DNA of 64,000 nt from Fimbriimonadaceae bacterium. GTDB lineage: Bacteria; Armatimonadota; Fimbriimonadia; Fimbriimonadales; Fimbriimonadaceae. This document shows, piece after piece, positions 1 through 64,000 of this stretch. Position numbers and translations under genes: made by a program. Position 1 is the first letter of the stretch. Each line of letters opens with the position of its first letter. The notes under the pieces were generated by a model. It worked only from the letters and a program-made list of their open reading frames with translations, was not told the origin of the DNA and did not search any database. The stretch is from the NCBI GenBank assembly GCA_963666135.2, contig CAXXNR010000001.1, positions 1,513,853 to 1,577,852 on the forward strand. The letters are read 5' to 3'.

Positions 1-360
1 CAAGCATTCTCCGAGTTTTGCGAAGGGTGGTCGATCAAGCCGAATCCGGAGCGGTTCTTCCGAGCGCTTCAAGGTAGCCGGCATGTGATCCTTGCGAAGG
101 ACGGAGAGAAGGTTGTCGGTTTCATCAATGCGATCTCTGACGGTGAGTTGTTCGCTTTCATTCCTATGCTTGAGGTCGTGGCTGAATACCGCAGCCAAGG
201 GATAGCGTCTGAGCTTGTCCGGTTAATGGTTGATAAGTGCGGCAACCTCTACGGTATGGATTTGCTTTGCGATGCAAACTTGGTTCCGTTCTACGAGCGC
301 TTCGGGATGCAAGAAGTCAGCGGCATGTGCCTTCGTAACCGAGGCCAACTGGAACATTAG
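1..360 (+). CDS. GNAT-family N-acetyltransferase, 5' end cut by the window edge
   Basis: Frame 1 is open from nt 1 to the stop at 358-360. The translated C-terminus (VVGFINAISDGELFAFIPMLEVVAEYRSQGIASELVRLM...VPFYERFGM) shows the GNAT acetyl-CoA-binding pattern (RxQGIA) and a C-terminal FYxxxGF. Confidence 0.7.
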   Translation, partial: QAFSEFCEGWSIKPNPERFFRALQGSRHVILAKDGEKVVGFINAISDGELFAFIPMLEVVAEYRSQGIASELVRLMVDKCGNLYGMDLLCDANLVPFYERFGMQEVSGMCLRNRGQLEH

Positions 361-396
361 GCGATTATCTTGCTTCTTATTTGTGGGAAGGATACG

Positions 397-1236
397 ATGA
401 AAGGTATTTGTGCGTCTGTTGTTGGGCTATGTTTGGTGTTGGCAGGTTGCGGAGGCTCCGGCGGAGGTTCGAACAACGGAGCATCGTGGGACGGTCTCGG
501 CGACAGCTATCCGTCTGCTGATCCTGGCACCTCAATAGTCATCAACCATGAGGAGGCCTATGCCAAAGCCAGTCTGATTCCGGATGCCGCATTGGCTGAC
601 GGCCGCCAACTCCAGGTGGTCTTCGGTCATCAATCAGTCGGCGGCAACATACTGTCTGGTCTTGGCGATCTTCAATCGAAAAGCAGCCGGTACGCCGCTA
701 ACACGGTCGATTATCCAGACTCCAACCCTAGCGGATGCATCTCGCAGTTTGGAGTCGGTTCGAACGGCGATCCGCAGAGCAAGATCGACGATTTTGTCGC
801 GAAAGTGAATAGCGGCTCAATGGCAAGCGCGAACGTCGCTTTCTTCAAGTTCTGCTATGTCGACTTCGACGGCGGCACCGATGCCGCGGCTGTTTTCAAC
901 GCGTATAAATCGGCAATGGAGAACCTGGAGACGGCTCATCCGGGTATCAAGTTCGTTTGGTGGACCGCACCGATTCAAACGGACTACCTCGAGAGTAGAC
1001 ACCAGTTCAATGAACTCGTTCGCAGCTATTGCACAGCAAACAACAAGGTCCTTTTCGATATTGCGGCCATCGAATCGCACAAGCCGGACGGAACCGAAAC
1101 GAACGCGAGCCAGCCAACCTTATATAGCGGCTACACAAGCGATGGCGGCCATCTGAACGACGCGGGAGCATTGAGGGTTGCTCGAGCTTGGCACTGGCTC
1201 ATGGCGCGGATCGCCGGCTGGAACGGACAGGGATAG
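397..1236 (+). CDS. secreted lipoprotein, possibly SGNH/GDSL-like hydrolase
   Basis: The track ORF starts at TTG 370. ATG 397 follows GGAAGGA and gives MKGICASVVGLCLVLAGC, a lipobox. Weak SGNH-like blocks are present (FGHQSVGGN, and DGGHLNDAG resembling the DxxH block). Confidence 0.55.
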   Translation: MKGICASVVGLCLVLAGCGGSGGGSNNGASWDGLGDSYPSADPGTSIVINHEEAYAKASLIPDAALADGRQLQVVFGHQSVGGNILSGLGDLQSKSSRYAANTVDYPDSNPSGCISQFGVGSNGDPQSKIDDFVAKVNSGSMASANVAFFKFCYVDFDGGTDAAAVFNAYKSAMENLETAHPGIKFVWWTAPIQTDYLESRHQFNELVRSYCTANNKVLFDIAAIESHKPDGTETNASQPTLYSGYTSDGGHLNDAGALRVARAWHWLMARIAGWNGQG

Positions 1237-1372
1237 CAGCGCATCGCCTTTAGACCCAAGACGCTGCTAAACGATTGAACCTGGCCCGTATTATTACCAG
1301 GTATTTTTGTTGCAGATTTCTTCAATTGCACTATGATAAATATATCGCTATCATTGGCGAAAGGAGAAAAAC

Positions 1373-2200
1373 ATGAGGATACGCGTGCCGATGGCTCTTG
1401 CCATCTTAGTTGCGACCTACAGGCTGGCCTCAGCCTCATTCCTACCTGATGAAGCCGATCTGCCGAAGACGTTGAAAGACATCCAGCCAGGCACCGGAAA
1501 CGACGTCACCGTTCAGCATTATGTCGACAAAAAGGTTCAACACTACGACGCTGATGTGTATTGTCCCGGAGAGGACGAAAAGATAGGGTCCCTTTCCTTT
1601 GACGCTTCGCCCTACACCGGCAAGTTCGGTCAAAACGGCGCAAACGACTCGTTTATGGGAATGCTGATACGAGGAGGATTTACATTCGATCCTGGGTACC
1701 AAGTTTGCGACGGCTACACGATGCGGTGGCTTCAGTATGTGAACACGTCGAACGAGACGTTCAACGGTGTGGCGCAAGCCGCTAGATCCTTTATCGATGG
1801 TTCGCCGTTGTACCCAGACTTCGCGACTGCCGGAGTTGACGCGCTTCTTTGGGACGCTCCAGGAAGGGGGACCGGTGCGGGCGAATGGTCGAGTATCACC
1901 TGGAGAGCAGAAAGCGCGTTGGTTTGCTACGACGGCAAATCCAGTCTCAAGTACATCGGCTCTTTCTTCTGGGGATTCGACATCGCAACGGCCAACGGCG
2001 TAACATCGGTTACAGGCAGCTATCCAAATGGCTGGAGCCCAGGCCTAACGCAAGGATTCAAGGATCAATTCGGCAAAGATTACCGAGGATGGACTTTGGA
2101 AGAAGGCTGCTGCGCTTGTGTGCCAGGGCCGCTAGCAATCTTGCCGTTCCTAGTTGGTACATCGCTGACGGCATTGCGTCGCAGAAGGTCTGCCCGATGA
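1373..2200 (+). CDS. secreted protein with PEP-CTERM-like C-terminal sorting tail
   Basis: N-terminal signal peptide (MRIRVPMALAILVATYRLASA). The C-terminus, VPGPLAILPFLVGTSLTALRRRRSAR, combines a P-x-P motif, a hydrophobic helix and an Arg cluster. Confidence 0.6.
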   Translation: MRIRVPMALAILVATYRLASASFLPDEADLPKTLKDIQPGTGNDVTVQHYVDKKVQHYDADVYCPGEDEKIGSLSFDASPYTGKFGQNGANDSFMGMLIRGGFTFDPGYQVCDGYTMRWLQYVNTSNETFNGVAQAARSFIDGSPLYPDFATAGVDALLWDAPGRGTGAGEWSSITWRAESALVCYDGKSSLKYIGSFFWGFDIATANGVTSVTGSYPNGWSPGLTQGFKDQFGKDYRGWTLEEGCCACVPGPLAILPFLVGTSLTALRRRRSAR

Positions 2201-2652
2201 AATTTCTGATCGGAGTTGCGGCTATCATCACCTTGATGATGAATTGCAACAAGTCCAGTTCTCATGGGCAGGTGCTCATTGAGATGAGCCAGTGGGGAGG
2301 AATGGAAACTCCGAACCAGGCGAAGACCAGCGTTCTGTATGTAAACGGCACGCTGGTCACGCCAGATCGCACTTCAAAACTTAGTTCTAAGGCTTTAGAG
2401 ACTATCAGGCAGATAGCCGTGTCGTTGACCAGCTCTAATCTCGACTTCAGCCAGGTGGGCGAATTATCAAACAAGGTTCCTGTTGTCGAGGGAGGAACCG
2501 GCAACTACAAGCTCATGGTTCACCAAGACGGCAAGCACGTTACCTTCGTGATTTCGTATCCGGAGCTGTTCCTTGACGATAAAAGACCAGAACTAAAGGC
2601 CGCGGCTCGTGCCGTTCTCAAGATAAGGGAAGCCTTCGCGTCTGCAAACTGA
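2197..2652 (+). CDS. small hypothetical lipoprotein
   Basis: ATG 2197 overlaps the upstream stop (ATGA). MKFLIGVAAIITLMMNC looks like a signal peptide plus lipobox. The 5' part of the longer track ORF 1849-2652 overlaps the preceding gene. Confidence 0.55.
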   Translation: MKFLIGVAAIITLMMNCNKSSSHGQVLIEMSQWGGMETPNQAKTSVLYVNGTLVTPDRTSKLSSKALETIRQIAVSLTSSNLDFSQVGELSNKVPVVEGGTGNYKLMVHQDGKHVTFVISYPELFLDDKRPELKAAARAVLKIREAFASAN

Positions 2653-2667
2653 CTTCGACAATTGGTC

Positions 2668-3198
2668 TTACTCGCCTAATCCTGCGTTCATGATCTCGTC
2701 GGCGACGAAAATGGGAGCCTCAAACCGTACGGCAATCGCTATGGCGTCAGACGGACGCGCGTCAAGTTCGATCTCTTCTTTGCCGTTTGCCAGGTAGACC
2801 TTGGCGTAATAAACTGAATTCCACAGGTCGTCAATCACGACGCGCGTGACGCGGTGGCCCAACCTCTCGAGGATATGCTGCATCAGGTCGTGCGACATGG
2901 GTCGATCCGGCCTTGATCCTTCTATGGGAAGGCTGATAGCCTGGGCCTCATAGGCTCCAATTAGGATCGGTAGCTTGCGGACGCCGTCCGTAAGAAGCAC
3001 AAATCGAGACACGTTGCCAGCGCTCTCGGCTGCGAACACGCCTTCGATGGAGACCTCGATAGGCTCGCCCATGTTGCCCGGCTCATGGTCGGGTTCGTCG
3101 CGGTCGTAGGGGAAAAACGACGGCGGCTCGTTCAGATTGTCGGGTCCATTCGGATCCTCAGGCATAGCATTAAGATACCCGCGAATCATAGGCCTCAA
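2668..3198 (-). CDS. bifunctional nuclease (BFN/DUF151) family protein
   Basis: The segment FVLLTDGVRKLPILIGAYEAQAISLPIEG...RPMSHDLM..IL..LG..V..VVIDDL....YYAKV.L......ELDARPSDAIAIAVRFEAPIFV matches the conserved BFN-domain pattern. Confidence 0.8.
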   Translation of the reverse strand: MRPMIRGYLNAMPEDPNGPDNLNEPPSFFPYDRDEPDHEPGNMGEPIEVSIEGVFAAESAGNVSRFVLLTDGVRKLPILIGAYEAQAISLPIEGSRPDRPMSHDLMQHILERLGHRVTRVVIDDLWNSVYYAKVYLANGKEEIELDARPSDAIAIAVRFEAPIFVADEIMNAGLGE

Positions 3199-3216
3199 GC
3201 CCTTTCACGGGATTGC

Positions 3217-3774
3217 CTAGGCTTCGAAATCAATCGGTTCGCCGATGTTGAACGAATCGAACCGAACCTTCAGTCCCAGCCTCGTCGGCGAACAGGCCAT
3301 CGGTCCAACCTGAACAGGCTCTCCTTCGGGCAAGTAGCACAAACGGACCATGTGCCAGTGTTCGCCATCTGAAGACGCCTGCACAGCCGCAGCATCGCCC
3401 TTCCGAATCAAGCGCACCCAAAACGGTCCATCGCAGGGCCATTCCTGCACCGACCAATCGGAATGTCCTCGGGTAGCCACGACCGAAAAGTGCCTCTTGC
3501 CGCCAAAAAACTCGATGCCGCACTTGATCCAGTTCTCGCTGTCGATGCGCAGCATGAGCCCAGCCTGGTCATAGAGCGCTTCAAACTCCGCGTCAACGCG
3601 CACCGTCGCGGCAAAGTCGCCCTCACGGACCTTAAACCAGAAGTGGCCGTTGTCATGGACGAAACCGTAATGCGTCTTTTGCCAGAAGTCGCCTTGATCC
3701 CCGGTTGCCAGCTCTAGATGGCTGTCGCTCGATGTCCACGAGGGAGGCTCGTTGAACCATTCCATGGTTCGCAC
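3217..3774 (-). CDS. DUF1349 (concanavalin-like, regulation-of-enolase-1-like) protein
   Basis: MEWFNEPPSW...DFWQKTHYGFVHDNGHFWF...YDQAGLMLRIDSENWIKCGIEF is the typical DUF1349 signature. Confidence 0.75.
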   Translation of the reverse strand: MRTMEWFNEPPSWTSSDSHLELATGDQGDFWQKTHYGFVHDNGHFWFKVREGDFAATVRVDAEFEALYDQAGLMLRIDSENWIKCGIEFFGGKRHFSVVATRGHSDWSVQEWPCDGPFWVRLIRKGDAAAVQASSDGEHWHMVRLCYLPEGEPVQVGPMACSPTRLGLKVRFDSFNIGEPIDFEA

Positions 3775-3860
3775 CTTACCTCAAAGCACTAATGAATGAA
3801 CTTGCGCAGAACGAAGGTGATAAATAGAACGGCTTTCATCTATAGTAAGGTCTAAGGAAG

Positions 3861-4313
3861 GTGCATTTGATGTCGGATTCTACGCAAGCGAAGAAGCCAA
3901 GTTTGAACAACTCGGATGTTTATCCCGACGACGTAGTCCTTAAGACTGAGCTAGCCGATGCGTTCGAGCCATTTGAGCTGTGGCGAGAGTCGCTGAAGTC
4001 GGATGATTTCGGCATGGATATCGAATGGCGGTATTACAAAGACGGCGGCTCATGGCTTTGCAAGGCGACGAAGCGCAAGAAGACGGTGTGCTGGCTCTCC
4101 GTTTGGGAAGGGTATTTCAAGATCGGCTTCTACTTCACCGACAAGAATGCAAGCGATATCGAAGTGCTACCGATAAGTCCCGTCGCCAAGGCTGAGTTTG
4201 CGAATGGCAAATACTATGGCAAACTGAAGCATCTTGGTTTCGAAGTTCGAGATGCGAGCGATCTTTCAGACTTGTCAACGGTAATGAAATATAAGATATC
4301 GATTTTACGATAA
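3861..4313 (+). CDS. DUF3788-like hypothetical protein
   Basis: 150-aa ORF. The central WRYYKDGGSWLCKATKRKKTVCWLSVWEGYFKIGFYF resembles the DUF3788 family. Confidence 0.55.
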   Translation: MHLMSDSTQAKKPSLNNSDVYPDDVVLKTELADAFEPFELWRESLKSDDFGMDIEWRYYKDGGSWLCKATKRKKTVCWLSVWEGYFKIGFYFTDKNASDIEVLPISPVAKAEFANGKYYGKLKHLGFEVRDASDLSDLSTVMKYKISILR

Positions 4314-4395
4314 GCCATGATAGGCGCTTTTGCATCAAGGCTGGCTGGTAGCCCCGTCGGCGAAAAGGGTAAAACCGCCTTGTCGTCTGAAATCC

Positions 4396-5541
4396 ATGTC
4401 TAGGTCATCCTTGCGCATAATCCATATCGAAACAGGAAAGCACTGGAGAGGAGCTCAGGTTCAGGTACTTCATACTTTGCTAGGCCAAAAGAAGCTTGGA
4501 CACCATGTAAGCCTCATATGTCCTCCTGGATCAGCGCTGGAGCAAAGAGCCCGAGAGGCTGGCATAGACGTTTACCCTCAACGTTGCAGAATCTCCCTCT
4601 ATGGCTTTGACGTGTTGAAAATGGCAGCCACCATCAGGCGCATCAAACCGGATATTGTCCACCTTCATAGCTCCCATGCCCACAACGTCGGCGGGATGGC
4701 GGCAAGCCTTGCCCGCGTGCCTGCGGTCGTTCTTTCGAGGCGAATGGACACGCCGATTACCCTCTGGCACCACAAACTCAAATACAAAGTGGGCTACGAC
4801 GCGGTGATCGCCATCTCGAAGGGAGTCAAACGCGCGCTGGTGGTTGCCGGAGTCAAAGAAAAGAAGATCGCAGTCGTAAGAAGCGCCATCGAAGACCACT
4901 GGTGGACGGTTCCAGGTAATCGAGACGCTGTCCGTCGTGAACTGAGCTATCAAGATTGCGACGTTGTGGTTGCCGTCATCGCCGCCATCGAGCCGCGAAA
5001 GGGTCAAGCGCTCTTGATCCAAGGCTTGCCGCAAATTCTCGCGAGCACACCTAATGTTAAGGTTCTTCTGGCAGGAAAAGACGACATCAGCCAGTCAGAA
5101 AAGGCTCTCGTACAAGAACTTGGGCTAGAAGGAAAAGTGATGTTCGCAGGATTTCGATCCGACATCAAGGACGTCATCGCGGCCGCCGACATCATCGCTG
5201 CGCCATCCTATCTCGAAGGCCTCGGCGTGTCGATCATGGAAGCAATGGCGTGTGGCAAGCCGATCGTCGCAAGCAATGTCGGCGGCATTCCAGAGAGCGT
5301 CGTGGACGGCGAGACCGGATTGCTTGTTGAGCCAGGCGACGCCGAAGCGCTTGCGAACGCTATCGTGGCATTAGCAAACGATGAAAACCTGAGACAAGAA
5401 ATGGGCCGAAAAGGGCAGCTTCGAGCCCAAGACGACTTCTCGATCGATTCGCTCATCAACGACACCCTTGCTGTGTACTGCCAATTGCTGCGCCTTCCGG
5501 TACCCGAGAGAGAGAAAGCGGCCTCGACCGTCGTAGGGTAA
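4396..5541 (+). CDS. glycosyltransferase family 4 (GT-B)
   Basis: PSYLEGLGVSIMEAMACGKPIVASNVGGIPESVVDGETGLLVEPGD is the GT4 E-x7-E region. I prefer ATG 4396 (MSRSSLRIIHIE) over the TTG at 4330. Confidence 0.85.
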   Translation: MSRSSLRIIHIETGKHWRGAQVQVLHTLLGQKKLGHHVSLICPPGSALEQRAREAGIDVYPQRCRISLYGFDVLKMAATIRRIKPDIVHLHSSHAHNVGGMAASLARVPAVVLSRRMDTPITLWHHKLKYKVGYDAVIAISKGVKRALVVAGVKEKKIAVVRSAIEDHWWTVPGNRDAVRRELSYQDCDVVVAVIAAIEPRKGQALLIQGLPQILASTPNVKVLLAGKDDISQSEKALVQELGLEGKVMFAGFRSDIKDVIAAADIIAAPSYLEGLGVSIMEAMACGKPIVASNVGGIPESVVDGETGLLVEPGDAEALANAIVALANDENLRQEMGRKGQLRAQDDFSIDSLINDTLAVYCQLLRLPVPEREKAASTVVG

Positions 5542-5573
5542 TCCGGTAAATGGGGTAACGTTGCCCCAACGCT

Positions 5574-7607
5574 ATGGAATATCCGCAGACTAAAAGACTC
5601 GATCTCGTTGAAACGCTTCACGGCCGTTCGGTTGCAGACCCCTATCGCTGGCTAGAGGACGATAACTCAAAAGAGACGGCCGAATGGGTAAAAGCTCAGA
5701 ATGCTGTAACGAACTCATATTTAGCCAAGCTGACTGTTCGCGAGGAGCTGAAGGCGCGTCTGACCGAATTGATGAACTACGAACGGTTCAGTCTGCCAAC
5801 CCCGAAGGGCGGCCGGTATTTCTACACCCGCAACGACGGACTGCAGAACCAAGCTGTGGTCTATGTATCCAAAGGTCTCGGTGCAGAAGCTAAGGTGCTC
5901 ATCGACCCGAACAAGTTCTCGGACGACGGCACGGTGGCTCTGTCGGGTTTTGCGATTTCGGACGACGGCAATCTCGCAGCCTATTCGGTATCGAGTGGAG
6001 GATCGGACTGGGTGGAGTGGCACGTCCGCGATGTCGAGACCGGCGAGGATCTACCCGACGTCATTCAGTGGTCGAAGTTCAGCGGGGCGAGCTGGACTCC
6101 CGACGGAAAAGGCTTCTACTACAGCGCATACGACGCGCCTGAAGAGGGCGCTGCGCTCCAGCAGATGAACCAGTTCCAGAAGCTGTACTATCACCGTCTC
6201 GGCACGCCGCAGTCTTCAGATGAGCTTGTCTATGAACGCAAGGATCAGCCGGATTGGGGCTTCGGCGGACATGTGACCGAAAATGGCCGCTATTTGGTCA
6301 TCCACGTCTGGCACGGCACGCATCGTGAGAACCGGCTGTTCTACAAAGACCTGGTTGCGGGCGGCCCAGTTGTCGAACTGTTCAAGGACGCCGATGCCAG
6401 CTACGGCTTGCTTGGCAACGTCGGAACCAGGTTCTTCATTCAAACCGATAGGAACGCGCCGATGGAGCGGATCTTCGCCGTCGACATCGACAATCCTTCG
6501 GCCGAGATCGAGATCCTGCCCGAATCCGATGCGGTGCTTAGCGGGGCAAGCATGGTCGGCGGCAAGCTGTTCGCGACCTATTTGCGCGATGCGCACACCC
6601 AGGTTTGCATCTACTCGCTCGATGGCAAGCTGGAGAAAGAGCTGGAACTGCCGGGAGTCGGCACCGCGGCGGGATTCGGCGGCGAGATGAAGGACGACGA
6701 GACGTTCTTCGCCTACACGAGCTATACCTATCCGACGTCTCTATATCGCTACGACATCAAGACCGGTCGGACCTCGTTATTTAAGAAACCTGACGTCAAG
6801 TTCAACGCTGACGACTATGAGACCAAACAGGTGTTCTATGCAAGCAAGGACGGCACCCGTGTCCCGATGTTCATCACGCACAAGAAGGGTTTGCAGCTTG
6901 ATGGCCAAAATCCGACGCTCTTGGGCGGTTACGGCGGCTTCAACATCCCGATCACACCCGGATTCAACCCGATGGACATCCCATGGCTGGAGCGGGGCGG
7001 AGTTGTCGCAGTCGCATGCCTTCGCGGCGGCGGCGAGTATGGCAAAACCTGGCACGACGGCGGACGCCTGAAGAACAAGCAGAACGTGTTCGACGACTTT
7101 ATCTCGGCAGCCGAGTATCTGATTGCTGAGAAGTACACGTCAACTCCGAGGCTGGCGATCCGTGGCGGAAGCAACGGCGGCCTGCTGGTTGGAGCATGTC
7201 TCACTCAGCGGCCCGATCTTTACGGAGCCTGCGTTCCGTATGTCGGCGTGCTCGACATGCTGCGTTTCCATAAGTTCACGATCGGCTGGGGCTGGTGCTC
7301 GGACTACGGCAACCCGGATGAGGCTGCTGATTTCGAAGTGGTGTACAAGTATTCGCCTTATCACAACGTCAAGGAAGGAACCGCCTATCCGCCGACTCTG
7401 GTGGTAACAGGCGACCACGACGACCGCGTGGTGCCGTTGCACAGCTTCAAGTTCGCTTCGGCCTTGCAGCATGCTCAAAGCGGTCCTGCTCCCGTGCTCA
7501 TCCGTGTTGAAACGCGGGCAGGCCATGGCGCAGGCAAGCCGCTCAGCATGGCAATCGAGGAGATGTCGGACGTCTATGCGTTCGTGATGGACAACCTGAA
7601 GGTGTAA
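5574..7607 (+). CDS. prolyl oligopeptidase (S9A prolyl endopeptidase)
   Basis: N-terminal DPYRWLED, a beta-propeller middle region, a GGSNGGLL nucleophile elbow and a C-terminal DHDDRV...GHG triad region. Confidence 0.9.
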   Translation: MEYPQTKRLDLVETLHGRSVADPYRWLEDDNSKETAEWVKAQNAVTNSYLAKLTVREELKARLTELMNYERFSLPTPKGGRYFYTRNDGLQNQAVVYVSKGLGAEAKVLIDPNKFSDDGTVALSGFAISDDGNLAAYSVSSGGSDWVEWHVRDVETGEDLPDVIQWSKFSGASWTPDGKGFYYSAYDAPEEGAALQQMNQFQKLYYHRLGTPQSSDELVYERKDQPDWGFGGHVTENGRYLVIHVWHGTHRENRLFYKDLVAGGPVVELFKDADASYGLLGNVGTRFFIQTDRNAPMERIFAVDIDNPSAEIEILPESDAVLSGASMVGGKLFATYLRDAHTQVCIYSLDGKLEKELELPGVGTAAGFGGEMKDDETFFAYTSYTYPTSLYRYDIKTGRTSLFKKPDVKFNADDYETKQVFYASKDGTRVPMFITHKKGLQLDGQNPTLLGGYGGFNIPITPGFNPMDIPWLERGGVVAVACLRGGGEYGKTWHDGGRLKNKQNVFDDFISAAEYLIAEKYTSTPRLAIRGGSNGGLLVGACLTQRPDLYGACVPYVGVLDMLRFHKFTIGWGWCSDYGNPDEAADFEVVYKYSPYHNVKEGTAYPPTLVVTGDHDDRVVPLHSFKFASALQHAQSGPAPVLIRVETRAGHGAGKPLSMAIEEMSDVYAFVMDNLKV

Positions 7608-7698
7608 GCTAGATTCTCGGGAGCGAGGGCTAAAGGTAACTATGTAAATAATGTGACGGTTCATCGGGAAGATCTCCGACGAACGGCAAGCCCTTCTG

Positions 7699-7913
7699 GA
7701 GCGCCATCGGCGCGAAACAGGATTAGCCTAGCCCCACGAGGGCTAGGAAAGGTATGTGGCAGAGAACCTGGAGGGCTGAAGGCCCGAGGATAGGGACGCG
7801 CATAGCTTAAGGCCTACAAACCTATCTCGCCCCTACAGGGCTCATGGTCTCCTCTGACTCAACAACCTTGGGCTAGCGCCCAAGGCTACTCCTGTTTCGC
7901 GCCGTTGGCGCTC
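7699..7913. repeat. composite palindromic element between convergent genes
   Basis: The 31-nt arms GAGCGCCATCGGCGCGAAACAGGATTAGCCT (7699-7729) and AGGCTACTCCTGTTTCGCGCCGTTGGCGCTC (7883-7913) are reverse complements with 2 mismatches. Inner hairpins include CCTAGCCC-cacga-GGGCTAGG and CCTTGGGC-tagc-GCCCAAGG. Confidence 0.7.
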
Positions 7914-8029
7914 GTGAAGAGGTGTTCCAATATTGTTTAGATATGTCAGGTTCTATTCGTAACTGCCATTAGCCTTCGTTGAACCTCAAGAAAAAGCGAT
8001 GCCAGCCCTATAGCTAGCAGCGCTTCAAC

Positions 8030-9601
8030 TTATCCTATGACGAACTCGCGCATCGCCTGCGGGACCGACGCGTCGAATCCGACAACGTCGAGCATTCCGG
8101 CATCGCGCGGGTCGGCGATCGTGAAGTTGTTGCCTGCCATGGCCACAACGATCAGTCTCGCGTTGATCCCCGACTTCTGCCGGTACTCGGCCAGCGCTTG
8201 CGACGGATGCACCTTGCCGTACCACGTCTCGCTGTCCGTGTAGACCACGAAGACATCGACCTGAAGCTTATGCCTCGTCGCATAAAGCATCGGCAGCGCG
8301 CAGTCGGTAGCCTCGAAAGGCAAGCTCTGCGTTAACCTCAGAGCGTCGGACAGCCGCATCTTTGGCGTCAGGTTCAGCTTGATAAAGCCGCTCGTAAACG
8401 CCATCGGAATGCAGTTTGGCTCTGAAACCATGTTGACCATGGCCATTGCCGTCGCCGCCTCGCTCGCTGTCAAGAGCGTTCCGCCTACGCGCGCCCCCGC
8501 CATCGAACCCGACACGTCGACTCCCAAGAGGAACCGCTTGCCTGTCGGCTCGATGTTCGCAAACGCTGCATAGAACGCCCCATCGAGCGCATCCGAAATG
8601 GCCGGAACCGGAATCCACTGGCCTTTGCCTTTGAACCCGGAACCCGAGCCGTATGTGGACGAAGCGAGCAAGAACGCCATCGGGTGCGCCCGAGAACGCT
8701 TGATCCGCTCCGCCGACTTCAGCTCGTTCAGCACCTTTTGGGTTGCCTCGGACTGTGGAGTCAGCAAGCCGCATTTCGTCATGTTGGCCAGGTTGCGGAC
8801 CATTGCCATCATCGGCATGTCTTCCAGCAACGCTTCCCAAACCGACGGATTCGTCAGGAACTGCGTTGGCACGCATTCGCGAGGCAATCGGTGCTCCCGG
8901 ATCCACTTGACTGCTTCGTCGGGATCCGAGGCCTTGGAAAGCCCCATGAACGCCTCGAGTTTCGCGTTTTCGCTGACGAGTTCGCCGTCGACGATCCACT
9001 TGAAGAGCGTTTTGTGCTCTTCGCTTGCCGGCTTCGGGTGCGCGAGTCGGAGCAAGTCGCGGTGCGACCAGCCTTCTCGCTGCTGGTACTTGATCGCCTG
9101 GTAGGTCAGGCCGTTGACCTCAGCGTCGTTGTACCAGTTCCCGATGGCGCGCCGGAGACCCCGTCCCCATCCGCGCATTTCGCCGCATTCCGAGGCAAAC
9201 TGAAACAGGTGCGTTCCTGTTCGGCACACCTTTCTCAGCGATGCGAGTGCAGCCTGCTTCGTTTTGGCGTCTCCGTGCGATGCGCAGAGGGACAAAGCGA
9301 AGATCGCCGGACCGTTTTTGGGCGCTCTGCCGGAATCGCTGATTTCAACGATTCGGTTGACCACCCTCTGGCCGTCCAGTTTGATCAGGCTCAAGACGTT
9401 CGACGCGTGGTCGAGCGTCAGCTTTCGCTCGCTGATGTAATAGGTGCCGCCTTCGGTTCCCAGGATGAGGAACCGATCAAGCAACGCCCAAGGATTGATC
9501 GCCCAGGCGTAGCCGCCCGCGGAGTTCGGGGTTTGGCCCGCTCCGAAGATCGGATCGCTCTGCGGCGTCTTTCGAATGCTTAAGTATTTGCTGAACTTCA
9601 T
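8030..9601 (-). CDS. rsr: Ro60-related protein Rsr (TROVE domain + vWA domain)
   Basis: MKFSKYLSIRKTPQSDPI...FLILGTEGGTYY...GRAPKNGPAIFAL...THLFQF...RGWGRGLRRAI is TROVE-like. The C-terminal vWA domain has a MIDAS motif (LLGVDVSGSM). ATG 9601 is preceded by GAGGTG. The upstream 123 codons of the track ORF lie over the structured RNA genes. Confidence 0.88.
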   Translation of the reverse strand: MKFSKYLSIRKTPQSDPIFGAGQTPNSAGGYAWAINPWALLDRFLILGTEGGTYYISERKLTLDHASNVLSLIKLDGQRVVNRIVEISDSGRAPKNGPAIFALSLCASHGDAKTKQAALASLRKVCRTGTHLFQFASECGEMRGWGRGLRRAIGNWYNDAEVNGLTYQAIKYQQREGWSHRDLLRLAHPKPASEEHKTLFKWIVDGELVSENAKLEAFMGLSKASDPDEAVKWIREHRLPRECVPTQFLTNPSVWEALLEDMPMMAMVRNLANMTKCGLLTPQSEATQKVLNELKSAERIKRSRAHPMAFLLASSTYGSGSGFKGKGQWIPVPAISDALDGAFYAAFANIEPTGKRFLLGVDVSGSMAGARVGGTLLTASEAATAMAMVNMVSEPNCIPMAFTSGFIKLNLTPKMRLSDALRLTQSLPFEATDCALPMLYATRHKLQVDVFVVYTDSETWYGKVHPSQALAEYRQKSGINARLIVVAMAGNNFTIADPRDAGMLDVVGFDASVPQAMREFVIG

Positions 9602-9740
9602 GTTCTTCACCTCATATGCGGCGGGTCGGGGAGGCATGTGTTCAGGTGTAGGTGTGTCTGCCTTGTCGGACAGGTCAAACCGGTCTGACAATGAAAATCC
9701 TTTCACAGCGAAACAAGCCCCAAAGGGACGAATGCAGCAT

Positions 9741-9806
9741 CCGGGCAAGGGACATCTATGGGGGCTGCCGTGCTTGAAACGATAACCCACAGACTTCGGC
9801 CCGGAA
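9741..9806 (-). ncRNA. Y-RNA-like gene 5 (minimal, about 66 nt, no tRNA-like module)
   Basis: The minus strand reads CCGGGCCGAAGUCUGUGGGUUAUCG...CCCCCAUAGAUGUCCCUUGCCCGG. The 5' CCGGGC-C-GA pairs with 3' UUGCCCGG, leaving a bulged C as in the Ro-binding helix. An upper stem forms between CUGUGGG and CCCAUAG. Ends are +/-5 nt. Confidence 0.7.
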
Positions 9807-9821
9807 GCCGACAAGGAAAGA

Positions 9822-9949
9822 GCCTGGGCAAGGTGTGTCCTTGGGCGTTTAGGCGCTTTACCGATTAAGCTACGTCCTTGCGGACGGCTGGATTCGAAAC
9901 CAGCAACTCCCCGGTTTAGAGACGGTAACCCACGAACATCGGCCCAGGC
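9822..9949 (-). ncRNA. Y-RNA-like gene 4 with tRNA-like module (YrlA-type)
   Basis: 5' GCCUGGGCCGAUGUUCGUGGGUUACCG pairs with 3' CACACCUUGCCCAGGC. Internal elements are a T-arm-like GCUGG-UUUCGAAU-CCAGC, a hairpin GUCCGCAAGGAC and a D-arm-like GUAGCUUAAUCGGUAAAGCGC. Confidence 0.75.
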
Positions 9950-9960
9950 TAGGATGGCGC

Positions 9961-10076
9961 GTGCGGGCAAGGAGCGGCATTAGGATTTCTCCGCCTTTCG
10001 GTCGGAGGGAGTTCCGTCAGGTTTCCCCGCCGGTTGGTGCTACTCTAAGCGATAACCCAAAACCATCGGCCCGCAC
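9961..10076 (-). ncRNA. Y-RNA-like gene 3 (no obvious T-arm)
   Basis: 5' GUGCGGGCCGAUGGUUUUGGGUUAUCG pairs with 3' CUCCUUGCCCGCAC. There is an internal hairpin CUCCG-ACCGAAAGG-CGGAG. Confidence 0.65.
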
Positions 10077-10085
10077 AAGAATGTC

Positions 10086-10211
10086 GAGTCTGGGCAAGTT
10101 GCGCCGCTGGCAAGCGCTCTAACCTCTGAGCTACGTCCTTTCGGACGGCCGGAATCGAACCGGCGACCACTCGCTTAACAGGCGATAATCCAACAGCATC
10201 GGCCCAGACGA
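10086..10211 (-). ncRNA. Y-RNA-like gene 2 with tRNA-like module (YrlA-type)
   Basis: 5' UCUGGGCCGAUGCUGUUGGAUUAUCG pairs with 3' AACUUGCCCAGA. It has a perfect T-arm (GCCGG-UUCGAUU-CCGGC), a hairpin GUCCGAAAGGAC and a D-arm (GUAGCUCAGAGGUUAGAGCGC). Confidence 0.78.
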
Positions 10212-10217
10212 ATCTGA

Positions 10218-10340
10218 GAAGCGCGGGCAAGGGGCGGACTGGGAAAACTTCTAGCCTTTCAGCTTGAAGCGCGAGATTTGAACCCGCTAGCCAATGTTTG
10301 TTGACCTTAACCGATAACCCAGACCTTCGGCCCGCACGAA
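10218..10340 (-). ncRNA. Y-RNA-like gene 1 with T-arm-like module
   Basis: 5' GCGGGCCGAAGGUCUGGGUUAUCGG pairs with 3' CCCCUUGCCCGCGC. It has a T-arm-like GCGGG-UUCAAAU-CUCGC. Confidence 0.7.
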
Positions 10341-10559
10341 CCATGTCAAGCCGGGTTCCATCCCATTCCCGGCGGAATTACAAGATGCTCTCGTTAGGCG
10401 CAAGACAGAGAGTTGTACAAATGCGCTTTGCGAGTGCAAGGAGTAATCTGACGAGCAAAGAAATCAAAAGGTTTCGGTTTTTATGTAAAAAACGAATTTC
10501 GTGGCACTTTCGATGAGCCTAACAGGTTTTCCAGCGGCTTTAGGCGGTAGCTTGTTAGT

Positions 10560-10964
10560 ATGGCCATGTTGCCGACAGTCGTTGTTGCTCTCGATTTGCT
10601 TCCTCATCTCGCGAAATGCGCGAAGGAACGCAAGACAATCACTTATGCCGAGCTTGGAACCTTGGTCGGTAAGTCTGCCTATTACCTCAGCAAGTCGCTC
10701 GATATCTTGAAAGACAAGTTCCTGCTTGCGCACCGTTTGCCTCGGTTGGATGCTCTGATCATCAAGAACCCAACCAAAGGAGCCGCCGACAGGTTCCTCG
10801 ATCCTGGCAGCGATCCAATGACCGCTGAGGAATATGAGAAGCATGTCGAGTCGCTAAGGCAAGAAGTTTACGCCTATGATCGATGGGACGAGATTGTAGA
10901 GAAACTTCAGGCGCATTATGGCGACTCGGAGTATATGAAGCACGCAGTTGCCCTGAAGCAATAA
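10560..10964 (+). CDS. hypothetical protein, possibly a winged-helix DNA-binding fold
   Basis: 134-aa ORF of ordinary composition. KTITYAELGTLVGKSAYYLSKSLDIL looks like a helix-turn-helix segment. The competing antisense ORF 10464-10844 has no recognisable features. Confidence 0.45.
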   Translation: MAMLPTVVVALDLLPHLAKCAKERKTITYAELGTLVGKSAYYLSKSLDILKDKFLLAHRLPRLDALIIKNPTKGAADRFLDPGSDPMTAEEYEKHVESLRQEVYAYDRWDEIVEKLQAHYGDSEYMKHAVALKQ

Positions 10965-10980
10965 GCGGCCGCACCTTTCC

Positions 10981-11283
10981 CTAGTGGATCGCCAGACCGA
11001 ACGGCTCTACGATGCCCGTCATCACACCTTCTGCGATGCACGGATCCTCCTTCATTAAGGCCTCGGCTTCCTCGTCGTTCTCGGCATAGAACACGGCGAT
11101 GCCCGTGATATCGCCTTCTATCGTTCGCCCGGCGAGTACCAAAATGCCATCTTCCTTCAGCTTCAGCAGCCGTTGAAAATGCCTTGAGACGGTGTCCTTC
11201 TCCTCTTCGGTCGGACTGAACGGCATCTCGGGACGCGAAGGCTTCAGGGTAAGCAAATATGCGCGCTTCTGGCTCATACCCAT
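10981..11283 (-). CDS. YciI-family protein
   Basis: About 100 aa. Pattern: YLLTLKP....P.S.EE......HF..L..L...G.LVLAGR.......GI.V..A....EA..L...DP. Confidence 0.7.
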   Translation of the reverse strand: MGMSQKRAYLLTLKPSRPEMPFSPTEEEKDTVSRHFQRLLKLKEDGILVLAGRTIEGDITGIAVFYAENDEEAEALMKEDPCIAEGVMTGIVEPFGLAIH

Positions 11284-11320
11284 TAGGATAAGCCAAACCG
11301 ATGGCCTTAACCAAGGACTT

Positions 11321-11851
11321 CTAGAGCTTTTGGCCGCCGGTTAGACTCGTTGCCCGTCCATCGGCATACGCCGCCGTGCTTCGCGAGTGCCTCGGCGGAT
11401 TTGGCAGCGTCGCTTCCTTCGAATGCGCATTTCTGGAAAGATCAGACGACTCAAAAAGGAGCACTTGCTTATTGATCTCCTTCAGGCTGCCCAGAGCTGC
11501 AAAGCTGAGGCCGTCGGACATGGCGAAGCCGTACTCATCCCTGCCGACGGCGGGACACCGCATCCTAGAGCCAGTGTCTCCATCCCCTTGAGGCACGTAC
11601 TTCTCGACACGGTCCATCCAAGTAGCCGCACCGGGAAAGCAACCGTCGTTCTCCTCCGCGTACATCAGCATTCCGGCCGCGGTTCGCTTCATGTTGGCGA
11701 AACAGGCTGAGTTGAATGCCGTGGTCCGCGAGCTGCGGAATATCGGGAAGAGGATCGCTGACAGCACGAGCAGCACGCCAACGATCAGGAGCACACCAAG
11801 CATCGAGTTCCGTTGAACCATGATGGCCGAATTGCCTGTTTCGCTACTCAT
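11321..11851 (-). CDS. membrane-anchored DUF1559/'H-X9-DG'-like protein
   Basis: N-terminal TM helix followed by ILFPIFRSSR. The C-terminal HSRSTAAYADGRA is like the H-Xn-DG motif. It is a paralog of the next gene. Confidence 0.65.
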   Translation of the reverse strand: MSSETGNSAIMVQRNSMLGVLLIVGVLLVLSAILFPIFRSSRTTAFNSACFANMKRTAAGMLMYAEENDGCFPGAATWMDRVEKYVPQGDGDTGSRMRCPAVGRDEYGFAMSDGLSFAALGSLKEINKQVLLFESSDLSRNAHSKEATLPNPPRHSRSTAAYADGRATSLTGGQKL

Positions 11852-11854
11852 CGG

Positions 11855-12412
11855 TTATCTTATCTGCTCCGGTTTCTTCGACTCGACATGTCCATCCGCA
11901 TAGCCTAAATTGACTTTTGTGTGTCTCCCACTGGTTGGTAACGTCGACAAATCCGAGTGGGCATTCGGCTCGCGCAAGTTGGAGTCAAAAATCATTGGTT
12001 CGTTCTGGGGCATCGCGATCTGGCCTAAGGCTAAGCTGGTTAAGGAGTCGCTATAGGCATAACCATACATGTGTGGAACTCCAGGGCAGTGGAAAACATC
12101 CTCTTTAATGACGTACTTGCGAACGGCATCATTCCAATTTGTCGCGAACGGTAGCTTGTCGTCGTTCTCTGCGGCATACATCAATGCTCCGTTGCTGAGC
12201 TGCTTCAGGTTCGACATGCACATTGTGTTCTTCGCGGAATTCTTGGCTTGCGAGAACACCGGAAAAAGTATAGCTGCTAATATCGGCACAAGCAGGCAGA
12301 AAAAGCCAAGCACGCAAGCCAGAACGATGATTACGATCTTCGTCGAGTTGTTTCTCGGCGGCTGATTAGTCTGAGCGTAGGGCGGCTGCTGGTATGGAGG
12401 AGGTGTCTGCAT
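11855..12412 (-). CDS. membrane-anchored DUF1559/'H-X9-DG'-like protein with Pro/Gln-rich N-terminus
   Basis: MQTPPPYQQPPYAQTNQPP, then a TM helix, then ILFPVFSQAKNSAKNTMCMSNLKQL. The C-terminal motif is GRHTKVNLGYADGHV. Confidence 0.7.
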   Translation of the reverse strand: MQTPPPYQQPPYAQTNQPPRNNSTKIVIIVLACVLGFFCLLVPILAAILFPVFSQAKNSAKNTMCMSNLKQLSNGALMYAAENDDKLPFATNWNDAVRKYVIKEDVFHCPGVPHMYGYAYSDSLTSLALGQIAMPQNEPMIFDSNLREPNAHSDLSTLPTSGRHTKVNLGYADGHVESKKPEQIR

Positions 12413-12520
12413 AAGGGTTCCTATTAACCAGACGCTCGAACCATTGCGAATCGTCTCATCTAGATTTCCCTTCGTCGCTTAAGTGGCGATATGGGGCGAT
12501 CAAGTAAACTCTCAAGCATC

Positions 12521-13714
12521 ATGAAGGTTCTCGTTGCGGATAAATTCGAACAAAGTGGTTTGGACGGGCTGAAAGCCCTTGGCGTTGAAGTCATTTTCGA
12601 TCCTTCGCTGAAGGAAGACGCCCTAGAAGCGAAGATCAAGGAAACCGAGGCGCAGGTTCTCATCGTCCGATCGACCAAGGTGACTGCTCCTATGCTCACC
12701 GGAGTCAAACTCGGCCTCGTCATCCGCGCAGGCGCAGGCGTCAATACCATCGACGTCGAGACCGCCATCAAGAACGGCGTTAAAGTCGCCAATTGCCCCG
12801 GTAAGAACAGCATCGCCGTCGCCGAACTCGCGCTCGGCCTGATGCTCGCGGTCGACCGCAAGATTCCAGACAACGTGATTGAGCTTCGCGCCGGCAATTG
12901 GAAGAAAGGCGCTTTTTCGAAGTCGCGCGGCCTTCACGGTCGAACGGTCGGTCTCATCGGCCTCGGCAACATTGCGCAAGAAGTTGTGAAGCGCGCCCAG
13001 GCGTTCGGCATGCGCGTCGTGGCCTATAGCCGCTGGATCACCCCCGAAATAGCCGCCGCTCTCGGAGTCGCCCGAGCTTCGAGCATCTATGAAGTCGCCG
13101 AGCTTTCCGATTTCGTCTCGATTCATGTCAGCTTGAACCCGGCAACGAGGGGCATGATCAACGAAGAGTTCTTCTCCAAGATGAAGAAAGGTGCAACGCT
13201 GATCAACACCAGCCGAGCCGAAGTCGTCGATGGCGCTGCTCTTCGCAAAGCGCTTGAGGAAGGCAAGATTTGCGCCGGACTCGACGTATTTGAGGGCGAG
13301 CCTGCCGGTTCCGAAGGCGAATACGACGGACCGATGAAGGACATCAAGAACGCCTATTGCACGCATCACATCGGCGCGAGCACCGAGCAAGCCCAAGAAG
13401 CCGTTGCCAGTGAGACGGTTCGCATAGTCAAGGAATTCATGGCCAGCGGAGTTGCCCTGAATGAGGTTAAGGGCGGCAAGAGCGGCGGATCGGAAGCCGT
13501 TATCGTGGTTCGCTGCCGCGACGAGGAATGCGCTCTCCAGTCGATCATCGCCGAACTCGCCAAGGCAGGTTCGACGGTCACCGAGTCGGAGTACATCACG
13601 CTACAAGGCGCTCTCATCGCCGAACTCGCGCTGGACAAGAAGCCGAGTGAGGAGACGGTGTGGAAGCTGAGAACTATGTCCTGCGTCCTCGACGCTAGCG
13701 TCATGGCGCTGTAG
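12521..13714 (+). CDS. serA: D-3-phosphoglycerate dehydrogenase-type 2-hydroxyacid dehydrogenase with C-terminal regulatory (ACT-like) domain
   Basis: MKVLVADK start and an NAD-binding GLIGLGNIAQEVVKRAQAFGMRVVAY. Catalytic-region residues include SRAEVVD and HIGAST. The roughly 80-aa C-terminal extension is ACT-like. Confidence 0.8.
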   Translation: MKVLVADKFEQSGLDGLKALGVEVIFDPSLKEDALEAKIKETEAQVLIVRSTKVTAPMLTGVKLGLVIRAGAGVNTIDVETAIKNGVKVANCPGKNSIAVAELALGLMLAVDRKIPDNVIELRAGNWKKGAFSKSRGLHGRTVGLIGLGNIAQEVVKRAQAFGMRVVAYSRWITPEIAAALGVARASSIYEVAELSDFVSIHVSLNPATRGMINEEFFSKMKKGATLINTSRAEVVDGAALRKALEEGKICAGLDVFEGEPAGSEGEYDGPMKDIKNAYCTHHIGASTEQAQEAVASETVRIVKEFMASGVALNEVKGGKSGGSEAVIVVRCRDEECALQSIIAELAKAGSTVTESEYITLQGALIAELALDKKPSEETVWKLRTMSCVLDASVMAL

Positions 13715-13746
13715 CTAAAATACCGTTCATATCCATCGCGCGACCA

Positions 13747-13785
13747 AACGAATCCCCGATTCTAAGCTAGATTGGGGGATTCGTT
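13747..13785 (+). terminator. hairpin downstream of serA
   Basis: AACGAATCCCC ... GGGGATTCGTT forms an 11-bp stem 33 nt after the stop codon. There is no clear U-tract. Confidence 0.4.
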
Positions 13786-13959
13786 AGCATTATCAAGCGC
13801 GAGTCGGCTTGGCAACCCGATCCGCTGCGAAGCTCTTGACTGACTCGCTGGCGATCACGGCATCAGCGCTTCACTCGTGATGCCGCAGGTTTGCGTCGAT
13901 ATCACCGGGGTCGCCTAACGGGCAGGATCAAAAACAAATCCTGACCAATCCAAACTAAT

Positions 13960-13980
13960 CCATGGGCTGGAAGCCCATGG
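13960..13980 (-). terminator. hairpin downstream of the aldo/keto reductase gene
   Basis: CCATGGGCT-gga-AGCCCATGG is a perfect 9-bp stem 7 nt past the stop on the minus strand. It is followed by the T-containing ATTAGTTTGG. Confidence 0.45.
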
Positions 13981-13986
13981 TACATC

Positions 13987-14931
13987 CTAAGGTAGCGGCT
14001 TCATCCGCGCGGCGACCAGCAGCTTGTACCAATCCTCGCGGTCGAGTTCGATCTCATCGGCTTTCGCGGCCGCCTTAATGTTCTCGGGCTTTGCGCTGCC
14101 GACAATCGGGATGATCTTGCTCGGATGCTTCATCAGCCAAGCCAGAGCAATAACCGTTCGAGATACACCATACTTCGAGGCCATCTCGTCCATCAGCTTC
14201 AGGAGCGCTTTCTGCTCCTCGGCGAAACCCTCATCGTCGGCGATCACGCTATTGTCGCCGAGTTTTCCGCCAGCCAGGGGACTCCACGAAAGCGGCGTGA
14301 TGTCCTTCTCAATGCATTGGTCGAGTGTGCCGTCGTAGAAGCAATTGAGCCTGCGCGGGTGGATTTCGACTTGGTTGACAACAAGCGGGAATGGCAAACC
14401 GGCTTGCAGGCACGAGACGAACGACGGCAGGAAGTTGGATACGCCAAACCAGCGGACCTTGCCCTGCTTGTGCAGGATCTCGAACGCTTCGCACACTTCT
14501 TGAGGATCCATCAGAAGGTCGGGACGGTGAAGCTGATAAATGTCGATGGTCTCGACGCCTAGCCGCTCAAGCGACTGATCGCACGACCATAGGATGTGCT
14601 CCTTGCTGAAGTCGTATCGGTGCGGGGAATCAGGACTGGGTTCGCCGCCGAACCGGATGCCGCACTTGGTCGCGATGATGACATCCTTGCGCATCGACGG
14701 CACTTTCTTGAGCACCCGGCCGAACGCGCTCTCGCAGCCGCCTCGGCAATAGATGTCGGCGTGGTCAAAGAGCGTATAGCCCGACTCGTAGGCGGCCAAG
14801 ATCGCCTTCTCAGCCATCTCCCATTTGGCATCGTCGATCTCATTGGGATTCCAGGTGCCAACGACGCGCATGCAACCGTAGGAAAGCCTCGACGAGACAA
14901 TGTCCGACTTACCGATCTTCTGCGTTCTCAT
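13987..14931 (-). CDS. aldo/keto reductase
   Basis: LSYGCMR...TLFDHADIY..G..E..FG, WFGVSNF and IPIVGS.KPENI form the AKR signature. Confidence 0.88.
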   Translation of the reverse strand: MRTQKIGKSDIVSSRLSYGCMRVVGTWNPNEIDDAKWEMAEKAILAAYESGYTLFDHADIYCRGGCESAFGRVLKKVPSMRKDVIIATKCGIRFGGEPSPDSPHRYDFSKEHILWSCDQSLERLGVETIDIYQLHRPDLLMDPQEVCEAFEILHKQGKVRWFGVSNFLPSFVSCLQAGLPFPLVVNQVEIHPRRLNCFYDGTLDQCIEKDITPLSWSPLAGGKLGDNSVIADDEGFAEEQKALLKLMDEMASKYGVSRTVIALAWLMKHPSKIIPIVGSAKPENIKAAAKADEIELDREDWYKLLVAARMKPLP

Positions 14932-14999
14932 GCGGTCAGGTTACCGCACGATCTAGTGAACGTAATCACGTCCTACGTCTTACGTCTTACGTCTGGCAA

Positions 15000-17123
15000 T
15001 CAGCCCAGAAAAACGCCTTCGTCGTCCTGCGGCCCTGGCAGACTGTCCAATGCAGGAGCGAACGCAGGCGCTTCGGCGGCCAGTTCGGCCAAAGCTTCGC
15101 GGGAGTTAAACACCGGCGTGCCCGGCTCAATGCGAAGGATCAGCTCAGAGCAAATCTTCCAGCCCGGCTTCGCATCGCCGTCAACCACAAGCGACTGCGG
15201 GAAAGCCTGAACGCGCCGCTCGATGTTCGTGAACGTACCCTCAGCCTCGCCTGGAGCGCAAGCAGGCAAGACAACAGATGCATACGCGGCGGCCTCATTG
15301 TCGACCGTTCCTTGCACAACCAAGAACGGCACCGTCTCAAGAGCCTTTTCAACCAATGCGCGATCGCCGATGGCGGCGAACGGGTCGATATTGGCCAACC
15401 ACAGGGCCTTGATCTTGCCCTCGGCGCATGCTTTCAAAATGCCGTATGTGCCCAAACCGCGCTCTCTCGCAGGAATCGGTTTGCGGCCGGGGAGCATGTC
15501 GGGCAATATGCCGATCTCCTCAGCGCCTTGGCCGTTGGCTGTCAATGCGTATAGGTTGAATGCGCCTTCTCGCGAAGCAGCCAAAGAAGAAAGGTTTTCA
15601 GCGATGGCTTGGCCGTTGTCCAGGTTCAGCAAGCGCCGGGTCGAAGCGATTAGAGTGCCTTCGCCCAAAATCGCAGCAGCCTCGCGCAAGGCCGATGCCG
15701 GAACGCCGCTGACTTCCTCAACTTTCTCAGGAGTCATTTCGCCGGTGCCGGTTGCCAGAGCAAGCAGACCCGCGGCAACCGCAGATGCCGTGCCAGGCTT
15801 ATAGCGCAAGACGACCGAGGCGAAATCGTCGGCTTCTGTCGCTTCATGGTAAGCAACGACGACCTTTGTGCGCTCGTAGAACCAACCCTTTCGAACGCGA
15901 AGGAAAAGAATCGGCAACTCGTCAGCTAGGCTTGTGCCGAACAGCAGAACGCTCGGCGCAGTTTCGAAGTCGGCAATCTTGCTCTGCACGGTCGGTGCGC
16001 CGCCAAGAACCTTCTGGCGATCCTCATAGGAAGGCAGGAACGACGTGAACCGGTGGTCCAGGTTGTTGCTCTTGAAGTGCTTTCGGAACAGCTTTTGTAG
16101 CAGATAGAGGTCCTCGTTCGAGGCGGTGCCGCCAGCAATGGCTGCGACTTCGTTGCCGCCAGGCTTGAACGCTTCGGCGATCTTGGCATAAACTTCGGGC
16201 CAGCTCGAGTTGGTAACGCTGTCGCCTTGGCGAGAAAGCGGAGCCGCCAGCCGCTTCGAGCTGTTTAAATAGTCGTGGCCGAACTTGCCTTTGTCGCAGG
16301 TCCATTCTTCGTTGACGCCTTCGTTGGTTCGGCCGTTGATGCGCACCATCTTGCCTTTGCGGTGGTCCACCCACACGTTGCAGCCGTTCGAGCAGATCGT
16401 GCAGATGCCGGGCTTGGTTTCGAGGTCCCACGGGCGGGCTCGGAAGCGATAATGCGTCGAGGTTAACGCGCCGACTGGACAGATTTCGATGACGTTGCCG
16501 CTAAACTTCGACTTGAAGTCGCCGAGTTTGAAGGTGGCTGGCTGCATCTCGGCGCCGCGGTGGCGGAACGCTAGTTCGGAGTCGCCCGATATCTCCTGTG
16601 TAAAACGAACGCAGCGGCCGCACTGAATGCACCGCTCAAGGTCGAGGGTGACGTATTTGCTGAGCGGATAGGCTTTCGGCGCGTGGCGCTTGTCGTCGAG
16701 AATGAAACGCGTGGTCGACGGGCCGTAGAAAAGCGTGTTGTTCTGGAGCGGGCACTCGCCGCCGCGGTCGCAAATCGGACAGTCAAGCGGGTGGTTGATC
16801 AGCAGGAACTCGAGAACGCCCTTGCGGTCCTTGTGAATCTTGGCGGTGTCGGTGTAAATGACCAAGCCAGGAGTTGCGGGAAGGGTGCAGGCGGCCTGGG
16901 GTTTTGGCATCATGCGCACGGTGCCGTCTTGCTGTTTCGTGCCGACTTCGACGAGGCACATGCGGCACATTCCAACCGGCTTCATGCGCGGGTGATAGCA
17001 GAAGATCGGGATTTCGAGGCCGATTCGTTTGACCGCTTCGACGATCAGTTCACCTTTGGGGACCTGAACTTCGATGTCGTTGATAGTGATGGTGACGGTC
17101 TCGGTTTGTGCGTTGGCTGCCAT
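15000..17123 (-). CDS. NuoG-like NADH dehydrogenase 75-kDa-type Fe-S subunit (orphan, not in a nuo operon)
   Basis: N-terminal [2Fe-2S] motif (CYHPRMKPVGMCRMCLVEV), then HPLDCPICDRGGECPLQ and CIQCGRCVRF [4Fe-4S] motifs, then a molybdopterin-oxidoreductase-like domain. Confidence 0.8.
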   Translation of the reverse strand: MAANAQTETVTITINDIEVQVPKGELIVEAVKRIGLEIPIFCYHPRMKPVGMCRMCLVEVGTKQQDGTVRMMPKPQAACTLPATPGLVIYTDTAKIHKDRKGVLEFLLINHPLDCPICDRGGECPLQNNTLFYGPSTTRFILDDKRHAPKAYPLSKYVTLDLERCIQCGRCVRFTQEISGDSELAFRHRGAEMQPATFKLGDFKSKFSGNVIEICPVGALTSTHYRFRARPWDLETKPGICTICSNGCNVWVDHRKGKMVRINGRTNEGVNEEWTCDKGKFGHDYLNSSKRLAAPLSRQGDSVTNSSWPEVYAKIAEAFKPGGNEVAAIAGGTASNEDLYLLQKLFRKHFKSNNLDHRFTSFLPSYEDRQKVLGGAPTVQSKIADFETAPSVLLFGTSLADELPILFLRVRKGWFYERTKVVVAYHEATEADDFASVVLRYKPGTASAVAAGLLALATGTGEMTPEKVEEVSGVPASALREAAAILGEGTLIASTRRLLNLDNGQAIAENLSSLAASREGAFNLYALTANGQGAEEIGILPDMLPGRKPIPARERGLGTYGILKACAEGKIKALWLANIDPFAAIGDRALVEKALETVPFLVVQGTVDNEAAAYASVVLPACAPGEAEGTFTNIERRVQAFPQSLVVDGDAKPGWKICSELILRIEPGTPVFNSREALAELAAEAPAFAPALDSLPGPQDDEGVFLG

Positions 17124-17666
17124 GCTCGATTAATACTCCCTCGCGCGAGTCAATGAAGGTGTACCCGAAGTGAGGGGTTTGACGCACGGGCTGGACTGGT
17201 TTGAAGGGCACGCATCTCTACCTGGCTGCATCGGATTGACCGTTTGCCATTGACTATTCCTAATCCATTCCGCTTTCCGAGCAGACAGCCTTTCTGGCCT
17301 TTGGCATCAACGGAGACTTTAGTAACGGCCCTTCGACTTCGCCTTCAGACTGGGCTGATATGAATCGCACCTTCGGTGTTCGGTGCGGCGCTCCAGCTTC
17401 CGCTTTGTCATCCTGAGCGTTAGCGAAGGACCTGTCAGTAGCCTTTGCTTTGTGCTAAAAGCATCACCCGACTTCTGCCTGATTCCTAATTTCGCTCGGA
17501 AAGATATAACGGACGCAGGCCCAAGGCCGCCTGCGCCTACAGCTTTGGCTACGATCTGTTCTTTCCTTCCGTGCGCCTAACGTCATACGTCATACGTCCT
17601 GACCACTGCTCGCGAGTACGCTCGCCCTCCAACCCGAGTACCATTTCCCAGCAAAATGGTCAATGG

Positions 17667-18962
17667 TCAATGGTCAATGGTCATTCCCGGGTTCTGTCGC
17701 GGAATCTTCAACGCCACGACCAGACCCGCAATGCCGAAAGCCAGCGCGCAAATGAACGTGGCGTAGTAGCCAAAAAAGGTCGCTATTAAGCCGCCGATCA
17801 GGCTATAACAGGCGCAAAGAGTCAGCGCCGTCGTCACGACACCGATGGCCAGCGGACGATCGGATTCGTCAACCGAAGCATACAGCAGGTTCTGGCACGT
17901 CGTCCACAGGCCGTCTTCTGCCGTGCCCATCAAGAAGAACAGCGGAATCATCAACAAAGGCGAGATGAACGACGAATAGATGCCCAGAATCGGCACTGCT
18001 AAGACGCAACAGGCAATGATCCGCACCGTCAGGATCGGCGAGAACCGGTCGCTAATGAATCCCCATAGGGGACCAGTTGCGATTTTGCCGATATTCTTTG
18101 CGATGAGATAGATGCCCGTTGCGGCAACGGCAACTTTAAGGTTCTCTTGGGCATGAAGGACATAGTAAGCCGTGGCGATGCCGGTACCGTCGAGGGTCCA
18201 ACGCAAGAAGATGATGCTTCTAACTCGCGGATATTTTCGGAGTAAAGGCACCATTCCTTTGAGAAAGTATCGGAACTTTGGTTTTTCGCTTCTGTCGATG
18301 TGCAGCCCGACTGGTTCGCGGATGCTTATGAGAAACATGAACGATGTAACCGAGCTTCCCGCCCAGAATGCCGCCAGGATGGTGTAATTCTCGGGAAAGC
18401 CGAAGTTGTCCTTGTTTAGCGCCCATGCCACGATGGTTCCAGCGACAACTGCCAAAATGCCGCTGATCGATTGCATGAAACCAAAGAAACGTCCGCGGAA
18501 ATCGGGCGGAATCGCCTTGGCGACGATGTCTGTCCAAGAGACCGCGCAGAACCCGTCGACCATCCAGAACGCCGAGTAAACGAAGATCAAGTAGCAAAGG
18601 GTCAGGCGCGGATGGTTGCTGCCAAGCAAGAAGATGACCGGCCACAGAGTCTGTACCAGCGAACGGCCGATGGCGGTGGTTCCGATCATGAATCGCTTGT
18701 GATAGGAACGGCCGTGGATGTGATGCGCCGCAAGCAAAGACGGTACGGCAAACCCTATTGTTTGCAAGAACCGCGTAATACCGATGAGCCAGTCGGGCGA
18801 TCCGAGTTTGTTCATCAGCACCGGGAAGACGGTCGCGCCGTCAAAAACGGCCAGACCAAAGATGAACAAACCCGCCTCCATCAGGAGCACGGGCGCATTC
18901 CACTTCAGGTTCCGGGCTGCGAACGCCTCGGAAGTCTCCGTTGTCAAACCAGGGGCCGCCAC
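17667..18962 (-). CDS. MFS transporter
   Basis: 431 aa, about 12 predicted hydrophobic helices, and an MFS-like loop (ISDRFSP). Confidence 0.75.
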   Translation of the reverse strand: MAAPGLTTETSEAFAARNLKWNAPVLLMEAGLFIFGLAVFDGATVFPVLMNKLGSPDWLIGITRFLQTIGFAVPSLLAAHHIHGRSYHKRFMIGTTAIGRSLVQTLWPVIFLLGSNHPRLTLCYLIFVYSAFWMVDGFCAVSWTDIVAKAIPPDFRGRFFGFMQSISGILAVVAGTIVAWALNKDNFGFPENYTILAAFWAGSSVTSFMFLISIREPVGLHIDRSEKPKFRYFLKGMVPLLRKYPRVRSIIFLRWTLDGTGIATAYYVLHAQENLKVAVAATGIYLIAKNIGKIATGPLWGFISDRFSPILTVRIIACCVLAVPILGIYSSFISPLLMIPLFFLMGTAEDGLWTTCQNLLYASVDESDRPLAIGVVTTALTLCACYSLIGGLIATFFGYYATFICALAFGIAGLVVALKIPRQNPGMTIDH

Positions 18963-19002
18963 TCAACGGATGTTATCACAGGCATGGCGCATAATACTGG
19001 CG

Positions 19003-19284
19003 ATGGAATACCGGGTCATGCTGGATGACGGGCACAGTTGCATGGGCGGCGACGATTCCGCTGTTGATTCGTCCTTTGAGATCTATGCGGCGGCAGTCGA
19101 GAGATGCGAGGAGATCGTCCGCGAGTCGCTGGCATCGTTGGCGTCTCAGGGCTTCTCAGGAGAATCGTTGCTCAGAGCCTACGAAGCCCGCGGAGCCCAG
19201 CCGTATATCGTGCCTGACGGCGATCCGCAGTTCGATGGGATAGCCTTTGCCGAGACGGTTGTTAGGCAGGCTAGCGCCGAGTAG
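19003..19284 (+). CDS. small hypothetical protein
   Basis: ATG 19003 (MEYRVMLDDGH...) lies divergent from the MFS gene. The product is acidic and soluble-looking with no recognisable domain. The start is uncertain; 18970 is also possible. Confidence 0.35.
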   Translation: MEYRVMLDDGHSCMGGDDSAVDSSFEIYAAAVERCEEIVRESLASLASQGFSGESLLRAYEARGAQPYIVPDGDPQFDGIAFAETVVRQASAE

Positions 19285-19500
19285 AGATTCTGCTCTCGAG
19301 TACGCTCGTGTTCAGTGGTCGTTAGGATTAATGAGGGTTAGTTTGGATTGGTAAGGATTTGCTTCATCCTTATCGATTTTAGTCTTGTATTTGCTGACAG
19401 GTACGCACGAACCACAATGTGAACACGGATCAGCCCATTGGTCATTCGTTATTCGTAAGTCGTCATTTGACCCTTCCGCCCCACGCCCCGACCTCGGCAG

Positions 19501-20283
19501 CTATGCCTTACCTTTCTTGCCGTCTTCATCGTCTGGATCGTCGATGAGGCTTCGCTCGAACAGCTCTCTAAGCCTGTCGCGCTCTTCTCGCTGGCGTTCT
19601 CTTCGTTGCACGTCCTCGAAATACGCTTTCTCCTGCTTCTGCTGGCGCTTCGAAGGCTTATGAACGTAGGAATACGACTTGTTGTAAGAAATCGGTAGCT
19701 TGTTGGCTGCAAATAGATAGGCAAGACCCATGGGTAAAACCGAGAAGATAGCCAGAACGATGTTGTTCGTGCCGAAGAACAAGATCGCCACAGATAGCCA
19801 AGCCACCCACATTGCTTTCATCGGGATGACGCACATGAGCTTGATGCACGACTGAGGATAGCGCGTTCCCCACAGCACGGTGACGGCAACGGCTGGAACA
19901 TACGCCCCGACAAGATAGCCGCCAGGAGCGAACAGACTCCCAAAGAAAGCGCAAATCGAAGCCAAGACCGAGATGACAACGAGGAATATGCCGTATCGAG
20001 CTGGAGCCATATCTAGCTCGACCACTGAACCGATGCTGAGCAACCACCAAATTAAGAAGACGACGCCGATAAGGTCAGCGCCGTTTCCGATGGATGAAAG
20101 CGGATAGGTGAGAAATGTCCAAGGTCTAGCCAGCGCGAAGTCCGGCTGGAAAGCAAGCAGGTCAAAGAAGATGCCTCGCACTCCAAACCAAGCCAACAGA
20201 AATGCCGCGCCGATGGCGGACACGAACCCCATCGTCACAGGGGTCTGCGACGTACGAAAACCTCGAAAAAGACTCATTGCCAA
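19501..20283 (-). CDS. rhomboid-like polytopic membrane protein, apparently lacking the catalytic Ser/His
   Basis: RPWTFLTYPL and GSVVELDMAPARY resemble the rhomboid WR..T..F.H and G..lE...G..r blocks. The GxSG position reads GAYVPA. The charged C-terminal tail is KRQQKQEK...RERQREERDRLRE...DDPDDEDGKKGKA. Confidence 0.5.
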   Translation of the reverse strand: MAMSLFRGFRTSQTPVTMGFVSAIGAAFLLAWFGVRGIFFDLLAFQPDFALARPWTFLTYPLSSIGNGADLIGVVFLIWWLLSIGSVVELDMAPARYGIFLVVISVLASICAFFGSLFAPGGYLVGAYVPAVAVTVLWGTRYPQSCIKLMCVIPMKAMWVAWLSVAILFFGTNNIVLAIFSVLPMGLAYLFAANKLPISYNKSYSYVHKPSKRQQKQEKAYFEDVQRRERQREERDRLRELFERSLIDDPDDEDGKKGKA

Positions 20284-20332
20284 TAGGAATTATGTCTTTT
20301 CCGAGGCTCGACCTCACTCATTATCCAAGCAA

Positions 20333-23300
20333 TTATGCCGGGGTTAGGACAATTGGCGCTACCAATATGCCCGTCGGCTTGAGTTGGTACTCGTCCGACC
20401 ATTGGTTTCCCGTTGTTCGCCAGCAGTGCGGACCGTGCCAAGTGAGGTGCGGATCGCAGTTGTGGACCGGTCCAAATGCATTCGCTCGGTTGCCGAACAA
20501 TGTGATATTCAGACAGTGATCGCCTTCCGGCAAGTTGCCAAGCGCAAGCCGATACGGAGGAAAAGCGATCTTGCCCAGTTCCTTGCCGCCCAGCTTGACC
20601 GACAGAAGCGGCGCGCCGAACCATGGCACGTCAACAACCGTTTCCTGGCCGCCCTTGATGGTGCACTTATAGACGATGTTGCCTGTGTAGAACGGCAAGC
20701 CCTGTCCGCAAATGTCGCCGAAGAGTAGCTCGCGAACGGGTTCTACGATCCTAGCTTCGCGGCCGGCCGCTTCAACGCCGAAATCGCCCAACAAGTAGCA
20801 CCATTCCAGGTTCGTCTTGCGGTGGAACGGTAGTTCAACAACCAGTTCGTGGCTGCCGGCTGAGATAGCAGGCATAGGCACGGTGCGAATCGCTTCATCG
20901 ACCCACCATCCGTCGTCCTTGTTACTAACCTCCTTGCCGTCCACCTTGATCTTCAATACCGAAGGATCCTCGACAGCCAGCTTGCTAGCGGGAACATCGA
21001 TCGTGGAATCGATCTTGAATAGAATTTGGACCTGCGCTTTTACGACGCACGGCTCCTTGTCGGTCCATGGCTGGGCGATGCTTCCGGTTACCGGCGGGAG
21101 TTCCAGCCTCGTCCGTATAACGTTCGCCAGCCGTAAAACCTCGATCTTCTCGGACCAAGGCTCATCTCCGATGCGGTATCGCGCCTGATCAAGCAAAAGC
21201 GCATTCGGCTCCGAAAGATCAACCGGCACTGGTGCCGCCAGACGCGCAACTTCCTTATATCGAGTCGGCGCAACAATCACGGGTTCAGGAACCGTCAGCC
21301 TGCCAGGGGTCATCGTAAACAACGCGCTTCCGGTACCCTCAAATCGCCAGGGAATGACCGTGCGGCCGCCAACTTGCTTTACCGAAACAGAGCCGATGGA
21401 GCCGTCAAACGTATCAAGCATCTCAACCGTGTACTCGCCAGCCACCGATATCTCGACATCTCGCCCGAACTCCCGGTCGGTGTTGCAGATGAACACGTGT
21501 TTCTTTCCGCTGTCGTCGCGCATCTGATAGAGCAGCGAATCGGCTTCGCGACCGTCGGTTCGCGTCACAACGAGGTCGGCGAATGGTCTGACGGCCTCGA
21601 GAACCGACACCTTGTCGAACGGGATCTTGGTGCATCTTCGCGCCAGCTCAATGGCCCTCAGGGAAGAAACGGCATCGACCAAAGAGGGAATCTCGCCCGC
21701 GAAAATAACCTTTCCGCCCTTATCGGCATACTTTTCGAGGAGGTCAAGGGTTGTCGAGCGGATAGTCCGCATGCCGGGCACCACGACTGCCTTATAGGAC
21801 ATAAAGCCAACACCAAAACCCTCTCGCTCGGATGCCAGCGAAGGTAAAAGCGCTTCTGATACATAGTCGTAGTCGACCATGCCGAAGAGCAGCCAAGAGG
21901 TGATCTCCTCAAACTGCTTCTCGCGCTGTTGGCGCAGGCTCCCGGTTTGATCCATCGGCCCCATGCAAAGCCAATAGCTCTCGATCGGATGAATCACCGC
22001 AATCGGAACTTGTGGATTGCCCCGCGTCATCGCCACGTTAACGCGGGCGAAATGGTCCTCAACCAACGTATATTCTGCCCACCACGGAGACTGATATCCG
22101 ATAGCCGCCGGGTAGTCGCGCTTGGCTTCGCCTGCCATCGAAACCCAGGCTAGGTGTGGCACGCGGACTGTGATGCCCAGCGCCGCTTGCCAGTCGCCTT
22201 GGTTCTTGTGGCCGTTAAAGGTGTAATTCCAGCTCGTGACGCCGTAGAGCTCGCTCATCACGCCCGGACGGCCCATTTGGCGAACCACACTCTGCGCTTG
22301 CTTGGCGGTTCCATATTCTCGGCTGTCGCAAAGCATGTCGATGCCGGGCAACTGGAACCCGCGATAAGCCCGCATGCACTCGCCGACTGCACCGGTTTGC
22401 GATTCGAGAGTCTGCTCAGCCATCATGTGGCCTGTCAGAGCGATGCCGTTCTCTGCACACCAGTTGCCGATCGTGTCGCAGAACGCTTCCGTAAACCTCT
22501 CGGCAGTGTGATCTTGGTATCTGTATCTGGCAACGCTAACAACCCCGTCCGCTCGCTCCCAGAACAGCTCGGGCAGACTGTCCAAAATGTCGTCGCCGTA
22601 GGTTGCCTTATAGGTAGCTGCAAAGTCGTCGGTCCAGGGCATGAAAAGGTCTTTCTTCTGGTCGGCGCGGTCCAAGTAGCGCTTCTCGCTGAACTGCGGC
22701 TCATCGGTGAAGATCGCCGGAACGACGTTGCCGAACCACTTCCCGATAGCCTTCTTATACGGTTCATGTGTGACCTCAATAAACCTGCTGACCGCGTCTT
22801 TGCTCATCGTGTCGAGATATGCCTGGTTGTTGAACCACGAACTCGACTTGCCAATCTCCAGGTAGGCGTACCACTTGGCTCCTTTAGCTTCAGCCTTGGC
22901 GTCTATGCGCTTGCCAGAAACCAGCTTGCCGTCTTCAAGAACGACATCGTAGACTGCCAGCAGCGTGCCGTCCTCGTTTCTGCTGGCGTAGGCGCGCGAG
23001 ATCGTCATGAGCTCCTTGGCGTCGCCTGAATAGGGCTCGGGAGTGAACAGCAAATGCTTCGTGCGGTGTTTGTGTTCGCAGGTGACGAGGCCGCCTGCGA
23101 ATCCGGAAGGCCATCGGTCTTCGTCATAGAGCCAAGCCAGCATCTTCTCGTCTTCGGCCTTCTCGCAGCATGCTTTGACAATACTGAGGAACTCCTCGCC
23201 CATGTATTCGGTGGCCAAGCCGGTTCGCGGATGCATATGGAATCCGCCCATGCCCATCTTCTTCAATATCTCGATTTGGCGGAATAGCTGGTCTTTGTCG

Positions 23301-23416
23301 AGCTTGTTGTTCCACGACCAGAACGGCGTGCCGCGGTATTCCGAGGTCGGATTGGTAAAAAGCGCACGGTCGAGTTCGGCTGCGCTGTTCTTCGGATAGA
23401 GTTCGTAGCGTTTCAT
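20333..23416 (-). CDS. large glycoside hydrolase (GH106-like N-terminal catalytic region; family assignment tentative)
   Basis: GTPFWSWNNKLDKDQLFRQIEILKKMGMGGFHMHPRTGL...YMGEEF...AWLYDEDRWPSGFAGG is the N-terminal signature I associate with the GH106-type rhamnosidase family. The protein is 1027 aa. Confidence 0.6.
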   Translation of the reverse strand: MKRYELYPKNSAAELDRALFTNPTSEYRGTPFWSWNNKLDKDQLFRQIEILKKMGMGGFHMHPRTGLATEYMGEEFLSIVKACCEKAEDEKMLAWLYDEDRWPSGFAGGLVTCEHKHRTKHLLFTPEPYSGDAKELMTISRAYASRNEDGTLLAVYDVVLEDGKLVSGKRIDAKAEAKGAKWYAYLEIGKSSSWFNNQAYLDTMSKDAVSRFIEVTHEPYKKAIGKWFGNVVPAIFTDEPQFSEKRYLDRADQKKDLFMPWTDDFAATYKATYGDDILDSLPELFWERADGVVSVARYRYQDHTAERFTEAFCDTIGNWCAENGIALTGHMMAEQTLESQTGAVGECMRAYRGFQLPGIDMLCDSREYGTAKQAQSVVRQMGRPGVMSELYGVTSWNYTFNGHKNQGDWQAALGITVRVPHLAWVSMAGEAKRDYPAAIGYQSPWWAEYTLVEDHFARVNVAMTRGNPQVPIAVIHPIESYWLCMGPMDQTGSLRQQREKQFEEITSWLLFGMVDYDYVSEALLPSLASEREGFGVGFMSYKAVVVPGMRTIRSTTLDLLEKYADKGGKVIFAGEIPSLVDAVSSLRAIELARRCTKIPFDKVSVLEAVRPFADLVVTRTDGREADSLLYQMRDDSGKKHVFICNTDREFGRDVEISVAGEYTVEMLDTFDGSIGSVSVKQVGGRTVIPWRFEGTGSALFTMTPGRLTVPEPVIVAPTRYKEVARLAAPVPVDLSEPNALLLDQARYRIGDEPWSEKIEVLRLANVIRTRLELPPVTGSIAQPWTDKEPCVVKAQVQILFKIDSTIDVPASKLAVEDPSVLKIKVDGKEVSNKDDGWWVDEAIRTVPMPAISAGSHELVVELPFHRKTNLEWCYLLGDFGVEAAGREARIVEPVRELLFGDICGQGLPFYTGNIVYKCTIKGGQETVVDVPWFGAPLLSVKLGGKELGKIAFPPYRLALGNLPEGDHCLNITLFGNRANAFGPVHNCDPHLTWHGPHCWRTTGNQWSDEYQLKPTGILVAPIVLTPA

Positions 23417-23516
23417 GGGCTGGATAGACTCCTTTATGCGTCTATCTTAGCCGTATTAGCTCGCTGAGTTCCATGCTCTCACTGCCTTCTGTATAAGATT
23501 CTATGCAAGTCGCAAT

Positions 23517-23879
23517 CTAGTGGTCGTCTCTTCCGTCAGATTCTATGTGCTCGCCTCTTTCTGAGCTAAAACCAGGACGTCCTTCGCCTTTGCGTTCCCG
23601 AGGCGGATCCGCCTGCATCGCCACAGCAATGCACAACACAATGCCAACACTGATCGAGATCAATGCCGTCTTCGTCCTAAGATAAGAAAGCAAGATCCGC
23701 CAGTTCACGATGATATGCAGCAGACCGACGGCGACCAGGCCCCAACTCATCCACTTATGAAGGAACTTGAAGCTTCCCGGGCCGGCATGGAAAAACATGA
23801 AAATACCAGTAACCGCCACAACCGTAAAAAGGATGGCTGTTAACGGACTGATCCAAGCTTTGTTAAAGACCTTTTGCAT
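23517..23879 (-). CDS. DUF4405-like small membrane protein
   Basis: TAILFTVVAVTGIFMFFH....FK.LHKWMSWGLVAVGLLHIIVNWR gives three TM helices with conserved His residues. Confidence 0.6.
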   Translation of the reverse strand: MQKVFNKAWISPLTAILFTVVAVTGIFMFFHAGPGSFKFLHKWMSWGLVAVGLLHIIVNWRILLSYLRTKTALISISVGIVLCIAVAMQADPPRERKGEGRPGFSSERGEHIESDGRDDH

Positions 23880-24159
23880 GTGGTTCTCCTATCGAGTTCC
23901 GGCTGGTATGTGTTTGCCAACCTTATATGAAGTGATACGCAATCAATCATGAAATCGGAATGAAACATTAGAAGAGCAATGAATCAACCGATTCCCAAGA
24001 CTGGGGTGCCACTGGTCGTAAGACCAGTGTTAAACTTGCTTAAGCATGGGTCCAACGATTCGTGGCACGCAAATGTTGAGTTCTGAATCTGGTTCAACAA
24101 AGACGAGCAAGCCTTCTCGCAAACAACTAAGGAGGCTTGATTGTATGTAGAGGAGTTGG

Positions 24160-26898
24160 CTACGATTTCTTCACTATCGGCATCGCCATGACGGCTACGG
24201 GCCTGTTCGTCGCAAAGAACCGAACGCTTTCGATCAAACCTCTGAATCCTGGTTGCTTGCCAGCCAAGTCCCGTCCGATGTAGCCGTGTAGCAACGCGGA
24301 GTTCGTGTTCGCCGGAAGAACCTGGTCGGGCTGGACGTCGATCTTTCCTTCGCTGACGAGTTTCGAGTTTATCCAGATACCTTCCGGCGAAACTTCAACC
24401 AATACCGTCTCGCCAACAGGAAGCGCCGGTCCGTTGATGCTGGTCTGCTTGCCGTTCTTGACGCTAGTCAGCCGACACTTTCCAGTTCCGTCGTTCGGTG
24501 TAAACGAGAAACCGTTGCTCTCACTCTCACCAAACGAGAACAGAACCTGGTTGGCTTCGCCGCCATCCCATTTGACTTTAGCCGATACCAGCAGCTGCGG
24601 GACGTCGAAAAGCTGGCGGTCGAGAATCGTATAGCCCTTGCCGTCAAGCTTAATGGCACCCGGCACCACCGACCATAAACCACCGAGAAGCGCATCCGAT
24701 GATCCTGCCCTGTCTGGAGCGAACGATTCGCCAGCTTCGCCAAACGCAATATCGGCAAGCATCATCGGCATCGGCGATTTGCGCTTGGCGATCCAGATAT
24801 TGCCTTCATACGGCATGTGCCCGTATTGGAAGCCGGTCTTGACCGACTGGCCGCCGCAATAGTCGCCGTCGATCACGCCGTATCCGCTGATCAAGCTTCC
24901 GCCCTCGCCCCAGGTTTCGGAGCGGCCCTTTGCCGTCGCATGGTCGGTAACTAAGGCGTTATCGCGAACGACGGCATGCTCTAAAGCGCGGCCGAATCCG
25001 TTGACTTTGGCGTTTCGAACCGTAGCGAAGTCGCGGACTTTTGCGTTCTCGCTAACGACCGAGTTGCCTGAAACCAGCGCGTGGCCGCTGACGACGGCGT
25101 TGTCGAGAACCTGCGCTGTGTCCTTTATCGTGGCAAAATCGAGAATTCGGGCATTGCCTTTTACCTGCGCCCGACCAAGGACCGCAGCATTCGGACCGAC
25201 GTAAGCCGACTGATCGACCGATGCCGTGTCAGCAACAAGGCCCCCGCCGTTCGGATGCTTGTGCATTTCGCCGACAACAACCGGAGAAGACTCTTTCGGA
25301 TGGCCGCCAGTAACCTTGACCATATACGGGAACCGCGTTTTGCCCGGCGCGGTGCGATACGGGCTCTCAATGTCGTCGAACGAAGCTCGGAGCATCTTGT
25401 CGGGCGTTGCTGCCACCGTCATAAGTAGCGTTCGCTCGTTCGGCTTCAAAGTGATGGCCATCTTGCCCTTGTTCCAGAGCTTGGAGTATCGCTCCTCGCC
25501 GGTTTCCGAGATGGCGATCAGGCATGCCCGCCAGTCAGCTCCGCGCGCTTTATTGGCAATGCCCTTGAACTCAACCGTCACGGATTTGCCATCCGGAACA
25601 ATCTCAACAATGTTGTATCCGGCTTGCATGGGAGCCATCTCCGAAGGAACCTGCCACCAGTCGGGCATATCCGGGCGCCGGCGAAGCTCAGTGCGCTCGC
25701 TCGTCTCCTTTGCTGCACGATGCTTGAAAGCGAAGCTTCGACGTCGGGCCACGTATCCAAGCAGATCCTTGCGATCGATCTTTGGGGCTAAGCGCTGAAT
25801 CGTGTCCCAGAAGTACTCACCTTTCTTGCCGCCAGCCCAAACCTTCCACCAGAATTGGCCGCCGATGCCGGGCAGATTCTCCGGATTCTCATAGAGATAG
25901 ACCATAAACGGCCAGTCGATGTAATACGTGCGGCTGTGCGGGATGCAGTAGTTCAGTAGAGTTGTGTATTCAATCGAGGTCTTCGGGCCCTTAGGGTCGT
26001 AGTAGGGTCCGTAGAACCACAGCCAGCACTCGCGGGTGTAGTTCGGATCGGACTCATACATGTTCTCGGGGCCGCCGCCTTCGCCGGTGTTCGAGAAGAA
26101 CTGGCACCGATGCCGGAACTCGTGCGGAATCACCCAGCTTGGCGGATCGACAGTCAGACCAGAGATGTCGATGTTCAACCGGTCTCCACCTGCCCAGTAT
26201 CCGGACTCGGTGCACGTGAAGTTGATCAGATACTTGCGGCCTTGCTTGTCTTTGCCGCAAGGCTCGTTCATCCCGAAGCCTTTCATATAGAGCGCCCAGC
26301 ATTCCTCGGCGTTGCGCAAGACTCCGTGAGCCCACTTCGGGTTCATTCCTTGCTTCTCTTTCTCAGCGTTCCAGACGAAGCGAAAGTGCTTGGAGTGAAG
26401 CTCGTATTTCGTTACGGGCAAGTTGGCGTCTTCGGGCACGTAGTCGGGTCCTGGTTCGTCGCCGACCTTTACCATGTTTATAGTTGCGCCTTGGCAGTCC
26501 ACCTGCAAGTCGGTCAATGAGCCGCGCCACCAGCGCTCAAGGGCCAGATCCAGACGGTAGATATGCCATTTGTTGTCGCGCTTCAGGTCCTTGTCAGGAA
26601 TCAGAATGAGGCGTTCTTGGCTGGAGCCGGGAGTACGGTCGGTGCCGTATCGCAGAACAACCGGGTTCTTGGAAGACTTGTCTAGACGCAAGCCGATGTC
26701 AACATAGTCGTTGAACGCCAGATCAAGGTCGGGTCCGCCAGCGATATCTTTTAGAATCCAAGACGAGACCTTAGCTTCCTTCAGAAGAACGGTGCCCTTA
26801 AGCTCGTTTGCAGGATCGCACACAACCCTTAAGGTTTGGACCTCTTGACTCCAAGCAGAACAGACGATGGCGGCTGCGAATAGGACGGCGATGCGCAA
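24160..26898 (-). CDS. secreted 912-aa multidomain protein: HExxH-containing region + hexapeptide beta-helix repeats + LamG/concanavalin-like C-terminus
   Basis: Signal peptide MRIAVLFAAAIVCSAWS. A VIPHEFRH (HExxH) motif is present. A long run of V/I-x-N/D-hexapeptide-like repeats follows (AVLGRAQVKGNARILDFATIKDTAQVLDNAVVSGHALVSGNSVVSENAKVRDFATVRNAKV...). The C-terminal roughly 180 aa look jelly-roll-like. Confidence 0.6.
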   Translation of the reverse strand: MRIAVLFAAAIVCSAWSQEVQTLRVVCDPANELKGTVLLKEAKVSSWILKDIAGGPDLDLAFNDYVDIGLRLDKSSKNPVVLRYGTDRTPGSSQERLILIPDKDLKRDNKWHIYRLDLALERWWRGSLTDLQVDCQGATINMVKVGDEPGPDYVPEDANLPVTKYELHSKHFRFVWNAEKEKQGMNPKWAHGVLRNAEECWALYMKGFGMNEPCGKDKQGRKYLINFTCTESGYWAGGDRLNIDISGLTVDPPSWVIPHEFRHRCQFFSNTGEGGGPENMYESDPNYTRECWLWFYGPYYDPKGPKTSIEYTTLLNYCIPHSRTYYIDWPFMVYLYENPENLPGIGGQFWWKVWAGGKKGEYFWDTIQRLAPKIDRKDLLGYVARRRSFAFKHRAAKETSERTELRRRPDMPDWWQVPSEMAPMQAGYNIVEIVPDGKSVTVEFKGIANKARGADWRACLIAISETGEERYSKLWNKGKMAITLKPNERTLLMTVAATPDKMLRASFDDIESPYRTAPGKTRFPYMVKVTGGHPKESSPVVVGEMHKHPNGGGLVADTASVDQSAYVGPNAAVLGRAQVKGNARILDFATIKDTAQVLDNAVVSGHALVSGNSVVSENAKVRDFATVRNAKVNGFGRALEHAVVRDNALVTDHATAKGRSETWGEGGSLISGYGVIDGDYCGGQSVKTGFQYGHMPYEGNIWIAKRKSPMPMMLADIAFGEAGESFAPDRAGSSDALLGGLWSVVPGAIKLDGKGYTILDRQLFDVPQLLVSAKVKWDGGEANQVLFSFGESESNGFSFTPNDGTGKCRLTSVKNGKQTSINGPALPVGETVLVEVSPEGIWINSKLVSEGKIDVQPDQVLPANTNSALLHGYIGRDLAGKQPGFRGLIESVRFFATNRPVAVMAMPIVKKS

Positions 26899-26946
26899 TG
26901 GAACACCTCTTGCTAGTTATTTAGCTATTAACATAGCCATTCTAGC

Positions 26947-29550
26947 ATGCTTTCGGCGATATTGCACCTTTTCGGCCGGCAGTGGCTTTTTAGTGCCTTT
27001 TGTTACTCAGAGAGAAGGCCTAAACGAATTACGCTGTATACTGCATCTGTGCTTTCACCTATTAGTAGAATTGCTCGCCTGTGCTTTCCGCTAGCCATAG
27101 CGACTTTGTTCTGCCATGTTCAGAGCGCTGATCTTGCTCAGTGCCCGACCTTAGCGAACTGGGATGCCAGCAAAAGCGGCCCGCTGCTTGTTCTCGAGCC
27201 AGATAAGGTGAAATCCAAGACCGGCACGAACCTGGCCGACTTCAAGCGCAAGCTTGTCGAAATCGGCGGCATCCACGCCATCGTCCCCGACACCATGGTT
27301 ATCATCGACGAGTCGGGACTCAGCAATCCGGACCTCTACGATGGCTTGCCGATGCATTCAAAGGTGCTCTACCTGCTGTCGACTCTCGATAAGGGACAAT
27401 TTGGCAAGGTGAGCGGCGATGGACTTTGCCTAACCGATTTGCGAGACGAACAGGTTCGGGTACTCGATTCGATCTTACCAAAGCCGTTCAAATTCGAGAA
27501 GACAGCCAGCGGAGTATCGACCAAGACAACTCTGAGCGATGCCGATCGAACAAAAGTGAAGCTAAAAGTAAGCCGGTTTGTGGCGTTCATGCTACAAAGC
27601 AACGAAGGCGGATATTCGCAGTTCTCGGCAAACCGAGGAATGTCCAACATAGCCAATCCAACTTACCGACGCGATATCTCGGCTGAGTTTGATACGCCAA
27701 ACACCCTTGGAGTGACCCTAAAGAAGTCGGTGCCGAACAATGTCAAAGCATCCGACATCGACTACAAGTCTCCGGCGCTCGATAAACAAATCGACCTGTT
27801 GCCAACCGAAAAGACCATTGACCTGCTGAAGAGGATCGAACGATCAACAGGCAGAGAGCTGTTTGCCGACATACGCGTGGCGAACCGCATGGTCGTGTCA
27901 AAGGGCGGCAAAGCAAAGGCAGGCGATGTTCTTCAAGCGATCGCCTTTTGCGTCACTGGAACCTATCGCAAAGTCGGCTCGATGTATCTTCTGACAAGCG
28001 ACCTGACGGGTCTGGGCACACGCGCCGTCCGCATTGCGCTGTGGAATGGAAAACTACGGAAGAGCATCTGGGAGCAAGAGTCTAGATGGCGCGAGAAGCT
28101 GGCGCAATCCGGTGCGATGTCCAAGGTTGGCTTCGACTCCAAAGATCCTTTGGCCCCAAACGACAGTGTCAAGAACTACCTTGAGGCCAATCGTCAGAAC
28201 ATCTATCCCATGAAGTTCGACTTCGACTTCACCAAGTTGCCAGCCAATGCTCAGGATTTCCTGCGGAAGCAGAATGAAATGTATGAGAGCCGCTACACGT
28301 TCGATAAAGTCAGTCTTGAAGCGGGTATCGGCTATGGATTCGTGCTTCCAGACGGCAACAACTTGGTTCTTGAGCATCAGGATTTCGGACCGCTCGATAT
28401 GTTTGAACCGAGAAACCGCCAGGCCGCCGAGCCCCCAGAGGAAGTTAAAGGAAACTTCGACTTGGCTTCGGTCAAAGGTCAGAAGCCTCTTGCGCTGAAA
28501 CTCGCCGACAAAAGCCAAGCCGCCAAAGCGGTCACAACCGCGAAGGCCTATGGCTTCAGTGAGCTTTGGATTGAGTCTAGGTCCAAGCAGACCATCGAAG
28601 AAGCGGTCAAACGAGGCAAAACATCAGGAATCGCCGTTCGTCTCGTTGTCCAACCCTTCGCTTTGGGCGAGGAAAGCACAAAAGGTGAAGACCTTAGCAT
28701 TCTAGGCGAGAACGGCAATCAGATTGGAAAGAGAATCCTAGATAGGGCAATGTCCGAATCGATCAAGGACATGTTGCCGCCGAAACCGATTAGTCGCACA
28801 CTTTGTCCAGAAACGGCAATGAGCCCATCTTGGATCAATCGATTCGTCGATCTTGCCAAAACCGGAGATCTCGCTGGAATTGTCGTGCTCGACACATTGC
28901 CGCGAGGATATACGAAGCAGCGGATTTCGGGAACAAGCCTTCAACCGTTTGCCCAAGCGCTGTTTGGCTATTCGTTGAATGCCAGAGAGCAGAGCATTCG
29001 GAGGTCGAGTATCGATCCGATCGACATCGCACCAGAGGAGTGCTACACCGGTGCAGACTTAAGGCAGCCGTTCTTCCTCGACGACGGGTTGCGCGGCGGA
29101 AATTCGACTTACGACGGCCGGGATGTTCCGTTGCCCGAGATCTATAACTTCAATGCTGCCTATTCGAAAACTCTGTCCGAAAGCAATGAGAAGGCAACGC
29201 TCGCCATCCTGAACCAGTTGTCCGATGCCGCAGGAACCATTCCGGTTTGGGTCGAAGCTCGATTCGGCCAGAGCAACCCGCTTGAGACGATTACGGCGTT
29301 GCTTGAGTGGAAGAAAGGCATGAAACTGGCGCAGGTTAGCCCGGAAACAGAGAACGGCATTGCGGGTTGCCTCGCTCTTGTCATGCCTGCTCCAACCAAG
29401 CGCGATGCTAATACGTTTAAGTGGTGGGGCGGCGTTTGCGGCTATACCGAATCGGACTCGCGATTTGGCTTCGTGGCCCACAACGCCCTGGGCATTGGCC
29501 TCAACCAGCTAGATTCTTACCTGAGCTTGCTGTTCAAACGACAACTATAG
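26947..29550 (+). CDS. large hypothetical secreted protein (no recognisable domain)
   Basis: 867-aa uninterrupted ORF with a hydrophobic N-terminal segment (ARLCFPLAIATLFCHVQSA). It is divergent from the 912-aa gene. Confidence 0.55.
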   Translation: MLSAILHLFGRQWLFSAFCYSERRPKRITLYTASVLSPISRIARLCFPLAIATLFCHVQSADLAQCPTLANWDASKSGPLLVLEPDKVKSKTGTNLADFKRKLVEIGGIHAIVPDTMVIIDESGLSNPDLYDGLPMHSKVLYLLSTLDKGQFGKVSGDGLCLTDLRDEQVRVLDSILPKPFKFEKTASGVSTKTTLSDADRTKVKLKVSRFVAFMLQSNEGGYSQFSANRGMSNIANPTYRRDISAEFDTPNTLGVTLKKSVPNNVKASDIDYKSPALDKQIDLLPTEKTIDLLKRIERSTGRELFADIRVANRMVVSKGGKAKAGDVLQAIAFCVTGTYRKVGSMYLLTSDLTGLGTRAVRIALWNGKLRKSIWEQESRWREKLAQSGAMSKVGFDSKDPLAPNDSVKNYLEANRQNIYPMKFDFDFTKLPANAQDFLRKQNEMYESRYTFDKVSLEAGIGYGFVLPDGNNLVLEHQDFGPLDMFEPRNRQAAEPPEEVKGNFDLASVKGQKPLALKLADKSQAAKAVTTAKAYGFSELWIESRSKQTIEEAVKRGKTSGIAVRLVVQPFALGEESTKGEDLSILGENGNQIGKRILDRAMSESIKDMLPPKPISRTLCPETAMSPSWINRFVDLAKTGDLAGIVVLDTLPRGYTKQRISGTSLQPFAQALFGYSLNAREQSIRRSSIDPIDIAPEECYTGADLRQPFFLDDGLRGGNSTYDGRDVPLPEIYNFNAAYSKTLSESNEKATLAILNQLSDAAGTIPVWVEARFGQSNPLETITALLEWKKGMKLAQVSPETENGIAGCLALVMPAPTKRDANTFKWWGGVCGYTESDSRFGFVAHNALGIGLNQLDSYLSLLFKRQL

Positions 29551-29571
29551 GTTCAAATCGGACCACGAAGG

Positions 29572-32082
29572 TTAATAGTCGAGTAGGAACGTTTTAATCT
29601 CAAATGGCTTGAGATCGAAGGTCAAGGTGTTCATCTTCATGTCGTTCCATTCTGTCGGTTTTTCAAGCACGTCCGTCTCGCACCAACGATGGATTGGCGT
29701 GTTGAAACGGAAATACGCACCGCAGTTTTGAAGACCAGCACTTTCATAGACCCGAACGACGAGGCCGTCGTCATGCCAATGAACCGAACTGACGACAACA
29801 TTGGCGGGTTCTACTTCGGCAAGGCTCCAAGTCTTTGGGAGCTTTCCTTCATGCCGAGACGTCTTGCGAACGAGAAGCGGGGCGTTATACGCCTGGCCAT
29901 CCTTAACGGTGTTCGCTGCTTTCCAAGTACCTTCATGCGGTAACAAAGCATATTGGAATGTCCGTTCGACACCGATTTCGAATGCTGTTTCCGACGGGCG
30001 ACCGAAGTTGTAGCCGATGAGGTCGACCGACCTCAGCAACGAAACCATGTGGGTGCCGTTTGCCGCTACGTTTCCGGGCAATCCTCGGTTCAAAACGGCC
30101 AGCCCAACCTCGGCGTTCGAGACATCGGTCCAGTTCTGCGCTGGGTTCTCGACTCCATTTGATCGCTCGACAGCGCCGAACGGGATTTCCTGCGTATAAG
30201 AGCCGCCTGTGATTGTCGTTGGGATTAAAGCCTGGTACCGGACATGCTTGCGCATGTTGGTCAGCTTGATCTCGCATTCGACCTTCGGACTGCCTTTCGT
30301 CAATCGTATTCGGGTCGAATATAAGCCGTCGGGAAAGGCGCGGCTCATTGCAAACTCCTGGTATACAGGGCCGGACACGATCGTCCAACCTTCTCCGTCG
30401 AATGAGTTCGAAATATAGGTTTCTTGTCCTGGCACTTCGTCGATTTCAGTCGCGCATAGATACATCCCGCCGTCCAGAGGTTTGTAAAGCTCCCAAATGT
30501 CGCCGTTGTCTTCGCGCTGGGCGATGGCGTTGGCAGGTCCGGAAAGCATCTCCTTGCCCAAGCGTTTGTCAATCAGGCTCGTAATCGTTCCGCAAGACGG
30601 ATCAATAGTAACCCTAAGGAATCCGTTCTCAAGCATTGGCTGGTTAGGTTGATTCTGAGAAGGCGTAGATTGGCTGCCTCGCGCGAAGTAAACGGCATGG
30701 CCCAAGGACGGAACCGTCGCAACGAAATGAGCTCTTGCGCGCCGAAGCGATCCATCTTCATAGCTCTCAACTGCGCTTAGCTGGACAGGTATCACCCTCC
30801 CGTCAGACTCAAACACAGATACGCTCCGGATGCCTGCTTCGGCGAAGCCTAAGTCGACCTCGACTGCCTCGGTTCGCTCAAATCCAAGTGTATTGACGAC
30901 AACGATCGGAGTGCCCTCTCCGGTTGTGTCAATCTGTTCGATCCAGGCACCCAAGCTCTCATCGATGACGACATCGGCAAGCCGCTCGGAAAACAGATAG
31001 CTCTGCAGGGAGTCATCATATACGACATCGGTCATGACTCCCGAAGCCGTGTCGTGGGCCTGGTTGAAGAGCACCGGTTCCCAGGCTTGCCCTATTCGAG
31101 AGCTGTCGAAAGGTTTGCCATGAACCATTGCCATGGCGCTGAGGAACTCGGCATCGAGCAGCTTCCGCTCAATTCGCCTCGTCAACTGATGTAGCTCGAT
31201 GCGGCTGCTGTATGTGCCCTGGAATATCGGGCACATGTCGATGCTGTAGACCTTCCTAGGACCGCGAGAACGGACGGCAGCCATGAACTCCGCCGGAGTC
31301 GAAAACCGAATCTCGAATGGGTGTTCTCCGGCTTCGTTGAAGGATTGAACCAGATCTGGCACATGCTGCTCAGCGTCGGTCACGTCGGCTCCAGCCAAAC
31401 CCACGCGGTGGCCAGGTTGCGCGAAAGGGTCAAGAGAAGCATATCTCTCAGAGAAGAACGAGTCGAAACCAGCCTGGTCTCTCGGCGGACCGTAGAACAA
31501 CCCATAGAAGCCGGGCAGCCAGACTGCGTCGATCTCGCTGCCGTCGATGCCGCGCCAGACGAACTCAGAAGGCATCTCGTCCGTCTTAACGCCCCTGCTG
31601 AACCACATCGAGTCGAAGCCCGACTGTCGAAGGAGCTGCGGCATCTGCGGATGATGGCCGAACGTGTCGAGTAGCCAAGCATCGCCATGCCTTCTTCCGA
31701 AAGCCGTTTCGAAATAGCGCTGACCATATTGGACTTGGCGAACGAACAGCTCTCCGCCGGGCTTTACATCGTCCGGCATGATGTCCATTCCGCCTACCAG
31801 TTGCAACCGTCCCTCTTCGACATACCGTCGGAACTCTGCCTCCAGTTCTGGATAGCGCTCGATAAACGGCTTGACATATGCCGCCTGGTCGAGAGCGAAC
31901 CGATACTCCGGATACTCCTGAAGTAGCTTCAAGGCCGTCATGATATGCGACAGTCCTTGGTCTAGGTACTCATCGCGAGTAAAGAACACGGCCCCTTCCC
32001 AATGGGTGTGCGGGATCAAATGCAGAATCGGCTTTTCGTCCATTGACCACCTAGTTCCATTTGCGTATGAACAGATACTCAC
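29572..32082 (-). CDS. GH38 alpha-mannosidase
   Basis: HLIPHTHWEGAVFFTRDEY, WLLDTFGH and NQAHD are GH38 N-terminal catalytic motifs. GTG 32082 overlaps the upstream stop (GTGA). ATG 32043 is an alternative start. Confidence 0.85.
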   Translation of the reverse strand: MSICSYANGTRWSMDEKPILHLIPHTHWEGAVFFTRDEYLDQGLSHIMTALKLLQEYPEYRFALDQAAYVKPFIERYPELEAEFRRYVEEGRLQLVGGMDIMPDDVKPGGELFVRQVQYGQRYFETAFGRRHGDAWLLDTFGHHPQMPQLLRQSGFDSMWFSRGVKTDEMPSEFVWRGIDGSEIDAVWLPGFYGLFYGPPRDQAGFDSFFSERYASLDPFAQPGHRVGLAGADVTDAEQHVPDLVQSFNEAGEHPFEIRFSTPAEFMAAVRSRGPRKVYSIDMCPIFQGTYSSRIELHQLTRRIERKLLDAEFLSAMAMVHGKPFDSSRIGQAWEPVLFNQAHDTASGVMTDVVYDDSLQSYLFSERLADVVIDESLGAWIEQIDTTGEGTPIVVVNTLGFERTEAVEVDLGFAEAGIRSVSVFESDGRVIPVQLSAVESYEDGSLRRARAHFVATVPSLGHAVYFARGSQSTPSQNQPNQPMLENGFLRVTIDPSCGTITSLIDKRLGKEMLSGPANAIAQREDNGDIWELYKPLDGGMYLCATEIDEVPGQETYISNSFDGEGWTIVSGPVYQEFAMSRAFPDGLYSTRIRLTKGSPKVECEIKLTNMRKHVRYQALIPTTITGGSYTQEIPFGAVERSNGVENPAQNWTDVSNAEVGLAVLNRGLPGNVAANGTHMVSLLRSVDLIGYNFGRPSETAFEIGVERTFQYALLPHEGTWKAANTVKDGQAYNAPLLVRKTSRHEGKLPKTWSLAEVEPANVVVSSVHWHDDGLVVRVYESAGLQNCGAYFRFNTPIHRWCETDVLEKPTEWNDMKMNTLTFDLKPFEIKTFLLDY

Positions 32083-34043
32083 TTAGCGATCGAGTTCGAA
32101 ACCGGAAATACTGCTAGCCTCAGCCGAGTGCTGCCGTAAGGTACGAGGGTGATTATCAGCCCTTGCCCTTCCGGTTCAACCGATCCTTTCTTGGGGAGCG
32201 GAGGCGTGAACCGGCCCTCGACCAATTGCCAGCCCTTGACAGGATGAGCAGCCACCTTAATGACCAAGGGGGCATTCCCTGGGTCGAAGGGATACCCTTT
32301 CTTGCCGGTCTTGACCGTCTTCAGCGCTTTTGCGCTTGTTGTGGCGAGGGCATAGTTCCACAGTCCGTTCGGCCGCAGGTCAAGCGCCGGGAAGTCGGGG
32401 CCGACGAACTTCTTGCCGCCAATGTTTTCATACAGTTTCATGTCGGCAGTAACCTTCTCGGGCACGGCTAAGGCGTAGAGGATCGGGCCGCGTTCGACGT
32501 AGACGCCATAATCGAGCCAGGGCAGAATCTTGGCTTGCATCGGCAGAACAATTTTGACTGTTGCGGCGTCTTTGATATCCAAGCCAACAGAGACGAATGA
32601 GCCCGGTTTCAGCATGCCTTCGTAGCTCTGACCGTTGACGGTAACCGATGGCCGGGTGCACCAGACAGGGATGCGGAACGTAAATGGCACCTTCGCCGGC
32701 TTCGAGGCTGAGAACTTGAAGACGACCGTCTCGCCGAACGGATATTCGGTCTGTTCCTCGACCTTAATCGTTGCTCCGCCAACCTCGAACTCGTTGGAAG
32801 ACGGGCCGTACAGAGCTGCCACGATGCCGCCTTTGGCATCGCGCATCCACATTCGCGCGGCATAGTTCGGCATGAAACGCTGGCCGTCGCCGATGCAGCA
32901 TTCCACCTGGTTGAACGGCCGATATTGCATCCAGGTCGAACCGTGGAACATCGGGTTGTGGTTCGATTCGCCGGTGGCGATCACCTGGTTCGGGCTGCTG
33001 AAGTATTGCATCGTCTTAAAGTCTTTGGAGACCGCGCCAGGCCCAGCGTTGAATATCGCGCGCTCGATGCGGTCGGCCCAGGTCGCATCGCCGGTCGCCT
33101 GGAGCAGGTATCCCCAAGTCCAGGTCGTGTCGGTGATGTCGCAAGTCTCGTGGCTTTCCAGCGGATCGCGTCCGGCCAGGTTCTCCTTCGAGCTGGGAAT
33201 GCCGTCGGGGAGCATGTGGTCCCGGTCGACCTTCAGCATCACGTTGACAGCGGCATCGAGGTATTTCTTCTTGCCGGTGTAGCTATAGAGCATCGTCGGC
33301 AGCTTCGCCTCTTCCATGTGCGTGACGCCGTGGATGTAGAGCGGGTCGGGCGAGGCGCACATGTCGAAGGTAAGTTCGCCGCCAAGAGCCAGGCGGTTCG
33401 ATTCGGCGTAGGCTTGCTCCGCGACGTCCAGCAGCTTTCGGTCGCCGGTCAGGCCATAGGTCCATAGGATGCCCTCGATGTTAACGACATGCCTGAGTCC
33501 GTCGGCGACGTCCTTGACGCTGTAAGTTGAGAAGTGCTTGTGCAGGCTTTTCAGCAGTTCTGGATCGCCTGAGGCGAGATATTGGGCCTGCAAAGCGCGG
33601 AAGTAGACGGCGATCGGCCACTGGATAGGGAACAGGTTCGGACCGAGTCGGCCGCTCTTCTGCGGGTTTTGGAGCACATTGTCGATGACCTTCTTGGCTT
33701 TGGCCTTTAGGTCTTGGTCGTGCAGAACCAGCCCGAGGCGCGTTGCCGCGTCCCAATAGTAAGCCGTCTGCTCGTAGGGCCACCAGAAGACTTCAGGCAC
33801 GCCTTCTTTCTGCAGCGTGTCGTTCCACCACGGCCTGTCATAGGGGAACGACATCGCTTCGGGGTGTCCGGTCAGGCCCGTCTTTTGCCTTGTAAGGAAC
33901 TCTTTTAGCCATCCTTTGGGTTGCACCTTCGCCAGCGAGGCGTCCTGGAACTTATCGAACCGTGGTGTTTGTGCTTCGGCTTGGGTCGATAAGGCTGCAA
34001 GCGCTGCGAGGCTGATGGCGATGAATCGATATCGAATCGGCAT
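32079..34043 (-). CDS. GH127-like (DUF1680, beta-L-arabinofuranosidase family) glycoside hydrolase
   Basis: ATG 34043 is preceded by AAGGAG and gives a signal peptide (MPIRYRFIAISLAALAALSTQAEA). It has a WLKEFLTRQKTGLTGH-type N-terminus, an (alpha/alpha)6-like middle region and a Cys-containing QVECCIGDG. The family call is tentative. Confidence 0.6.
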   Translation of the reverse strand: MPIRYRFIAISLAALAALSTQAEAQTPRFDKFQDASLAKVQPKGWLKEFLTRQKTGLTGHPEAMSFPYDRPWWNDTLQKEGVPEVFWWPYEQTAYYWDAATRLGLVLHDQDLKAKAKKVIDNVLQNPQKSGRLGPNLFPIQWPIAVYFRALQAQYLASGDPELLKSLHKHFSTYSVKDVADGLRHVVNIEGILWTYGLTGDRKLLDVAEQAYAESNRLALGGELTFDMCASPDPLYIHGVTHMEEAKLPTMLYSYTGKKKYLDAAVNVMLKVDRDHMLPDGIPSSKENLAGRDPLESHETCDITDTTWTWGYLLQATGDATWADRIERAIFNAGPGAVSKDFKTMQYFSSPNQVIATGESNHNPMFHGSTWMQYRPFNQVECCIGDGQRFMPNYAARMWMRDAKGGIVAALYGPSSNEFEVGGATIKVEEQTEYPFGETVVFKFSASKPAKVPFTFRIPVWCTRPSVTVNGQSYEGMLKPGSFVSVGLDIKDAATVKIVLPMQAKILPWLDYGVYVERGPILYALAVPEKVTADMKLYENIGGKKFVGPDFPALDLRPNGLWNYALATTSAKALKTVKTGKKGYPFDPGNAPLVIKVAAHPVKGWQLVEGRFTPPLPKKGSVEPEGQGLIITLVPYGSTRLRLAVFPVSNSIAK

Positions 34044-34255
34044 GGGTTGCTCCTTGATTCCGATTATAGCCTTGAGCATGACCCAACGGACAAATTGTCT
34101 ATCAAGAATGTGACGCAATTCGAAACACGATGGCCTTCGACACAGCCTCAACAATCCCGATTGTTGAGGCTGTGTCGAATACCTAATCGAGCAGGACCCT
34201 CCACGATTGGGATCGTGGAGGGATGGAAACGATGGCCTACGCAGTTGCCTTTAGA

Positions 34256-35485
34256 CTAACCGAACAGGCCGACCGGTTTGGGCGTGTAGCCCTCGAAGAC
34301 CTCGTTCGGCTTTTGGACGCCCATACGCCTGGATAGCACCTCGGAGAGAACATCGCGGTAGTCGGTCGTCACGCGCAAGTCGCCGACATCGTCGAGTTGG
34401 CTAGCTTCCAGTCCGGGCCATTTCGCCACGACCCGTCCGCCACGAACTCCGCCGCCGAGAACGACCATCGCGCCGGCGCGGCCGTGGTCGGTGCCGAAGC
34501 CGTTGTTCTCGCGCAGCCTTCGGCCGAACTCGGTCATGACGACCAGCGTCACGCTGTTCATTCTCTCGCCTAAATCCTGAGCGAAAGCGCTGACAGATGC
34601 GCCTAGGTTCGTGACCAAGCCTGCGATCAAGCCTCCGGTTGTACCTTGGGCAACGTGGGTGTCCCATCCGCCCATATCCATCGCCGCCACTTCGAGCCCA
34701 ACATCGGCGCGAATCAGCATCGCCGTCTGCCGAAGGCTCTCGCCCAGATCGGTATTCGGATACTTAGCCTCGTTCAGCGTCTTTTCGGCTGATTTGTCGA
34801 GCTTGCGGAGCGTGTCGAGAACGCTGAGGGTGTCTTGGCCGGCCTGGGCAACCTCGTCGCCGTGCATCGCATAGAGCCCGGTCAAGCTCTTGAATGCCTG
34901 ATTTGAGTCCACCCCGAAGGTTTCAAGCTTGAACTCGTCGATCGTTTCCATCGCCACAGCATGGGTTGCTCCTCTCAGCGAGTTCGGCATAACCGAGCTG
35001 AGCGCCACCGCACGCAACGGCGAGTCGCCTTCGGCCTCAGTGACCGACAGATATCGGGCAAGCCACCCGTTGGTTGGGCCGGCTCCATCGTTGGCCAAGC
35101 CCCGCTCCATGGCCGACATCGCCTCGAAATGCGAACGCGTTTTGTCATCGGACCCGACGGCATGAACGACAGCCAATTTGCCTTCTTTATGGGCAGGCAT
35201 CAAGGGAGCAAGCATCGGGTTCAGGGCGAACCGGTCGTCCAGGCGCAACGACTTAGACGGACTGAACGCCAAGTTCGGCCTTTCACGATGGTAGGCGTCC
35301 TCGGCAAAGGGCACGAATAGACTCATGCAGTCTGCGCCGCCGCGCAAGAAGAGAACGACGAGCGTGTCGTGCTTGCGATCTCGGTTCGCCGAAAAGGCCA
35401 TCTGCGCAATCGATGTTCGCGTTCCAACCAGAGACGCCAAGCCGACTCCGGCGCTGATGAGCACGCCTCTTCGAGTGACATGCAT
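34256..35485 (-). CDS. DUF1501 (sulfatase-fold) protein with Tat signal
   Basis: MHVTRRGVLISAGVGLASLVG is a Tat-type leader. VVLFLRGGADCMS...TEFGRR...N...GTDHG is the DUF1501 signature. Confidence 0.8.
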   Translation of the reverse strand: MHVTRRGVLISAGVGLASLVGTRTSIAQMAFSANRDRKHDTLVVLFLRGGADCMSLFVPFAEDAYHRERPNLAFSPSKSLRLDDRFALNPMLAPLMPAHKEGKLAVVHAVGSDDKTRSHFEAMSAMERGLANDGAGPTNGWLARYLSVTEAEGDSPLRAVALSSVMPNSLRGATHAVAMETIDEFKLETFGVDSNQAFKSLTGLYAMHGDEVAQAGQDTLSVLDTLRKLDKSAEKTLNEAKYPNTDLGESLRQTAMLIRADVGLEVAAMDMGGWDTHVAQGTTGGLIAGLVTNLGASVSAFAQDLGERMNSVTLVVMTEFGRRLRENNGFGTDHGRAGAMVVLGGGVRGGRVVAKWPGLEASQLDDVGDLRVTTDYRDVLSEVLSRRMGVQKPNEVFEGYTPKPVGLFG

Positions 35486-35566
35486 TGATTCCGTTGGCGC
35501 ACTGTGCCTTGATGCCGGCTCTGATCCGCCCGTTCCGTTGCAACTCCACCAGCGATCAGGCATCGT

Positions 35567-36997
35567 TTACCTCCATTGAAACTCCGGCGAGGCGATTAGG
35601 GCGGCAGCCTGTCCGCGCTCATCCAGGTTGGCCATGGCCGCCAGCAGCTTGCCGTCGTCGGCAACAATCGGTCTGCAGAACAGCATGCTTGCTCTGTCTT
35701 TCAATGGACTTTCGACAATCTCCTTGCTGATTCGGGTGCCGCCAATGGAGTCGGAGGCCAGCGCAAAGGCGAAGTTCCAGCGCGAGAGCATCGAGCCTGT
35801 CCAGGCGGAGTTGCGGTCGGGATATCCGTCCGGCATCGGCCACTCGTAGGATGCTTGGCCCATGTTTTCCAACCAGCGCAGAAGCGGCTTGCCTCCGTCG
35901 GTTGTTGCTCCGGTTGCTCTTAGGGCAGACACAACATAGTCGAACGGCCGCTTGAGAATCGGCTCGCTCTCGTGGAGTTCCTTTGACAGCAGCAAGGGCT
36001 TCAGCATTTGGCGAATGTCTCCGCCGGTCGCGAGGTAAGTTTTGGCGGTCGGCTCGATCCACTTTCCGCCCGAGCTTCCCAGAATGTATCTGCAGAGCTT
36101 GCCAGCGATGAATCGGGCAGCGCTTGGATGGTTCGCCAGCAAGTCGAGCACCTGCTCGCCGTCTTCGATGCCGCCGCCAGCCGGAATGCGATGCCCGAGA
36201 ACGACCTTTTCGCCTTTGTCGTGAAGATCCTCGTTGAACCGGAAGGTCTCGCGGGGCTTAAGGAAGCGCTTCTCGATGGTCCAACCGGTGAAGCATCGGG
36301 CAACCTCGCGGATGTCGTGGTGGTTGTATCCGCCGTCGACTCCGAGGCTGTGAAGCTCCATCAACTCACGAGCATAGTTCTCGTTTGGATTGCCATTGCG
36401 GCTCGACGAGTTATCGAGGTAGGCGAGCATGGCGGGACTGTGCGCGGACGCCTTGAGCATATCGGGGAACTTGCCAAGAGCGTTCTGCCGAACAACCTCC
36501 GTTTCCTCTTTGCCTTTGCGAATAGAAGCGTATCCCTTTCTGCCGTAGATGTTGAAATGGTTGCTCCAGAAATCGGAAATTCGCTCGAACAACGGGTTGG
36601 CCCCCATGGCCGCACGGAGAATCGCCGCCTGCTGGAGCTGGCGCATGACTTCGTCTTCGGGAAAGTCGAGCAGCTCGGTTGGGTGGAGCTGCAGGACATC
36701 GAGCCGGCTCAATTGAAGGTTGAGAGCTAACGGCTCATCTTCTTTTGCTTCGAGCAGGCGGTTGACGGTGCTCTCGAAGCCCTCCTTCGTGACTCGCTCG
36801 AAGTCTGCAGGGGAAGGTCCAAACCCGGCTCGGTTCAACAGTCTCACTTCTTGCGAATGGCTGACGGCAACAGGTTTCGGTTTGGCGCGAGTTTGCCTTT
36901 CAGCGACTCTCGACGCCAGCGGGCCGCAACCTGCGGCAACGCCTGCAAGGGTCGCGCCGATTCCGGTTTTCAGGCAGTCGCGTCGGCTATACGTCAT
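35567..36997 (-). CDS. DUF1800 protein (usual partner of DUF1501)
   Basis: MTYSRRDCLKTGIGATLAG leader, then FWSNHFNI, YLDN..S....PNENYARELMELH..G and GYPD are DUF1800 motifs. Confidence 0.8.
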   Translation of the reverse strand: MTYSRRDCLKTGIGATLAGVAAGCGPLASRVAERQTRAKPKPVAVSHSQEVRLLNRAGFGPSPADFERVTKEGFESTVNRLLEAKEDEPLALNLQLSRLDVLQLHPTELLDFPEDEVMRQLQQAAILRAAMGANPLFERISDFWSNHFNIYGRKGYASIRKGKEETEVVRQNALGKFPDMLKASAHSPAMLAYLDNSSSRNGNPNENYARELMELHSLGVDGGYNHHDIREVARCFTGWTIEKRFLKPRETFRFNEDLHDKGEKVVLGHRIPAGGGIEDGEQVLDLLANHPSAARFIAGKLCRYILGSSGGKWIEPTAKTYLATGGDIRQMLKPLLLSKELHESEPILKRPFDYVVSALRATGATTDGGKPLLRWLENMGQASYEWPMPDGYPDRNSAWTGSMLSRWNFAFALASDSIGGTRISKEIVESPLKDRASMLFCRPIVADDGKLLAAMANLDERGQAAALIASPEFQWR

Positions 36998-37490
36998 ATG
37001 CTGGTGCGTTGGCGTGCTTGGTCAAGAGCGTCGAAATGCCAGCGCCAAGCGATATGATGAAGAGAATCGGGCCGAGAACGAACCAGCCGAAGACCGGAAA
37101 CATGCACGCGGCAACGAGAAGTCCAGATCCTTTCGTGAACGCCGCATAGTCGGTGCAGCCGCCTTCGGCGCGAATCCGTTCGCCCATGATTCGAGACATT
37201 CCGGCATTCCCAAGAAAGGCGGCTAAAACGATGAAGCCAGCAGTCAAGGTGCCTAGGAATTTCACCGCAGGATTCGGAACGCTAAGCAATATGATGCTTA
37301 CCAGTCCCACGGTTGCCAACGCCGCGAACCCTAGTCCCAGAGACAGCCACGGCTTCTTTTGAATGGCGCGGGCAGCGCTGGCGGCGTGGTTGCTGAAAAG
37401 GTAACCCATGCAAATTGTGAGCGCCCAAGCGGTAACCCCTATGCCGATGACGCTTGCTACGATGGCAAGAATATCGCCAAGAATCAACAT
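36987..37490 (-). CDS. hypothetical polytopic membrane protein
   Basis: 167 aa with 4-5 hydrophobic helices. It overlaps the DUF1800 start by 11 nt. Confidence 0.5.
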   Translation of the reverse strand: MLILGDILAIVASVIGIGVTAWALTICMGYLFSNHAASAARAIQKKPWLSLGLGFAALATVGLVSIILLSVPNPAVKFLGTLTAGFIVLAAFLGNAGMSRIMGERIRAEGGCTDYAAFTKGSGLLVAACMFPVFGWFVLGPILFIISLGAGISTLLTKHANAPAYDV

Positions 37491-37807
37491 CCTCTAACTC
37501 CTATGCCCATAGACGCGGGCTACATACTACATTAGGGTATCGGGTGCAGTTTGGTTGGCGATGCGCCGAACAATGTGACTTTTGGCTGCGTTTGGCAAAG
37601 GCGATATGTATATTGGCGGCTGGGAAGGTACCGGTTGGCTTTGTAGCTCGCGGGTACGGTCGCGATCCAACTCGGACTCCGATGCCTGCCGGCGAGACGC
37701 CGGCGGTCCCAGCTACGTTCTTTACAACTCAAATCGTTATGTTGGATCAGGGTCGATCAGGAGGTTTTTCGTGCGCAAACCGATAATGAAGAACGGAGCG
37801 TAAAAGC

Positions 37808-38167
37808 ATGCGCAAGTTCGCCGTAATAATGGTTTTTGCCGTCGTCTTGATGGTTGCTAATCCGCTTTCTATAGCGAAGAACCTTCAGCTCGGCGGCTAT
37901 GCGAAGAGTCCGCAAGAGGCGACGATTCGGCTTGGGCAGACTGTAACCGTGGCTGGCGGCAGAGCGCACATCTGGTATGCAGGCGGAGACACTGGAGGCG
38001 ATTTCGAGATCAAGTGCAAGGACGAATCGCGCTATATCCAGCCGGAGAAGGGCGAAGTCTACGAGGGATGCAAGGTCAGGGTTTCGTTGATAGACATTAA
38101 AGAGCCGAAAGGCAGAGGCGTTCCGAAGGCCAAGTTCCGCATCGAATGGGATCAAAAGGCGCAGTGA
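37808..38167 (+). CDS. small secreted hypothetical protein
   Basis: Signal peptide MRKFAVIMVFAVVLMVANPLSIA. 119 aa with no recognisable domain. Confidence 0.45.
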   Translation: MRKFAVIMVFAVVLMVANPLSIAKNLQLGGYAKSPQEATIRLGQTVTVAGGRAHIWYAGGDTGGDFEIKCKDESRYIQPEKGEVYEGCKVRVSLIDIKEPKGRGVPKAKFRIEWDQKAQ

Positions 38168-38272
38168 ACCCGGCCTGCACAAGACGGATTCATCCGGCTA
38201 TAATTTACATAACGAGGTCGCTATGGTCTCGTTAAATCAACGAGGCATTATGCCCTCGATCAAGGATCGGCG

Positions 38273-38518
38273 ATGAGCAAAGAAGCACCCGCTGAACAAA
38301 AAACAGAATCGGACCAACAACCGAGCATCGAAGTTAAAGAGGAATGGTGCAAGTCGTGCGGAATATGTGTGGCTGTCTGCCCGCGGCACGTGCTTGAGAT
38401 GCGAGACGGACTCCCCGTTGTCGTCAAGATTGAATCTTGCACCGCTTGCGAACTCTGCGAAACCCACTGCCCCGATTTCGCTATATGCGTCACATGCGGC
38501 CGGCGAAAATTGGAGTAG
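38273..38518 (+). CDS. korD: 2-oxoacid:ferredoxin oxidoreductase delta subunit (2x[4Fe-4S] ferredoxin)
   Basis: CKSCGICVAVCP and CTACELCETHCP motifs. It is the first gene of a four-gene OFOR operon. Confidence 0.8.
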   Translation: MSKEAPAEQKTESDQQPSIEVKEEWCKSCGICVAVCPRHVLEMRDGLPVVVKIESCTACELCETHCPDFAICVTCGRRKLE

Positions 38519-38527
38519 AGACCGCAG

Positions 38528-39694
38528 ATGATCACCCACACCCTTATGACACCATCTAAAAACACCGAGGCTGTGCGCCTCCTCACAGGCAACGAAGCCT
38601 GCGCGCTTGCGGCGATCGCTTGCGGTATGCGGTTTTACGCCGGATATCCCATTACGCCTTCTTCCGAGATTGCCGAGTATTTGGCGAAACTCTTGCCAAA
38701 GCACGGCGGCGTCTTCATCGGAATGGAAGACGAAATTGCATCGATGGGCGCTATCATCGGCGCTTCGCTGACAGGTGCTAAGTCGATGACCGCCACGAGC
38801 GGCCCCGGCTTCTCGCTGATGCAAGAGAACATCGGCTTTGCGTCGATGGCCGAAGTGCCTTGCGTGGTCGTGAACGTGATGCGCGGCGGACCCAGCACCG
38901 GCTTGCCGACTCTGCCTGCCCAAGGCGACGTGATGCAGGCCCGATGGGGAACTCACGGCGACCATCCGATCATCGCTCTGACGCCTTATTCCGTTCGCGA
39001 GACCTACGATTTAACCATACGGGCATTCAACCTCTCCGAGAAATACCGCGTGCCGGTCATCTTGCTGCTTGACGAAACGATCGGCCACGTGAACGAGAAG
39101 GTTGAGATCCCAGACATCAGCGCTTACGAGATCGTCGATCGAACCCAGCCGACGTGTCCGCCTGAGGAATACCTGCCTTTCGAGCACACCGAGAGCGGCG
39201 TTCCTCCGATGGCGAACTTTGGCACCGGCTATCGTTACCATGTGACCGGCCTCTCGCACGATGAGACCGGATTCCAGACCAACGACAACGCCGAGATTGA
39301 GAAGCTTCTGTTAAGGTTGCACCGCAAGATCGACATCGCGAGAGACGACATCGTTGAGGCAGACGCTTACCTGATGGACGACGCCGAGATTGGAATCGTC
39401 GCATACGGTTCTGCGGCCCGGGCTTCGCGCGAAGCGATCCGAACCGCTCGCGTGCAAGGTATCAAGGTCGGCATGCTTCGTCCGCGAACCCTTTGGCCGT
39501 TCATGGACAAAGAAATCCAAGCGTATGCGGAGCAGATTCGAACCTGGATCGTGCCGGAGATGAACCTTGGGCAGATTGCCCACGAAGTCGAATGCGCGCT
39601 GCGCGGCAAAGGCGTGGTTCACAGAGTCAACCGAGTGGATGGGTGCTTGATTGAGCCGCCCCAAATCCTTGCCAAGATCAAGGAGGTTTGCTGA
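38528..39694 (+). CDS. korA: 2-oxoglutarate/2-oxoacid:ferredoxin oxidoreductase alpha subunit
   Basis: GNEA.A.AAI.CG.RF.AGYPITPSSEI...GG.F..MEDEIAS...IGAS..G.K.MTATSGPGFSLM is the OFOR alpha signature. Confidence 0.88.
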   Translation: MITHTLMTPSKNTEAVRLLTGNEACALAAIACGMRFYAGYPITPSSEIAEYLAKLLPKHGGVFIGMEDEIASMGAIIGASLTGAKSMTATSGPGFSLMQENIGFASMAEVPCVVVNVMRGGPSTGLPTLPAQGDVMQARWGTHGDHPIIALTPYSVRETYDLTIRAFNLSEKYRVPVILLLDETIGHVNEKVEIPDISAYEIVDRTQPTCPPEEYLPFEHTESGVPPMANFGTGYRYHVTGLSHDETGFQTNDNAEIEKLLLRLHRKIDIARDDIVEADAYLMDDAEIGIVAYGSAARASREAIRTARVQGIKVGMLRPRTLWPFMDKEIQAYAEQIRTWIVPEMNLGQIAHEVECALRGKGVVHRVNRVDGCLIEPPQILAKIKEVC

Positions 39695-40521
39695 TGGATT
39701 ACGAATACTATCTGCGCGACAAGCACTTTCCGCTGATCTGGTGCTCCGGTTGCGGCGCCGGCATCGTCCTCAAGGCTATGCTCCGAGCCATCGACAAGAT
39801 GGGCTACGACAAGGACGAGGTTTGCATCGTCTCGGGCATCGGCTGCTCCAGCCGCATCCCCGGCTACACCGACTTCAACACGCTGCACACCACGCATGGA
39901 CGGGCATTGACCTTTGCGACCGGCGTCAAGATGGCAAAGCCGAACATGAAGGTCATCGTGGTCACCGGCGACGGCGACTGCACGGCGATCGGCGGCAACC
40001 ACTTTATCCACGCCGCGCGGCGAAACATCGACCTGACCGTCGTGCTGATCAACAACTACATTTACGGCATGACGGGCGGCCAGGCATCTCCGACAACGCC
40101 AGCAGGAAAGAAGGCGACGACTGCGCCCTATGGCTCCGCTGAGAATGTGTTCAATGTCAGCGGACTGGCGCAGGCGGCTGGCGCGACTTTCGTGGCACGA
40201 ACTTCGACCTATCACACGGTTCAGTGCGAGAAGATGATCGAGAAGGGAATGCAGAACAAAGGTTTCTCGCTCGTCGAGATCATCGCGGCGTGCCCGACAT
40301 CGTTCGGCCGGCCGAACAAGCAAGGCGATCCGGTTGAGATGCTGATGTGGCAGAAAGACCATGCGGTGCCTTTGGCGCGCGCCGCCAACATGACCGAGGA
40401 AGATTTGGACGGCAAGTTCACGACCGGCATCATCGTCGACAAGACGGCGCCTGAGTGCCGAAGCGAGTATCAAAAGCTCATCGACCAACTGTATCATCCC
40501 GAAGAGGTGTCTGTGAAATGA
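39688..40521 (+). CDS. korB: 2-oxoacid:ferredoxin oxidoreductase beta subunit (TPP-binding)
   Basis: WCSGCG, SGIGCSSR, TGDGD...IGGNH and NN.IYGMTGGQ are TPP and Fe-S motifs. It overlaps korA by 7 nt. Confidence 0.88.
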   Translation: MLMDYEYYLRDKHFPLIWCSGCGAGIVLKAMLRAIDKMGYDKDEVCIVSGIGCSSRIPGYTDFNTLHTTHGRALTFATGVKMAKPNMKVIVVTGDGDCTAIGGNHFIHAARRNIDLTVVLINNYIYGMTGGQASPTTPAGKKATTAPYGSAENVFNVSGLAQAAGATFVARTSTYHTVQCEKMIEKGMQNKGFSLVEIIAACPTSFGRPNKQGDPVEMLMWQKDHAVPLARAANMTEEDLDGKFTTGIIVDKTAPECRSEYQKLIDQLYHPEEVSVK

Positions 40522-41057
40522 GGTGCGAAGTTCGACTCAGCGGCGAGGGCGGACAAGGGCTCGTTCTGGCGGGCAAGATTTTGGCGACGGCGGCGGCAAT
40601 CCATGCCGGACTGAACGCCACCCAAAGCCAATCCTATGGACCGGAAGCGCGCGGCGGCGCGTCCCGTTCCGAGGTCATCATCTCGGACGGCGACATCGAC
40701 TTTCCGAAGGCGATCAACGTCGATGTGTTTCTGGCTTTGACGCAGAAATCGTTCGATTCCTATCGGCACGACGTGAAGCCGACAGCGTTTACCATTATTG
40801 ATTCTGAAGCCGTATCTGCTTCTTCAAATGTGCCTTTCAAGGTCGTTTCGGCTCCAATCGTATCGATTGCGGTTAACGAACTGGGTCGTGCTTTGTTTAC
40901 GAACATCGTTGCGCTTGGGCTGGTCGTCGGCGTTTCGAACATCGTTCCGGTCGATGCAGTTCGTGCAGCGATCAAGCAGATCGTTCCAAAAGGCACCGAC
41001 GAAAAGAACCTGAAGGCGTTTGAGCTGGGACTAGAAGAGGCTCAGAAGCAGGCGTAA
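40518..41057 (+). CDS. korC: 2-oxoacid:ferredoxin oxidoreductase gamma subunit
   Basis: ATG 40518 overlaps the korB stop (ATGA). RLSGEGGQGLVLAGKILA....G.....QSYGPEARGG.S is the gamma-subunit signature. Confidence 0.85.
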   Translation: MRCEVRLSGEGGQGLVLAGKILATAAAIHAGLNATQSQSYGPEARGGASRSEVIISDGDIDFPKAINVDVFLALTQKSFDSYRHDVKPTAFTIIDSEAVSASSNVPFKVVSAPIVSIAVNELGRALFTNIVALGLVVGVSNIVPVDAVRAAIKQIVPKGTDEKNLKAFELGLEEAQKQA

Positions 41058-41430
41058 GAGGGTATAGGGTTTAGGGTCTAGGGTTCAGGTGGTACCGCCG
41101 ACGTCTTCGTCGGCAACCTGTCTCGATCACTGCTTCTGCATCCCTCAGGATTCGTAATCATGAGGGTATTGAACGCATTAAGCCTCGGGAAAGCGTTTCC
41201 CGAGGCATGAAATTCTGACCCTTAACTTTGCCGCCTGGCAGGCGGCGATACCGGGTTGGGTCGCAATGACCCAGCCACAAGCCGCCGGCGCACCCAGCTA
41301 GGTTCTGAACAATTAGTCGGAACAGTCGGACTTGTCAGACCTGTCAAAAATGCCCTAAACCCAATACGTTATTGGCATCCCTCGGGATTCGAAATCCCGA
41401 GGGATGAACTGAACCCTATACCCTATTACC

Positions 41431-42705
41431 CTAGCCCCTTTTTCTAGCCTCTTCCGCGATCGCCTGCGCATAGCGTTCGCCGGCATTTACGTGCTGGCTG
41501 ACATACTCCCTCGCGCTGTCACCCATACCTTTGCGCTTATCGGCGTCGTTCAGCAGATCGTCGATCGTTTGCGCGAGTTCATCTGGAGTCGAGCAGATGA
41601 CAGAGCATCCGGCTTCGACCGACGCCTTGGCGAACTCGGCGAAGTTGCGCATATTCGGACCATGGATAACCGGCTTGCCGTGGGCCAGCGGCTGCATAAT
41701 ATCCTGCCCGCCGAGGTTGGCGAACCCGCCGCCGACGATGGCGATATCAGCGACGCAATAGACCTTCATCAGCTCGCCGTAGGTGTCGAGGAGCATATAG
41801 AACGGACCGTCAGCGGCGTTCGGTTTGCCTTCGGAACGCAGATAGACCGAGCCGAAGCGCTTCTTGATCTCTTCTTTAAGATCGGAGACACGTTCCAAAT
41901 GCCGAGGAGCATGAACGATCGAAACCTTATCCAAACCGACTTTCTGAAGGGCATCCAGAACGAAATGCTCCTCTTCCTCGCCGCGAGTAGAACCGATTAC
42001 CACAACCGGGCGGCCAACAGGTAACCCAAGGTCTTTGCGCCACTTGGCCGGATCTGCCTCGAGTCCTTTAAGAGCCTGGTCGAACTTCGTGCTGCCCATT
42101 CGCTCCGCCGACTTCGCACCAAGCGCCAGAATCCGCTCGACGTCTTTATCAGTTTGCATCAGGCACCGGTCGACCTTCGCAAGCAGAGCTTTGAAAAAGA
42201 ACCGCAGCTTCTTCTCGCGGTTGAAGCTGCGCTCGCTGATGCGGCCGTTGACGATGAGCGTGCGCGCGCCGACCACCTTGGCAGCCCAAAGGAAGTTGAA
42301 CCAAAGCTCGGTTTCCATCAGGACAACTACCGAAGGCCGAACTGAAGCCATCGCCTTGAGCTGGAACGCCGCCATGTCGATCGGCATGTAAACCAGCTTG
42401 TCGTAGAGCCCTTCCGCTTGTTCGCGCGCGGTTTGGTGTCCGCTGCTGGTGGTCACGCTGAGCACGATCTCATGCTTCGGCAACTTCTTTCTAAGCTCCC
42501 GCAGAATCGGCAGACAAGCGATGGTCTCGCCTACTGAGACGGCATGGACCCATATCCGCTTGCCGTCTTTTCGAGGTTGGATGTCGTAGATGCCGCGCCG
42601 CTCCAGCCAGTTCGGCGCTTCTTTCCTCTTGTTCGCCCGCCAAAGCATCCACGGCAGCCAAAGCGGAGCCGTGAATGAAAGTAGCAGGTTATAGAGGATG
42701 TACAC
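41431..42705 (-). CDS. waaA: 3-deoxy-D-manno-octulosonic acid (Kdo) transferase
   Basis: IWVHAVSVGE is the KdtA N-terminal motif, followed by a C-terminal GT-B domain (GGSF-like region, GGQDIMQPLAHGKPVIHGP). The start is GTG. Confidence 0.85.
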   Translation of the reverse strand: MYILYNLLLSFTAPLWLPWMLWRANKRKEAPNWLERRGIYDIQPRKDGKRIWVHAVSVGETIACLPILRELRKKLPKHEIVLSVTTSSGHQTAREQAEGLYDKLVYMPIDMAAFQLKAMASVRPSVVVLMETELWFNFLWAAKVVGARTLIVNGRISERSFNREKKLRFFFKALLAKVDRCLMQTDKDVERILALGAKSAERMGSTKFDQALKGLEADPAKWRKDLGLPVGRPVVVIGSTRGEEEEHFVLDALQKVGLDKVSIVHAPRHLERVSDLKEEIKKRFGSVYLRSEGKPNAADGPFYMLLDTYGELMKVYCVADIAIVGGGFANLGGQDIMQPLAHGKPVIHGPNMRNFAEFAKASVEAGCSVICSTPDELAQTIDDLLNDADKRKGMGDSAREYVSQHVNAGERYAQAIAEEARKRG

Positions 42706-42708
42706 CGG

Positions 42709-43602
42709 CTAGGCCTTCAGCTCGCGGCCGGTGAGAAGGCGAAATGCCTCAAGGTATTTCTCGCGTGTTCTTGTCACGACGTCCTCTGGCAGGCGAGGAC
42801 CAGGAGGCCGCTTGTCCCAAGCCAGGGTCTCTAGGTAGTCGCGAACGAACTGCTTGTCGTAGCTAGGCTGCGCTCCACCCGGCTTATAGAGGCTGGCATC
42901 CCAGAAGCGCGAGCTGTCCGGAGTCAGCGCCTCGTCGATCCAGATCAGCCCGTCGTCGGTCAGACCGAACTCGAACTTCGTGTCGGCCAGGATGATGCCC
43001 TTGGTCGCGGCATATTCGGCGGCTTTCGTGTAGATGGCCAGCGTCCAATCTCGCGCCTTCTCGGCGATTTCTTTGCCCACGACGTCGCAAGCCTGCGCAA
43101 AGCTGCAGTTCTCATCATGGCCGGTCGTGGCCTTGGTTGATGGCGTGAAGAGAGGTTCGGGAAGCTTGTCGCTATCTACCAATCCGTCCGGCAGGTTCAA
43201 GCCATGGATTTTGCCGCCCGACTTCTTGTATTCCTTGAAGAGCGAACCGGAGATGTAGCCGCGGGCGATGCACTCGATCTCCAGGGGCTTGGCTTTTTTG
43301 GCGACGATGCTTCGGCCTCTGAGCTCTGGATGCGTTCCAGGAATCCTAGAGGCAATCTCGTCATCGTCGCTGGAGATGATGTGGTTCGGCGCAATAGTCG
43401 AAAGCGTCTCGAACCAGAAATTGCTCATCTGCGTCAGGATCGCGCCTTTGTCGGGCACGCCGTTCGCCATGATGACATCGAACGCGGAGAGGCGGTCAGT
43501 GGCCACGATGAGTAGCTCGTTGCCCAGGTCGTAAACTTCGCGGACTTTGCCCTTGCGCGGTTCGGGAAGGCCAGGAATCGAAGAGGTAAGCAGCTCAGCC
43601 AT
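42709..43602 (-). CDS. purC: phosphoribosylaminoimidazole-succinocarboxamide (SAICAR) synthase
   Basis: GKVREVYD..N.LLIVATDRLSAFD, ILADTKFEFG and DE..TPDSSRFW are SAICAR synthase motifs. I prefer ATG 43602 (MAELLT). Confidence 0.9.
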   Translation of the reverse strand: MAELLTSSIPGLPEPRKGKVREVYDLGNELLIVATDRLSAFDVIMANGVPDKGAILTQMSNFWFETLSTIAPNHIISSDDDEIASRIPGTHPELRGRSIVAKKAKPLEIECIARGYISGSLFKEYKKSGGKIHGLNLPDGLVDSDKLPEPLFTPSTKATTGHDENCSFAQACDVVGKEIAEKARDWTLAIYTKAAEYAATKGIILADTKFEFGLTDDGLIWIDEALTPDSSRFWDASLYKPGGAQPSYDKQFVRDYLETLAWDKRPPGPRLPEDVVTRTREKYLEAFRLLTGRELKA

Positions 43603-43620
43603 GCCCTGATTATGGCGCAC

Positions 43621-44484
43621 TCAAGGCTCTATCAACTGCCTCTCGGTAAGGAAGTCTCGGACTGCTTTGTGGAACTCGTCGGGTCGAATCCATCTGCCTT
43701 CGGAGTGCCCGCAGCCTTCCAACCACACGAGCTTCGAGCCGGGGGTCTTCGCATGGTTTCTCTCGGCTTCGCTCGGCAGCGCTAACGTGTCGGTAGTGCC
43801 GTGGATGAAGAGGAGTTTTTCAGATGGGATGGATGGCAGCGCTTTGGCGACATCGACGCCCAGCGGACTGAAACCAGCGAACGGACCGGCCAGATAGACG
43901 CACGGCCATAGGACGATCTCGAGCACTTTTCCGCCGAGGAACCGCCACCAACCGCCGACTGCCGAACTCAAACGGCTGTAGCAGCTGTCGAGAATGGCGG
44001 CTTCGGCTATCGTCGGATCTTGCGAGAGAGCGAATGCGCTGGCTGCCGAACCCATGCTGCTGCCGACCAGCAAAACACGCGGATTCTCGACCTTCGTCTT
44101 TACGAACTCAACCGAGGCAAGAACGTCGTCTTTCTCGCGCCATCCCATGCCGCACTTTGCTTTCGCGCTGCGGCCATGAGCCCGGAAGTCGATGAGAAGG
44201 CACGAGAAACCCCAGTTCCAGAGCGTGGCGGCCAAAGGCGTCAGCTCGCATCGATTCATCATGAACCCATGGCACAGAACGGCGACTTCGTTGGATCCTT
44301 CCTTACCGACCCACCATCCGCGCAGGATCAGACCGTCGGCGACTTCGAACTCGACTTCTTCTTGGGGAACACCCATCGCGCCTGGAGAGAGATAAATCGG
44401 CAGGCGGTAGGGATGGATGAACGCCCACGAGATGGCGATGAGGATGCCCAGATAAATGAGAAGCGCGATGGAAAGCCAGAGCAT
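43621..44484 (-). CDS. alpha/beta-fold hydrolase with N-terminal membrane anchor
   Basis: N-terminal TM helix, an HG oxyanion region (LCHGFMMN), a nucleophile elbow (GSSMGSA) and a C-terminal GCGHSE His. Confidence 0.75.
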   Translation of the reverse strand: MLWLSIALLIYLGILIAISWAFIHPYRLPIYLSPGAMGVPQEEVEFEVADGLILRGWWVGKEGSNEVAVLCHGFMMNRCELTPLAATLWNWGFSCLLIDFRAHGRSAKAKCGMGWREKDDVLASVEFVKTKVENPRVLLVGSSMGSAASAFALSQDPTIAEAAILDSCYSRLSSAVGGWWRFLGGKVLEIVLWPCVYLAGPFAGFSPLGVDVAKALPSIPSEKLLFIHGTTDTLALPSEAERNHAKTPGSKLVWLEGCGHSEGRWIRPDEFHKAVRDFLTERQLIEP

Positions 44485-44665
44485 GGTTATAGGTTGTTAC
44501 GTCGGAGAGAAGCGGTGTGGTTTGATTGTATCATTTCGCCGGTGATCGCAGGCCCAAGCCGCCTGCGCCTACGACATGTGGCTACGACGCCTTCTCAATG
44601 GTCGAGCTAATTTCAAAACTTGTTTTCTTTCAATAAAGCTACGGGGCACAATTAGGTCTTGGTTG

Positions 44666-44753
44666 CGTCGGGCTTTCAGCCCTCAGGTTCAAACCGGCCT
44701 CTTTTCCTAGCCATTGCGGGCTAGGCTATATTGCGCCGCGCCTTTGGCGCAGG
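44666..44753. repeat. second, inverted copy of the 7.7-kb composite palindromic element
   Basis: CGTCGGGCTTTCAGCCCTCAGGTTC, TTCCTAGCCATTGCGGGCTAGGCT and TTGCGCCGCGCCTTTGGCGCAGG match the reverse complements of sub-hairpins at 7699-7790. Confidence 0.55.
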
Positions 44754-44945
44754 GGATTCGAGAGAGTTCTGATATTTCCTCGGTCAATAGTCGAGTCAGT
44801 TTCGAAACTCCAAGTTTTGGTGCTGCGGATCGTAAGATCCGTGTTCTTGCAGGTTCAACATTGGTCTAACGACCAGTGGCACCCCTGGCCAGAATCGAGT
44901 TCTGAAATTGGCTCGGTCAATCGTTAACGGTAAATGGTCATGCTC

Positions 44946-45103
44946 GCGCTCCAACCTGGCTCCGATCTCGCATCATGGTCATTTGTCATTCGTAATTCGT
45001 CATTCCTTACCTCTTACGTCCTACATCCAAAATTCTCGCCCTCCAACCTGGCTCCGATCTCGCACCATGGTCATTTGTCATTCGTAATTTGTCATTCCTT
45101 ACC
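44946..45103. repeat. two direct copies of a roughly 66-bp unit (period 92 bp)
   Basis: CGC(G/C)CTCCAACCTGGCTCCGATCTCGCA(T/C)CATGGTCATTTGTCATTCGTAATT(C/T)GTCATTCCTTACC occurs at 44946-45011 and 45038-45103. Related GTCATTCGT / ACGTCATACGTC low-complexity tracts lie at about 14960-15000, 17575-17690 and 19436-19470. Confidence 0.75.
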
Positions 45104-45111
45104 CCGTTTCC

Positions 45112-46185
45112 CTACGGCACCCACTTCCTCTTGAAATACTCGTCCCACTTCTTCCCGGCAGGTTTCAGCGCGCCGTTCTCGTCTTGCAGGCCCGTGAACT
45201 CCCAAATGCTCGCGATCTCGTCGGCGGGGGACGGCAGCTTCTTGCACAGCTTTTCGAAGTCGGTTGTCGCAAAGTTGATCACGAACTTGTATTTGTCCTT
45301 CACGGCGCGGGAAAGCAGCGTGTCCACAAAATGGACTTGATCTTCCGTCGAACCGAACAAAGTCAGCTTGTAGCTTTTCAGCTCGACGTTCTTCGATGTC
45401 ATGCCGGACTCGCTGACCGTCACAGGCTTGCCGAACTTCGTCGCAAAGTCGAGGTAACTCGCAGGGAACGGGCGCTTAATCGCGTAACTCATGTGCGGAT
45501 AGATGCTCATCGCAAAGATGTCGGCATCGTTCTTGAGAAGGTCGGAAACCTCGCGGTCCTGCAGGATGGCGTCCGCGCCTTGCGAATACCCCTTATAGTG
45601 GTTGACCTCGCAGGTGAAGAACACCGGCAAGCTCGGATGCTTCGCCTTGACCGCAGCGCGCGTCAACTTGTAGAGCTTCTTGGCGGCTTGCCATTGCGAC
45701 GGCGTGTTCGTCATCAGCGCGTTCAGTTCCACGCCGATGGCCAAGTAGTCGGGTTTCATGGCCTCGACGGCGTCGAGAGAGTAGCGTTTCAGCGCTTGGA
45801 TTGTCTCGGAACTGTCGAAGTTCTTGTCCTTCCATTCGGACGGCAAGGGCATGTTGTCGGTCGTTCCTTTGTAGAGGCTGAGTCCGGCGCGATTGTCGTT
45901 AAGGAACGAGATCGACAGAAACAGCTTCGTTCCCTTCGTCCTCTTCTTGGCGAACAGGTCCTGCACCGACTTCGGATAAGGCTTGCCGGCATAGGCCTCT
46001 GGCCACGGAATGCCGCCCATCAGCATCTCGCTGACGATGTCGCCGTGCTTGGCCGCAAAGTCTTCGGAGAGCTTGATGCCTTCGATTGTAATGTCGGCGG
46101 GCCAGGGCGTGAAGCCCATGAGAAAGGGCCGAGTCTCGGAGGCTGTTTGGGTGAGGATTGCAATTGACAATGCCAGTGCGAGCAT
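45112..46185 (-). CDS. hypothetical secreted protein (possibly a TIM-barrel glycosidase-like fold)
   Basis: ATG 46185 gives a signal peptide (MLALALSIAILTQTASE). The roughly 357-aa product has alternating beta/alpha-like segments. No family was recognised. Confidence 0.5.
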   Translation of the reverse strand: MLALALSIAILTQTASETRPFLMGFTPWPADITIEGIKLSEDFAAKHGDIVSEMLMGGIPWPEAYAGKPYPKSVQDLFAKKRTKGTKLFLSISFLNDNRAGLSLYKGTTDNMPLPSEWKDKNFDSSETIQALKRYSLDAVEAMKPDYLAIGVELNALMTNTPSQWQAAKKLYKLTRAAVKAKHPSLPVFFTCEVNHYKGYSQGADAILQDREVSDLLKNDADIFAMSIYPHMSYAIKRPFPASYLDFATKFGKPVTVSESGMTSKNVELKSYKLTLFGSTEDQVHFVDTLLSRAVKDKYKFVINFATTDFEKLCKKLPSPADEIASIWEFTGLQDENGALKPAGKKWDEYFKRKWVP

Positions 46186-46255
46186 AGCTTCAGTATATGG
46201 TGAGGTTGGAGATTGAAATGAGGATATACTCAATGGACTCCTTAGTAAATATCAT

Positions 46256-47668
46256 ATGGAATACTTACGTCGCGCGTCTTTCTTTACCGTTCTGTCTGTA
46301 GCACTTGTCTTGGGTTGCCACCGAGATTCCCAGCCAATGGACCAGGATGGCAAGACCAAAGTGAACCTCCCTTCTCCGTGGGCAACATCATCGCCGAAGG
46401 AACAAGGCGGTTTGAGACTGGTCGCAATTCAGCCAACGATACCTGCCGAGTTCTCGCATCTGTTGAACTACGAGAACTGGCCGAAAAACCACAAGGACAA
46501 TCCAAATCAGTTCATTTGGCTTGAGTCGTTGACTAAGGAAAATAATGAACTCCTAAATGACTTTGTCCGCATTCGCTTCGGTCTGGTCGGCAAAGACGGA
46601 GAGTTTGCCACGATATTTCGCGATATTGTCGATTCAAACCAAAACTCCAACACGGTCTTCGCCCTTGAGGTTCCTCCAAACCCAAGTCCCAACTACCATG
46701 GAAGCGAACTCGTGGCCATGGATGGCGCGAAAGTTCTGGGCAGGTGGGTTATTGACGGAATGCCTACTCCTCAGAAGCAAATTGGAGACGAGGAAAAGGC
46801 GGTACTGTCTGGTGAAGCCAACGGGATGAGAGTCGCATGTGTGAGTAGCCAACCGTATCGTCTATACGGAAACAAAGCACCAAATATCTCATTCCGTCAT
46901 TACTTCCATACATTGGCGATAACCGACTCCAAGTCTGGAAAGCCCGTCGACCTGAGCAACTATAACATCTTGTCAAAGAACACTAGGTCAACCTGGGAAG
47001 CTAAACCTCAACAAGAGAGTCTTTGCCAGCAAGTAGCCGGCAAGGTCGGCCAGGTTCTTCTGAGTGACGGCAACCAGTTCCTGTCGGATACAAAGATGAT
47101 GGAGTATGAGATTACTCTTCAGAAGTTCGCGACTTACGATGAAGAGATTCGAATCAAGAACCTTAGCATAGAACGCTTGGTATGGGACTCAAACCATCCA
47201 AACACATTCAGCTTCATAACGAGCAACGCTACAGCACAAGATTTTGAAACTCCAAGCGGAGTGAAGCTTACTATCCCGGCTTACGATCGGGCAAATTGCT
47301 CAGGACAAAACTGGATCGGCATTGGTGTTCAGTTTCCGACCGGGTACAAAAACCTTATCATTAAGGCTTCACCACTGTATAAAAAGTACCGTAAACCAGT
47401 TAATATTATCTTGTTCCACCCCAGCTTTCCCCAGATCGGCCAATCGATATCTTCATCGTCAAGCGATGATTTCTTGACATTTGGCATGGTCATTCGTGAT
47501 CCTCTTCGCAAAGGAAAATGGATCGAACCGTCCTTTCCTGTCGTTGTCCGTCAAAAAGCGATTATTGAAGAAGGAAAGGTGAACCTTCGGCTTCCGGTAG
47601 AGCATGTCAAGGTCTCGGCAAAATCACCCGCTAAGAGCCTTGGCGGCGGCAAGGCAAAGGCACCCTAG
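46256..47668 (+). CDS. hypothetical lipoprotein
   Basis: FFTVLSVALVLGC is a lipobox. 470 aa with no recognisable domain. The 3' end overlaps the convergent gene by 45 nt. Confidence 0.5.
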   Translation: MEYLRRASFFTVLSVALVLGCHRDSQPMDQDGKTKVNLPSPWATSSPKEQGGLRLVAIQPTIPAEFSHLLNYENWPKNHKDNPNQFIWLESLTKENNELLNDFVRIRFGLVGKDGEFATIFRDIVDSNQNSNTVFALEVPPNPSPNYHGSELVAMDGAKVLGRWVIDGMPTPQKQIGDEEKAVLSGEANGMRVACVSSQPYRLYGNKAPNISFRHYFHTLAITDSKSGKPVDLSNYNILSKNTRSTWEAKPQQESLCQQVAGKVGQVLLSDGNQFLSDTKMMEYEITLQKFATYDEEIRIKNLSIERLVWDSNHPNTFSFITSNATAQDFETPSGVKLTIPAYDRANCSGQNWIGIGVQFPTGYKNLIIKASPLYKKYRKPVNIILFHPSFPQIGQSISSSSSDDFLTFGMVIRDPLRKGKWIEPSFPVVVRQKAIIEEGKVNLRLPVEHVKVSAKSPAKSLGGGKAKAP

Positions 47669-48514
47669 ACCGTAGTAGGTGTATTCGAGATCGGCATCGG
47701 GGTCGGCGGCGCACGAGCGGAACCCGCCCTCGGACGTCGCCATCGAGCCGGCAAACTGCACGCTGCGCTTCAGTGGTTCTTTCTTGAGCGTGCCGATCAT
47801 AGCTAGAGCTGTCATCGAAGTGAAGGTCGAGAGAAGGTCGGGTATCGGCGCTTCGGCGTGCGCTCGGAAGCCGCCGTCGGGGTGTTCCATCGATTGGAGA
47901 AAGTCTGAGGCGTCATATAGGTCCCAGTTGATCTCCGGATTCGTATGCATCAGCACGACTCGGTATAGATAGCCGACCGCCGCACAGGTCGAATTGGTTT
48001 GCGATTTGCCTTGCGATCCGCAGTCGATGAATCCGCCGTCGCTTTGCTGCAGGTCGAGAATGCCCTGGATGGAAGCTTCGCTCGTTCTATGTCCTTGGTC
48101 GGCCATGTCTTCGCACAAAGCTCCTAAAAACGTCCAATAGGCGCTGGGCTCGCCTACCGTTCTCGTGAGACATCCCGAATCTAGCCTCCATTTGGCCAGG
48201 CAATCCTGAGTGCCGCGCGGCGAGTCTTGACCGCATATCTCGGCAATCGACAGCCTCGAAAAGCACTCCGGGACGTCGGCTATTGGGCCGTCATAGAGCG
48301 AGTAGAGAACCGATTCGCCAATCTCCTCCGGCCTTGTTAGGGCCAGCAGGCGCAGGGCGAAATCGGTGTAATAGGGGTCGGACGAACCTGCGCGGCCCCG
48401 ATAGCCGCCATCTTGCTGGCGAAACGATAGGACAAAGTCGGCGATGCGGCTCTTTAGCGCAGGGCTCAGGCCGCGTGAGCCTTCGAGCAAGATCGCGTCG
48501 ATGATCTGGCTCAT
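47624..48514 (-). CDS. prenyltransferase/squalene-oxidase-repeat (alpha-alpha toroid) protein, protein-prenyltransferase-beta-like
   Basis: Repeated Q.DGG(F/Y) motifs (FRQQDGGYRGRAG, LQQSDGGFIDCG, MEHPDGGFRAH, ATSEGGFRSC). ATG overlaps the upstream stop (ATGA). Confidence 0.7.
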   Translation of the reverse strand: MSQIIDAILLEGSRGLSPALKSRIADFVLSFRQQDGGYRGRAGSSDPYYTDFALRLLALTRPEEIGESVLYSLYDGPIADVPECFSRLSIAEICGQDSPRGTQDCLAKWRLDSGCLTRTVGEPSAYWTFLGALCEDMADQGHRTSEASIQGILDLQQSDGGFIDCGSQGKSQTNSTCAAVGYLYRVVLMHTNPEINWDLYDASDFLQSMEHPDGGFRAHAEAPIPDLLSTFTSMTALAMIGTLKKEPLKRSVQFAGSMATSEGGFRSCAADPDADLEYTYYGLGCLCLAAAKALSG

Positions 48515-50151
48515 GCCGGCCTTTTCTCGGGCAAGACAACCCGCGCCAGGAAACCGAGAAGCGACTGCAACGCCGGATCGGGGTGCTCTTCGGCGAGGCT
48601 CAGCGCTCGCTGGCGAAGCTTTACGTAAAGAGATTCAGCTTTGGCGAACGCGCCTGACTCGCGGTAGATCGCCGCCAGCTCGCTGATCATCGTGCCGCTC
48701 TTGGGATCGCAGAGCGCTTTCTTGATGGCTTGGCCCGCTCCGGCTTCCAGCGCGAACGCCAGAAGAACCGTCGGCCTCATTGCCCGCGCATCAAGGCCCA
48801 TCGAGCCTTTGTTGTCGGCGTCCTCCCAGTCGTCAAGGTCGTTTTGAACCTGATAGGCTTCGCCGAGATAGGCTCCAAAGCGATTCAACAGCTCGGGGGA
48901 GACGACTTCTCCGGCCGCCCGCAGACCGACATAGAGAGCTGCGGAAAAAGCGGGTGCGGTCTTCTGGCGATAACATCTCAGCGCATCGAGCGGAGATAGA
49001 ACTTCAGGGCGTTCGCGGGTCCACTGCAGCTCTTGCCCTTGGCCCCGGCAGAGCTCAATATGCGCTGCCGACATCTCTTTCATCATGTCCGACGTTGCCT
49101 GCGGACCAAGTTCGCTGGAGCAAGAAGCAATGAGATCGTAGCCGAGTCCGACCAAGTAATCGCCGATGTTGATGGCAATCGGCACGCCGTGAGTTCGATG
49201 CAGCGTCTTTCGGCCATAGCGCATCAGGTCGCCGTCTTGGATATCGTCGTGCGCCAGCGACGCTTTGTGCATCGCCTCGATGGCAACCGCAAGCCTCTTG
49301 ACTGTGTCCGGAACCAGGGGTTCGAGGTCGGTCTGAGAGTCGAGAACGCCTAGTCCGTGCTTGCTTACGGCATACGATGCCAAGGTCACAAACGGTCGGA
49401 ACCGTTTGCCGCCAACAGAGAGCCATTGGTGCGCAATTCTATCGGCGTCCGTGTTGCCGTCGATCCATTTCGTCTCGAAAAGCCTGTTGGCGAACCGAAG
49501 CAGGGGCACATAGCTGGTGTAGCTTTTAGCCAGCTTATCTTCCCTTAGTTGAAGGCACCGCGAAAGTTCTGTGAGGTCGGCCTCGGTGTCTTCACATCCG
49601 TCTGTCAGGAGCGGCACGGCCATATGCGGAATGCCCCATTCGGAGATGCGGCCGTACGACTTTTCGAGCGAATCGAGGCAAGCCACGCCCAGGATCGCAT
49701 CGGCTTGGCCTTCCAGAGCGTGCATCGTCACCGAAGTCACGCCTTCGGCTACGGCGACGCGGTAGCCCAGCTTCTCGGCCCTGGTTTGGATGTCGCTGAT
49801 CGGACACAAGGCGCAGTGCGCGCAGATGAGGCCTTCGCTGTCGAAAGCAGCTGAGCACGATGTAGAAGAGCGTAAGCAGTGAGGAAGGAGCAGGAGCCTT
49901 CTGTCGAAGGGGGTTGCTGCAAAGGCTGAGGCCCACCAGGCATTGCTGAGGACGACCATGGCGAAACCGGTGTTTTCGTGGGGGAGGTTTAGCCGTTCGA
50001 CTAGCGAGATGGCCAGCATTCGCAACGTTTCTTGGCTCGGTATGCCGTCAAATTGAACTTGCGTGGCGGCGTCCCTGATCACCTGCCGAATCTCAGCCGA
50101 CTCGGGCATTCGCTTTATATCCAATATGTTCGGCGTCGGTTCTGTCGGCAT
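48511..50151 (-). CDS. fusion: N-terminal Cys-rich DUF116-like domain + C-terminal trans-polyprenyl diphosphate synthase
   Basis: The N-terminal half contains LLLLPHCLRSSTSCSAAFDSEGLICAHCALCPI (DUF116-like, tentative). The C-terminal half has a first Asp-rich motif (LAHDDIQDGDLMRYGRKTLH) and a second motif reading YQVQNDLDDWED. The start is ATG 50151 (2 nt after the upstream stop) or GTG 50169. Confidence 0.7.
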   Translation of the reverse strand: MPTEPTPNILDIKRMPESAEIRQVIRDAATQVQFDGIPSQETLRMLAISLVERLNLPHENTGFAMVVLSNAWWASAFAATPFDRRLLLLPHCLRSSTSCSAAFDSEGLICAHCALCPISDIQTRAEKLGYRVAVAEGVTSVTMHALEGQADAILGVACLDSLEKSYGRISEWGIPHMAVPLLTDGCEDTEADLTELSRCLQLREDKLAKSYTSYVPLLRFANRLFETKWIDGNTDADRIAHQWLSVGGKRFRPFVTLASYAVSKHGLGVLDSQTDLEPLVPDTVKRLAVAIEAMHKASLAHDDIQDGDLMRYGRKTLHRTHGVPIAINIGDYLVGLGYDLIASCSSELGPQATSDMMKEMSAAHIELCRGQGQELQWTRERPEVLSPLDALRCYRQKTAPAFSAALYVGLRAAGEVVSPELLNRFGAYLGEAYQVQNDLDDWEDADNKGSMGLDARAMRPTVLLAFALEAGAGQAIKKALCDPKSGTMISELAAIYRESGAFAKAESLYVKLRQRALSLAEEHPDPALQSLLGFLARVVLPEKRPA

Positions 50152-50153
50152 AG

Positions 50154-52088
50154 CTAGTGTCGGAGGCACCTTCCGAGGGCTTCCACGGCCCAGATCATCG
50201 GGTACAGCTTTTCGGAATACCAGAGTTTAGCGAAATATAACCCTATCGGCTGGGCGTCGTTCAGGCCGTCCCGCTCAATGCACGGAATGAGATACGCAAG
50301 TCCGCTCTCGATCGCTTCTTCAATTTCCCTTTTCGGTTTGAAATATGAGAGGGCAGAAAGGGATAAAGAGGTTTCTTGGAGCATCGAGGGACTCCCGATA
50401 GCGGCTCCCCATCCGCCGTCTACGTTTTGCGCTTTAAGGAGGTAATTGATGCCTTTGTCGGTTGTTTCGTTCCTTTGGATGCTTTCGCCGTAGGCCATCA
50501 GGACGCGGGCTGTGCCGAAAGCGGGATTCTCGTTGTCGCGGGTGAGTTGGCTGCCGAACCACAGGGGCACCCATGAACCGTCGGCTCGCTGGGTCTTGGC
50601 GAGGTAGTCGTAGCCTCGGGCTTTCGCCGTTTCGGCTTTGGAAAAGAGTTCTTTGAGCCCTCTCCCCGACCCTCCCCCATGTGATGGGGGAGGGAGCATT
50701 TCCGATTCTTGCCTGGAACCCCCATCTGTGTTCGCTTCGCTCACACTTCTTCCCCCTGCAAGCAAGGGGAAGATGAGTTTGTTCTTGTCTTCTAGCGACT
50801 GGATCGCCCGTATCGCGTGGGCCGTGATGTCGGCGCAGCTTTGGTCGAAGGGCAGGCGTCCCCAGCCGCGGCAGAACGGAGGCCAGCCGCCGTCTCTGTT
50901 CTGAAGGTTGAGGAGCCAGGTGATACCTTTCTCAATTTGGCCGGTTGGGATGGTCGGACTTGTTAGGCTTCCAGAAAGAACTAGCTGCGCTGCCGAGGTG
51001 TCGTCGCCGTCGGGAACCGAGCCGCTGAGGTCGGTCCACCCCCAGCCGCCGGGAGCTGCGTGAGTGAACGGATGGACGGTCGTTGTTTGGTTCGCCAAGG
51101 TCCACTCGATGGCAGATCGCGGCGGCTCGACTCTGGCTGTTCGCAGTGCGTTGATCGCGCACGACGTCACCCATTGAGCCAGATTCGTGTCAATCGGCCA
51201 CGAACCGTCTTCTCGTTGCTGGCTCCTGAGGAAGATAAGGGCTTTTGCTAGAACGCGGTCAATGGGGGTGCTTTGCCCCCTCCCTAACCCTCCCCCGCCG
51301 AGCGGGAGAGGGGATTTCTCCCTCCCCCATCCTATGGGGGAGGGCTGGGGAGAGGGTTCGTCTTTCCCATCTGAAGTAGGAAGATCGTTGCGAATCGTCA
51401 GCAACGACATCGAGACAAACGCCGTCAGCGGGGTCGCTTCGAGGAAGCCGCCGGACTCAGGCATGATCTGCTGGAGGATGCGAAGCGCTTTCTTTTCCGT
51501 CAACTTCCCAAGAACGGTTTGTCCTCGTTGCTTGTCGATGGCCAATCCGACAGCGATCAACGCAGGCATGGCGTAGCTGACGACTTGGAGCTTTAGCAAG
51601 TTGAACAACTGATAAGGCATCGCGGCCAACGGATAAGGAAGCCTCGGCACGGAAGACCAGCTCACGATGCCCGCAATGGCGCATGTCGTGAGGATCGGCA
51701 CCGAGAACGTGTGGTCCTCGCCGTAGATCTCGTGGATTCCTGCGGCTATATCGTCACCGAGAATGCTTTTAAGGTAGGCGAGCGCCCTTGCATCTTCGAC
51801 ACGACCAGTGATTTTCAACGCAGACAAGACTAAAAGCGTCGTGGATGGATTGCTTAGCGACTTCGGACAGTCACCCCAGCCGCCGTCGGATTTCTGGGTT
51901 TGAATTAGCCACGCCAATCCTCTTTCGATCTTGGGCGAATCTGAAGCATCGCCGTTTAGGTGCAAGGCGATAATCGCCACTGCTCCAGCTAAAGCAGAGG
52001 ACGACAGCTCGCCGACCCAATGGCCATCAGGTGTCAGCTCAGCCATAAGAGCTTCAACGGCAATGTGCAAGGCCTGCTCCGGCGTCAC
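50154..52088 (-). CDS. shc: squalene-hopene cyclase family class II terpene cyclase
   Basis: GGWGWTDLSGSVPDGDDTSAAQLVL carries the DxDDTA-type catalytic motif. Multiple QW-type repeats are present (SDGGWGDC, EDGSWPID, RDGGWPPF, ADGSWVPLWFG, VDGGWGAA), plus DITAHAIRA (compare SHC DVTAHVL). I prefer GTG 52088, which overlaps the upstream stop (GTGA). The upstream 93 codons of the track ORF overlap the radical SAM gene. Confidence 0.8.
   Translation of the reverse strand: MTPEQALHIAVEALMAELTPDGHWVGELSSSALAGAVAIIALHLNGDASDSPKIERGLAWLIQTQKSDGGWGDCPKSLSNPSTTLLVLSALKITGRVEDARALAYLKSILGDDIAAGIHEIYGEDHTFSVPILTTCAIAGIVSWSSVPRLPYPLAAMPYQLFNLLKLQVVSYAMPALIAVGLAIDKQRGQTVLGKLTEKKALRILQQIMPESGGFLEATPLTAFVSMSLLTIRNDLPTSDGKDEPSPQPSPIGWGREKSPLPLGGGGLGRGQSTPIDRVLAKALIFLRSQQREDGSWPIDTNLAQWVTSCAINALRTARVEPPRSAIEWTLANQTTTVHPFTHAAPGGWGWTDLSGSVPDGDDTSAAQLVLSGSLTSPTIPTGQIEKGITWLLNLQNRDGGWPPFCRGWGRLPFDQSCADITAHAIRAIQSLEDKNKLIFPLLAGGRSVSEANTDGGSRQESEMLPPPSHGGGSGRGLKELFSKAETAKARGYDYLAKTQRADGSWVPLWFGSQLTRDNENPAFGTARVLMAYGESIQRNETTDKGINYLLKAQNVDGGWGAAIGSPSMLQETSLSLSALSYFKPKREIEEAIESGLAYLIPCIERDGLNDAQPIGLYFAKLWYSEKLYPMIWAVEALGRCLRH
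50658..50694. repeat. palindromic G/C-homopolymer element inside the cyclase CDS (copy A)
   Basis: CCCTCTCCCCGA-CCCTCCCCCAT-gtg-ATGGGGGAGGG has an 11-bp stem. It is translated in frame as ...LPPPSHGGGSGRG... Confidence 0.75.
51275..51356. repeat. palindromic G/C-homopolymer elements inside the cyclase CDS (copy B, inverted relative to A, plus a second hairpin)
   Basis: CCCTCCCCCAT-cct-ATGGGGGAGGG-CTGGGGAGAGGG together with CCCTCCCCCGCCGAGCGGGAGAGGGG. It is translated in frame as PSPQPSPIGWGREKSPLPLGGGGLGRGQ. Confidence 0.75.
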
Positions 52089-53638
52089 GCTTTCGCCTTC
52101 CTTTGCTTCAGTCGAAACGCCGCGTTCCACCACACAACTTGGCTTTTGCCGATGACCTGAGCGGCCAAACTCCGCGCCGTCGGCACACCTGAACCTTGCT
52201 CGTTGTCCCAGACCAGCTTCGGTACCCACTTGAAGTTCAGTCGGTAAGATTCGATTACGGTTTGCCAGTGAGTTTTGGTCAGACTCGGCAATGGGTCGCT
52301 TTGACCAAGCGGGGCGAGGGCAACAGGAAACACAGACATTCGCTGATCGCTGAGTTCTTGAACCCATCTGAGGCTCTGCCGGGCTTCGTCAGGCGTTTCT
52401 GTTGGAAGCCCGAGGACGATGGAAACCAGGGGATAGAAGCCTGCGCGAATCAAGCGCCTCATCTGCTCCTGGGTGTGCGCGTGCCATTCCTCTGGCGGGC
52501 CTCCGGCCATCTTGGCGCGGCCGCCGTTCCTCGCCAGCAACGGACCGGAAGCCGTCTCAACGCCGATATTGACCCAGACGTACTCGTGCTGCTGGCCTAG
52601 AGTAAGCAATCGGCGGACTTCCAACAGCTCTTGGTCGCTGAACTGGGCGATGGAGCTGACGTTCACGTGGTCGATCTGCATCAGCTTAACAGCTTTGTTT
52701 TCTCTGAGTTTGGTTAGCGTCTTGATGAGCGTTTCTGGTTTGACTTTCGCTCCTGATGAGCCGTAGCGGAAGAAGTCCTCGCTGAGCAAGGAAAGGCTGG
52801 TTTGGCCGCCTTCGAGGTTCTTTACAATATCGCTCTCGATGGTTTCGATCGGCAAGTGGCACATCGGGGTATGGGCGATGGTGCAGAACTCGCAACCCCA
52901 TCCGCAGCCGCGGCTCATCTCGACGGCGCCCATCGTGGCAGCTGCATTGATGGCTGGGATGTCGACTGGTTGCTCGCCCTTGACGGTTCCTAAGCCTTGG
53001 CAGGTCTCAATAATCTGATTGATGATGGAAGCAATGTTGCCTTCGCAGTACCCGTCGACGACGGTGAGTTGGGCGTTCTTTTGCAAGCGTTGCAGAATCC
53101 CCAAGGTTTTTGCCGGCAAGGTGCCGGCGCTCCCAGCTATCTCATTTGGACGTACCGGGTTATCTATCTCTTGCGCGATCTGCCACGCTCCCGGTCCGCC
53201 GATGACGACTTGGGCGTTAGGAGCTTTCTTGAAAGCAGACAACAGAACCTGTTCGAAAAACACCTGAGGCCAGATGCGGCCGCCCGCGATGGCAACCATC
53301 GTCGATGAGTTCATGCCCTTGCCCAGCGGTTCGCCGGTAGCGATGCCGATGATCTTCGTTTCCGGCCCAATCGCATCTACAAGGCGGTCCGGATGGCAGA
53401 CACACACCTCATGTCCAGCGTGGACGAGTGCCGATTCAATGCGCCGCAAACCCAAAGGCGCGACTTTGGCAGGCAACGGATTGGGTCTTGGAACCGGCAT
53501 CAATAGGTTTTCGAGAATGAACCTTGGCGTCGATGTCGTCTGGCTGGCGGCAACCATGGCGTCGAACAAGCAGGCGTAGTCGGCCATCAGCAGACGGTCT
53601 GCCGTGAGAACGATTTGGTGGCCGCCTTTAGTCGCCAT
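52085..53638 (-). CDS. radical SAM enzyme with N-terminal B12-binding-like (Rossmann) domain
   Basis: EMSRGCGWGCEFCTIAH is a CxxxCxxC radical SAM motif about 240 aa after an N-terminal alpha/beta domain (KIIGIATGEPLG...). 517 aa. Confidence 0.75.
   Translation of the reverse strand: MATKGGHQIVLTADRLLMADYACLFDAMVAASQTTSTPRFILENLLMPVPRPNPLPAKVAPLGLRRIESALVHAGHEVCVCHPDRLVDAIGPETKIIGIATGEPLGKGMNSSTMVAIAGGRIWPQVFFEQVLLSAFKKAPNAQVVIGGPGAWQIAQEIDNPVRPNEIAGSAGTLPAKTLGILQRLQKNAQLTVVDGYCEGNIASIINQIIETCQGLGTVKGEQPVDIPAINAAATMGAVEMSRGCGWGCEFCTIAHTPMCHLPIETIESDIVKNLEGGQTSLSLLSEDFFRYGSSGAKVKPETLIKTLTKLRENKAVKLMQIDHVNVSSIAQFSDQELLEVRRLLTLGQQHEYVWVNIGVETASGPLLARNGGRAKMAGGPPEEWHAHTQEQMRRLIRAGFYPLVSIVLGLPTETPDEARQSLRWVQELSDQRMSVFPVALAPLGQSDPLPSLTKTHWQTVIESYRLNFKWVPKLVWDNEQGSGVPTARSLAAQVIGKSQVVWWNAAFRLKQRKAKA
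53111..53159. repeat. 49-nt hairpin element inside the radical SAM CDS
   Basis: TGCCGGCAAGGTGCCGGCGCTCCCAGCTATCTCATTTGGACGTACCGGG contains a GCCGGCA-agg-TGCCGGC stem. It is translated as VRPNEIAGSAGTLPA. Confidence 0.8.
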
Positions 53639-53647
53639 TGAGGTTCA

Positions 53648-54466
53648 TTATGGCTGAGCGTCGAGCAGGTCGATCAGGGCGTCGATGTCGTCCTTTATCG
53701 GCGATACGGGCGGCGTGTAGGGTCCTCCGCACTCTGGGCAAGTGTCGCCTGATTTCGGAGCAGGTCCAAGCGGAACCATTTTACAGACGGGACAGGCTTG
53801 TTTGGTGCGCAGATAGAACATCCGCTTGGCGTTCGCATCGGGCGACATGTAGAGTCCAGGAGAGCCGCTGATGGCTTGATCCTGAACGTACATTGGGAAT
53901 ATGATTGCGCCTTGGGGGCATATGCGCGAACACGCCGGGCAGCCGGTTTTGCATGAGTCTGGGTTCGTGATGACGACGTGCTGGGCTTCGTCGCGCGTAT
54001 AAACGCCGAAAAGGCAGAACTGCAAGCACTGGCCGCAGTCGTCGCATCGGTCTTTATCGACAACGGGGTGCCAGCGGGGTGCAGGGGCTAAGTCAGATAA
54101 AACGATAGCTCCAGTCTCTGCCGGCAAGGTGCCGGCGCTCCCAGCTATCTCACTTGGATGTACCGGGATCTCCCGCAACAACGCCTCAAAACAACCCTCG
54201 GTAGACTCAAAAGCATCGTATCGAAAACAGGCCGCACTCAATCCGTGGCGGTGCAAAATCCATTGCGTAGGACGCGGATGAAGGTCGGACCAAACCGCCG
54301 AGATCGAACCCAATGAGGCCAGTTGATTCCATAAAGAGCTAGACTCAGGAATGTCGTAAAGCGATGGTGCCAAAACGACCCGAAAACCGGCAAAAAGCAA
54401 ACGATCGGCAAGTTCGCGAACTCGATCTTCGTCTATTGAACGGCATAAAACAACGGTGGCACTCAT
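53648..54466 (-). CDS. 2x[4Fe-4S] ferredoxin-domain protein with N-terminal alpha/beta domain and C-terminal zinc-ribbon
   Basis: CDDCGQCLQFC and CKTGCPACSRICP cluster motifs, then CPVC...CPEC. It is the first gene of the operon, ending 9 nt before the radical SAM gene. Confidence 0.7.
   Translation of the reverse strand: MSATVVLCRSIDEDRVRELADRLLFAGFRVVLAPSLYDIPESSSLWNQLASLGSISAVWSDLHPRPTQWILHRHGLSAACFRYDAFESTEGCFEALLREIPVHPSEIAGSAGTLPAETGAIVLSDLAPAPRWHPVVDKDRCDDCGQCLQFCLFGVYTRDEAQHVVITNPDSCKTGCPACSRICPQGAIIFPMYVQDQAISGSPGLYMSPDANAKRMFYLRTKQACPVCKMVPLGPAPKSGDTCPECGGPYTPPVSPIKDDIDALIDLLDAQP
54119..54167. repeat. 49-nt hairpin element inside the ferredoxin-like CDS (47/49 identical to 53111-53159)
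   Basis: TGCCGGCAAGGTGCCGGCGCTCCCAGCTATCTCACTTGGATGTACCGGG is translated as VHPSEIAGSAGTLPA. A diverged intergenic relative sits at about 37686-37715. Confidence 0.8.
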
Positions 54467-54493
54467 CGGAGTCGTAAATCAGTATAAAAGATG

Positions 54494-54511
54494 TACCGTT
54501 AACCTACGGTA
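54494..54511. promoter_or_regulatory. candidate operator palindrome in the 99-bp divergent intergenic region
   Basis: TACCGT-taacct-ACGGTA lies between the two divergent operon starts (54466 and 54566). Positional evidence only. Confidence 0.25.
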
Positions 54512-54565
54512 AAATCCACCTTACCACGAACGCGAACGCGCAAGCTGTGACGGCCCGGCCAAAAC

Positions 54566-55972
54566 ATGAAGCAGTTCCTCATCGAAAAAGGCGTCCCATC
54601 GGTTGTCGCTCTGATAGCGATAGGCGCAATGGCAGCTTGGTTTAAGAGCTATAGCCAAGACCTCGGCATCAAAGACCGGCCGCTTGGCATCGAGCTCTCA
54701 GAGAGGAAGCAGGCCGAACCGGAACCGACGCAGACCAACCAAGCCGCGCCTCAAGCCTCCCAAGTAACCGCAAATCCGGCTGCGACCATTGAAGATCTGC
54801 CCGGAGAATGGACACAGTTTCGTGGACCGAACGCCGATAACGTCAGTCCCGAAACGACTCCCTTAACCAGCCTATTCCCAGCACAAGGTCCGCCTTTGCT
54901 GTGGGCTGCCGACATGGGCGAAGGATATGCCGCGGCTGCGGTCCATAAGGGCCGCGTGTTCGTCCTCGACTACGACACTCCCACTCGTTCGGATGTATTG
55001 AGATGCCTCTCGCTGGCGAACGGTCAAGAGGTTTGGCGGCGTAGCTATCCAGTAGTGGTGAAGCGCAACCATGGTATGTCACGAACTGTTCCAGCCGTGA
55101 ACGATAAATACGTCGTCACGCTTGGACCGAAGTGCCACCTCATGGTTTGCGATCCAGTCACGGGCAAAGAGTTTTGGCGCAAAGACCTGGTCGCTGAGTT
55201 CGGAGTCGAAGTGCCCCAATGGTATGCAGGCGAGTGCCCGATCATCGACGGCAACAACGTCATCGTCGGCACGGGCGGCAAAGCGCTAATGGTGGCGTTC
55301 GACCTCGCCACAGGCAAGCCGGCCTGGAAAACTCCGAATCCTAAAGGCTGGAAGATGACGCACAGCACCATCGTCAAAACGACCTTCCAAGGCAAGCCGA
55401 TTTACATATGGTGCGCCAATGAAGGCGTTGTCGGCGTTTCGGCCGAGGACGGCAAGCTGTTGTGGGAGACCGAGGAGTGGAAGGTCAGTACGGCGACGGT
55501 ACCGACTCCAATACCGATTGGCGATGGTCGACTCTTTATTTGTGGCGGCTACGATTCTGGCGCGGCGATGTTTCAGATAACGGCTGCCGGACTCAAGCTT
55601 CTTTATCGAGTGGCGTCGAAGGAGTTCGGCAGCGACCAGCAGACGCCGGTGCTTTACAAGAATTACATCTATGGCGTGACGCCCGACAAGAGCCTAACGT
55701 GCCTTACCCTCGACGGTAAAGTTGCATGGAAAAGCGGATCGACAACGAACTTCGGCCTCGGACCGTATCTCATCGCCGACGGCAAGATTTTTGTGCTCGA
55801 CGATAAAGGCACGCTCACAATCGCCGAGGTGTCTCCCAAAGGGTACAAGCCTCTGGCTCAAGCTAAGGTCCTTCAAGGGCCGGACGCGTGGGGGCCGATG
55901 GCGCTTGTTGGCGGGCGCTTAATCTGCAGAGACTTGAAAAGGATGGTTTGCTTGGATGTTTCGAAGAAATAG
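54566..55972 (+). CDS. membrane-anchored PQQ-like (BamB-type) beta-propeller protein
   Basis: N-terminal TM helix (VPSVVALIAIGAMAAW), a low-complexity linker, WTQFRGPNADNVS, then repeated G..(L/V)W(R/K) blade motifs. Confidence 0.75.
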   Translation: MKQFLIEKGVPSVVALIAIGAMAAWFKSYSQDLGIKDRPLGIELSERKQAEPEPTQTNQAAPQASQVTANPAATIEDLPGEWTQFRGPNADNVSPETTPLTSLFPAQGPPLLWAADMGEGYAAAAVHKGRVFVLDYDTPTRSDVLRCLSLANGQEVWRRSYPVVVKRNHGMSRTVPAVNDKYVVTLGPKCHLMVCDPVTGKEFWRKDLVAEFGVEVPQWYAGECPIIDGNNVIVGTGGKALMVAFDLATGKPAWKTPNPKGWKMTHSTIVKTTFQGKPIYIWCANEGVVGVSAEDGKLLWETEEWKVSTATVPTPIPIGDGRLFICGGYDSGAAMFQITAAGLKLLYRVASKEFGSDQQTPVLYKNYIYGVTPDKSLTCLTLDGKVAWKSGSTTNFGLGPYLIADGKIFVLDDKGTLTIAEVSPKGYKPLAQAKVLQGPDAWGPMALVGGRLICRDLKRMVCLDVSKK

Positions 55973-56867
55973 CCTGATCTTAATCGGAATATTGGTCCTG
56001 GCCGGTTGTTCGCCAAAAGGCGGCAACGGCAACGTCTCAAAAGTCGATCCCAACTCTCCCGAGCCGACATACGGCAAAGAGCTACAGTTCGACGTTCCGC
56101 TTGAGAAGCCAACGGGACTGGCTAAGACGGACAACGCGATCTATGTCGTTGGCGATCGGCAATTGCTTAAGTTTGACTTGAAAGGCAAACTCGCAGAAAC
56201 GATTGACGCGCCCGATGAGCCTACATGCGTTACCGTGAGTCCGAATGGCAGAGTGTTTCTTGCCGGACTCAATAGGGTCTACGAGCTCATTGACGGACAG
56301 GTTCAACCTCTTCTGGTTCTTTCATCAGGAAAGGCGCATATCACCTCTATATCATCGTCGCCTACCTATTTGTGGATAGCGGACGCTGGCTCAAGGAGGG
56401 TTATGAGAGCCGAGCTGAGAACGCTGGCTCTAACTGAGTACGGCCAGAAGACCAAAGACTATCCGGGCTTGATCGTTCCCAGCCCGCACCTTGATGTGGC
56501 CGTACTCGGCAATGAAGACGTCATCTGGACCAACCCCGGCGCGCACCGGTTTGAACAGCATGACAAAGATGGAAAGCTTCTGAAGGCCTGGGGTAAGGCG
56601 TCCCAGGATCTAGACGGTTTCTGCGGATGCTGCAATCCGACCGACGTGGCTCGGTTCATGGACAACACGATCATCACATCGGAGAAAGGTCTGCCGCGCA
56701 TCAAAACCTATTGGCGAGGCAAGTTCGACAACGTGGTAGCGCCAGCTAGCGCTCGATCTGAGAAGGCTGCCGGCATCGACTTAGCTGCCGACAGCACGCG
56801 CATTTATGCCCTAGATCCGTTCGCCAAGAATGTCACCGTCTACATTCATAAGGATAAGCTCAAATGA
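55956..56867 (+). CDS. NHL/six-bladed-propeller-like lipoprotein with CGCC motif
   Basis: LILIGILVLAGC is a lipobox. Repeated beta-strand blades are visible (IYVVGD, RVFLAG, LWIADAG, VIWTNPG). It carries a DGFCGCCNPTDVA Cys cluster and overlaps the previous gene by 17 nt. Confidence 0.55.
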   Translation: MFRRNSLILIGILVLAGCSPKGGNGNVSKVDPNSPEPTYGKELQFDVPLEKPTGLAKTDNAIYVVGDRQLLKFDLKGKLAETIDAPDEPTCVTVSPNGRVFLAGLNRVYELIDGQVQPLLVLSSGKAHITSISSSPTYLWIADAGSRRVMRAELRTLALTEYGQKTKDYPGLIVPSPHLDVAVLGNEDVIWTNPGAHRFEQHDKDGKLLKAWGKASQDLDGFCGCCNPTDVARFMDNTIITSEKGLPRIKTYWRGKFDNVVAPASARSEKAAGIDLAADSTRIYALDPFAKNVTVYIHKDKLK

Positions 56868-57076
56868 AGGAAAGCAAGCAGACATCGCGGCGCGAATTCC
56901 TCTTGGGCCTTGTCCGATGGGGTGCGATTGCTGGAGCCGCAGGAGTTGCCGTAAAGCTAACCGCTAAAGACGGCGAGACCTGCACGAACCTAGGCATTTG
57001 CAGCTCGTGCGGACGGTTTGATGGATGCGGATTGCCGCAAGCACTTTCAGCCAAAGCAACGCAACGTGAATCATGA
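56864..57076 (+). CDS. 70-aa Tat-signal mini-protein with Cys-rich mature part
   Basis: SRREFLLGLVRWGAIAGAAGVAV is a twin-arginine leader. The mature part is about 35 aa with CTNLGICSSCGRFDGC (Cx5Cx2Cx5C). ATGA overlaps occur at both ends. Confidence 0.6.
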   Translation: MKESKQTSRREFLLGLVRWGAIAGAAGVAVKLTAKDGETCTNLGICSSCGRFDGCGLPQALSAKATQRES

Positions 57077-57636
57077 GCGAACAAGGCGAGAAGAGAACGA
57101 GGCGAGAAGTCCTGAGAGAAGGGATACGGCTGGGCGGCCTGATCACAGTCAGCGCAACGCTCGGTTCATTCGCGTCAAGATCTTCCGCCGAAGGAACCGT
57201 TTGGCAGATCGACCCGTATCTCTGCGTCCAATGTGAAAAGTGCGGCACGGAATGCGTTCTCGAGCCTTCCGCGGTCAAGTGCGTGCATGCTTATGCAATG
57301 TGCGGCTACTGCCAGCTTTGCTTCGGACTTTACCGCGATCAGAGAACAGGGAACGAGATTGCCGCCGAAAACAACCGCTGTCCGACCGACGCCATTAAGC
57401 GCAACTTTATTGAGGATCCGTATTACGAGATGTCGATCGACGAGTCGCTGTGCGTCGGCTGTTCCCGGTGCGTCAAAGGATGCAACCAGTTCGGCAATGG
57501 GTCGATGCACTTGCAGATTCGGCACGACCGTTGCGTCAACTGCAACCAGTGCGCCATCGCCCAGCATTGCCCAGCAGGGGCTATCAAGCGCGTGCCTGCC
57601 TCTCAGCCGTACTTGTTCAAGACGGTGAAGAAATGA
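57073..57636 (+). CDS. Tat-exported polyferredoxin (NapG/MauM/DmsB-like, four Cys motifs)
   Basis: TRREVLREGIRLGGLITV is the leader. Four Cys motifs follow: CVQCEKCGTEC, CGYCQLC...CP, CVGCSRCVKGC and CVNCNQCAIAQHCP. Confidence 0.75.
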   Translation: MSEQGEKRTRREVLREGIRLGGLITVSATLGSFASRSSAEGTVWQIDPYLCVQCEKCGTECVLEPSAVKCVHAYAMCGYCQLCFGLYRDQRTGNEIAAENNRCPTDAIKRNFIEDPYYEMSIDESLCVGCSRCVKGCNQFGNGSMHLQIRHDRCVNCNQCAIAQHCPAGAIKRVPASQPYLFKTVKK

Positions 57637-57764
57637 GGGGCTTGCGATTGCCCTCTCTCTTGAGAAGTGGGAAGGAACCAGGTATCGCTGGCAACTTAAG
57701 AACGAGCCAATGTGATTTGAACGCGGAACTGCAGCCTCTGGATGTATCGCATCATATGAGTGCT

Positions 57765-57862
57765 GTCATTCCGAGCGCGGCGAGGAAACTGAGTGGACTC
57801 ATGGCCAGTAGCTGCTATCAGGAAGCGCCCGCACTCAGATCCCTCGCCGCGCTCGGGATGAC
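57765..57862. repeat. roughly 100-nt hairpin repeat in the only sizeable gap of the operon
   Basis: The arms GTCATTCCGAGCGCGGCGAGGAA (57765-57787) and TCCCTCGCCGCGCTCGGGATGAC (57840-57862) are complementary at 21 of 23 positions. The stem is extended by CTGAGTG/CACTCAG. A related arm, GTCATCCTGAGCGTTAGCGAAGGACC, is at 17407-17432. Confidence 0.75.
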
Positions 57863-59282
57863 ACGGAGTGAAGCTAGACAACTCCCCAGCAACGACTTTC
57901 CGGCAACCTCTCTAGCTGGACAGGCAAACGCGGCTACAGGTCGACGACAGAATGGTCAGGGAGTGGGGAAGCTAGTAGCGGCTGCCGCCCTGCTCGCATT
58001 AACACCCCTTACCTACGCCCAAGAACAGTCCCGCCAAGATCCGCCCGACTTCACTTCGGGTTATGCGCTGCCGTCGCCGACAGCACCCGGGCCGCGCGCT
58101 GACCTATTCGGATACATCGACGTCGCTGTTCTCATGCTTGTCATGGCTCTTTGTGCTTTCTTCCTTTTGCGCAAACGGTCGAGGCGAGAAATCCAGGTCC
58201 TATCGATCTTCTCGCTCCTCTATTTTGGATTCTATCGTCTTGGCTGCGTGTGCTCGGTCGGCTCGGTACAGAATATCGCTTTGGCTCTAGGCGACAATAA
58301 ATACGCCGTGCCGTTTACCGTCATGGCGTTTTTCCTGCTCCCATTGGTCTTTACGCTGTTCTTTGGACGGGTGTTTTGCGGATCTGCCTGCCCGCTCGGG
58401 GCGATGCAGGATCTTGTGGCGTTCAAACCGCGAAAAGTGCATCCGGGCCTGGATCGCGGGCTCGGAATCTTGCCTTATGTCTGGCTGGCGATCGGCGTGT
58501 TCTTCGCCTACGAAGGCGCGGCGTTCTTCATTTGCGAATACGATCCCTTTGTCGGTTTCTTTCGGCTGAGTATGCGCTCCGGCGTGTTTTGGGTAAGCAT
58601 CGTCTTTCTGGTTCTGAGCGTCTTTGTCGGCCGACCCTATTGCCGGTTCCTTTGCCCCTATGGCGGTTTGCTTAGGCTGATCAATCCGCTGGCTAAGTGG
58701 AAGGTCAGCATCACGCCAAACGAGTGCATCAATTGCCACCTATGCGCTGAAGCGTGTCCGTTTGGATCGATCCAGCCCCCGACTTCGGCTTCGGAGGACC
58801 TAAATCGACCGAAAGCTCGTAAGCATCTCGCATGGGCGGTTCTTTCGGTGCCGATCCTTGCCGTTTTGTTCGCTGGAATTGCCTATTGGGCTGCTCCGGC
58901 TTTGGCTAGTCAACATCTGACTGTTGCCAAGGCGAAGGTCGTTTGGGAAGAAGGCAAACAACCATCAGAAAAGACGCCAGACAAGCTGCGCGCGTGGCGT
59001 AATACGGGTAGACCCGAAGGCGAACTTTACTTCGAAGCCTTAAAGGTGAAAAATAAATTCCAGGAGGATGCGCCGTACCTTGGAGGCTTTATTGGATTGA
59101 TAATCGGGCTGAGCCTTGTATCAGCAGCTAGAATAAGGAAGCGTACGCAGTATCTCGCGGACGAAGGCTGCGTATCGTGCGGCCGATGCTATTCGTCTTG
59201 TCCTGTGGAGCAAGCAAGAGTAAACCCCGATCTAGCCCCGAGGCTTGAGCAGTTGAAGAAGGAGTTAAGAGTCTTACCGTGA
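57858..59282 (+). CDS. NapH/MauN/NosR-type integral-membrane polyferredoxin
   Basis: GRVFCGSACPLGAMQD and GRPYCRFLCPYGG are CxxxCP membrane-proximal motifs. CINCHLCAEACP and CVSCGRCYSSCP are [4Fe-4S] motifs, and there are at least 6 TM helices. The start is uncertain: ATG 57858 gives a possible leader (...GRRQNGQGVGKLVAAAALLALTPLTYA). The 5' part of the track ORF (57450-) overlaps the previous gene. Confidence 0.7.
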   Translation: MTRSEARQLPSNDFPATSLAGQANAATGRRQNGQGVGKLVAAAALLALTPLTYAQEQSRQDPPDFTSGYALPSPTAPGPRADLFGYIDVAVLMLVMALCAFFLLRKRSRREIQVLSIFSLLYFGFYRLGCVCSVGSVQNIALALGDNKYAVPFTVMAFFLLPLVFTLFFGRVFCGSACPLGAMQDLVAFKPRKVHPGLDRGLGILPYVWLAIGVFFAYEGAAFFICEYDPFVGFFRLSMRSGVFWVSIVFLVLSVFVGRPYCRFLCPYGGLLRLINPLAKWKVSITPNECINCHLCAEACPFGSIQPPTSASEDLNRPKARKHLAWAVLSVPILAVLFAGIAYWAAPALASQHLTVAKAKVVWEEGKQPSEKTPDKLRAWRNTGRPEGELYFEALKVKNKFQEDAPYLGGFIGLIIGLSLVSAARIRKRTQYLADEGCVSCGRCYSSCPVEQARVNPDLAPRLEQLKKELRVLP

Positions 59283-61225
59283 GCAGCGCCAACCAACAGA
59301 TAAACGGTTCCAAAAGCTGGGAAAGAGCCATGGCGGCAGCGAGCTGGGTCGCCATCGTCTTCTGCGCTGTCGTAGCGATCGCTATAGCCGTAACCACATT
59401 CAACGCGCGCAAGTACGATCCGCTGGCCACCACTCTCCTTGAGAACAAGCTGCTCGCCCTCAATCGCGACCCCAAGAACGAGACCCTTCGGCTTGAAGCC
59501 CGTAAACTGGACCTGCAGATAAGGCAAACTTACTTCCAGCGCCAAGCCTTTGCAGTCAACGGCTTCTACTTGATACTCGCCGGAGCAGCCGTATTCTTCT
59601 TGGCCAACGAGGCAAGAAAGGCGATTCGTCGTTCCGTGCCCTTGCCTAAACCTTCTTCATCCGAGTTTGAAGAAAGAACGAGCGCAGGCGCAAGGCGATC
59701 GGTCGCTGTTCTTGGAGTGTTGCTTGGTGGGGGATTGATCACCTTAGCGGCCGTCTCAAGACACGACTCGGCAGCCGAGTATGCAAAGGAAGCCATTAAA
59801 CCGGCTAAGAAAGTCGCGGCTTCCGCTTCGACTGAAGGAACACAGCCCGACGGCCAAGGCGGAACGGCGCTTCAGCCGCTGGCTCTTCCGGGCATTTCCG
59901 GTCCAATTGGTAGCGGTCTACCCTCTGGAGGAGGAACGCTGAACTCCGGATCGACCGGCGGCGGAACGAACCTGGAGCCGGTCAAGGGCGGCGGAGGCGG
60001 CGCAACTACAAAGGCGGCCCAGCCGTCTGCCCAGCCCATCGAAGCGTACGTTCAAGATTCGCTGAAGAACGATTGGCCGTCGTTTCGCGGTCCCGGCGGC
60101 ATCGGCGTTGCCTTGAACGCTAAGCCGATGACCGATTGGTCGCCGACCAGCAACATACTCTGGAAAGCCAAGATCGACCTGCCGGGTTGGAACTCACCGA
60201 TCGTGGTTGGCGGCAAAGTGTTCCTAGCCGGTGCGGATAAGTCAAAGCGCACGGTCTATTGCTTCAACTCGATCAACGGCGATGAGGTTTGGCGAAAGGA
60301 CGTGCCTTCCACCACCAAGGATGCCCCGCAGGTTCTGGACGACACAGGATATGCGCCTTCGACCATGGCCTCGGACGGCCAGCGCGTGTTCGCTATCTTT
60401 CCAAACGGCGATGTCTACGGGTTCGACCTAGAAGGCAAGCAGCTCTGGCAGAAAGCGCTTGGCATGCCGTCTAATGTTTATGGCCATGCGACATCGCTTG
60501 TTGTATACGGCAGCGGACTTCTCATCCAGTTCGACCAAGGCACGGCTCCCGAAGACGGCAAGTCGAAGCTGATCGCCCTAGAATGCGCGACGGGCAAGGT
60601 GGCATGGGAAGTGAAGCGGCCGGTAGCGGGCTCGTGGTCCACGCCGCTGGTAATCAAGGTCGGCGGCAAAGAGCAGATCATTACGACTTCGAATCCGCTG
60701 GCCATCGCTTATGATGCAGCTTCAGGCAACGAGCTTTGGCGCGTCGAGTGCCTAAGCGGCGACGTCGCCCCTTCGCCTGCATTCGGCTCTGGCTTTGTAC
60801 ATGTTGCCAACTTGGGTTCATACATGTCGGCGCTAAGGCCCGACCTCAAGGGCGACATCGCCAAGACAGGCATCGGCTGGCAATCGCAAGATGACTTGCC
60901 CGACATAACGAGCCTTCTTTGCCATCATGACCTGCTTTACCTTCTGACGACTGAGGGCGTTCTTACATGCGTGGACGCTAAAACCGGCAAGAAGGTCTGG
61001 AACCACAACTATAACGAGCGTTTCAACGCCTCGCCGATCTTCGCCGACGGCAAAGTTTACTTGATGGAGATCAGCGGCAAAGCGCACATTTTGGAGGCTG
61101 GCCGCGCTTACAAAGAAATCGGATCGCCTTCGATTGGTGAGGAGGTTCGCGCGACTCCAGCATTCGTCAGCGACCGAGTCTACATCCGCGGCAAGCAGCA
61201 TTTGTTCTGCATCGGAGGTCTATGA
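59279..61225 (+). CDS. PQQ-like beta-propeller protein with three N-terminal TM helices and Gly-rich linker
   Basis: The GTG start overlaps the upstream stop (GTGA). TM segments are followed by WPSFRGPGGIGVA and repeated G.(E/K)(V/L)W(R/K/Q) blades. It is a paralog of 54566-55972. Confidence 0.75.
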   Translation: MSSANQQINGSKSWERAMAAASWVAIVFCAVVAIAIAVTTFNARKYDPLATTLLENKLLALNRDPKNETLRLEARKLDLQIRQTYFQRQAFAVNGFYLILAGAAVFFLANEARKAIRRSVPLPKPSSSEFEERTSAGARRSVAVLGVLLGGGLITLAAVSRHDSAAEYAKEAIKPAKKVAASASTEGTQPDGQGGTALQPLALPGISGPIGSGLPSGGGTLNSGSTGGGTNLEPVKGGGGGATTKAAQPSAQPIEAYVQDSLKNDWPSFRGPGGIGVALNAKPMTDWSPTSNILWKAKIDLPGWNSPIVVGGKVFLAGADKSKRTVYCFNSINGDEVWRKDVPSTTKDAPQVLDDTGYAPSTMASDGQRVFAIFPNGDVYGFDLEGKQLWQKALGMPSNVYGHATSLVVYGSGLLIQFDQGTAPEDGKSKLIALECATGKVAWEVKRPVAGSWSTPLVIKVGGKEQIITTSNPLAIAYDAASGNELWRVECLSGDVAPSPAFGSGFVHVANLGSYMSALRPDLKGDIAKTGIGWQSQDDLPDITSLLCHHDLLYLLTTEGVLTCVDAKTGKKVWNHNYNERFNASPIFADGKVYLMEISGKAHILEAGRAYKEIGSPSIGEEVRATPAFVSDRVYIRGKQHLFCIGGL

Positions 61226-63597
61226 AGCCTAGGATCGAAACGGCGCACGAAGATTCGATTTCCTATGTCGACCAGCTCGTCCAGCAGCTTGGCCGCGGGG
61301 AAGAGAACGCCATTCCGATCTTGCAGGCCATCCAAAAGCGCTACCGTTTCCTTCCCGAAGAAGCGCTTCGCCGCGTCGCCGAATCGACTCATATAACGCC
61401 CGCTACAATCCAGGGCATCGCATCGTTCTATTCGATGTTTCGGCTCAGGCCGGTCGGCAAGCACATCGTCAGCGTCTGCCACGGCACCGCCTGCCACGTC
61501 AAAGGATCGGTGTTGATTGAAGATTCGATCCGCCGCCATCTGAAGCTTAACGGCACAGAAGACACCGATAAGGACGGCACCTTTACCCTCGCTAAAGTCG
61601 CTTGTCTGGGTTGTTGCACGCTCGCGCCGGTGGTTCAAATCGACGGCGTGACTTACGGCCATCTGACTCCAGAAACCGCACAAAAGGCGTTGAACGACTT
61701 CCTTCGTTTAGAAAAGAAGGGCTTGGTTGCCGATTCCTTTGATGTTGGCCGCGAACACAAAAACGGCTTAACCGAGGTTCGAATAGGCGTTGGCTCGTGC
61801 TGCGTCGCAGGCGGAAGCATGAAGGTCGGAGAAGCGCTGATCGATGCTTTGAAATCGACTGGAGCCAAAGCGGTCGTCAAGCCAGTCGGCTGCGTGGGCA
61901 TGTGCCACCAGACGCCGTTAGTCGAGATTGCCAAGAACGGCAGCCGAACCGGACTCTATGCCAAGGTGAAGCCGGGAGACGCCGAAGCGATCATCCGCAA
62001 GCACTTTAGACCGCGCGGCATCGCCGGCTTGCTGAAGTCGGCGTGGACCGGCTCGCTAGATCGGATGTTGGAAGTCGACGTTGATGAAGATCCGCTGACA
62101 CGATATGCCATCGATGCTCGCGATCCCCAAGTGTGCGCGTTCCTCGGTCCACAAAAGCACATCGCAACGGAGTTTTGCGGGGCGATTGACCCGCTTGATC
62201 TGGATGAATATCTCTCGCATGACGGCTTCGACGGCTTGACTAAGGTGCTTGAAGACAACAATCCTCAGGCCATCATCGACGAAGTGAAGACTGCCGGTCT
62301 GCGCGGACGAGGCGGCGCGGGATTTCCAACAGGACGCAAGTGGGACCTGACGCGCAACGCCAAGTCGTCCAAGAAATATGTGGTTGTAAACGGCGACGAG
62401 GGCGATCCGGGCGCATTTATGGACAGGATGCTACTCGAGTCCTATCCCTACCGAGTGCTCGAAGGTTTAGCGATCGCAGCGTTCGCTGTCGGTGCAGACG
62501 AGGGCATTCTCTATATCCGATCCGAGTATCCACTTGCGGTCCAGCGCATCCAAGAGGCGATCAAGCGTTGCGAGGAGCGCGGCCTGCTGGGTTCGAACAT
62601 CCTCGGCAAAGGTTTCAATCTGACGTTGCGCATCATGGAAGGCGCAGGTGCATTCGTTTGCGGCGAGGAGACCGCCATGCTCGCCTCCATCGAAGGCAAA
62701 CGCGGAACGCCGACGCTTCGTCCGCCATATCCTGCAGAGAAGGGCCTTTGGGGCAAGCCGACGAACATCAACAATGTGGAGACCTATGCGTTGGTGCCTT
62801 GGATCGTGCGGCACGGCGGCCAGACCTTTGCCGAACTGGGCACCGAAACGAGCAAGGGAACGAAGGTTTTTGCCCTGACCGGCAAAGTCAAGCGCGGCGG
62901 CTTGGTCGAAGTGCCGATGGGCATCTCCATACGCGACATCGTCGAAAAGATCGGCGGCGGGGTCCTGGATGGACGTAAGTTCAAAGCGGCGCAGATCGGC
63001 GGACCTTCGGGAGGGTGCGTGCCTGAAGCATTAGCCGACACTCCCGTTGACTACGAAGCGCTGGCCAAAGTCGGCACGATGATGGGCTCAGGCGGACTGG
63101 TTGTGTTGGACGACAAGACCTGTATGGTCGACATCGCGAGGTACTTCCTCGAGTTCACCCAGAAGGAATCGTGCGGCAAGTGCACTTTCTGCCGGGTCGG
63201 AACGCGGCGCTTACTCGACATCCTCGAGGATTTCTGCTCAGGCAAGGCCAAGAAGGGCGACATCGAGAAGCTGGAGGAACTGAGCGCTCAAGTGAAGCAA
63301 GGCAGCATCTGCGGCCTTGGTCAGACAGCGCCGAATCCGGTTCTCACCACAATTCGCTACTTCCGAGATGAATATGTGGCGCACCTAGAAGGCCGCTGTC
63401 CGGCTGGAGTTTGCAAAGACCTGATCCATTACACGATCAACGACGCCTGCATCGGATGCACGAAATGCGCGCAGGCCTGCCCTGTCGGTGCGATCGAAAT
63501 GAAGCCGTTCGAGAAGCATATCGTTGACGACGCGCTTTGCACGCGATGCGATTCGTGCGTTAAGGTTTGCCCTGAGAATGCCGTGGAGGTGCGCTAG
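61222..63597 (+). CDS. fused NuoE-like [2Fe-2S] + second thioredoxin-like [2Fe-2S] + NuoF-like FMN/NADH/[4Fe-4S] + C-terminal 2x[4Fe-4S] ferredoxin (HydC-HydB/Bfu-type flavoprotein)
   Basis: VCHGTACHVKG...CLGCCTLAP is NuoE-like. SCCVAGG...GCVGMCH is the second [2Fe-2S]. GRGGAGFPTGRKW and VVNGDEGDPGAF are the NuoF FMN/NAD site. ESCGKCTFCR is the N3 cluster. CIGCTKCAQACP and CTRCDSCVKVCP are the C-terminal ferredoxin motifs. ATGA overlaps the upstream gene. Confidence 0.85.
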   Translation: MKPRIETAHEDSISYVDQLVQQLGRGEENAIPILQAIQKRYRFLPEEALRRVAESTHITPATIQGIASFYSMFRLRPVGKHIVSVCHGTACHVKGSVLIEDSIRRHLKLNGTEDTDKDGTFTLAKVACLGCCTLAPVVQIDGVTYGHLTPETAQKALNDFLRLEKKGLVADSFDVGREHKNGLTEVRIGVGSCCVAGGSMKVGEALIDALKSTGAKAVVKPVGCVGMCHQTPLVEIAKNGSRTGLYAKVKPGDAEAIIRKHFRPRGIAGLLKSAWTGSLDRMLEVDVDEDPLTRYAIDARDPQVCAFLGPQKHIATEFCGAIDPLDLDEYLSHDGFDGLTKVLEDNNPQAIIDEVKTAGLRGRGGAGFPTGRKWDLTRNAKSSKKYVVVNGDEGDPGAFMDRMLLESYPYRVLEGLAIAAFAVGADEGILYIRSEYPLAVQRIQEAIKRCEERGLLGSNILGKGFNLTLRIMEGAGAFVCGEETAMLASIEGKRGTPTLRPPYPAEKGLWGKPTNINNVETYALVPWIVRHGGQTFAELGTETSKGTKVFALTGKVKRGGLVEVPMGISIRDIVEKIGGGVLDGRKFKAAQIGGPSGGCVPEALADTPVDYEALAKVGTMMGSGGLVVLDDKTCMVDIARYFLEFTQKESCGKCTFCRVGTRRLLDILEDFCSGKAKKGDIEKLEELSAQVKQGSICGLGQTAPNPVLTTIRYFRDEYVAHLEGRCPAGVCKDLIHYTINDACIGCTKCAQACPVGAIEMKPFEKHIVDDALCTRCDSCVKVCPENAVEVR

Positions 63598-64000
63598 ATG
63601 GTTCATGCGGTGACGGGAGCTTTCGGCTATAGCGGCCGCTACATAACTCAAAAGCTTCTCGGGAAAGGCGAGGACGTTCTCACGCTAACCAACGCCCCGA
63701 AGGACCGCGATCCCTTCGGCGGCAAGGTCAGAGCGTTTCCTTTGCGGTTCGATAGCATCGACCTTCTTTCGCAATCCTTGGTTGGCGTCGACGTGCTTTA
63801 CAACACTTATTGGGTGCGCTTTAACCATAAGGATTTCACCCACCAAGAGGCTGTTCGCAACACGAAGGTGTTGTTCGATGCCGCTAAGGAGGCTGGCGTC
63901 CGGCGTGTGGTCCACGTCAGCATAACGAATCCCTCGCTCGATTCGCCCTACGAGTACTTCAAGGGTAAGGCCGAACTTGAAGAAGCGCTAATGAACTCAG
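63598..64000 (+). CDS. NAD(P)-binding SDR / NmrA- or NDUFA9-like protein, 3' end cut by the window edge
   Basis: ATG 63598 directly follows the upstream TAG. MVHAVTGAFGYSGRYITQKLL has a GxxGxxG Rossmann motif. The frame is open to the window end and so is absent from the ORF track. Confidence 0.7.
   Translation, partial: MVHAVTGAFGYSGRYITQKLLGKGEDVLTLTNAPKDRDPFGGKVRAFPLRFDSIDLLSQSLVGVDVLYNTYWVRFNHKDFTHQEAVRNTKVLFDAAKEAGVRRVVHVSITNPSLDSPYEYFKGKAELEEALMNS

What the first reader, a model, noticed from the sequence alone, without database searches (positions are those of the whole stretch)
8030..10340. Ro60 ortholog (rsr) preceded by a tandem array of five Y-RNA-like genes
Seen in sequence: the 523-aa TROVE+vWA protein starts at ATG 9601. 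Immediately upstream on the same strand are five consecutive units, about 66-128 nt each and 5-15 nt apart. Each begins with (C/G)NGGGCCGA(A/U)G..N..GGGUUA(U/C)CG and ends with CUUGCCC(N)n, which is complementary to its own 5' end and leaves a bulged C. The 5' strand is nearly identical to the metazoan Y RNA Ro-binding strand GGUCCGAAGGUAGUGAGUUAUC. Established knowledge: bacterial Rsr loci in Deinococcus, Salmonella and Mycobacterium smegmatis encode Y RNAs adjacent to rsr. These RNAs tether Rsr to PNPase and gate its cavity. Five tandem copies is at or above the highest count I know of for such loci (four in M. smegmatis). The rtcBA RNA-repair genes that often accompany rsr are absent here. 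Standard ORF calling buries the array inside a 646-aa ORF and a 99-aa antisense-looking ORF.
Basis: partly seen in the sequence, partly recalled or inferred. Interest (0 to 1): 0.8.

Follow-up and report, generated by a model that had tools for sequence, protein, structure and literature searches.

The report
Five Y-RNA genes upstream of rsr
A soil-type bacterium (phylum Armatimonadota) carries a gene for the Ro60 RNA-quality-control protein preceded by five different small "Y RNA" genes in a row; this is a clean but larger-than-usual example of a known system, and such arrays prove common in uncultured bacteria.

Summary
On the minus strand, rsr (8030-9601, 523 aa, TROVE plus Ro60-type vWA) is preceded by exactly five Y-RNA-like units: 10338-10220, 10210-10087, 10077-9960, 9950-9821 and 9807-9738, with 9-13 nt spacers.

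Each unit has the Ro-binding stem GGGCCGA(A/U)G...GG(G/A)UUA(U/C)C / CUUGCCC with a bulged C. No Rfam family reaches its gathering score. YrlA still matches units 2 and 4 at E about 3e-6, and the nematode sbRNA model matches all five.

A covariance model built here from related rsr loci finds these five and nothing else in 64 kb. It gives 228 hits in 92 other rsr loci, all on the rsr strand. The stem covaries strongly.

The units differ:
- two are tRNA-like (YrlA type);
- one has a T-arm only;
- one has three hairpins;
- one is a short hairpin.

Five exceeds any experimentally characterised bacterial locus, where two canonical Y RNAs are known. It is not a record: 15 of 92 loci have at least five and two have seven. 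"Four in M. smegmatis" is not supported by the paper I read. rtcBA is absent from the window.

Verdict: new members of a known kind, moderately interesting.

The parts
8030..9601 (-). rsr: Ro60 ortholog, 523 aa, TROVE ring plus vWA domain. The MIDAS motif DVSGSM is intact. K171/R175/H188 align to X. laevis Ro60 K170/R174/H187.
   Evidence: Pfam TROVE and vWA_Ro60. PDB matches 9nen, 1yvp and 2nvo at E 1e-117 to 1e-122. These residues are invariant in 45 clade members.
10220..10338 (-). Y RNA unit U1 (119 nt). Ro-binding stem plus an inner domain of three hairpins. The middle hairpin is a T-arm-like GCGGGUUCAAAUCUCGC. There is no D-arm.
   Evidence: R2 49.8 bits, E 4e-9. sbRNA model 19 bits. Fold -46.7 kcal/mol, z -3.0. 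Same type found in L010, L001, L094 and L093.
10087..10210 (-). Y RNA unit U2 (124 nt), YrlA type. Ro-binding stem plus T-arm, AS stem-loop GUCCGAAAGGAC and D-arm GUAGCUCAGAGGUUAGAGC.
   Evidence: Rfam YrlA 36.5 bits, E 4e-6. R2 43.7 bits, and this unit was not in the R2 training set. T/AS/D pairing is supported by covariation in 32 units.
9960..10077 (-). Y RNA unit U3 (118 nt). Ro-binding stem plus three inner hairpins. A GAAA-loop hairpin sits where U1 has the T-arm. Shares its terminal stem GUGCGGG with U1.
   Evidence: R2 54.1 bits. sbRNA model 22.8 bits. Fold z -3.5. Alignment to U1.
9821..9950 (-). Y RNA unit U4 (130 nt), YrlA type. T-arm UGCUGGUUUCGAAUCCAGC, AS stem-loop GUCCGCAAGGAC, and a D-arm GUAGCUUAAUCGGUAAAGC that carries a compensatory U-A pair.
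   Evidence: Rfam YrlA 36.9 bits, E 3e-6, and Y_RNA 23.3 bits. R2 50.1 bits, and this unit was not in the R2 training set. Covariation.
9738..9807 (-). Y RNA unit U5 (70 nt). A short hairpin made of the Ro-binding stem and upper helix only. It is the rsr-proximal unit and belongs to the class best conserved across loci (YrlB/Yrn2-like).
   Evidence: R2 56.1 bits and R1 56.9 bits. sbRNA model 30.2 bits, Y_RNA 19.3 bits. In 35 of 56 loci with at least 2 units, the rsr-proximal unit is 85 nt or shorter.
10450..10475 (-). Putative promoter of the array-rsr transcript: GAAACCTTTTGATTTCTTTGCTCGTC, that is GAAAC-N17-CGTC, which resembles ECF-sigma promoters. It lies 137 nt upstream of U1. This is an inference.
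   Evidence: The same motif with the same spacing lies 92 and 59 nt upstream of the first unit in L010 and L012, whose Rsr is 69% and 65% identical. No sigma-70 consensus was found.
9602..9737 (-). Leader between U5 and rsr. It contains a weak terminator-like hairpin at 9729-9717 (GUCCCUUUGGGGC followed by UUGUUUCGCU) and the SD GAGGUG at 9613-9608.
   Evidence: Terminator scan. That scan found fewer sites than the shuffles, so the support is weak. Sequence read.
8000..8019 (-). Terminator-like hairpin plus T-run just after the rsr stop codon. Probably the end of the transcription unit.

Best explanation
This is an rsr (Ro60) locus of an Armatimonadota bacterium. Five distinct non-coding Y RNA genes lie head to tail directly upstream of rsr on the same strand.

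Most likely mechanism:
1. One promoter about 137 nt upstream of U1 drives a single precursor: leader, U1 to U5, then rsr. The promoter may be an ECF-sigma-type, stress-responsive one.
2. Endonucleases cut in the 9-13 nt spacers and release five RNAs of 70-130 nt.
3. Each RNA uses its conserved terminal helix to dock on the outer surface of the Rsr ring. The helix is GGGCCGA(A/U)G paired with CUUGCCC, with a bulged C. Docking gates the central cavity.
4. The inner domains differ: two are tRNA-like, one has a T-arm only, one has three hairpins, and one is minimal. They act as adaptors that tether Rsr to PNPase or to other partners.

What is shown: the Rsr protein, the five units, their common covarying helices, the tRNA-like modules of U2 and U4, strand and position specificity, and purifying selection on the array.

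What is inferred: co-transcription, processing, Rsr binding, and which effectors are recruited.
For: Protein. TROVE plus vWA_Ro60, with E 1e-122 to solved Ro60 structures. K171/R175/H188 align to X. laevis K170/R174/H187.

RNA hits.
- Sub-threshold but significant Rfam hits of YrlA, sbRNA and Y_RNA fall on exactly these units.
- Model R2 was built from other loci's units plus three of the window's. It finds all five at 44-56 bits and nothing else in 64 kb. U2 and U4 were not in its training set.
- R2 gives 228 hits in 92 rsr loci. All are on the rsr strand, 216 upstream and 12 downstream, with none on the opposite strand across 487 kb.

Covariation.
- Hand-seeded MAFFT alignment of 18 short units: 92.6% paired, 9 pairs with double changes, 0 of 500 shuffles as high.
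- 121 distinct units: 94% paired against at most 45% when slid, covariation score 0.61 against at most 0.135.
- The T-arm/AS/D-arm module of 32 YrlA-type units, including U2 and U4: 96.9% paired, covariation 0.64 against at most 0.145.

Selection. Against the 97% ortholog L008, the array differs at 1.3% of sites. The rsr CDS differs at 4.6%, with 52 of 72 changes at third positions. The downstream spacer differs at 11%.

Precedent (PMC4201824).
- Bacterial Y RNAs are encoded next to rsr.
- They are made from polycistronic precursors in M. smegmatis and D. radiodurans.
- One per species is tRNA-like and one is a long hairpin.
- The GNCGAAN0-1G motif is present here as GCCGAAG or GCCGAUG.
Against: - No Rfam family reaches its gathering score. 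YrlA scores 37 bits against a cutoff of 69. Y_RNA reaches at most 23 and sbRNA at most 30, both against 38.
- There is no expression or binding data.
- No sigma-70 promoter was found, and the terminator-like hairpins found are no more than expected by chance.
- The A3 covariation was measured on a model-fitted alignment, which leans towards the structure.
- R2 was partly trained on U1, U3 and U5.
- No PNPase gene is in the window, so the effector cannot be checked.
Confidence: 0.85

Rival explanations
1. The array is mainly a cis-acting 5' leader of the rsr mRNA. The five Rsr-binding helices stay in the transcript and let Rsr autoregulate its own translation or stability. They do not act as free trans-acting Y RNAs.
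For: The units are on the rsr strand with spacers of only 9-13 nt. No promoter or convincing terminator lies between the units and rsr. The last unit ends a median of 65 nt before rsr across loci.
Against: In M. smegmatis and D. radiodurans, upstream Y RNAs are cut out of polycistronic precursors and accumulate as Rsr-bound RNAs (PMC4201824). In 12 cases here the units lie downstream of rsr, as in Salmonella. A leader role cannot explain that. The elaborate and differing inner domains, including tRNA mimics, are not needed for a simple operator. The two roles are not mutually exclusive.
Confidence: 0.08
2. Only some units are functional Y RNAs, for example the three that correspond to the F. 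ginsengisoli set (U1 or U3, U2 or U4, and U5). The others are decaying products of a recent block duplication.
For: U1/U3 share the terminal stem GUGCGGG. U2/U4 share CUGGG and the AS stem GUCCGNAAGGAC. This suggests that a two-unit block was duplicated. U3 has lost the T-loop. Copy number varies from 1 to 5 among close relatives.
Against: All five keep an intact Ro-binding stem and score 44-56 bits. The whole array is 3.5 times less diverged than the CDS between the window and L008. U1/U3 and U2/U4 inner domains are only 66% and 69% identical, so the duplication is old and both copies have survived. Arrays of at least five units recur in 15 of 92 loci.
Confidence: 0.12
3. The units are not Y RNAs. 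They are tRNA pseudogenes, a repeat or mobile-element family with terminal inverted repeats, or part of a longer protein-coding ORF (the 646-aa and 99-aa ORFs).
For: U2 and U4 contain T-arm and D-arm sequences. The ends of each unit are inverted repeats. ORF listing shows 8030-9970 (646 aa) and 10045-10344 (99 aa) covering the array.
Against: - ARAGORN finds no tRNA in the window.
- The T-arm precedes the D-arm, the permuted order typical of YrlA.
- The motif occurs nowhere else in 64 kb. In 92 other loci it occurs only next to rsr and only on its strand.
- The helices vary by compensatory changes.
- The ORF extension and the 99-aa ORF have no Pfam hit.
- All relatives start at the position of ATG 9601.
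- TRF finds no simple tandem repeat.
Confidence: 0.02

Closest known systems
Bacterial Y RNAs of the YrlA subfamily (Rfam RF02553; S. Typhimurium and M. smegmatis YrlA; Chen et al. 2014, PMC4201824)
   Same: - Encoded next to rsr on the same strand.
- The terminal stem carries the GNCGAAN0-1G motif.
- The inner domain has a T-arm, a variable AS stem-loop and a D-arm in the permuted order. This applies to U2 and U4.
- Upstream of rsr, and probably cut from a precursor, as in M. smegmatis.
   Different: - Scores are only 37 bits against the Rfam cutoff of 69.
- The Ro-binding stem is closer to the metazoan/sbRNA consensus (GGGCCGAAG...GGGUUAUC / CUUGCCC) than to the enterobacterial YrlA stem.
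- There are two YrlA-type genes in one locus.
- There is no rtcBA.
D. radiodurans Yrn1/Yrn2 and the small RNAs a-e upstream of rsr
   Same: - Several small RNAs are encoded upstream of rsr on the same strand and made from a polycistronic precursor.
- The Ro-binding helix is metazoan-like.
- Some have a T-arm only (like U1) and one is a long hairpin (Yrn2, like U5).
- The known function is to tether Rsr to PNPase.
   Different: In D. radiodurans only two of the five RNAs have the canonical stem. Here all five do. No tRNA gene is embedded in the array. The D. radiodurans sequences themselves were not compared here.
Metazoan Y RNAs (RF00019) and nematode stem-bulge RNAs (RF01656)
   Same: The 5' strand GGNCCGAAG..GUGGGUUAU and the 3' strand CUUGNCC are shared, with a bulged C and a two-helix stem. 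The sbRNA model aligns end to end with all five units.
   Different: All scores are below the gathering threshold. These are bacterial genes, not Pol III genes. The inner domains are unrelated.
rsr-yrlBA-rtcBA RNA repair operon (Salmonella; PMC7790460)
   Same: Rsr together with several Y RNAs in one transcription unit.
   Different: No RtcB, RtcA or RtcR in the window. The Y RNAs are upstream rather than downstream of rsr. The cultured relative F. ginsengisoli does have RtcB downstream and a LigT-like gene upstream.

Membership tests
Bacterial Y RNA (Rsr-associated ncRNA, as used by Chen et al. 2013/2014) | Encoded adjacent to an rsr/Ro60 gene, on the same strand | tested here: met
   All five units lie 136-737 nt upstream of ATG 9601 on the minus strand. 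The same arrangement holds for 228 of 228 hits in 92 loci.
Bacterial Y RNA (Rsr-associated ncRNA, as used by Chen et al. 2013/2014) | Long stem formed by the 5' and 3' ends that contains the conserved Ro60-binding sequence (GNCGAAN0-1G, bulged helix) | tested here: met
   GCCGAAG or GCCGAUG is present in all five, paired with CUUGCCC and leaving a bulged C.
Bacterial Y RNA (Rsr-associated ncRNA, as used by Chen et al. 2013/2014) | Stem maintained by compensatory changes in related loci | tested here: met
   (MAFFT alignment, 18 sequences): 0 of 500 shuffles reach the observed values. (121 sequences): 16 of 18 pairs show double changes, and 94% of cells are paired against at most 45% when slid.
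Bacterial Y RNA (Rsr-associated ncRNA, as used by Chen et al. 2013/2014) | Accumulates as a discrete small RNA that is bound and stabilised by Rsr | not testable with these tools
   Needs northern blots or RNA-seq and Rsr co-immunoprecipitation.
YrlA subfamily (Rfam RF02553) | tRNA-like inner module: T-arm, AS stem-loop, D-arm | tested here: met
   Met for U2 and U4 only. The Rfam alignment pairs all three stems, and covariation was measured on 32 such units. U1 has a T-arm only. U3 and U5 have neither.
YrlA subfamily (Rfam RF02553) | Score at or above Rfam's gathering threshold (69 bits) | tested here: not met
   36.9 and 36.5 bits (E 3e-6 and 4e-6). This is an operational cutoff tuned to the seed taxa. 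The score is lost mostly in the Ro-binding stem.
Metazoan Y RNA (RF00019) / nematode sbRNA (RF01656) | Score at or above the gathering threshold (38 bits each) | tested here: not met
   Y_RNA scores 23.3 and 19.3 bits. sbRNA scores 19-30.2 bits on all five units. This is a resemblance of the Ro-binding stem only.
Ro60/Rsr protein | TROVE ring plus C-terminal vWA domain with a MIDAS motif; conserved basic residues of the RNA-binding surfaces | tested here: met
   Pfam domains. PDB 1yvp, 9nen and 2nvo at E<=1e-117. DVSGSM is present. K171/R175/H188 align to X. laevis K170/R174/H187. The roles of those residues are taken from my own recollection of Wolin-lab mutants and were not tested here.
rsr-Y RNA-rtcBA RNA repair operon | RtcB ligase and/or RtcA cyclase in the same operon | tested here: not met
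   No RtcB or RtcA Pfam domain in any ORF of at least 280 aa in the window, nor in the neighbouring genes.
tRNA genes | Cloverleaf with an anticodon arm, detected by ARAGORN | tested here: not met
   0 tRNA or tmRNA genes in the window.

The most novel reading that the evidence does not exclude
Multi-gene Y RNA arrays may be a widespread and so far undescribed organisation of rsr loci in uncultured bacteria. Arrays of three to at least seven units occur in phyla such as Armatimonadota, Chloroflexota, Gemmatimonadota and Proteobacteria. They are built from recurring classes: T-arm only, tRNA-like YrlA, and a short rsr-proximal hairpin. The five structurally distinct Y RNAs here would then be a combinatorial adaptor set. 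It would let one Rsr ring be tethered to several different effectors, not only PNPase, under control of a stress (ECF-sigma-type) promoter and independently of rtcBA.
Probability: 0.3. Interest if true: 0.6.

Novelty: new member of a known kind. Interest (0 to 1): 0.45.

Why it matters
Bacterial Y RNAs have been studied experimentally in only three species, each with two canonical Y RNAs. How one Ro60 ring is directed to different partners remains an open question.

This locus shows five intact, differing Y RNAs in one compact transcription unit without the RNA-repair genes. The survey done here shows that arrays of this kind are common:
- 83 of 92 rsr loci have at least one unit.
- 15 of 92 have at least five.

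These arrays are invisible to Rfam at its thresholds. That gives three practical results:
- a covariance model of the Ro-binding module that annotates such RNAs across phyla;
- a natural set of 'same anchor, different adaptor' RNAs for testing the tether model;
- a cultured relative, Fimbriimonas ginsengisoli, with a three-unit version for experiments.

This extends known biology. It is not a new kind of system.

Tried and rejected
- Rfam at gathering thresholds over the whole window gave no hits. E-value mode was needed.
- Model R1 with filters off lost the long units, because the hit-length limit is set by the 70-position model. With default filters on the whole window it found only 3 of 5. 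I therefore rebuilt it as R2 from 127 hits.
- TRF found no tandem repeat. The units are too divergent, with inner domains 25-69% identical.
- The sigma-70 promoter scan found none. The two terminator-like sites are fewer than the shuffles give.
- The single-protein scan of genome contigs returned only 7 loci. A clade alignment was used for the metagenome scan instead.
- The locus of P0008 had no DNA available.
- Three Wolin-lab reviews (PMC10870794, PMC6047535, PMC6542706) are not held. I therefore could not check whether arrays of more than four units have been mentioned in reviews. A full-text search found no paper describing them.
- Rejected readings: tRNA genes or pseudogenes, a coding N-terminal extension or the 99-aa ORF, and a dispersed repeat family.
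- The GAAAC-N17-CGTC motif is not enriched overall (7 on the plus strand, 14 on the minus strand in 487 kb). It is found upstream of arrays only in the closest relatives. I keep it as a lead, not a finding.
Full report
**1. What is in the sequence**

The finding lies on the minus strand. The ORF from ATG 9601 to the stop at 8030 encodes a 523-aa protein.
- It hits Pfam TROVE (1.4e-46) and the Ro60-type vWA domain (7.2e-63).
- It matches the solved structures of human and Xenopus Ro60 and of Deinococcus Rsr at E 1e-122 to 1e-117.
- Its closest relatives are 520-530 aa proteins of Armatimonadota/Fimbriimonadaceae. They align over the whole length and start at the same methionine.
- The longer 646-aa ORF that starts at TTG 9970 is therefore an artefact. 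Its extra 122 residues have no Pfam hit.
- K171, R175 and H188 align to X. laevis K170, R174 and H187. They are invariant in 45 clade members. From memory, these are the residues used in Y-RNA-binding and cavity mutants. That part is recollection, not a test.

**2. The five units**

Reading the minus strand upstream of rsr shows five units. Each starts with 4-5 variable bases, then GGGCCGA(A/U)G, 4-7 bases, and GG(G/A)UUA(U/C)CG. Each ends with CUUGCCC plus 4-5 bases complementary to its own start.

- The strict 5' motif occurs four times against 0.00 expected by chance. The fifth unit has a one-base-shorter spacing.
- All five fold with the terminal helix and an upper helix, with z-scores of -3.0 to -3.5.
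- Rfam at gathering thresholds reports nothing in the window.
- In E-value mode, YrlA (RF02553) matches units 4 and 2 end to end at 36.9 and 36.5 bits (E 3e-6 and 4e-6; cutoff 69).
- The nematode stem-bulge RNA model matches all five at 19-30 bits, and Y_RNA matches units 4 and 5 (cutoff 38 for both).
- ARAGORN finds no tRNA.

**3. A purpose-built model and related loci**

I fetched 92 other rsr loci from genomes and metagenomes, all oriented with rsr on the plus strand.

A strict regular expression already found the module only next to rsr and only on its strand. From 18 short units I built model R1. From its 127 hits I built R2.

On the whole 64-kb window, R2 finds exactly five matches and nothing else at E<=1:

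| Unit | Coordinates | Bits |
|---|---|---|
| U1 | 10338-10220 | 49.8 |
| U2 | 10210-10087 | 43.7 |
| U3 | 10077-9960 | 54.1 |
| U4 | 9950-9821 | 50.1 |
| U5 | 9807-9738 | 56.1 |

U2 and U4 and their orthologs were not in the training alignment, so those two hits are independent.

On the 92 loci (487 kb), R2 gives 228 hits at E<=0.01. All are on the rsr strand, 216 upstream and 12 downstream. The empty opposite strand is the control.

**4. Covariation**

- On the MAFFT alignment of 18 short units with a hand-drawn structure, 92.6% of cells pair and 9 of 18 pairs show double changes. No shuffle out of 500 reaches the observed values, and slid controls pair at 36-48%.
- On the 121 distinct sequences of A3, 94% of cells pair against at most 45% when slid. 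16 of 18 pairs have double changes, and the covariation score is 0.61 against at most 0.135. This alignment is model-fitted and so leans towards the structure.
- The outer four pairs vary freely (for example CUGC/GCAG, GAUG/CAUC, GUGC/GCAC). The GGGCC/GCCC core and the G-U and A-U pairs beyond the bulged C are nearly fixed. This is what a protein-recognised helix should look like.

That test is therefore passed.

**5. The inner domains differ**

- **U2 and U4** carry a T-arm (GGUUCGAUUCC / GGUUUCGAAUCC), a short AS stem-loop (GUCCGNAAGGAC) and a D-arm (GUAGCUCAG..GGUUAGAGC). The order is the permuted one that defines YrlA.
  - In an alignment of 32 such modules from many loci, 96.9% of cells pair. 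The T and AS stems covary (score 0.64 against at most 0.145) and the D stem is fixed.
  - U4's D stem itself carries a compensatory C-G to U-A change.
- **U1** has a T-arm-like hairpin flanked by two other hairpins, with no D-arm.
- **U3** has the same three-hairpin layout but a GAAA loop where the T-loop would be.
- **U5** is just the two helices closed by a loop. It belongs to the class best conserved across loci, and in 35 of 56 multi-unit loci this class sits next to rsr.

This matches Chen et al. 2014. They found that each characterised species has one tRNA-like Y RNA and one long-hairpin Y RNA, and that some others have a T-arm only.

**6. Evolution of the array**

- The cultured relative Fimbriimonas ginsengisoli (Rsr 59% identical) has three units in the order T-arm-only, YrlA, short, then rsr.
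- The window has T-arm-only, YrlA, three-hairpin, YrlA, short.
- U1 and U3 share the terminal stem GUGCGGG. U2 and U4 share CUGGG and the same AS stem. The U1-U2 and U3-U4 blocks align along their length.
- I infer an old duplication of a two-unit block, after which U3 lost its T-loop. Inner-domain identity between the paralogs is only 66-69%.
- The whole array differs from the 97% ortholog L008 at only 1.3% of sites. The rsr CDS differs at 4.6%, mostly at third codon positions, and the downstream spacer at 11%. All five are therefore under purifying selection.
- Copy number among close relatives varies: 5 (L008, L009, L094), 4 (L010, L001), 3 (L012, L093), and 1-2 in L095 and L013.

**7. Is five exceptional?**

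Relative to experiments, yes. S. Typhimurium, M. smegmatis and D. radiodurans each have two canonical Y RNAs. D. radiodurans has three further, non-canonical small RNAs upstream (PMC4201824).

Relative to sequence data, no.
- 83 of 92 loci have at least one unit.
- 15 have at least five, 4 have six, and 2 have seven (L026, L084). Contig ends and the 3-kb flanks often truncate the count.
- Half of all neighbouring pairs are 20 nt or less apart.
- Labelled genomes with 3-4 units include Fimbriimonadaceae, Longimicrobium, Caldilineaceae, Anaerolineae and an alphaproteobacterium.

I found no paper in the held library that describes such arrays. The main reviews are not held, so I cannot claim this is unreported.

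**8. Transcription and context**

- No sigma-70 consensus was found, and the terminator-like hairpins found are no more than chance gives.
- A conserved block GAAAC-N17-CGTC lies 137 nt upstream of U1 (10475-10450). It recurs with identical spacing 92 and 59 nt upstream of the first unit in L010 and L012.
- It resembles ECF-sigma promoters. That resemblance is from my own knowledge and is an inference. It would fit the stress induction known for rsr loci.
- The gene upstream (10560-10964, plus strand) is divergent. The array and rsr therefore form their own unit, which probably ends at the hairpin at 8019-8000.
- No RtcB, RtcA or PNPase domain occurs in any ORF of at least 280 aa in the window. 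F. ginsengisoli, by contrast, has RtcB just downstream and a LigT-like gene upstream of its array.

**9. Verdict**

The interpretation as an rsr locus with five Y RNA genes is supported.

Formally, the units fail Rfam's score thresholds. They meet the biological criteria that can be tested in silico:
- position and strand relative to rsr;
- the Ro-binding motif in a covarying bulged helix;
- a tRNA-like module in two of them.

Binding and expression remain untested.

This is a new member of a known kind. Its value lies in the size and diversity of the array, the absence of rtcBA, and the wider pattern of multi-unit arrays that the survey uncovered.

Noticed in passing
window 10450-10475 (minus strand); L010 1811-1836; L012 2475-2500: A conserved GAAAC-N17-CGTC block (TGAAACCTTT...CGTC) lies 59-137 nt upstream of the first Y RNA unit in the window and in two loci whose Rsr is 65-69% identical. 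It resembles ECF-sigma promoters. It is absent upstream of arrays in more distant loci.
   Followed up: partly
L026 212-1489; L084 146-1547; also L015, L019, L053, L073: Arrays of six or seven Y-RNA-like units lie upstream of rsr in metagenomic contigs, several of them cut by the contig end. 15 of 92 loci have at least five units. Multi-unit arrays appear to be a general feature that I could not find described in the held literature.
   Followed up: partly
L093 (Fimbriimonas ginsengisoli CP007139.1, 4273745-4281325): The cultured relative has a LigT-like 2H phosphoesterase gene, then three Y RNA units (2374-2478 T-arm only, 2490-2621 YrlA type, 2639-2708 short), then rsr, then RtcB. It is an experimentally tractable version of the locus, and it includes the RNA-repair genes that the window lacks.
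   Followed up: partly
L012 2886-3020 versus the annotated rsr start at 3001 (P0006, 552 aa): The database protein P0006 is annotated with an N-terminal extension that overlaps the last Y RNA unit by 20 nt. The same kind of mis-annotation was noted for M. smegmatis in PMC4201824.
   Followed up: no
L002 3109-3756, L005 2175-2509, L046 5786-5923, L040, L082, L089: In a minority of loci (12 of 228 hits) the units lie downstream of rsr, as in Salmonella. These include a Haliangium MAG and a gammaproteobacterial MAG.
   Followed up: no
window 9808-10338: U1+U2 and U3+U4 look like an old duplication of a two-unit block. They share terminal stems and an AS stem. U3 has a GAAA tetraloop hairpin where U1 has the T-arm. 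In L010 the two YrlA-type units have nearly identical tRNA-like modules, which suggests lineage-specific duplication or gene conversion.
   Followed up: partly
window 47624-52367 (minus strand): A cluster of prenyltransferase-fold, polyprenyl synthetase (fused to DUF116) and squalene-hopene cyclase genes. It is probably a hopanoid or polyprenoid biosynthesis locus.
   Followed up: no
window 20333-23416 (minus strand), 26947-29550 (plus strand), 46256-47668 (plus strand): Large ORFs of 1027, 867 and 470 aa with no Pfam hit at E<=1e-5.
   Followed up: no
window 10560-12412: The genes upstream of the array are small and mostly uncharacterised. They are a divergent 134-aa ORF with no Pfam hit, a 100-aa YCII-domain protein, and ORFs of 176 and 185 aa with no Pfam hit. 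The same set is syntenic in the 97% ortholog L008, but not in L010 or L012.
   Followed up: no

What the first reader, a model, noticed from the sequence alone, without database searches (positions are those of the whole stretch)
9822..10340. Three Y-like RNAs carry a permuted tRNA-like module; two are minimal, so the array is heterogeneous
Units 1, 2 and 4 contain near-canonical T-arms: GCCGG-UUCGAUU-CCGGC, GCGGG-UUCAAAU-CUCGC and GCUGG-UUUCGAAU-CCAGC. In units 2 and 4 the T-arm is followed by a short GUCCG(A/C)AAGGAC hairpin and then a D-arm (GUAGCUCAGAGGUUAGAGCGC or GUAGCUUAAUCGGUAAAGCGC). The T-arm therefore precedes the D-arm and no anticodon arm is present. That arrangement is the one described for YrlA-type Y RNAs that mimic tRNA. 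Units 3 and 5 lack the module. The array mixes YrlA-like and YrlB-like architectures, which suggests duplication and divergence with possibly different effector partners. tRNA scanners may mis-call pseudo-tRNAs here.
Basis: partly seen in the sequence, partly recalled or inferred. Interest (0 to 1): 0.6.

Follow-up and report, generated by a model that had tools for sequence, protein, structure and literature searches.

The report
Five Y RNA genes beside Ro60
Just upstream of this bacterium's Ro60 (rsr) gene lie five back-to-back small RNA genes that share one Ro60-docking stem but carry different heads, two of them rearranged tRNA look-alikes of the known YrlA type; this is a real but expected example of a known RNA-protein partnership in a lineage where standard databases miss it.

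Summary
The finding lies on the minus strand. Every quoted sequence string is present. Five tandem units (10337-9739) sit 8-12 nt apart, ending 138 nt upstream of an rsr/Ro60 gene (8030-9601) on the same strand. All five share a metazoan-like Y RNA handle (GGGC-C-CGA ... UUG-GCCC, then UGGGUUAYC). Units 2 and 4 carry the complete YrlA head: T arm, a closed 5-bp acceptor-like hairpin with a GNRA loop, U8-A9, and a D arm. They also show G15:C48 versus A15:U48 covariation of the tRNA Levitt pair. Unit 1 has only a T arm plus unrelated hairpins. Unit 3 is not minimal: it is 116 nt with three non-tRNA hairpins. Unit 5 is the only minimal, YrlB-like unit and lies outside the given coordinates.

Rfam YrlA matches units 2 and 4 at about 37 bits, below its 69-bit threshold. 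ARAGORN calls no tRNA. My own covariance model finds exactly these five units in the 4.6-Mb genome. It also finds 1-7 clustered units in 37 of 151 Fimbriimonadaceae genomes; among the 36 also screened for rsr, hits occurred only in rsr-positive genomes.

Verdict: genuine Y RNAs and new members of a known kind. Heterogeneous arrays are the norm in this family. Expression could not be checked.

The parts
10221..10337 (-). Y RNA unit 1 (class B). It has the Ro60 handle, a 6-bp hairpin (10306-10289), the T arm GCGGG-UUCAAAU-CUCGC (10287-10271) and a GAAA-capped hairpin (10269-10248). It has no D arm.
   Evidence: R1 70.1 bits, E 5e-11. Fold z = -2.35. Coordinates. Class B relatives with a covarying T stem are listed.
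10088..10209 (-). Y RNA unit 2 (class A, YrlA-type). Parts in order: handle; hairpin UCGC-CUGUUAA-GCGA (10185-10171); linker GUGGUC; T arm (10164-10148); closed acceptor-like stem CGUCC-GAAA-GGACG (10147-10134); U8-A9; D arm GCUC-AGAGGUUA-GAGC (10131-10116). It has G15:C48.
   Evidence: Rfam YrlA 36.5 bits, E 4.2e-6, model positions 1-114. R1 92.2 bits. Fold. Its D arm matches 20 of 21 nt of the genome's tRNA-Met.
9961..10076 (-). Y RNA unit 3. It has the handle and a non-tRNA head of three hairpins (10050-10039, 10033-10014, 10007-9989), two with GAAA loops. It is not minimal.
   Evidence: R1 58.6 bits, E 1.4e-8. Fold z = -2.26. No T-loop motif. No clear sequence orthologue of the head (best local alignment score 22).
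9822..9949 (-). Y RNA unit 4 (class A, divergent YrlA-type). Parts: hairpin CCGU-CUCUAAA-CCGG (9925-9911); T arm with an 8-nt loop (9904-9887); acceptor-like stem CGUCC-GCAA-GGACG (9886-9873); D arm GCUU-AAUCGGUA-AAGC (9870-9855). It has A15:U48.
   Evidence: Rfam YrlA 36.9 bits, E 3.2e-6. R1 78.3 bits. Levitt-pair and D-stem compensatory changes.
9739..9806 (-). Y RNA unit 5 (minimal, YrlB/Yrn2-like). It is a long bulged hairpin made of the handle and a roughly 20-nt tip.
   Evidence: R1 45.6 bits, E 7e-6. Rfam sbRNA RF01656 30.2 bits and Y_RNA 19.3 bits, both below threshold. Fold z = -2.95.
9707..9729 (-). Terminator-like hairpin followed by a T-rich tail, between the array and rsr.
   Evidence: Consensus scan only. 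The count is no higher than in shuffled sequence, so this is weak evidence.
8030..9601 (-). rsr (Ro60 orthologue), 523 aa counted from the ATG at 9601.
   Evidence: Pfam TROVE 1.4e-46 and vWA_Ro60 7.3e-63. Identity of 62-63% to Fimbriimonadaceae Rsr.

Best explanation
The region encodes five distinct Y RNAs, the non-coding partners of the Ro60/Rsr ring protein encoded immediately downstream on the same strand.

Each RNA closes into a stem formed by its 5' and 3' ends. This stem carries the conserved Ro60-docking site: GGG, a bulged C, CGA paired to UUG, then CCC, followed by a unit-specific upper stem ending in UGGGUUAYC. The other end of each RNA is a different 'head'.

- Units 2 and 4 have the YrlA head, a tRNA-shaped domain wired as a circular permutation. 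The T arm comes first, the acceptor stem is closed by a GNRA loop, then comes the D arm. The Y RNA stem leaves from the anticodon side.
- Unit 1 keeps only a T arm.
- Unit 3 has an unrelated three-hairpin head.
- Unit 5 has almost no head.

Inferred from the characterised Deinococcus and Salmonella systems, not shown here:
- Rsr binds the common stem.
- The heads tether Rsr to different partners. tRNA-binding proteins would recognise the T/D elbow of units 2 and 4, and an exoribonuclease such as PNPase is another candidate.
- The headless unit mainly gates the Rsr cavity.
- With spacers of 8-12 nt, the five are probably made as one precursor and cut apart.
For: Shown by tools:
- The downstream gene is Ro60 (TROVE + vWA_Ro60).
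- All five units fold into end-to-end stems with z = -2.3 to -3.0.
- The handle matches Rfam Y_RNA/sbRNA, and units 2 and 4 match YrlA over the full model.
- ARAGORN finds no tRNA and no family reaches gathering score.
- Model R1 hits exactly these five places in the 4.6-Mb genome.
- In 151 family genomes, 37 have 1-7 hits, clustered and on one strand.
- Among the first 36 family genomes, R1 hits occur only in rsr-positive ones.
- Lower-stem covariation: 95.9% of cells paired against 80.5% in shuffles, and 84 double changes against 23.6.
- Upper stem: 6.9 of 8 pairs within a unit against 5.9 across units.
- In 36 class-A units, the acceptor-like hairpin is 94% paired against 54% in shuffles, with 36 different sequences. 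Position 15:48 is G:C in 32 and A:U in 4.
- The T stem has 4 pair types at one position.

From the literature:
- YrlA architecture and the criterion of same strand within 4 kb of rsr (PMC4201824).
- YrlA as a circularly permuted tRNA with a closed acceptor stem (10.1101/312249).
- Polycistronic Y RNA precursors in D. radiodurans (PMC4201824).
Against:
- Rfam YrlA scores (about 37 bits) are well below the gathering score of 69.
- No convincing promoter was found upstream of unit 1.
- A terminator-like hairpin separates the array from rsr, but it is weak.
- My unit collection required lower-stem pairing, and the T and D stems were required by my own finder. Those paired percentages are therefore partly circular. 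The acceptor-like stem, the Levitt pair and the upper stem were not selected for.
- Unit 4 has an 8-nt T loop and could be a decaying copy.
- Rsr binding and the effector partners are inferred only.
Confidence: 0.87

Rival explanations
1. The units are not independent RNAs. They are structured parts of a long rsr leader that acts in cis, for example through autoregulation by Rsr binding its own 5' UTR or through attenuation.
For: - The units are on the same strand as rsr, directly upstream of it, with only 8-12 nt between them.
- A terminator-like hairpin lies between unit 5 and rsr.
- No separate promoter for rsr was detected.
Against: - In characterised species the equivalent RNAs accumulate as discrete Rsr-bound molecules processed from precursors (PMC4201824).
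- In relatives the units are separated by 100-200-nt spacers and occur in variable order and number. That fits separate gene products better than one leader.
- This reading is not exclusive of the main one.
Confidence: 0.07
2. Some units (1, 3 and 4) are decaying duplicates of a single functional YrlA and have no function of their own. On this reading the heterogeneity is erosion, not specialisation.
For: - Unit 4 has a T loop with one extra nucleotide and is the only class-A unit with a changed D stem.
- Unit 1 lacks a D arm.
- The head of unit 3 has no clear orthologue.
Against: - All five keep an intact handle with unit-specific compensatory upper stems.
- The changes in unit 4 are compensatory: GCUU/AAGC and A15:U48. 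The A15:U48 subclass recurs in three other genomes.
- The T-arm-only class of unit 1, with UAUCGGUUA upstream of the T arm and covarying T stems, recurs in about 20 units across genera.
Confidence: 0.05
3. The tRNA-like pieces are true tRNA genes, tRNA pseudogenes or remnants of a tRNA gene cluster.
For: - T and D arms are near-canonical. The D arm of unit 2 matches 20 of 21 nt of the genome's tRNA-Met.
- Adjacent real tRNAs elsewhere in this genome give weak YrlA hits.
Against: - ARAGORN calls none in the window, and there is no Rfam tRNA hit at E<=10 in the region.
- The T arm precedes the D arm, and the acceptor position is a closed 5-bp hairpin with no free 5'/3' ends.
- The module is embedded in a conserved Ro60-type stem found only beside rsr.
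- The genome already has 47 tRNAs elsewhere.
Confidence: 0.01

Closest known systems
YrlA (Rfam RF02553; Salmonella Typhimurium, Mycobacterium smegmatis, mycobacteriophages; PMC4201824; structure described in 10.1101/312249)
   Same: - Same strand as rsr and within 4 kb of it.
- Head made of T arm, closed acceptor-like stem, U8-A9 and D arm.
- An optional hairpin ('V') lies before the T arm.
- Conserved YUAY (here UUAUC) before that hairpin.
- The Levitt pair covaries G15:C48 / A15:U48.
- Acceptor-like stem length varies between species.
   Different: - The score is only about 37 bits against a gathering score of 69.
- Both strands of the metazoan-type Ro60 helix are retained. In Salmonella and M. 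smegmatis only the 5' strand is recognisable (PMC4201824).
- The 5' motif is GCCGAUG in units 2-4, one mismatch from GNCGAAN0-1G.
- The acceptor-like stem is only 5 bp with a GNRA loop, against 6 bp in Salmonella and 7 bp in M. smegmatis.
- There are two YrlA-type copies in one array.
- rtcB is not linked to rsr.
YrlB (Salmonella, M. smegmatis) and Yrn2 (Deinococcus radiodurans)
   Same: Unit 5 is a long hairpin formed by the 5' and 3' ends, with the Ro60 site and only a small tip. It accompanies a tRNA-like Y RNA, matching the general pattern stated in PMC4201824.
   Different: - There is no sequence homology. YrlB is not conserved beyond Salmonella (PMC4201824).
- The tip is a small stem-loop rather than a pyrimidine-rich loop.
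Deinococcus radiodurans rsr locus (RNAs a, b, Yrn1, d, Yrn2; PMC4201824)
   Same: - Several different small RNAs lie upstream of rsr on the same strand.
- Some have only a T arm (RNAs a and b; Yrn1 lacks a full D arm), like unit 1.
- Transcription is polycistronic.
- Both strands of the metazoan-like handle are retained.
   Different: - In Deinococcus only Yrn1 and Yrn2 have the canonical handle, whereas here all five do.
- The orientation of the T/D elements in Yrn1 differs from YrlA, whereas here it is the YrlA orientation.
- No tRNA gene is interleaved here.
Metazoan Y RNAs (RF00019) and nematode sbRNAs (RF01656)
   Same: - Lower stem with a bulged C and the CGA/UUG pairs.
- The GGGUUAUC motif at the top of the upper stem.
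- Sub-threshold matches over the full model length.
- A relative's minimal unit even exceeds the sbRNA gathering score (46.9 against 38).
   Different: - These are bacterial genes encoded beside rsr, with tRNA-like heads that are absent from metazoan Y RNAs.
- The window's own scores are below the gathering thresholds.

Membership tests
YrlA (tRNA-like bacterial Y RNA) | Encoded within 4 kb of an Ro60/TROVE gene, on the same strand | tested here: met
   The units span 10337-9739 (-) and rsr spans 9601-8030 (-). Pfam TROVE and vWA_Ro60 hits.
YrlA (tRNA-like bacterial Y RNA) | T stem-loop, then acceptor-like stem-loop, then D stem-loop, with tRNA-invariant nucleotides (U8, A14, G18G19, A21, U54U55C56, A58) | tested here: met
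   Met by units 2 and 4. Unit 4 has one extra U in the T loop. Not met by units 1, 3 and 5.
YrlA (tRNA-like bacterial Y RNA) | Levitt pair 15:48 maintained by compensatory change | tested here: met
   G15:C48 in unit 2 and A15:U48 in unit 4. Among class-A units of 27 loci, 32 are G:C and 4 are A:U. The single A:C is a false D-arm call.
YrlA (tRNA-like bacterial Y RNA) | 5' motif GNCGAAN0-1G | tested here: inconclusive
   Units 1 and 5 have GCCGAAG, an exact match. Units 2, 3 and 4 have GCCGAUG, one mismatch. Position 14 of the alignment varies (A 30, G 11, U 7 of 50).
YrlA (tRNA-like bacterial Y RNA) | Rfam RF02553 gathering score (69 bits) | tested here: not met
   36.9 and 36.5 bits. All relatives score 30-46 bits. 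This is a curated cut-off tuned to other phyla, not a biological feature.
YrlA (tRNA-like bacterial Y RNA) | Bound by Rsr; modified by TruB and DusA | not testable with these tools
   Needs immunoprecipitation and modification mapping.
Y RNA in the broad sense (Ro60-binding stem) | The 5' and 3' ends pair into a stem with a bulged C and conserved CGA/UUG, supported by covariation | tested here: met
   All five units meet this. Caveat: lower-stem pairing was a selection criterion for the relatives.
YrlB/Yrn2-type minimal Y RNA | Long hairpin with the Ro60 site and a small loop, accompanying a tRNA-like Y RNA | tested here: met
   Met by unit 5 only (68 nt). Unit 3 does not fit (116 nt, three-hairpin head). 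At least one minimal unit appears in most of the 30 related arrays.
tRNA gene | Cloverleaf in the order acceptor, D, anticodon, T, acceptor, with free ends | tested here: not met
   ARAGORN finds 0 in the window. No RF00005 hit. The order is T, closed stem, D.

The most novel reading that the evidence does not exclude
Fimbriimonadaceae Rsr may work with a fixed toolkit of at least four conserved Y RNA head classes:
- the full YrlA head;
- a T arm without a D arm;
- a head with the motif CUUCGGCGGAAAGGCCGGCC;
- a headless form.
Each class would be an adaptor for a different effector.

In addition, the YrlA heads of this lineage retain an anticodon-arm-like hairpin. It has a 4-bp covarying stem and a 7-nt loop C-U-N-N-N-A-A/C, followed by a class-I-type variable loop AGGUC. 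That would make them nearly complete tRNAs opened between the D and anticodon arms. They would be a molecular fossil supporting the proposed dimeric-tRNA origin of YrlA, and a possible handle for proteins that read anticodon loops.
Probability: 0.2. Interest if true: 0.6.

Novelty: new member of a known kind. Interest (0 to 1): 0.35.

Why it matters
The region adds Armatimonadota (Fimbriimonadaceae) to the lineages with Ro60-Y RNA systems. I found no paper in the searchable library that links Y RNA with this phylum.

It also shows that Rfam's YrlA model, at its threshold, misses an entire family-wide set of more than 100 Y RNA genes. Gene callers can cover them with spurious ORFs, such as the 646-aa and 99-aa frames over this array.

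Biologically, it reinforces the published rule of 'one tRNA-like Y RNA plus one simple Y RNA per species'. It extends that rule to arrays of 4-8 RNAs with recurrent head classes. That gives a natural comparative data set for asking what the heads bind.

It does not change the understanding of what Y RNAs are.

Tried and rejected
- **Rfam at gathering thresholds.** Nothing found in the window. The E-value mode was needed.
- **First regex for units.** It had an indexing error and found nothing useful. It was fixed.
- **First T-arm finder.** A greedy-regex bug left class A empty. It was fixed.
- **Supplementary tables of Chen 2014.** I wanted to see whether Armatimonadota were already listed and how many YrlA copies per genome were reported. 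The tables are not held. The reviews PMC10870794 and PMC6542706 are not held either.
- **Promoter scan.** No sigma-70-like site near the array. By eye, a TTGACA-N17-GGAATAAT promoter is clear in some relatives but not in the window.
- **A second YrlA locus in the genome.** The two weak hits are tRNA-Asp/tRNA-Phe and tRNA-Gly/tRNA-Gly dimers, the false-positive type that Chen 2014 describes.
- **A specific parental tRNA for the heads.** There is no clear closest tRNA.
- **Orthologues of the unit 3 head.** None is convincing.
- **Linkage to rtcB.** Rejected, because RtcB is on the other contig.

Full report
**Where and what.** The finding is on the minus strand. Between 10337 and 9739 lie five units separated by only 8-12 nt. 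After a 138-nt gap that contains a weak terminator-like hairpin (9729-9707), an ORF starts at ATG 9601. Its product has TROVE (1.4e-46) and Ro60-vWA (7.3e-63) domains, so it is rsr/Ro60. The other neighbours are a convergent prolyl oligopeptidase and a divergent 134-aa ORF with no Pfam hit. RtcB is on the other contig. The genome (4.6 Mb, 2 contigs) groups with Fimbriimonadaceae in Armatimonadota. The nearest Rsr is 62-63% identical.

**Check of the observation.** The arm order T, short hairpin, D is correct for units 2 and 4.

Four corrections are needed:
- Unit 1 has only a T arm, flanked by two unrelated hairpins.
- Unit 3 is 116 nt with three hairpins, so it is not minimal.
- Unit 5, the only minimal unit, lies outside the stated coordinates.
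- Unit 2 has a 4-bp hairpin with a 7-nt loop just before the T arm.

ARAGORN calls nothing in the 64 kb. Nothing reaches an Rfam gathering score. With E-value thresholds, Rfam YrlA matches unit 4 (36.9 bits, E 3e-6) and unit 2 (36.5 bits, E 4e-6) over the whole model. All five units give sub-threshold, full-length matches to the nematode sbRNA model or the Y_RNA model.

**The shared handle.** All five units fold with their 5' and 3' ends paired (z = -2.3 to -3.0). The shared features are:
- a lower stem N4-5GGG/CCCN4-5;
- a bulged C;
- CGA paired with UUG;
- an internal loop;
- a unit-specific upper stem ending in UGGGUUAYC.

This is the vertebrate-type Ro60 site with both strands retained. 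PMC4201824 reports that arrangement for Deinococcus but not for Salmonella or M. smegmatis.

I collected 50 units from rsr loci of relatives and aligned them (A2). The lower stem is 95.9% paired against 80.5% in column shuffles. It has 84 cells with double changes against 23.6, and pairing collapses to 36-50% when the partner columns are slid. One caveat applies: I had required 5-6 contiguous pairs when collecting units, so the percentage is partly circular, although the diversity of pair types is not. The upper stem was not a selection criterion. It pairs better within a unit (6.9 of 8) than across units (5.9 ± 0.07; maximum 6.1 in 200 shuffles).

**Specificity and distribution.** A covariance model built from A2 (R1) finds exactly the five units in the whole genome and nothing else at E <= 0.1. 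The five were in the training set; the informative result is that there are no other hits.

In 151 genomes of the family, 37 have hits, with 1-7 per genome. Nearly all hits are clustered in one place on one strand. Among the first 36 family genomes, all nine with R1 hits are rsr-positive, and no rsr-negative genome has a hit. With laxer filters, 30 loci gave 130 units. Array sizes run from 1 to 8, and most loci have 3-5 units, so the window's five is typical.

**The tRNA-like heads.** In 36 distinct class-A units from 27 loci:
- The T loop is UUCRANU and the T stem covaries, with four pair types at position 3.
- The D arm is almost invariant (GCUC-A-R-...-GG-...-A-GAGC) and is preceded by UA.
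- The element between the T and D arms has a different sequence in every unit (36 of 36 distinct). It is nevertheless a hairpin: the outer five pairs are 94% paired against 54 ± 3% when the halves are swapped between units.
- The nucleotide before the T stem and the second D-loop nucleotide are G:C-type in 32 units and A:U-type in 4, with no exception among the true D arms. This is the Levitt 15:48 tertiary pair of tRNA, which Chen et al. also saw covary in YrlA.

Neither the acceptor-like hairpin nor the 15:48 pair was used to select units.

Unit 2 is a typical member (G15:C48). Unit 4 belongs to the rarer A15:U48 subclass. It is the only unit with a compensatory U-A pair in the D stem and the only one with an 8-nt T loop. 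The acceptor-like stems of units 2 and 4 are the shortest type (5 bp plus GNRA) and differ from each other by one loop nucleotide. No such within-genome similarity is evident by eye in the other multi-copy arrays listed. This points to a recent duplication or gene conversion.

According to 10.1101/312249, most YrlA RNAs are circularly permuted tRNAs with closed acceptor stems that are poor RNase P substrates. These two fit that description.

**An added detail.** In roughly 20 of 36 class-A units, including unit 2, the hairpin before the T arm has these features:
- a 4-bp covarying stem (UCGC/GCGG, UCGU/ACGG, UCAC/GUGG, CCGG/CCGG);
- a 7-nt loop C-U-N-N-N-A-A/C;
- 5-6 nt ending in GGUC after the stem.

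In sequence terms this looks like an anticodon arm plus a class-I variable loop. Chen et al. assign the hairpin to the long variable arm ('V'). It fits the dimeric-tRNA origin discussed in 10.1101/312249. The only other weak YrlA hits in this genome are real tRNA dimers, which is consistent with that origin. Which helix stacks on the D arm cannot be decided from sequence.

**The other heads.**
- The layout of unit 1 is UAUCGGUUA, a hairpin, a T arm with UUCAAAU, then a hairpin and no D arm. This layout recurs in about 20 units of different genera with covarying T stems. It is a conserved class and not debris. RNAs with a T arm only are also known at the Deinococcus rsr locus (PMC4201824).
- A further class, with the motif CUUCGGCGGAAAGGCCGGCC, recurs in at least 9 units. 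The head of unit 3 resembles it only loosely and has no clear orthologue.
- Most arrays contain at least one YrlA-type unit and at least one minimal unit. This is the generalisation already made in PMC4201824.

**Mechanism.**
- Shown here: the gene order, the structures, the covariation, and the exclusive association with rsr.
- Inferred from Deinococcus, Salmonella and phage work (PMC4201824; 10.1101/312249; PMC12135203): Rsr docks on the common stem, and the heads recruit partners. PNPase is known in three systems. For YrlA, the partner is an unidentified protein that recognises the tRNA elbow, and TruB and DusA are known to modify YrlA.
- Also inferred: with 8-12-nt spacers, the five units are probably co-transcribed and processed.

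**Novelty.** These are known kinds of RNA in a phylum for which I found no report. They score below database thresholds, and their handle is unusually like the metazoan one. Earlier notes of this scan list many similar or larger Y RNA arrays, mostly in phages. I did not test those notes, but they lowered my estimate of how unusual a five-unit array is. I rate the finding as a new member of a known kind, of modest interest.

**Limits.** No promoter was identified in the window. The supplementary tables of Chen 2014 and two reviews are not held.

Noticed in passing
L008:1-2120 and L006:1-880: In an Anaerolineae MAG about 24 tRNA genes are packed in 2 kb, and in a Caldilineaceae MAG about 7 tRNA genes. 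In both, they lie directly upstream of the Y RNA units and rsr. This is a chromosomal tRNA array linked to Ro60, reminiscent of phage tRNA/Ro60 clusters.
   Followed up: no
L006:1662-1736: A minimal bacterial Y RNA scores 46.9 bits, above the gathering score (38) of Rfam RF01656 'Nematode sRNA ceN72-3_ceN74-2'. The bacterial handle is therefore close enough to sbRNA/Y RNA to be mis-annotated as a nematode RNA.
   Followed up: no
L018:3444-3580: The Rfam tRNA model scores 39.9 bits (gathering score 29) across two adjacent Y RNA units. It apparently joins arms of two adjacent Y RNA units.
   Followed up: no
window 10134-10147 and 9873-9886 (-): The acceptor-like hairpins of units 2 and 4 differ by one nucleotide (GAAA against GCAA loop). 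Yet this element differs in all 36 class-A units, and no such similarity is evident between copies in other genomes. This suggests recent duplication or gene conversion.
   Followed up: partly
window 10171-10185 (-); class-A units of relatives: The hairpin before the T arm has a 4-bp covarying stem and a 7-nt loop C-U-N-N-N-A-A/C, followed by AGGGUC. This resembles an anticodon arm plus a class-I variable loop rather than a long variable arm.
   Followed up: partly
L025, L036, L042, L045, L013 (about 40-60 nt upstream of the first unit): A clear sigma-70-like promoter, TTGACA-N17-(G)GAATAAT, is followed by a conserved TTCCTGCC box. A second group of loci (L017, L018, L031, L034, L035, L037-L040, L044) instead has paired ACGTCGA...TCGACGT inverted repeats upstream of the array, possibly an operator. 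The window shows neither clearly.
   Followed up: no
window 8030-9970 (-) and 10045-10344 (-): Open frames of 646 aa (rsr extended upstream through units 5 and 4) and 99 aa (over units 1-3) cover the RNA genes. They are likely sources of mis-annotation.
   Followed up: no
L017, L018, L025, L031, L034-L039, L044 (class C units): A roughly 20-nt head motif, CUUCGGCGGAAAGGCCGGCC, is conserved in Y RNA units of several genera. Its partner is unknown, and it does not resemble tRNA.
   Followed up: no
I did not examine it.
   Followed up: no
G000 contig C2:1140466-1140641 and C2:486534-486650: The tRNA-Asp/tRNA-Phe and tRNA-Gly/tRNA-Gly gene pairs give weak YrlA-model hits, from the T arm of the first tRNA plus the D arm of the second. 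This illustrates both the known false-positive type and the proposed dimeric-tRNA origin.
   Followed up: yes

Follow-up and report, generated by a model that had tools for sequence, protein, structure and literature searches.

A conserved five-gene operon with an SHC-like class II cyclase and a DUF116-prenyl synthase fusion, a candidate pathway for a cyclic isoprenoid

Five same-strand genes on the minus strand (54466..47624) of a 64-kb window, which here means the whole stretch of DNA analyzed, form a real and widely conserved operon. Their association is not a matter of chance, since the same gene order recurs in other loci. From 5' to 3' they encode a ferredoxin-like protein, a radical SAM enzyme, a class II cyclase, a fusion of a DUF116 domain with a trans-prenyl diphosphate synthase, and an alpha/alpha-toroid protein (Table 1). 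On balance, what is shown directly here, namely how the genes are ordered and coupled, which domains and motif states they encode and how far these are conserved, points to a conserved pathway leading to a cyclic isoprenoid that does not derive from squalene of the HpnCDE or Sqs type and is probably a membrane lipid. An uncharacterized terpenoid pathway, with a class II cyclase acting on something other than HpnCDE-derived squalene, had been proposed in an earlier note on this DNA and came through every refuting test set beforehand, as these were run. We regard the pathway as genuine and uncharacterized; the idea itself is not new (PMC7306690; PMC12414744).

Operon layout

Read from the letters, the junction between the ferredoxin-like and radical SAM genes consists of TAA, 9 nt and ATG, while the radical SAM/cyclase and synthase/toroid junctions are 4-nt overlaps (GTGA and ATGA, respectively). 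The stop codon TAG of the cyclase is followed by "ct" and the ATG of the synthase, a 2-nt gap that becomes a 16-nt overlap if the alternative GTG start is used. The coupling of the five genes described in the earlier note is thereby confirmed at each junction, and the motifs it listed (DGDDTS and QW repeats in the cyclase, the first DDxxD of the synthase, and CxxxCxxC after a Rossmann-like domain in the radical SAM enzyme) are all present in the translations. Inside the operon, no promoter-like or terminator-like sites exceed shuffled expectation. The two copies of a 59-nt repeat are 90% identical, and copy 1 falls in a low-confidence loop of the AF2 model of the radical SAM enzyme (residues ~161-180).

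Table 1. Genes, domains and repeat elements of the operon (window positions)
Feature	Position	Strand	Remarks
Ferredoxin-like protein	53648..54466	-	272 aa
Radical SAM enzyme	52085..53638	-	517 aa
Class II cyclase	50154..52088	-	644 aa, GTG start
DUF116-synthase fusion	48511..50151	-	546 aa from ATG; alternative GTG start at 50169
DUF116 domain	49507..50151	-	~215 aa; PF01976, 110.6 bits
Trans-prenyl diphosphate synthase domain	48511..49506	-	PF00348 (polyprenyl_synt), 130 bits
Alpha/alpha-toroid protein	47624..48514	-	296 aa
59-nt palindrome-containing repeat, copy 1	53106..53164	.	in frame, radical SAM gene
59-nt repeat, copy 2	54114..54172	.	in frame, linker of ferredoxin-like gene
25-nt perfect hairpin element CCCTCCCCCATnnnATGGGGGAGGG	50670..50694	.	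in frame, lineage-specific cyclase loop insert
25-nt hairpin element CCCTCCCCCATnnnATGGGGGAGGG, second copy	51320..51344	.	in frame, another lineage-specific cyclase loop insert

The synthase fusion, the ferredoxin-like protein and the toroid

The synthase motifs were aligned to those of the GGPPS structures 5jfq and 1wy0 and the polyprenyl synthase 4lob. The first motif is DDIQD, with Ser at position -4 and Ala at -5, where the nearest GGPPS structures carry Phe or Tyr; Ala at this position is a signature of synthases whose chains exceed C20. In the second motif, NDLDD, Asn takes the place of the first Asp of the DDxxD found opposite it in these structures. The earlier note had cited the first DDxxD only. 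The combination of an NDxxD second motif with the long-chain Ala is newly noted here, and NDLxD is conserved in at least 95% of 52 members of the synthase family. With a HepT model, whose cut-off is 457 bits, the synthase reaches 75 bits. All of the 120 best synthase homologues carry the DUF116 fusion, and family alignments reveal seven conserved Cys in the DUF116 domain, among them a CxxCxxC. A PDB fold search with its AF2 model (pLDDT 83.8) returned no significant match, only weak flavodoxin-like or B12-domain-like ones. We predict DUF116 to form an Fe-S redox domain, in line with the Fe-S-based electron-transfer role predicted by Makarova et al. (2015; PMC5898192), who also describe DUF116 joined to a prenyl synthase in Pirellula. 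Together, the fused Cys-rich domain and NDxxD suggest that the synthase step is redox-linked or otherwise non-canonical, and NDxxD may mean that the enzyme performs something other than ordinary chain elongation. Of the Bacillus-like logic proposed earlier, the placement of a synthase beside the cyclase stands; as the synthase is atypical, however, its product need not be a regular, linear polyprenyl chain.

It is unlikely that the fusion is instead a redox-dependent irregular coupling enzyme, in which Fe-S electrons would serve reductive diphosphate loss and yield a squalene-like or other non-head-to-tail hydrocarbon, without Sqs or HpnCDE, for cyclization. Asn is still able to ligate Mg2+, the family keeps the IPP-binding features GGKRxRP and KT as well as the first DDxxD, like normal elongating enzymes, no structure related to DUF116 has been solved that would back any chemistry, and we know of no precedent for an Fe-S-dependent trans-prenyl synthase. 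Such coupling would nevertheless agree with the replacement of DDxxD by NDLxD, as NDxxD also occurs in chrysanthemyl diphosphate synthase, for which the original work on the Asn substitution is reportedly that of Rivera et al. in 2001, and the obligatory Cys-rich fusion with an adjoining ferredoxin-like gene fits the electron need. The importance of the Asn substitution in the second Asp motif of chrysanthemyl diphosphate synthase has been pointed out (bioRxiv 10.1101/169417), and undiscovered precursor routes are expected from lineages with cyclases but without Trans_IPPS_HH enzymes (Santana-Molina et al., PMC7306690).

The ferredoxin-like protein, whose family conservation was assessed over 36 loci, combines a conserved N-terminal domain of ~100 aa, a 2x[4Fe-4S] domain (Cys141/144/147/151 and Cys172/176/179/183) and a lineage-specific CxxC...CxxC tail (Cys225/228/243/246). 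Pfam Fer4_7, Fer4_9 and Fer4_6 fall just short of their cut-offs (E ~4e-5), a model search describes the protein as HgcB/PorD-like, and its best PDB match is the C-terminal ferredoxin domain of HdrA (E 2.4e-6). It had been proposed as a dedicated ferredoxin for the radical SAM enzyme. Among the 43 cyclase loci flanked by 5 kb or more on each side, 25 carry its gene, frequently where this radical SAM enzyme is missing, so that serving as a reductant reserved for that enzyme cannot be its whole role.

The toroid protein matches Pfam Prenyltrans (PF00432, 50.4 bits), contains no DxDD motif and has RabGGTase beta as its best PDB match (E 1.6e-5). It did not arise by recent duplication of a cyclase domain. 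The kinship of the toroid to protein geranylgeranyltransferase beta subunits, its best solved relatives, fits a meroterpenoid or quinone-like product or a non-lipid acceptor, where the prenyl chain would be joined to an aromatic or other head group before cyclization, as with Lon15/MstE, and the Fe-S proteins would act in head-group redox chemistry. Two further points agree with such a product: meroterpenoid cyclases such as Lon15 belong to the clade that is sister to the SHC-like family (PMC12414744), and a NapH-like membrane polyferredoxin and a NuoE/F-like protein are conserved as divergent neighbors. However, the toroid does not keep the protein-prenyltransferase Zn ligands (DxC to DxE, His to Tyr), an alpha subunit is lacking, neither the operon nor its conserved neighbors include a UbiA- or ABBA-type aromatic prenyltransferase or a head-group gene, and the conserved 181-aa neighbor c5 detectably resembles neither chorismate lyase nor anything else. 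Head-group attachment is thus another doubtful alternative.

The cyclase and the radical SAM enzyme

The cyclase carries its acid motif DGDDTS at residues 360-365, five QW-like motifs (residues 57, 283, 388, 492, and 546) and the family signatures VVSYA(L/M)PAL and GG(F/Y)LEA(T/V)PL. It is 100% identical to the public protein P0001, which uses the same GTG start. Together with DxDD it retains the His of the SHC motif "DVTAH," the equivalent of SHC His451.

The Pfam matches to SQHop_cyclase_C (105 bits) and SQHop_cyclase_N (94 bits), the DxDD and QW motifs, and the JGI name of the homologues, "squalene-hopene/tetraprenyl-beta-curcumene cyclase," are what an ordinary hopanoid or sterol-like locus would offer, with an SHC acting on squalene from hpnCDE or sqs elsewhere and the radical SAM enzyme serving as hopanoid methylase or side-chain enzyme. 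Against this, the cyclase scores far below the cut-offs of the hopene-cyclase (96.1 versus 431.1 bits), OSC (78 versus 851) and squalene-cyclase subfamily models (114.6 versus 322.7), and its central ~150 residues, including the family signatures, are not alignable to SHC. With 17.8 bits against the HpnR cut-off of 650, the radical SAM enzyme is no HpnR, and it has no matches to the HpnP, HpnJ, or HpnH models. Both outcomes bear out the expectation of the earlier note, as does the absence of squalene-synthesis genes (SQS_PSY, amine oxidase) among the scanned ORFs of at least 200 aa in the window. In two phylogenetic studies the matching clade also falls outside both SHC and OSC (PMC7306690; PMC12414744), and an ordinary hopanoid locus is very improbable.

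Based on taxonomy, scores and context rather than tree placement, the cyclase family is most likely the published "SHC-like/unknown" clade, with which it shares divergence from SHC and OSC, a retained DxDD, a length of 550-700 aa, occurrence in Planctomycetes and Verrucomicrobia, and a context hinting at a non-squalene precursor. For planctomycete members such a precursor was inferred from genomic context (Santana-Molina et al., 2020; PMC7306690), the function of the clade was still unknown in 2025 (McShea et al., 2025; PMC12414744), and its sister group comprises cyclases of all-head-to-tail epoxy-polyprenyl chains (PMC12414744; PMC7306690). Armatimonadota, with which the lineage of the window groups by context, is not among the phyla named in these papers, and neither NDxxD nor the partners of the cyclase (radical SAM, ferredoxin-like, DUF116, and toroid proteins) are described in their main texts.

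The radical SAM enzyme begins with a Rossmann/B12-binding-like domain, continues with a radical SAM barrel that has CxxxCxxC at residues 245-252, and ends in a helical domain. It scores slightly below the cut-off of Pfam Radical_SAM (27.7 versus 29.5 bits) and well below that of TIGR04013 (60.6 versus 251). The best Foldseek matches of its AF2 model (pLDDT 91.9) are MgmA, MiaB, AprD4, RimO, and TsrM, class B (cobalamin-dependent) enzymes and B12-free look-alikes among them, which share the Rossmann-type N-domain and barrel at TM ~0.5 and 12-16% identity. The earlier label "B12-type" holds for this fold resemblance, but a Pfam B12-binding match is absent from the window protein and present in 3 of 120 listed homologues. 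Only three Cys are invariant in the family, and the enzyme is not a methylthiotransferase like MiaB or RimO, since it lacks the auxiliary-cluster Cys triad. The family is narrow (517 matches), and each of the four homologues examined on long contigs is part of this operon; this confinement to the operon wherever examined is newly noted.

Distribution and proposed pathway

The cyclase family occurs in at least 593 species genomes of Planctomycetota, Verrucomicrobiota, Armatimonadota, and others, including a Gemmata (L056) and a Chthoniobacter locus (L065) as well as the anaerobic Brocadiia (L055, L080). The DUF116-synthase adjoins the cyclase in 34 of the 43 well-flanked loci, and in 28 of these 34 it starts at most 600 nt downstream on the same strand. 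Gene-neighborhood conservation across phyla is thus borne out for this near-universal pair, whereas the radical SAM enzyme and the toroid are found in 10 and 17 of the 43 loci, respectively; present in a subset only, these two are tailoring or accessory parts, not core. In about one-fifth of the loci the cyclase has no synthase nearby, so that its substrate could be made elsewhere. The five-gene order is identical in L001, L082, L083, and L084 and occurs in ~15 of 80 genome loci, spread over Armatimonadota, Verrucomicrobiota, Planctomycetota, and Brocadiia; L085 has the same gene set with a split cyclase and, at the ferredoxin position, an oppositely oriented 240-aa gene without Pfam match. 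Also newly noted are a GT4 glycosyltransferase gene, often downstream of the operon (L082, L083, L007, L034, L067) and near it in planctomycete loci, and different radical SAM enzymes beside the cyclase in other lineages. That the genes are neighbors by descent alone, with incidental operon-like spacing, is scarcely credible: Type A loci sharing divergent PQQ/NapH-like neighbors could be related genomes, but the cyclase and synthase pair recurs in at least four phyla amid otherwise unrelated surroundings, adjacent genes share 4 nt at their start and stop codons, and the radical SAM family is seen in this context only.

Several known systems resemble the operon in part. In Bacillus sporulenol biosynthesis (HepS/HepT, YtpB, and SqhC), a trans-prenyl synthase likewise feeds a non-squalene chain to an SHC-family cyclase; the window, however, has neither a YtpB-type class I step nor a heterodimeric HepS/HepT, its cyclase is not SqhC, and its Fe-S fusion, radical SAM, ferredoxin-like, and toroid proteins have no counterpart there. 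The hopanoid pathway (Shc/HpnF and HpnCDE; HpnH, HpnP/HpnR, HpnI, HpnJ, HpnO) follows a similar "cyclize, then decorate" scheme with a class II cyclase and radical SAM tailoring, and relatives of the operon add glycosyltransferase, aminotransferase and transporter genes, yet here no Hpn equivalog model reaches its cut-off, the scanned ORFs of at least 200 aa include no squalene synthesis genes, and a prenyl synthase lies next to the cyclase instead. Lon15 and AtoE, of the reported sister clade, are also class II beta-gamma cyclases, acting on all-head-to-tail chains longer than C20 and encoded beside prenyl-chain supply genes. In contrast to the window family, which extends to anaerobes and has no conserved monooxygenase at its loci, they need an epoxidized substrate and O2 and occur mostly in actinomycete meroterpenoid clusters.

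For the favored pathway to a cyclic isoprenoid, we infer the substrate, the order of steps, the radical SAM chemistry and the roles of the DUF116, ferredoxin-like, and toroid parts as follows. The DUF116-synthase fusion would build a linear isoprenoid chain, whose terminal C=C the SHC-like cyclase would protonate via its DGDDT acid, aided by the His451-equivalent, converting the chain to rings without oxygen or an epoxide. The radical SAM enzyme, receiving electrons via the 2x[4Fe-4S] ferredoxin-like protein, may modify an unactivated carbon of the substrate or of the product. Our best guess is C-methylation, and the alternative is side-chain attachment, as performed by HpnH in hopanoid biosynthesis. 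The toroid, lacking catalytic motifs, most likely assists the cyclase or the synthase by binding the isoprenoid or passing it on, and in many relatives the GT4 glycosyltransferase would then add a sugar head group. The partner genes show which genes to co-express to find the product of the cyclase.

Operon architecture and conservation

The five minus-strand ORFs described in the earlier note are present and encode, in this order, a ferredoxin-like protein (272 aa), a radical SAM enzyme (517 aa), a cyclase (644 aa), a fusion of a DUF116 domain with a prenyl synthase (DUF116-synthase, 546 aa) and a toroid protein (296 aa). Their tight spacing could also be reproduced. Read directly, the stop codon TAA of the ferredoxin-like gene is followed by 9 nt and the ATG of the radical SAM gene, whose own stop forms a GTGA overlap with the cyclase GTG at 52088, the start also used in the public 644-aa protein P0001. 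The cyclase stop TAG is separated by "ct" from the DUF116-synthase ATG at 50151, an alternative GTG at 50169 giving a 16-nt overlap, and an ATGA overlap joins the DUF116-synthase and toroid genes. Within the operon, promoter-like and terminator-like sites stay at or below the level expected from shuffled sequence. A Pfam search confirmed SQHop_cyclase_N/C, DUF116 with polyprenyl_synt, and Prenyltrans in the operon proteins, with the Radical_SAM and Fer4 families scoring slightly under the Pfam cut-offs.

Coordinates of the operon and of further features in the window
Feature	Position	Strand	Description
Five-gene operon	47624-54466	-	ferredoxin-like, radical SAM, cyclase, DUF116-synthase, toroid
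59-nt element	53106-53164; 54114-54172		in the radical SAM and ferredoxin-like genes, respectively; copies 90% identical
25-nt perfect hairpin	50670-50694; 51320-51344		CCCTCCCCCATnnnATGGGGGAGGG; both copies in the cyclase gene
Divergent gene set upstream of the operon	54566-63597	+	BamB-like PQQ_2 beta-propeller (468 aa), 303-aa protein without assigned function, NapH/NosR-like membrane polyferredoxin (610 aa), second PQQ_2 propeller (648 aa), NuoE/NuoF-like fusion (791 aa)
470-aa ORF	46256-47668	+	lipoprotein-like N-terminus (…VLGC), no Pfam match; convergent with the toroid gene, overlapping its 3' end by 45 nt
72-nt direct repeat	44940-45011; 45032-45103		94% identical, starts 92 nt apart; 3' of an alpha/beta-hydrolase gene
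33-nt stretch related to the 72-nt repeat	17621-17653		
2-oxoacid:ferredoxin oxidoreductase	38528-41057	+	three adjacent genes: POR_N/PFOR_II, TPP_enzyme_C, POR gamma
Ro60/TROVE-vWA protein gene	8030-9970	-	followed by the YrlA-like candidates
Two tandem YrlA-like Y RNA candidates	9822-9946; 10087-10196	-	36.9 and 36.5 bits (gathering score 69), E ~3e-6

The conservation of the gene neighbourhood was assessed by comparing the five proteins with 80 retained loci by tblastn, where counts refer to the 43 loci in which the cyclase gene is flanked by at least 5 kb on each side. The association proposed in the earlier note holds for the DUF116-synthase (34 of 43 loci), which starts less than 600 nt downstream of the cyclase gene on the same strand in 28 of its 34 loci, whereas the toroid (17/43) and the radical SAM enzyme (10/43) accompany the cyclase in subsets only. 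A ferredoxin-like gene lies near the cyclase gene in 25/43 loci. Clustering of all neighbouring ORFs revealed two recurrent layouts. Type A, that of the window, comprises the ferredoxin-like, radical SAM, cyclase, DUF116-synthase and toroid genes, often followed by a GT4 glycosyltransferase gene, and occurs in Armatimonadota, Verrucomicrobiota, Brocadiia and some Planctomycetota. Type B is found in most Planctomycetes and lacks the window-type radical SAM enzyme. Here, a GcvH-like protein is encoded upstream of a longer ferredoxin-like protein (comparison loci L011, L017, L022, L047, L059, L045, L052 and L077), often together with a HemN-family radical SAM enzyme that reaches neither the HemN nor the HemW cut-off, an rSAM/SPASM-like enzyme, a CobW-type GTPase and a DegT aminotransferase, while a 181-aa protein, an MFS transporter, a GT4 enzyme and the toroid are encoded downstream. 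The upstream enzymes may be tailoring enzymes that replace the window-type radical SAM enzyme.

The ~181-aa protein (cluster c5; 3924-4469 in locus L013 and in 14 other planctomycete loci) carries the invariant motifs HxxHMTV, PxGR, GRxA and PAxELxE and has no counterpart in the window; in loci of the Pirellulales and Gemmataceae types, its gene directly follows that of the DUF116-synthase. The protein was dismissed as a chorismate-lyase-like head-group enzyme, since neither Pfam, NCBIfam nor the PDB yielded a similar entry. The section of the divergent gene set that encodes the propeller and the polyferredoxin also adjoins the operon in six comparison loci (L007, L009, L067, L082, L083 and L085), and the set could provide electrons for the Fe-S enzymes or merely reflect conserved synteny. 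The gene context that the window has in common with L007 and L067 points to Armatimonadota. The 2-oxoacid:ferredoxin oxidoreductase may supply the organism with reduced ferredoxin.

Four small palindromic repeats (the two pairs listed in the table) lie in frame within three of the operon genes and are absent elsewhere in the 64-kb window. They encode Pro/Gly-rich loops missing from most homologues; the insert in the radical SAM enzyme forms the sole low-confidence loop of its AF2 model, and some distant relatives (database proteins P0045, P0081 and P0056) carry similar inserts in the corresponding loops of the cyclase. An Rfam scan at gathering thresholds gave 0 matches in the window. The two sub-threshold YrlA-like candidates contain tRNA-like T-arm and D-arm sequences, ARAGORN called no tRNA in them, and together with the Ro60 gene they probably represent a divergent bacterial Ro-Y RNA module.

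A widespread cyclase family without an assigned product

The class II motifs reported in the earlier note are indeed found in the cyclase: DGDDTS at residues 360–365 aligns with PDVDDTA of squalene-hopene cyclase (SHC), and five QW-like motifs are spread over residues 57 to 560. A DxDD acid motif and QW repeats are common to all alkene-protonating class II cyclases and are therefore not specific to SHC. Across the family, the catalytic "PDxDDT" (D360/D362/D363) and H424 are invariant, the latter aligning with the His of the "DVTAH" motif of SHC, which we take to be His451 (SHC numbering). Owing to this invariance, the cyclase is expected, judging from its sequence, to carry out a proton-initiated cyclisation of an alkene. 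When compared to a profile of 30 family members, the A. acidocaldarius SHC (1gsz) scores 142 bits and aligns in its N-terminal and C-terminal parts only, while members score ~500 bits against each other. The central region, which does not align to SHC, bears the invariant stretches VVSYA(L/M)PAL and GG(F/Y)LEA(T/V)PL. All curated models are missed by a wide margin, with scores of 96.1 bits against a cut-off of 431.1 for hopene cyclase (TIGR01507), 114.6 against 322.7 for the squalene-cyclase subfamily (TIGR01787), 78 against 851 for oxidosqualene cyclase (OSC) and 42 against 500 for tetrahymanol synthase.

Family members are 560–700 aa long. Homologues number in the thousands in the database, the best 120 all being full-length and 40–84% identical, and a scan of one genome per species with two family-specific peptides as queries confirmed at least 593 loci. 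These are distributed over Planctomycetota (Gemmataceae, Planctomycetaceae, Pirellulales and Brocadiia), Verrucomicrobiota, Armatimonadota and Lentisphaerae, with Gemmata sp. IIL30 and the verrucomicrobial Chthoniobacter flavus Ellin428 among the named carriers. Judged by its taxonomic spread, scores and genomic context, the family is most likely the "SHC-like" group of Santana-Molina et al. (2020; PMC7306690). It shares the traits of this "SHC-like/unknown" clade, namely a position apart from SHC and OSC, retained catalytic residues, a length of 550–700 aa and a distribution in the PVC group including Gemmata (PMC7306690; PMC12414744). McShea et al. stated that neither function nor structure of the clade is known and called for its characterisation; their own expression screen covered SHC-type and OSC-type enzymes only, on squalene and oxidosqualene (PMC12414744). 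No paper assigning a product to the family was found in the literature up to mid-2026.

The partner proteins of the cyclase

The synthase part of the fusion matches PF00348 (130.3 bits, cut-off 27) and retains the IPP-binding motifs GGKRxRP and KT. Its first Asp-rich motif, already noticed from the sequence, reads DDIQD and is conserved in relatives. The second reads NDLDD, with Asn in place of the first DDxxD Asp in alignments to 5jfq, 1wy0 and 4lob, and conservation of NDLxD across 52 relatives is at least 95%; the same Asp-to-Asn change occurs in chrysanthemyl diphosphate synthase, an irregular-coupling enzyme. At position -5 before the first Asp-rich motif stands Ala within a nearly invariant HKASLxHDD, a position held by Phe or Tyr in the closest solved GGPP synthases and by Ala in the polyprenyl synthase 4lob. 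Since this residue underlies an established chain-length rule of trans-prenyl synthases, the product is predicted to be longer than C20. The resemblance to the sesquarterpene pathway (HepS/HepT, YtpB and SqhC) is one of logic only: the synthase reaches 75.2 bits against a cut-off of 456.6 for the HepT model TIGR02748, and HepS and YtpB have no counterpart among the five operon genes.

The DUF116 domain (PF01976, 110.6 bits, cut-off 25) contains seven conserved Cys including CxxCxxC and is fused to the synthase in all 120 of the best 120 homologues. Such a fusion had been noticed in Pirellula staleyi by Makarova et al. (2015; PMC5898192), who predicted DUF116 to be a flavodoxin-like, Cys-rich electron-transfer domain. 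Although the structural model is confident (pLDDT 84), a PDB fold search returned no significant neighbour (best E 0.016, TM ≤0.3), so that the model suggests no mechanistic lead beyond "flavodoxin-like". An NDxxD prenyl synthase fused to an Fe-S DUF116 domain would be new enzymology by itself.

The radical SAM enzyme carries the described CxxxCxxC motif at residues 245–252, and C245, C249 and C252 are the only invariant Cys in 48 sequences. It is therefore not a methylthiotransferase of the MiaB/RimO kind, the N-terminal three-Cys site for an auxiliary [4Fe-4S] cluster being absent. The "B12-type" assignment of the earlier note stands with regard to architecture, as the AF2 model (pLDDT 92) exhibits a Rossmann-type N-domain followed by a radical SAM barrel; regarding the cofactor it is equivocal, since the fold matches (TM ~0.5) comprise the glutamine C-methylase MgmA and TsrM and equally the B12-free AprD4 and MiaB, with RimO also matching. 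PF02310 has no match in the window protein and is found in 3 of the 120 listed homologues; NCBI names homologues "B12-binding domain-containing radical SAM protein". The family is narrow (517 database matches at E ≤ 1e-5), and all homologues looked up on long contigs sit in a type A operon. Two fusion proteins were also encountered. The 1118-aa radical SAM-cyclase fusion P0064 was set aside as evidence because its radical SAM alignment covers residues 1–377 only, and by its sequence a frameshifted gene call appears just as likely as a true fusion. The 882-aa P0304, which joins the C-terminal half of the cyclase to the DUF116-synthase, was taken as weak evidence; both derive from metagenomic contigs and may be gene-calling artefacts.

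The ferredoxin-like protein contains two four-Cys clusters, within a 2x[4Fe-4S] domain that resembles HgcB, PorD or the C-terminal part of HdrA and follows a conserved N-domain of ~100 aa. The toroid is closest to RabGGTase beta (E 1.6e-5) and has no DxDD motif. It was rejected as a protein prenyltransferase beta subunit, as the Zn ligands (Asp, Cys and His) are not conserved: according to weak alignments, its family shows D-V-E-Y-T in the repeat that matches the ligand-bearing repeat by motif, where the beta-subunit motif is presumably D-x-C, and Tyr at the position of the His in "DPFHT". A PPTA-repeat (alpha-subunit) gene is not found within the operon. Descent as a recent copy of a cyclase domain was likewise discarded (BLASTP E 0.02 or worse).

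A candidate oxygen-independent polyprenoid pathway

From the observed gene content, coupling, motifs and conservation we infer every chemical step of a pathway which, on balance, we consider probable: a linear isoprenoid longer than C20 is made by the synthase, cyclised without oxygen and then tailored by the radical SAM enzyme. The DUF116-synthase would supply the chain, and the SHC-like cyclase would protonate its terminal double bond to form rings in an oxygen-free reaction, which fits the DxDD motif, the lack of a conserved monooxygenase and the presence of the family in Brocadiia. The radical SAM enzyme, receiving electrons via the ferredoxin-like protein, would then modify an unactivated carbon. 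Methylation is guessed first, given that a C-methylase is its closest structural neighbour; the HemN-like enzymes encoded beside the cyclase in type B loci likewise belong to a family containing radical SAM methyltransferases. An HpnH-like side-chain addition is the alternative. The toroid would probably be a binding partner of the cyclase or of the isoprenoid. On the stem of the clade, McShea et al. found that the SHC-type dimer surface had changed at an accelerated rate, which would fit a new partner (PMC12414744). Furthermore, relatives carry GT4, aminotransferase and MFS genes, suggesting an end product that is glycosylated, exported or anchored in the membrane. The logic of the pathway is analogous to that of extended hopanoids; the thallusin (ebo) pathway was rejected as a model, its genes being unrelated to the operon.

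Among the alternatives, transfer to a meroterpenoid or other acceptor would agree with the sister clade and with the relatives of the toroid; however, conserved aromatic prenyltransferase or head-group genes are lacking and we regard this outcome as unlikely. Just as unlikely is an Fe-S-dependent irregular or reductive coupling by which the synthase would generate a squalene-like chain along a new route: it is favoured by NDxxD, by the obligatory fusion to an Fe-S domain and by the presence of the ferredoxin-like gene, yet such an enzyme would be without precedent. An ordinary hopanoid locus, which the earlier note had already argued against, is very improbable given the failed cyclase thresholds. 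Moreover, the radical SAM enzyme is not HpnR (17.8 bits against a cut-off of 650 for TIGR04367), and HpnP, HpnH and HpnJ are not among its model matches. Squalene-synthesis genes (hpnCDE, sqs) were not found among the window ORFs of at least 200 aa, and a Pfam survey of those outside the operon detected no SQS_PSY, amine oxidase or second cyclase. Mere synteny is scarcely credible.

A more specific and unlikely reading has the cyclase and the DUF116-synthase convert regular head-to-tail chains of at least C30 into tricyclopolyprenol-type lipids without oxygen. The radical SAM enzyme would add carbons, and the DUF116-synthase would be the first Fe-S-dependent trans-prenyl synthase. Tricyclopolyprenol-type lipids have long been postulated, but never located, as the biological precursors of cheilanthanes, the tricyclic terpanes known from petroleum and ancient rocks as "orphan biomarkers" (PMC9247107); if true, this reading would identify the source of these terpanes.

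The cyclase family itself has been recognised before, and a non-squalene precursor deduced from context is a published idea. Added here are the NDxxD synthase-DUF116 fusion, the operon-restricted radical SAM family with other radical SAM enzymes elsewhere, a ferredoxin-like partner that tracks the cyclase, the toroid predicted to be non-catalytic and the frequent GT4. Earlier screens used cyclases alone, on squalene or oxidosqualene; the operon names partners for co-expression, namely the DUF116-synthase (for substrate supply, under conditions that are Fe-S-competent), the ferredoxin-like protein, the radical SAM enzyme, the toroid and optionally the GT4. Seen as a whole, the operon thereby yields a concrete experimental plan for a question that the field has posed openly. 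The family forms one of the largest clades of class II terpenoid cyclases without known substrate or product, and specialists have stated that knowledge of its substrate would constrain ideas on how hopanoid and sterol cyclases evolved (PMC12414744). As its carriers span soil, freshwater, marine and anaerobic lineages and number at least 593 species genomes, the product could be an abundant bacterial lipid that has gone unrecognised, and might be one origin of orphan geological biomarkers.
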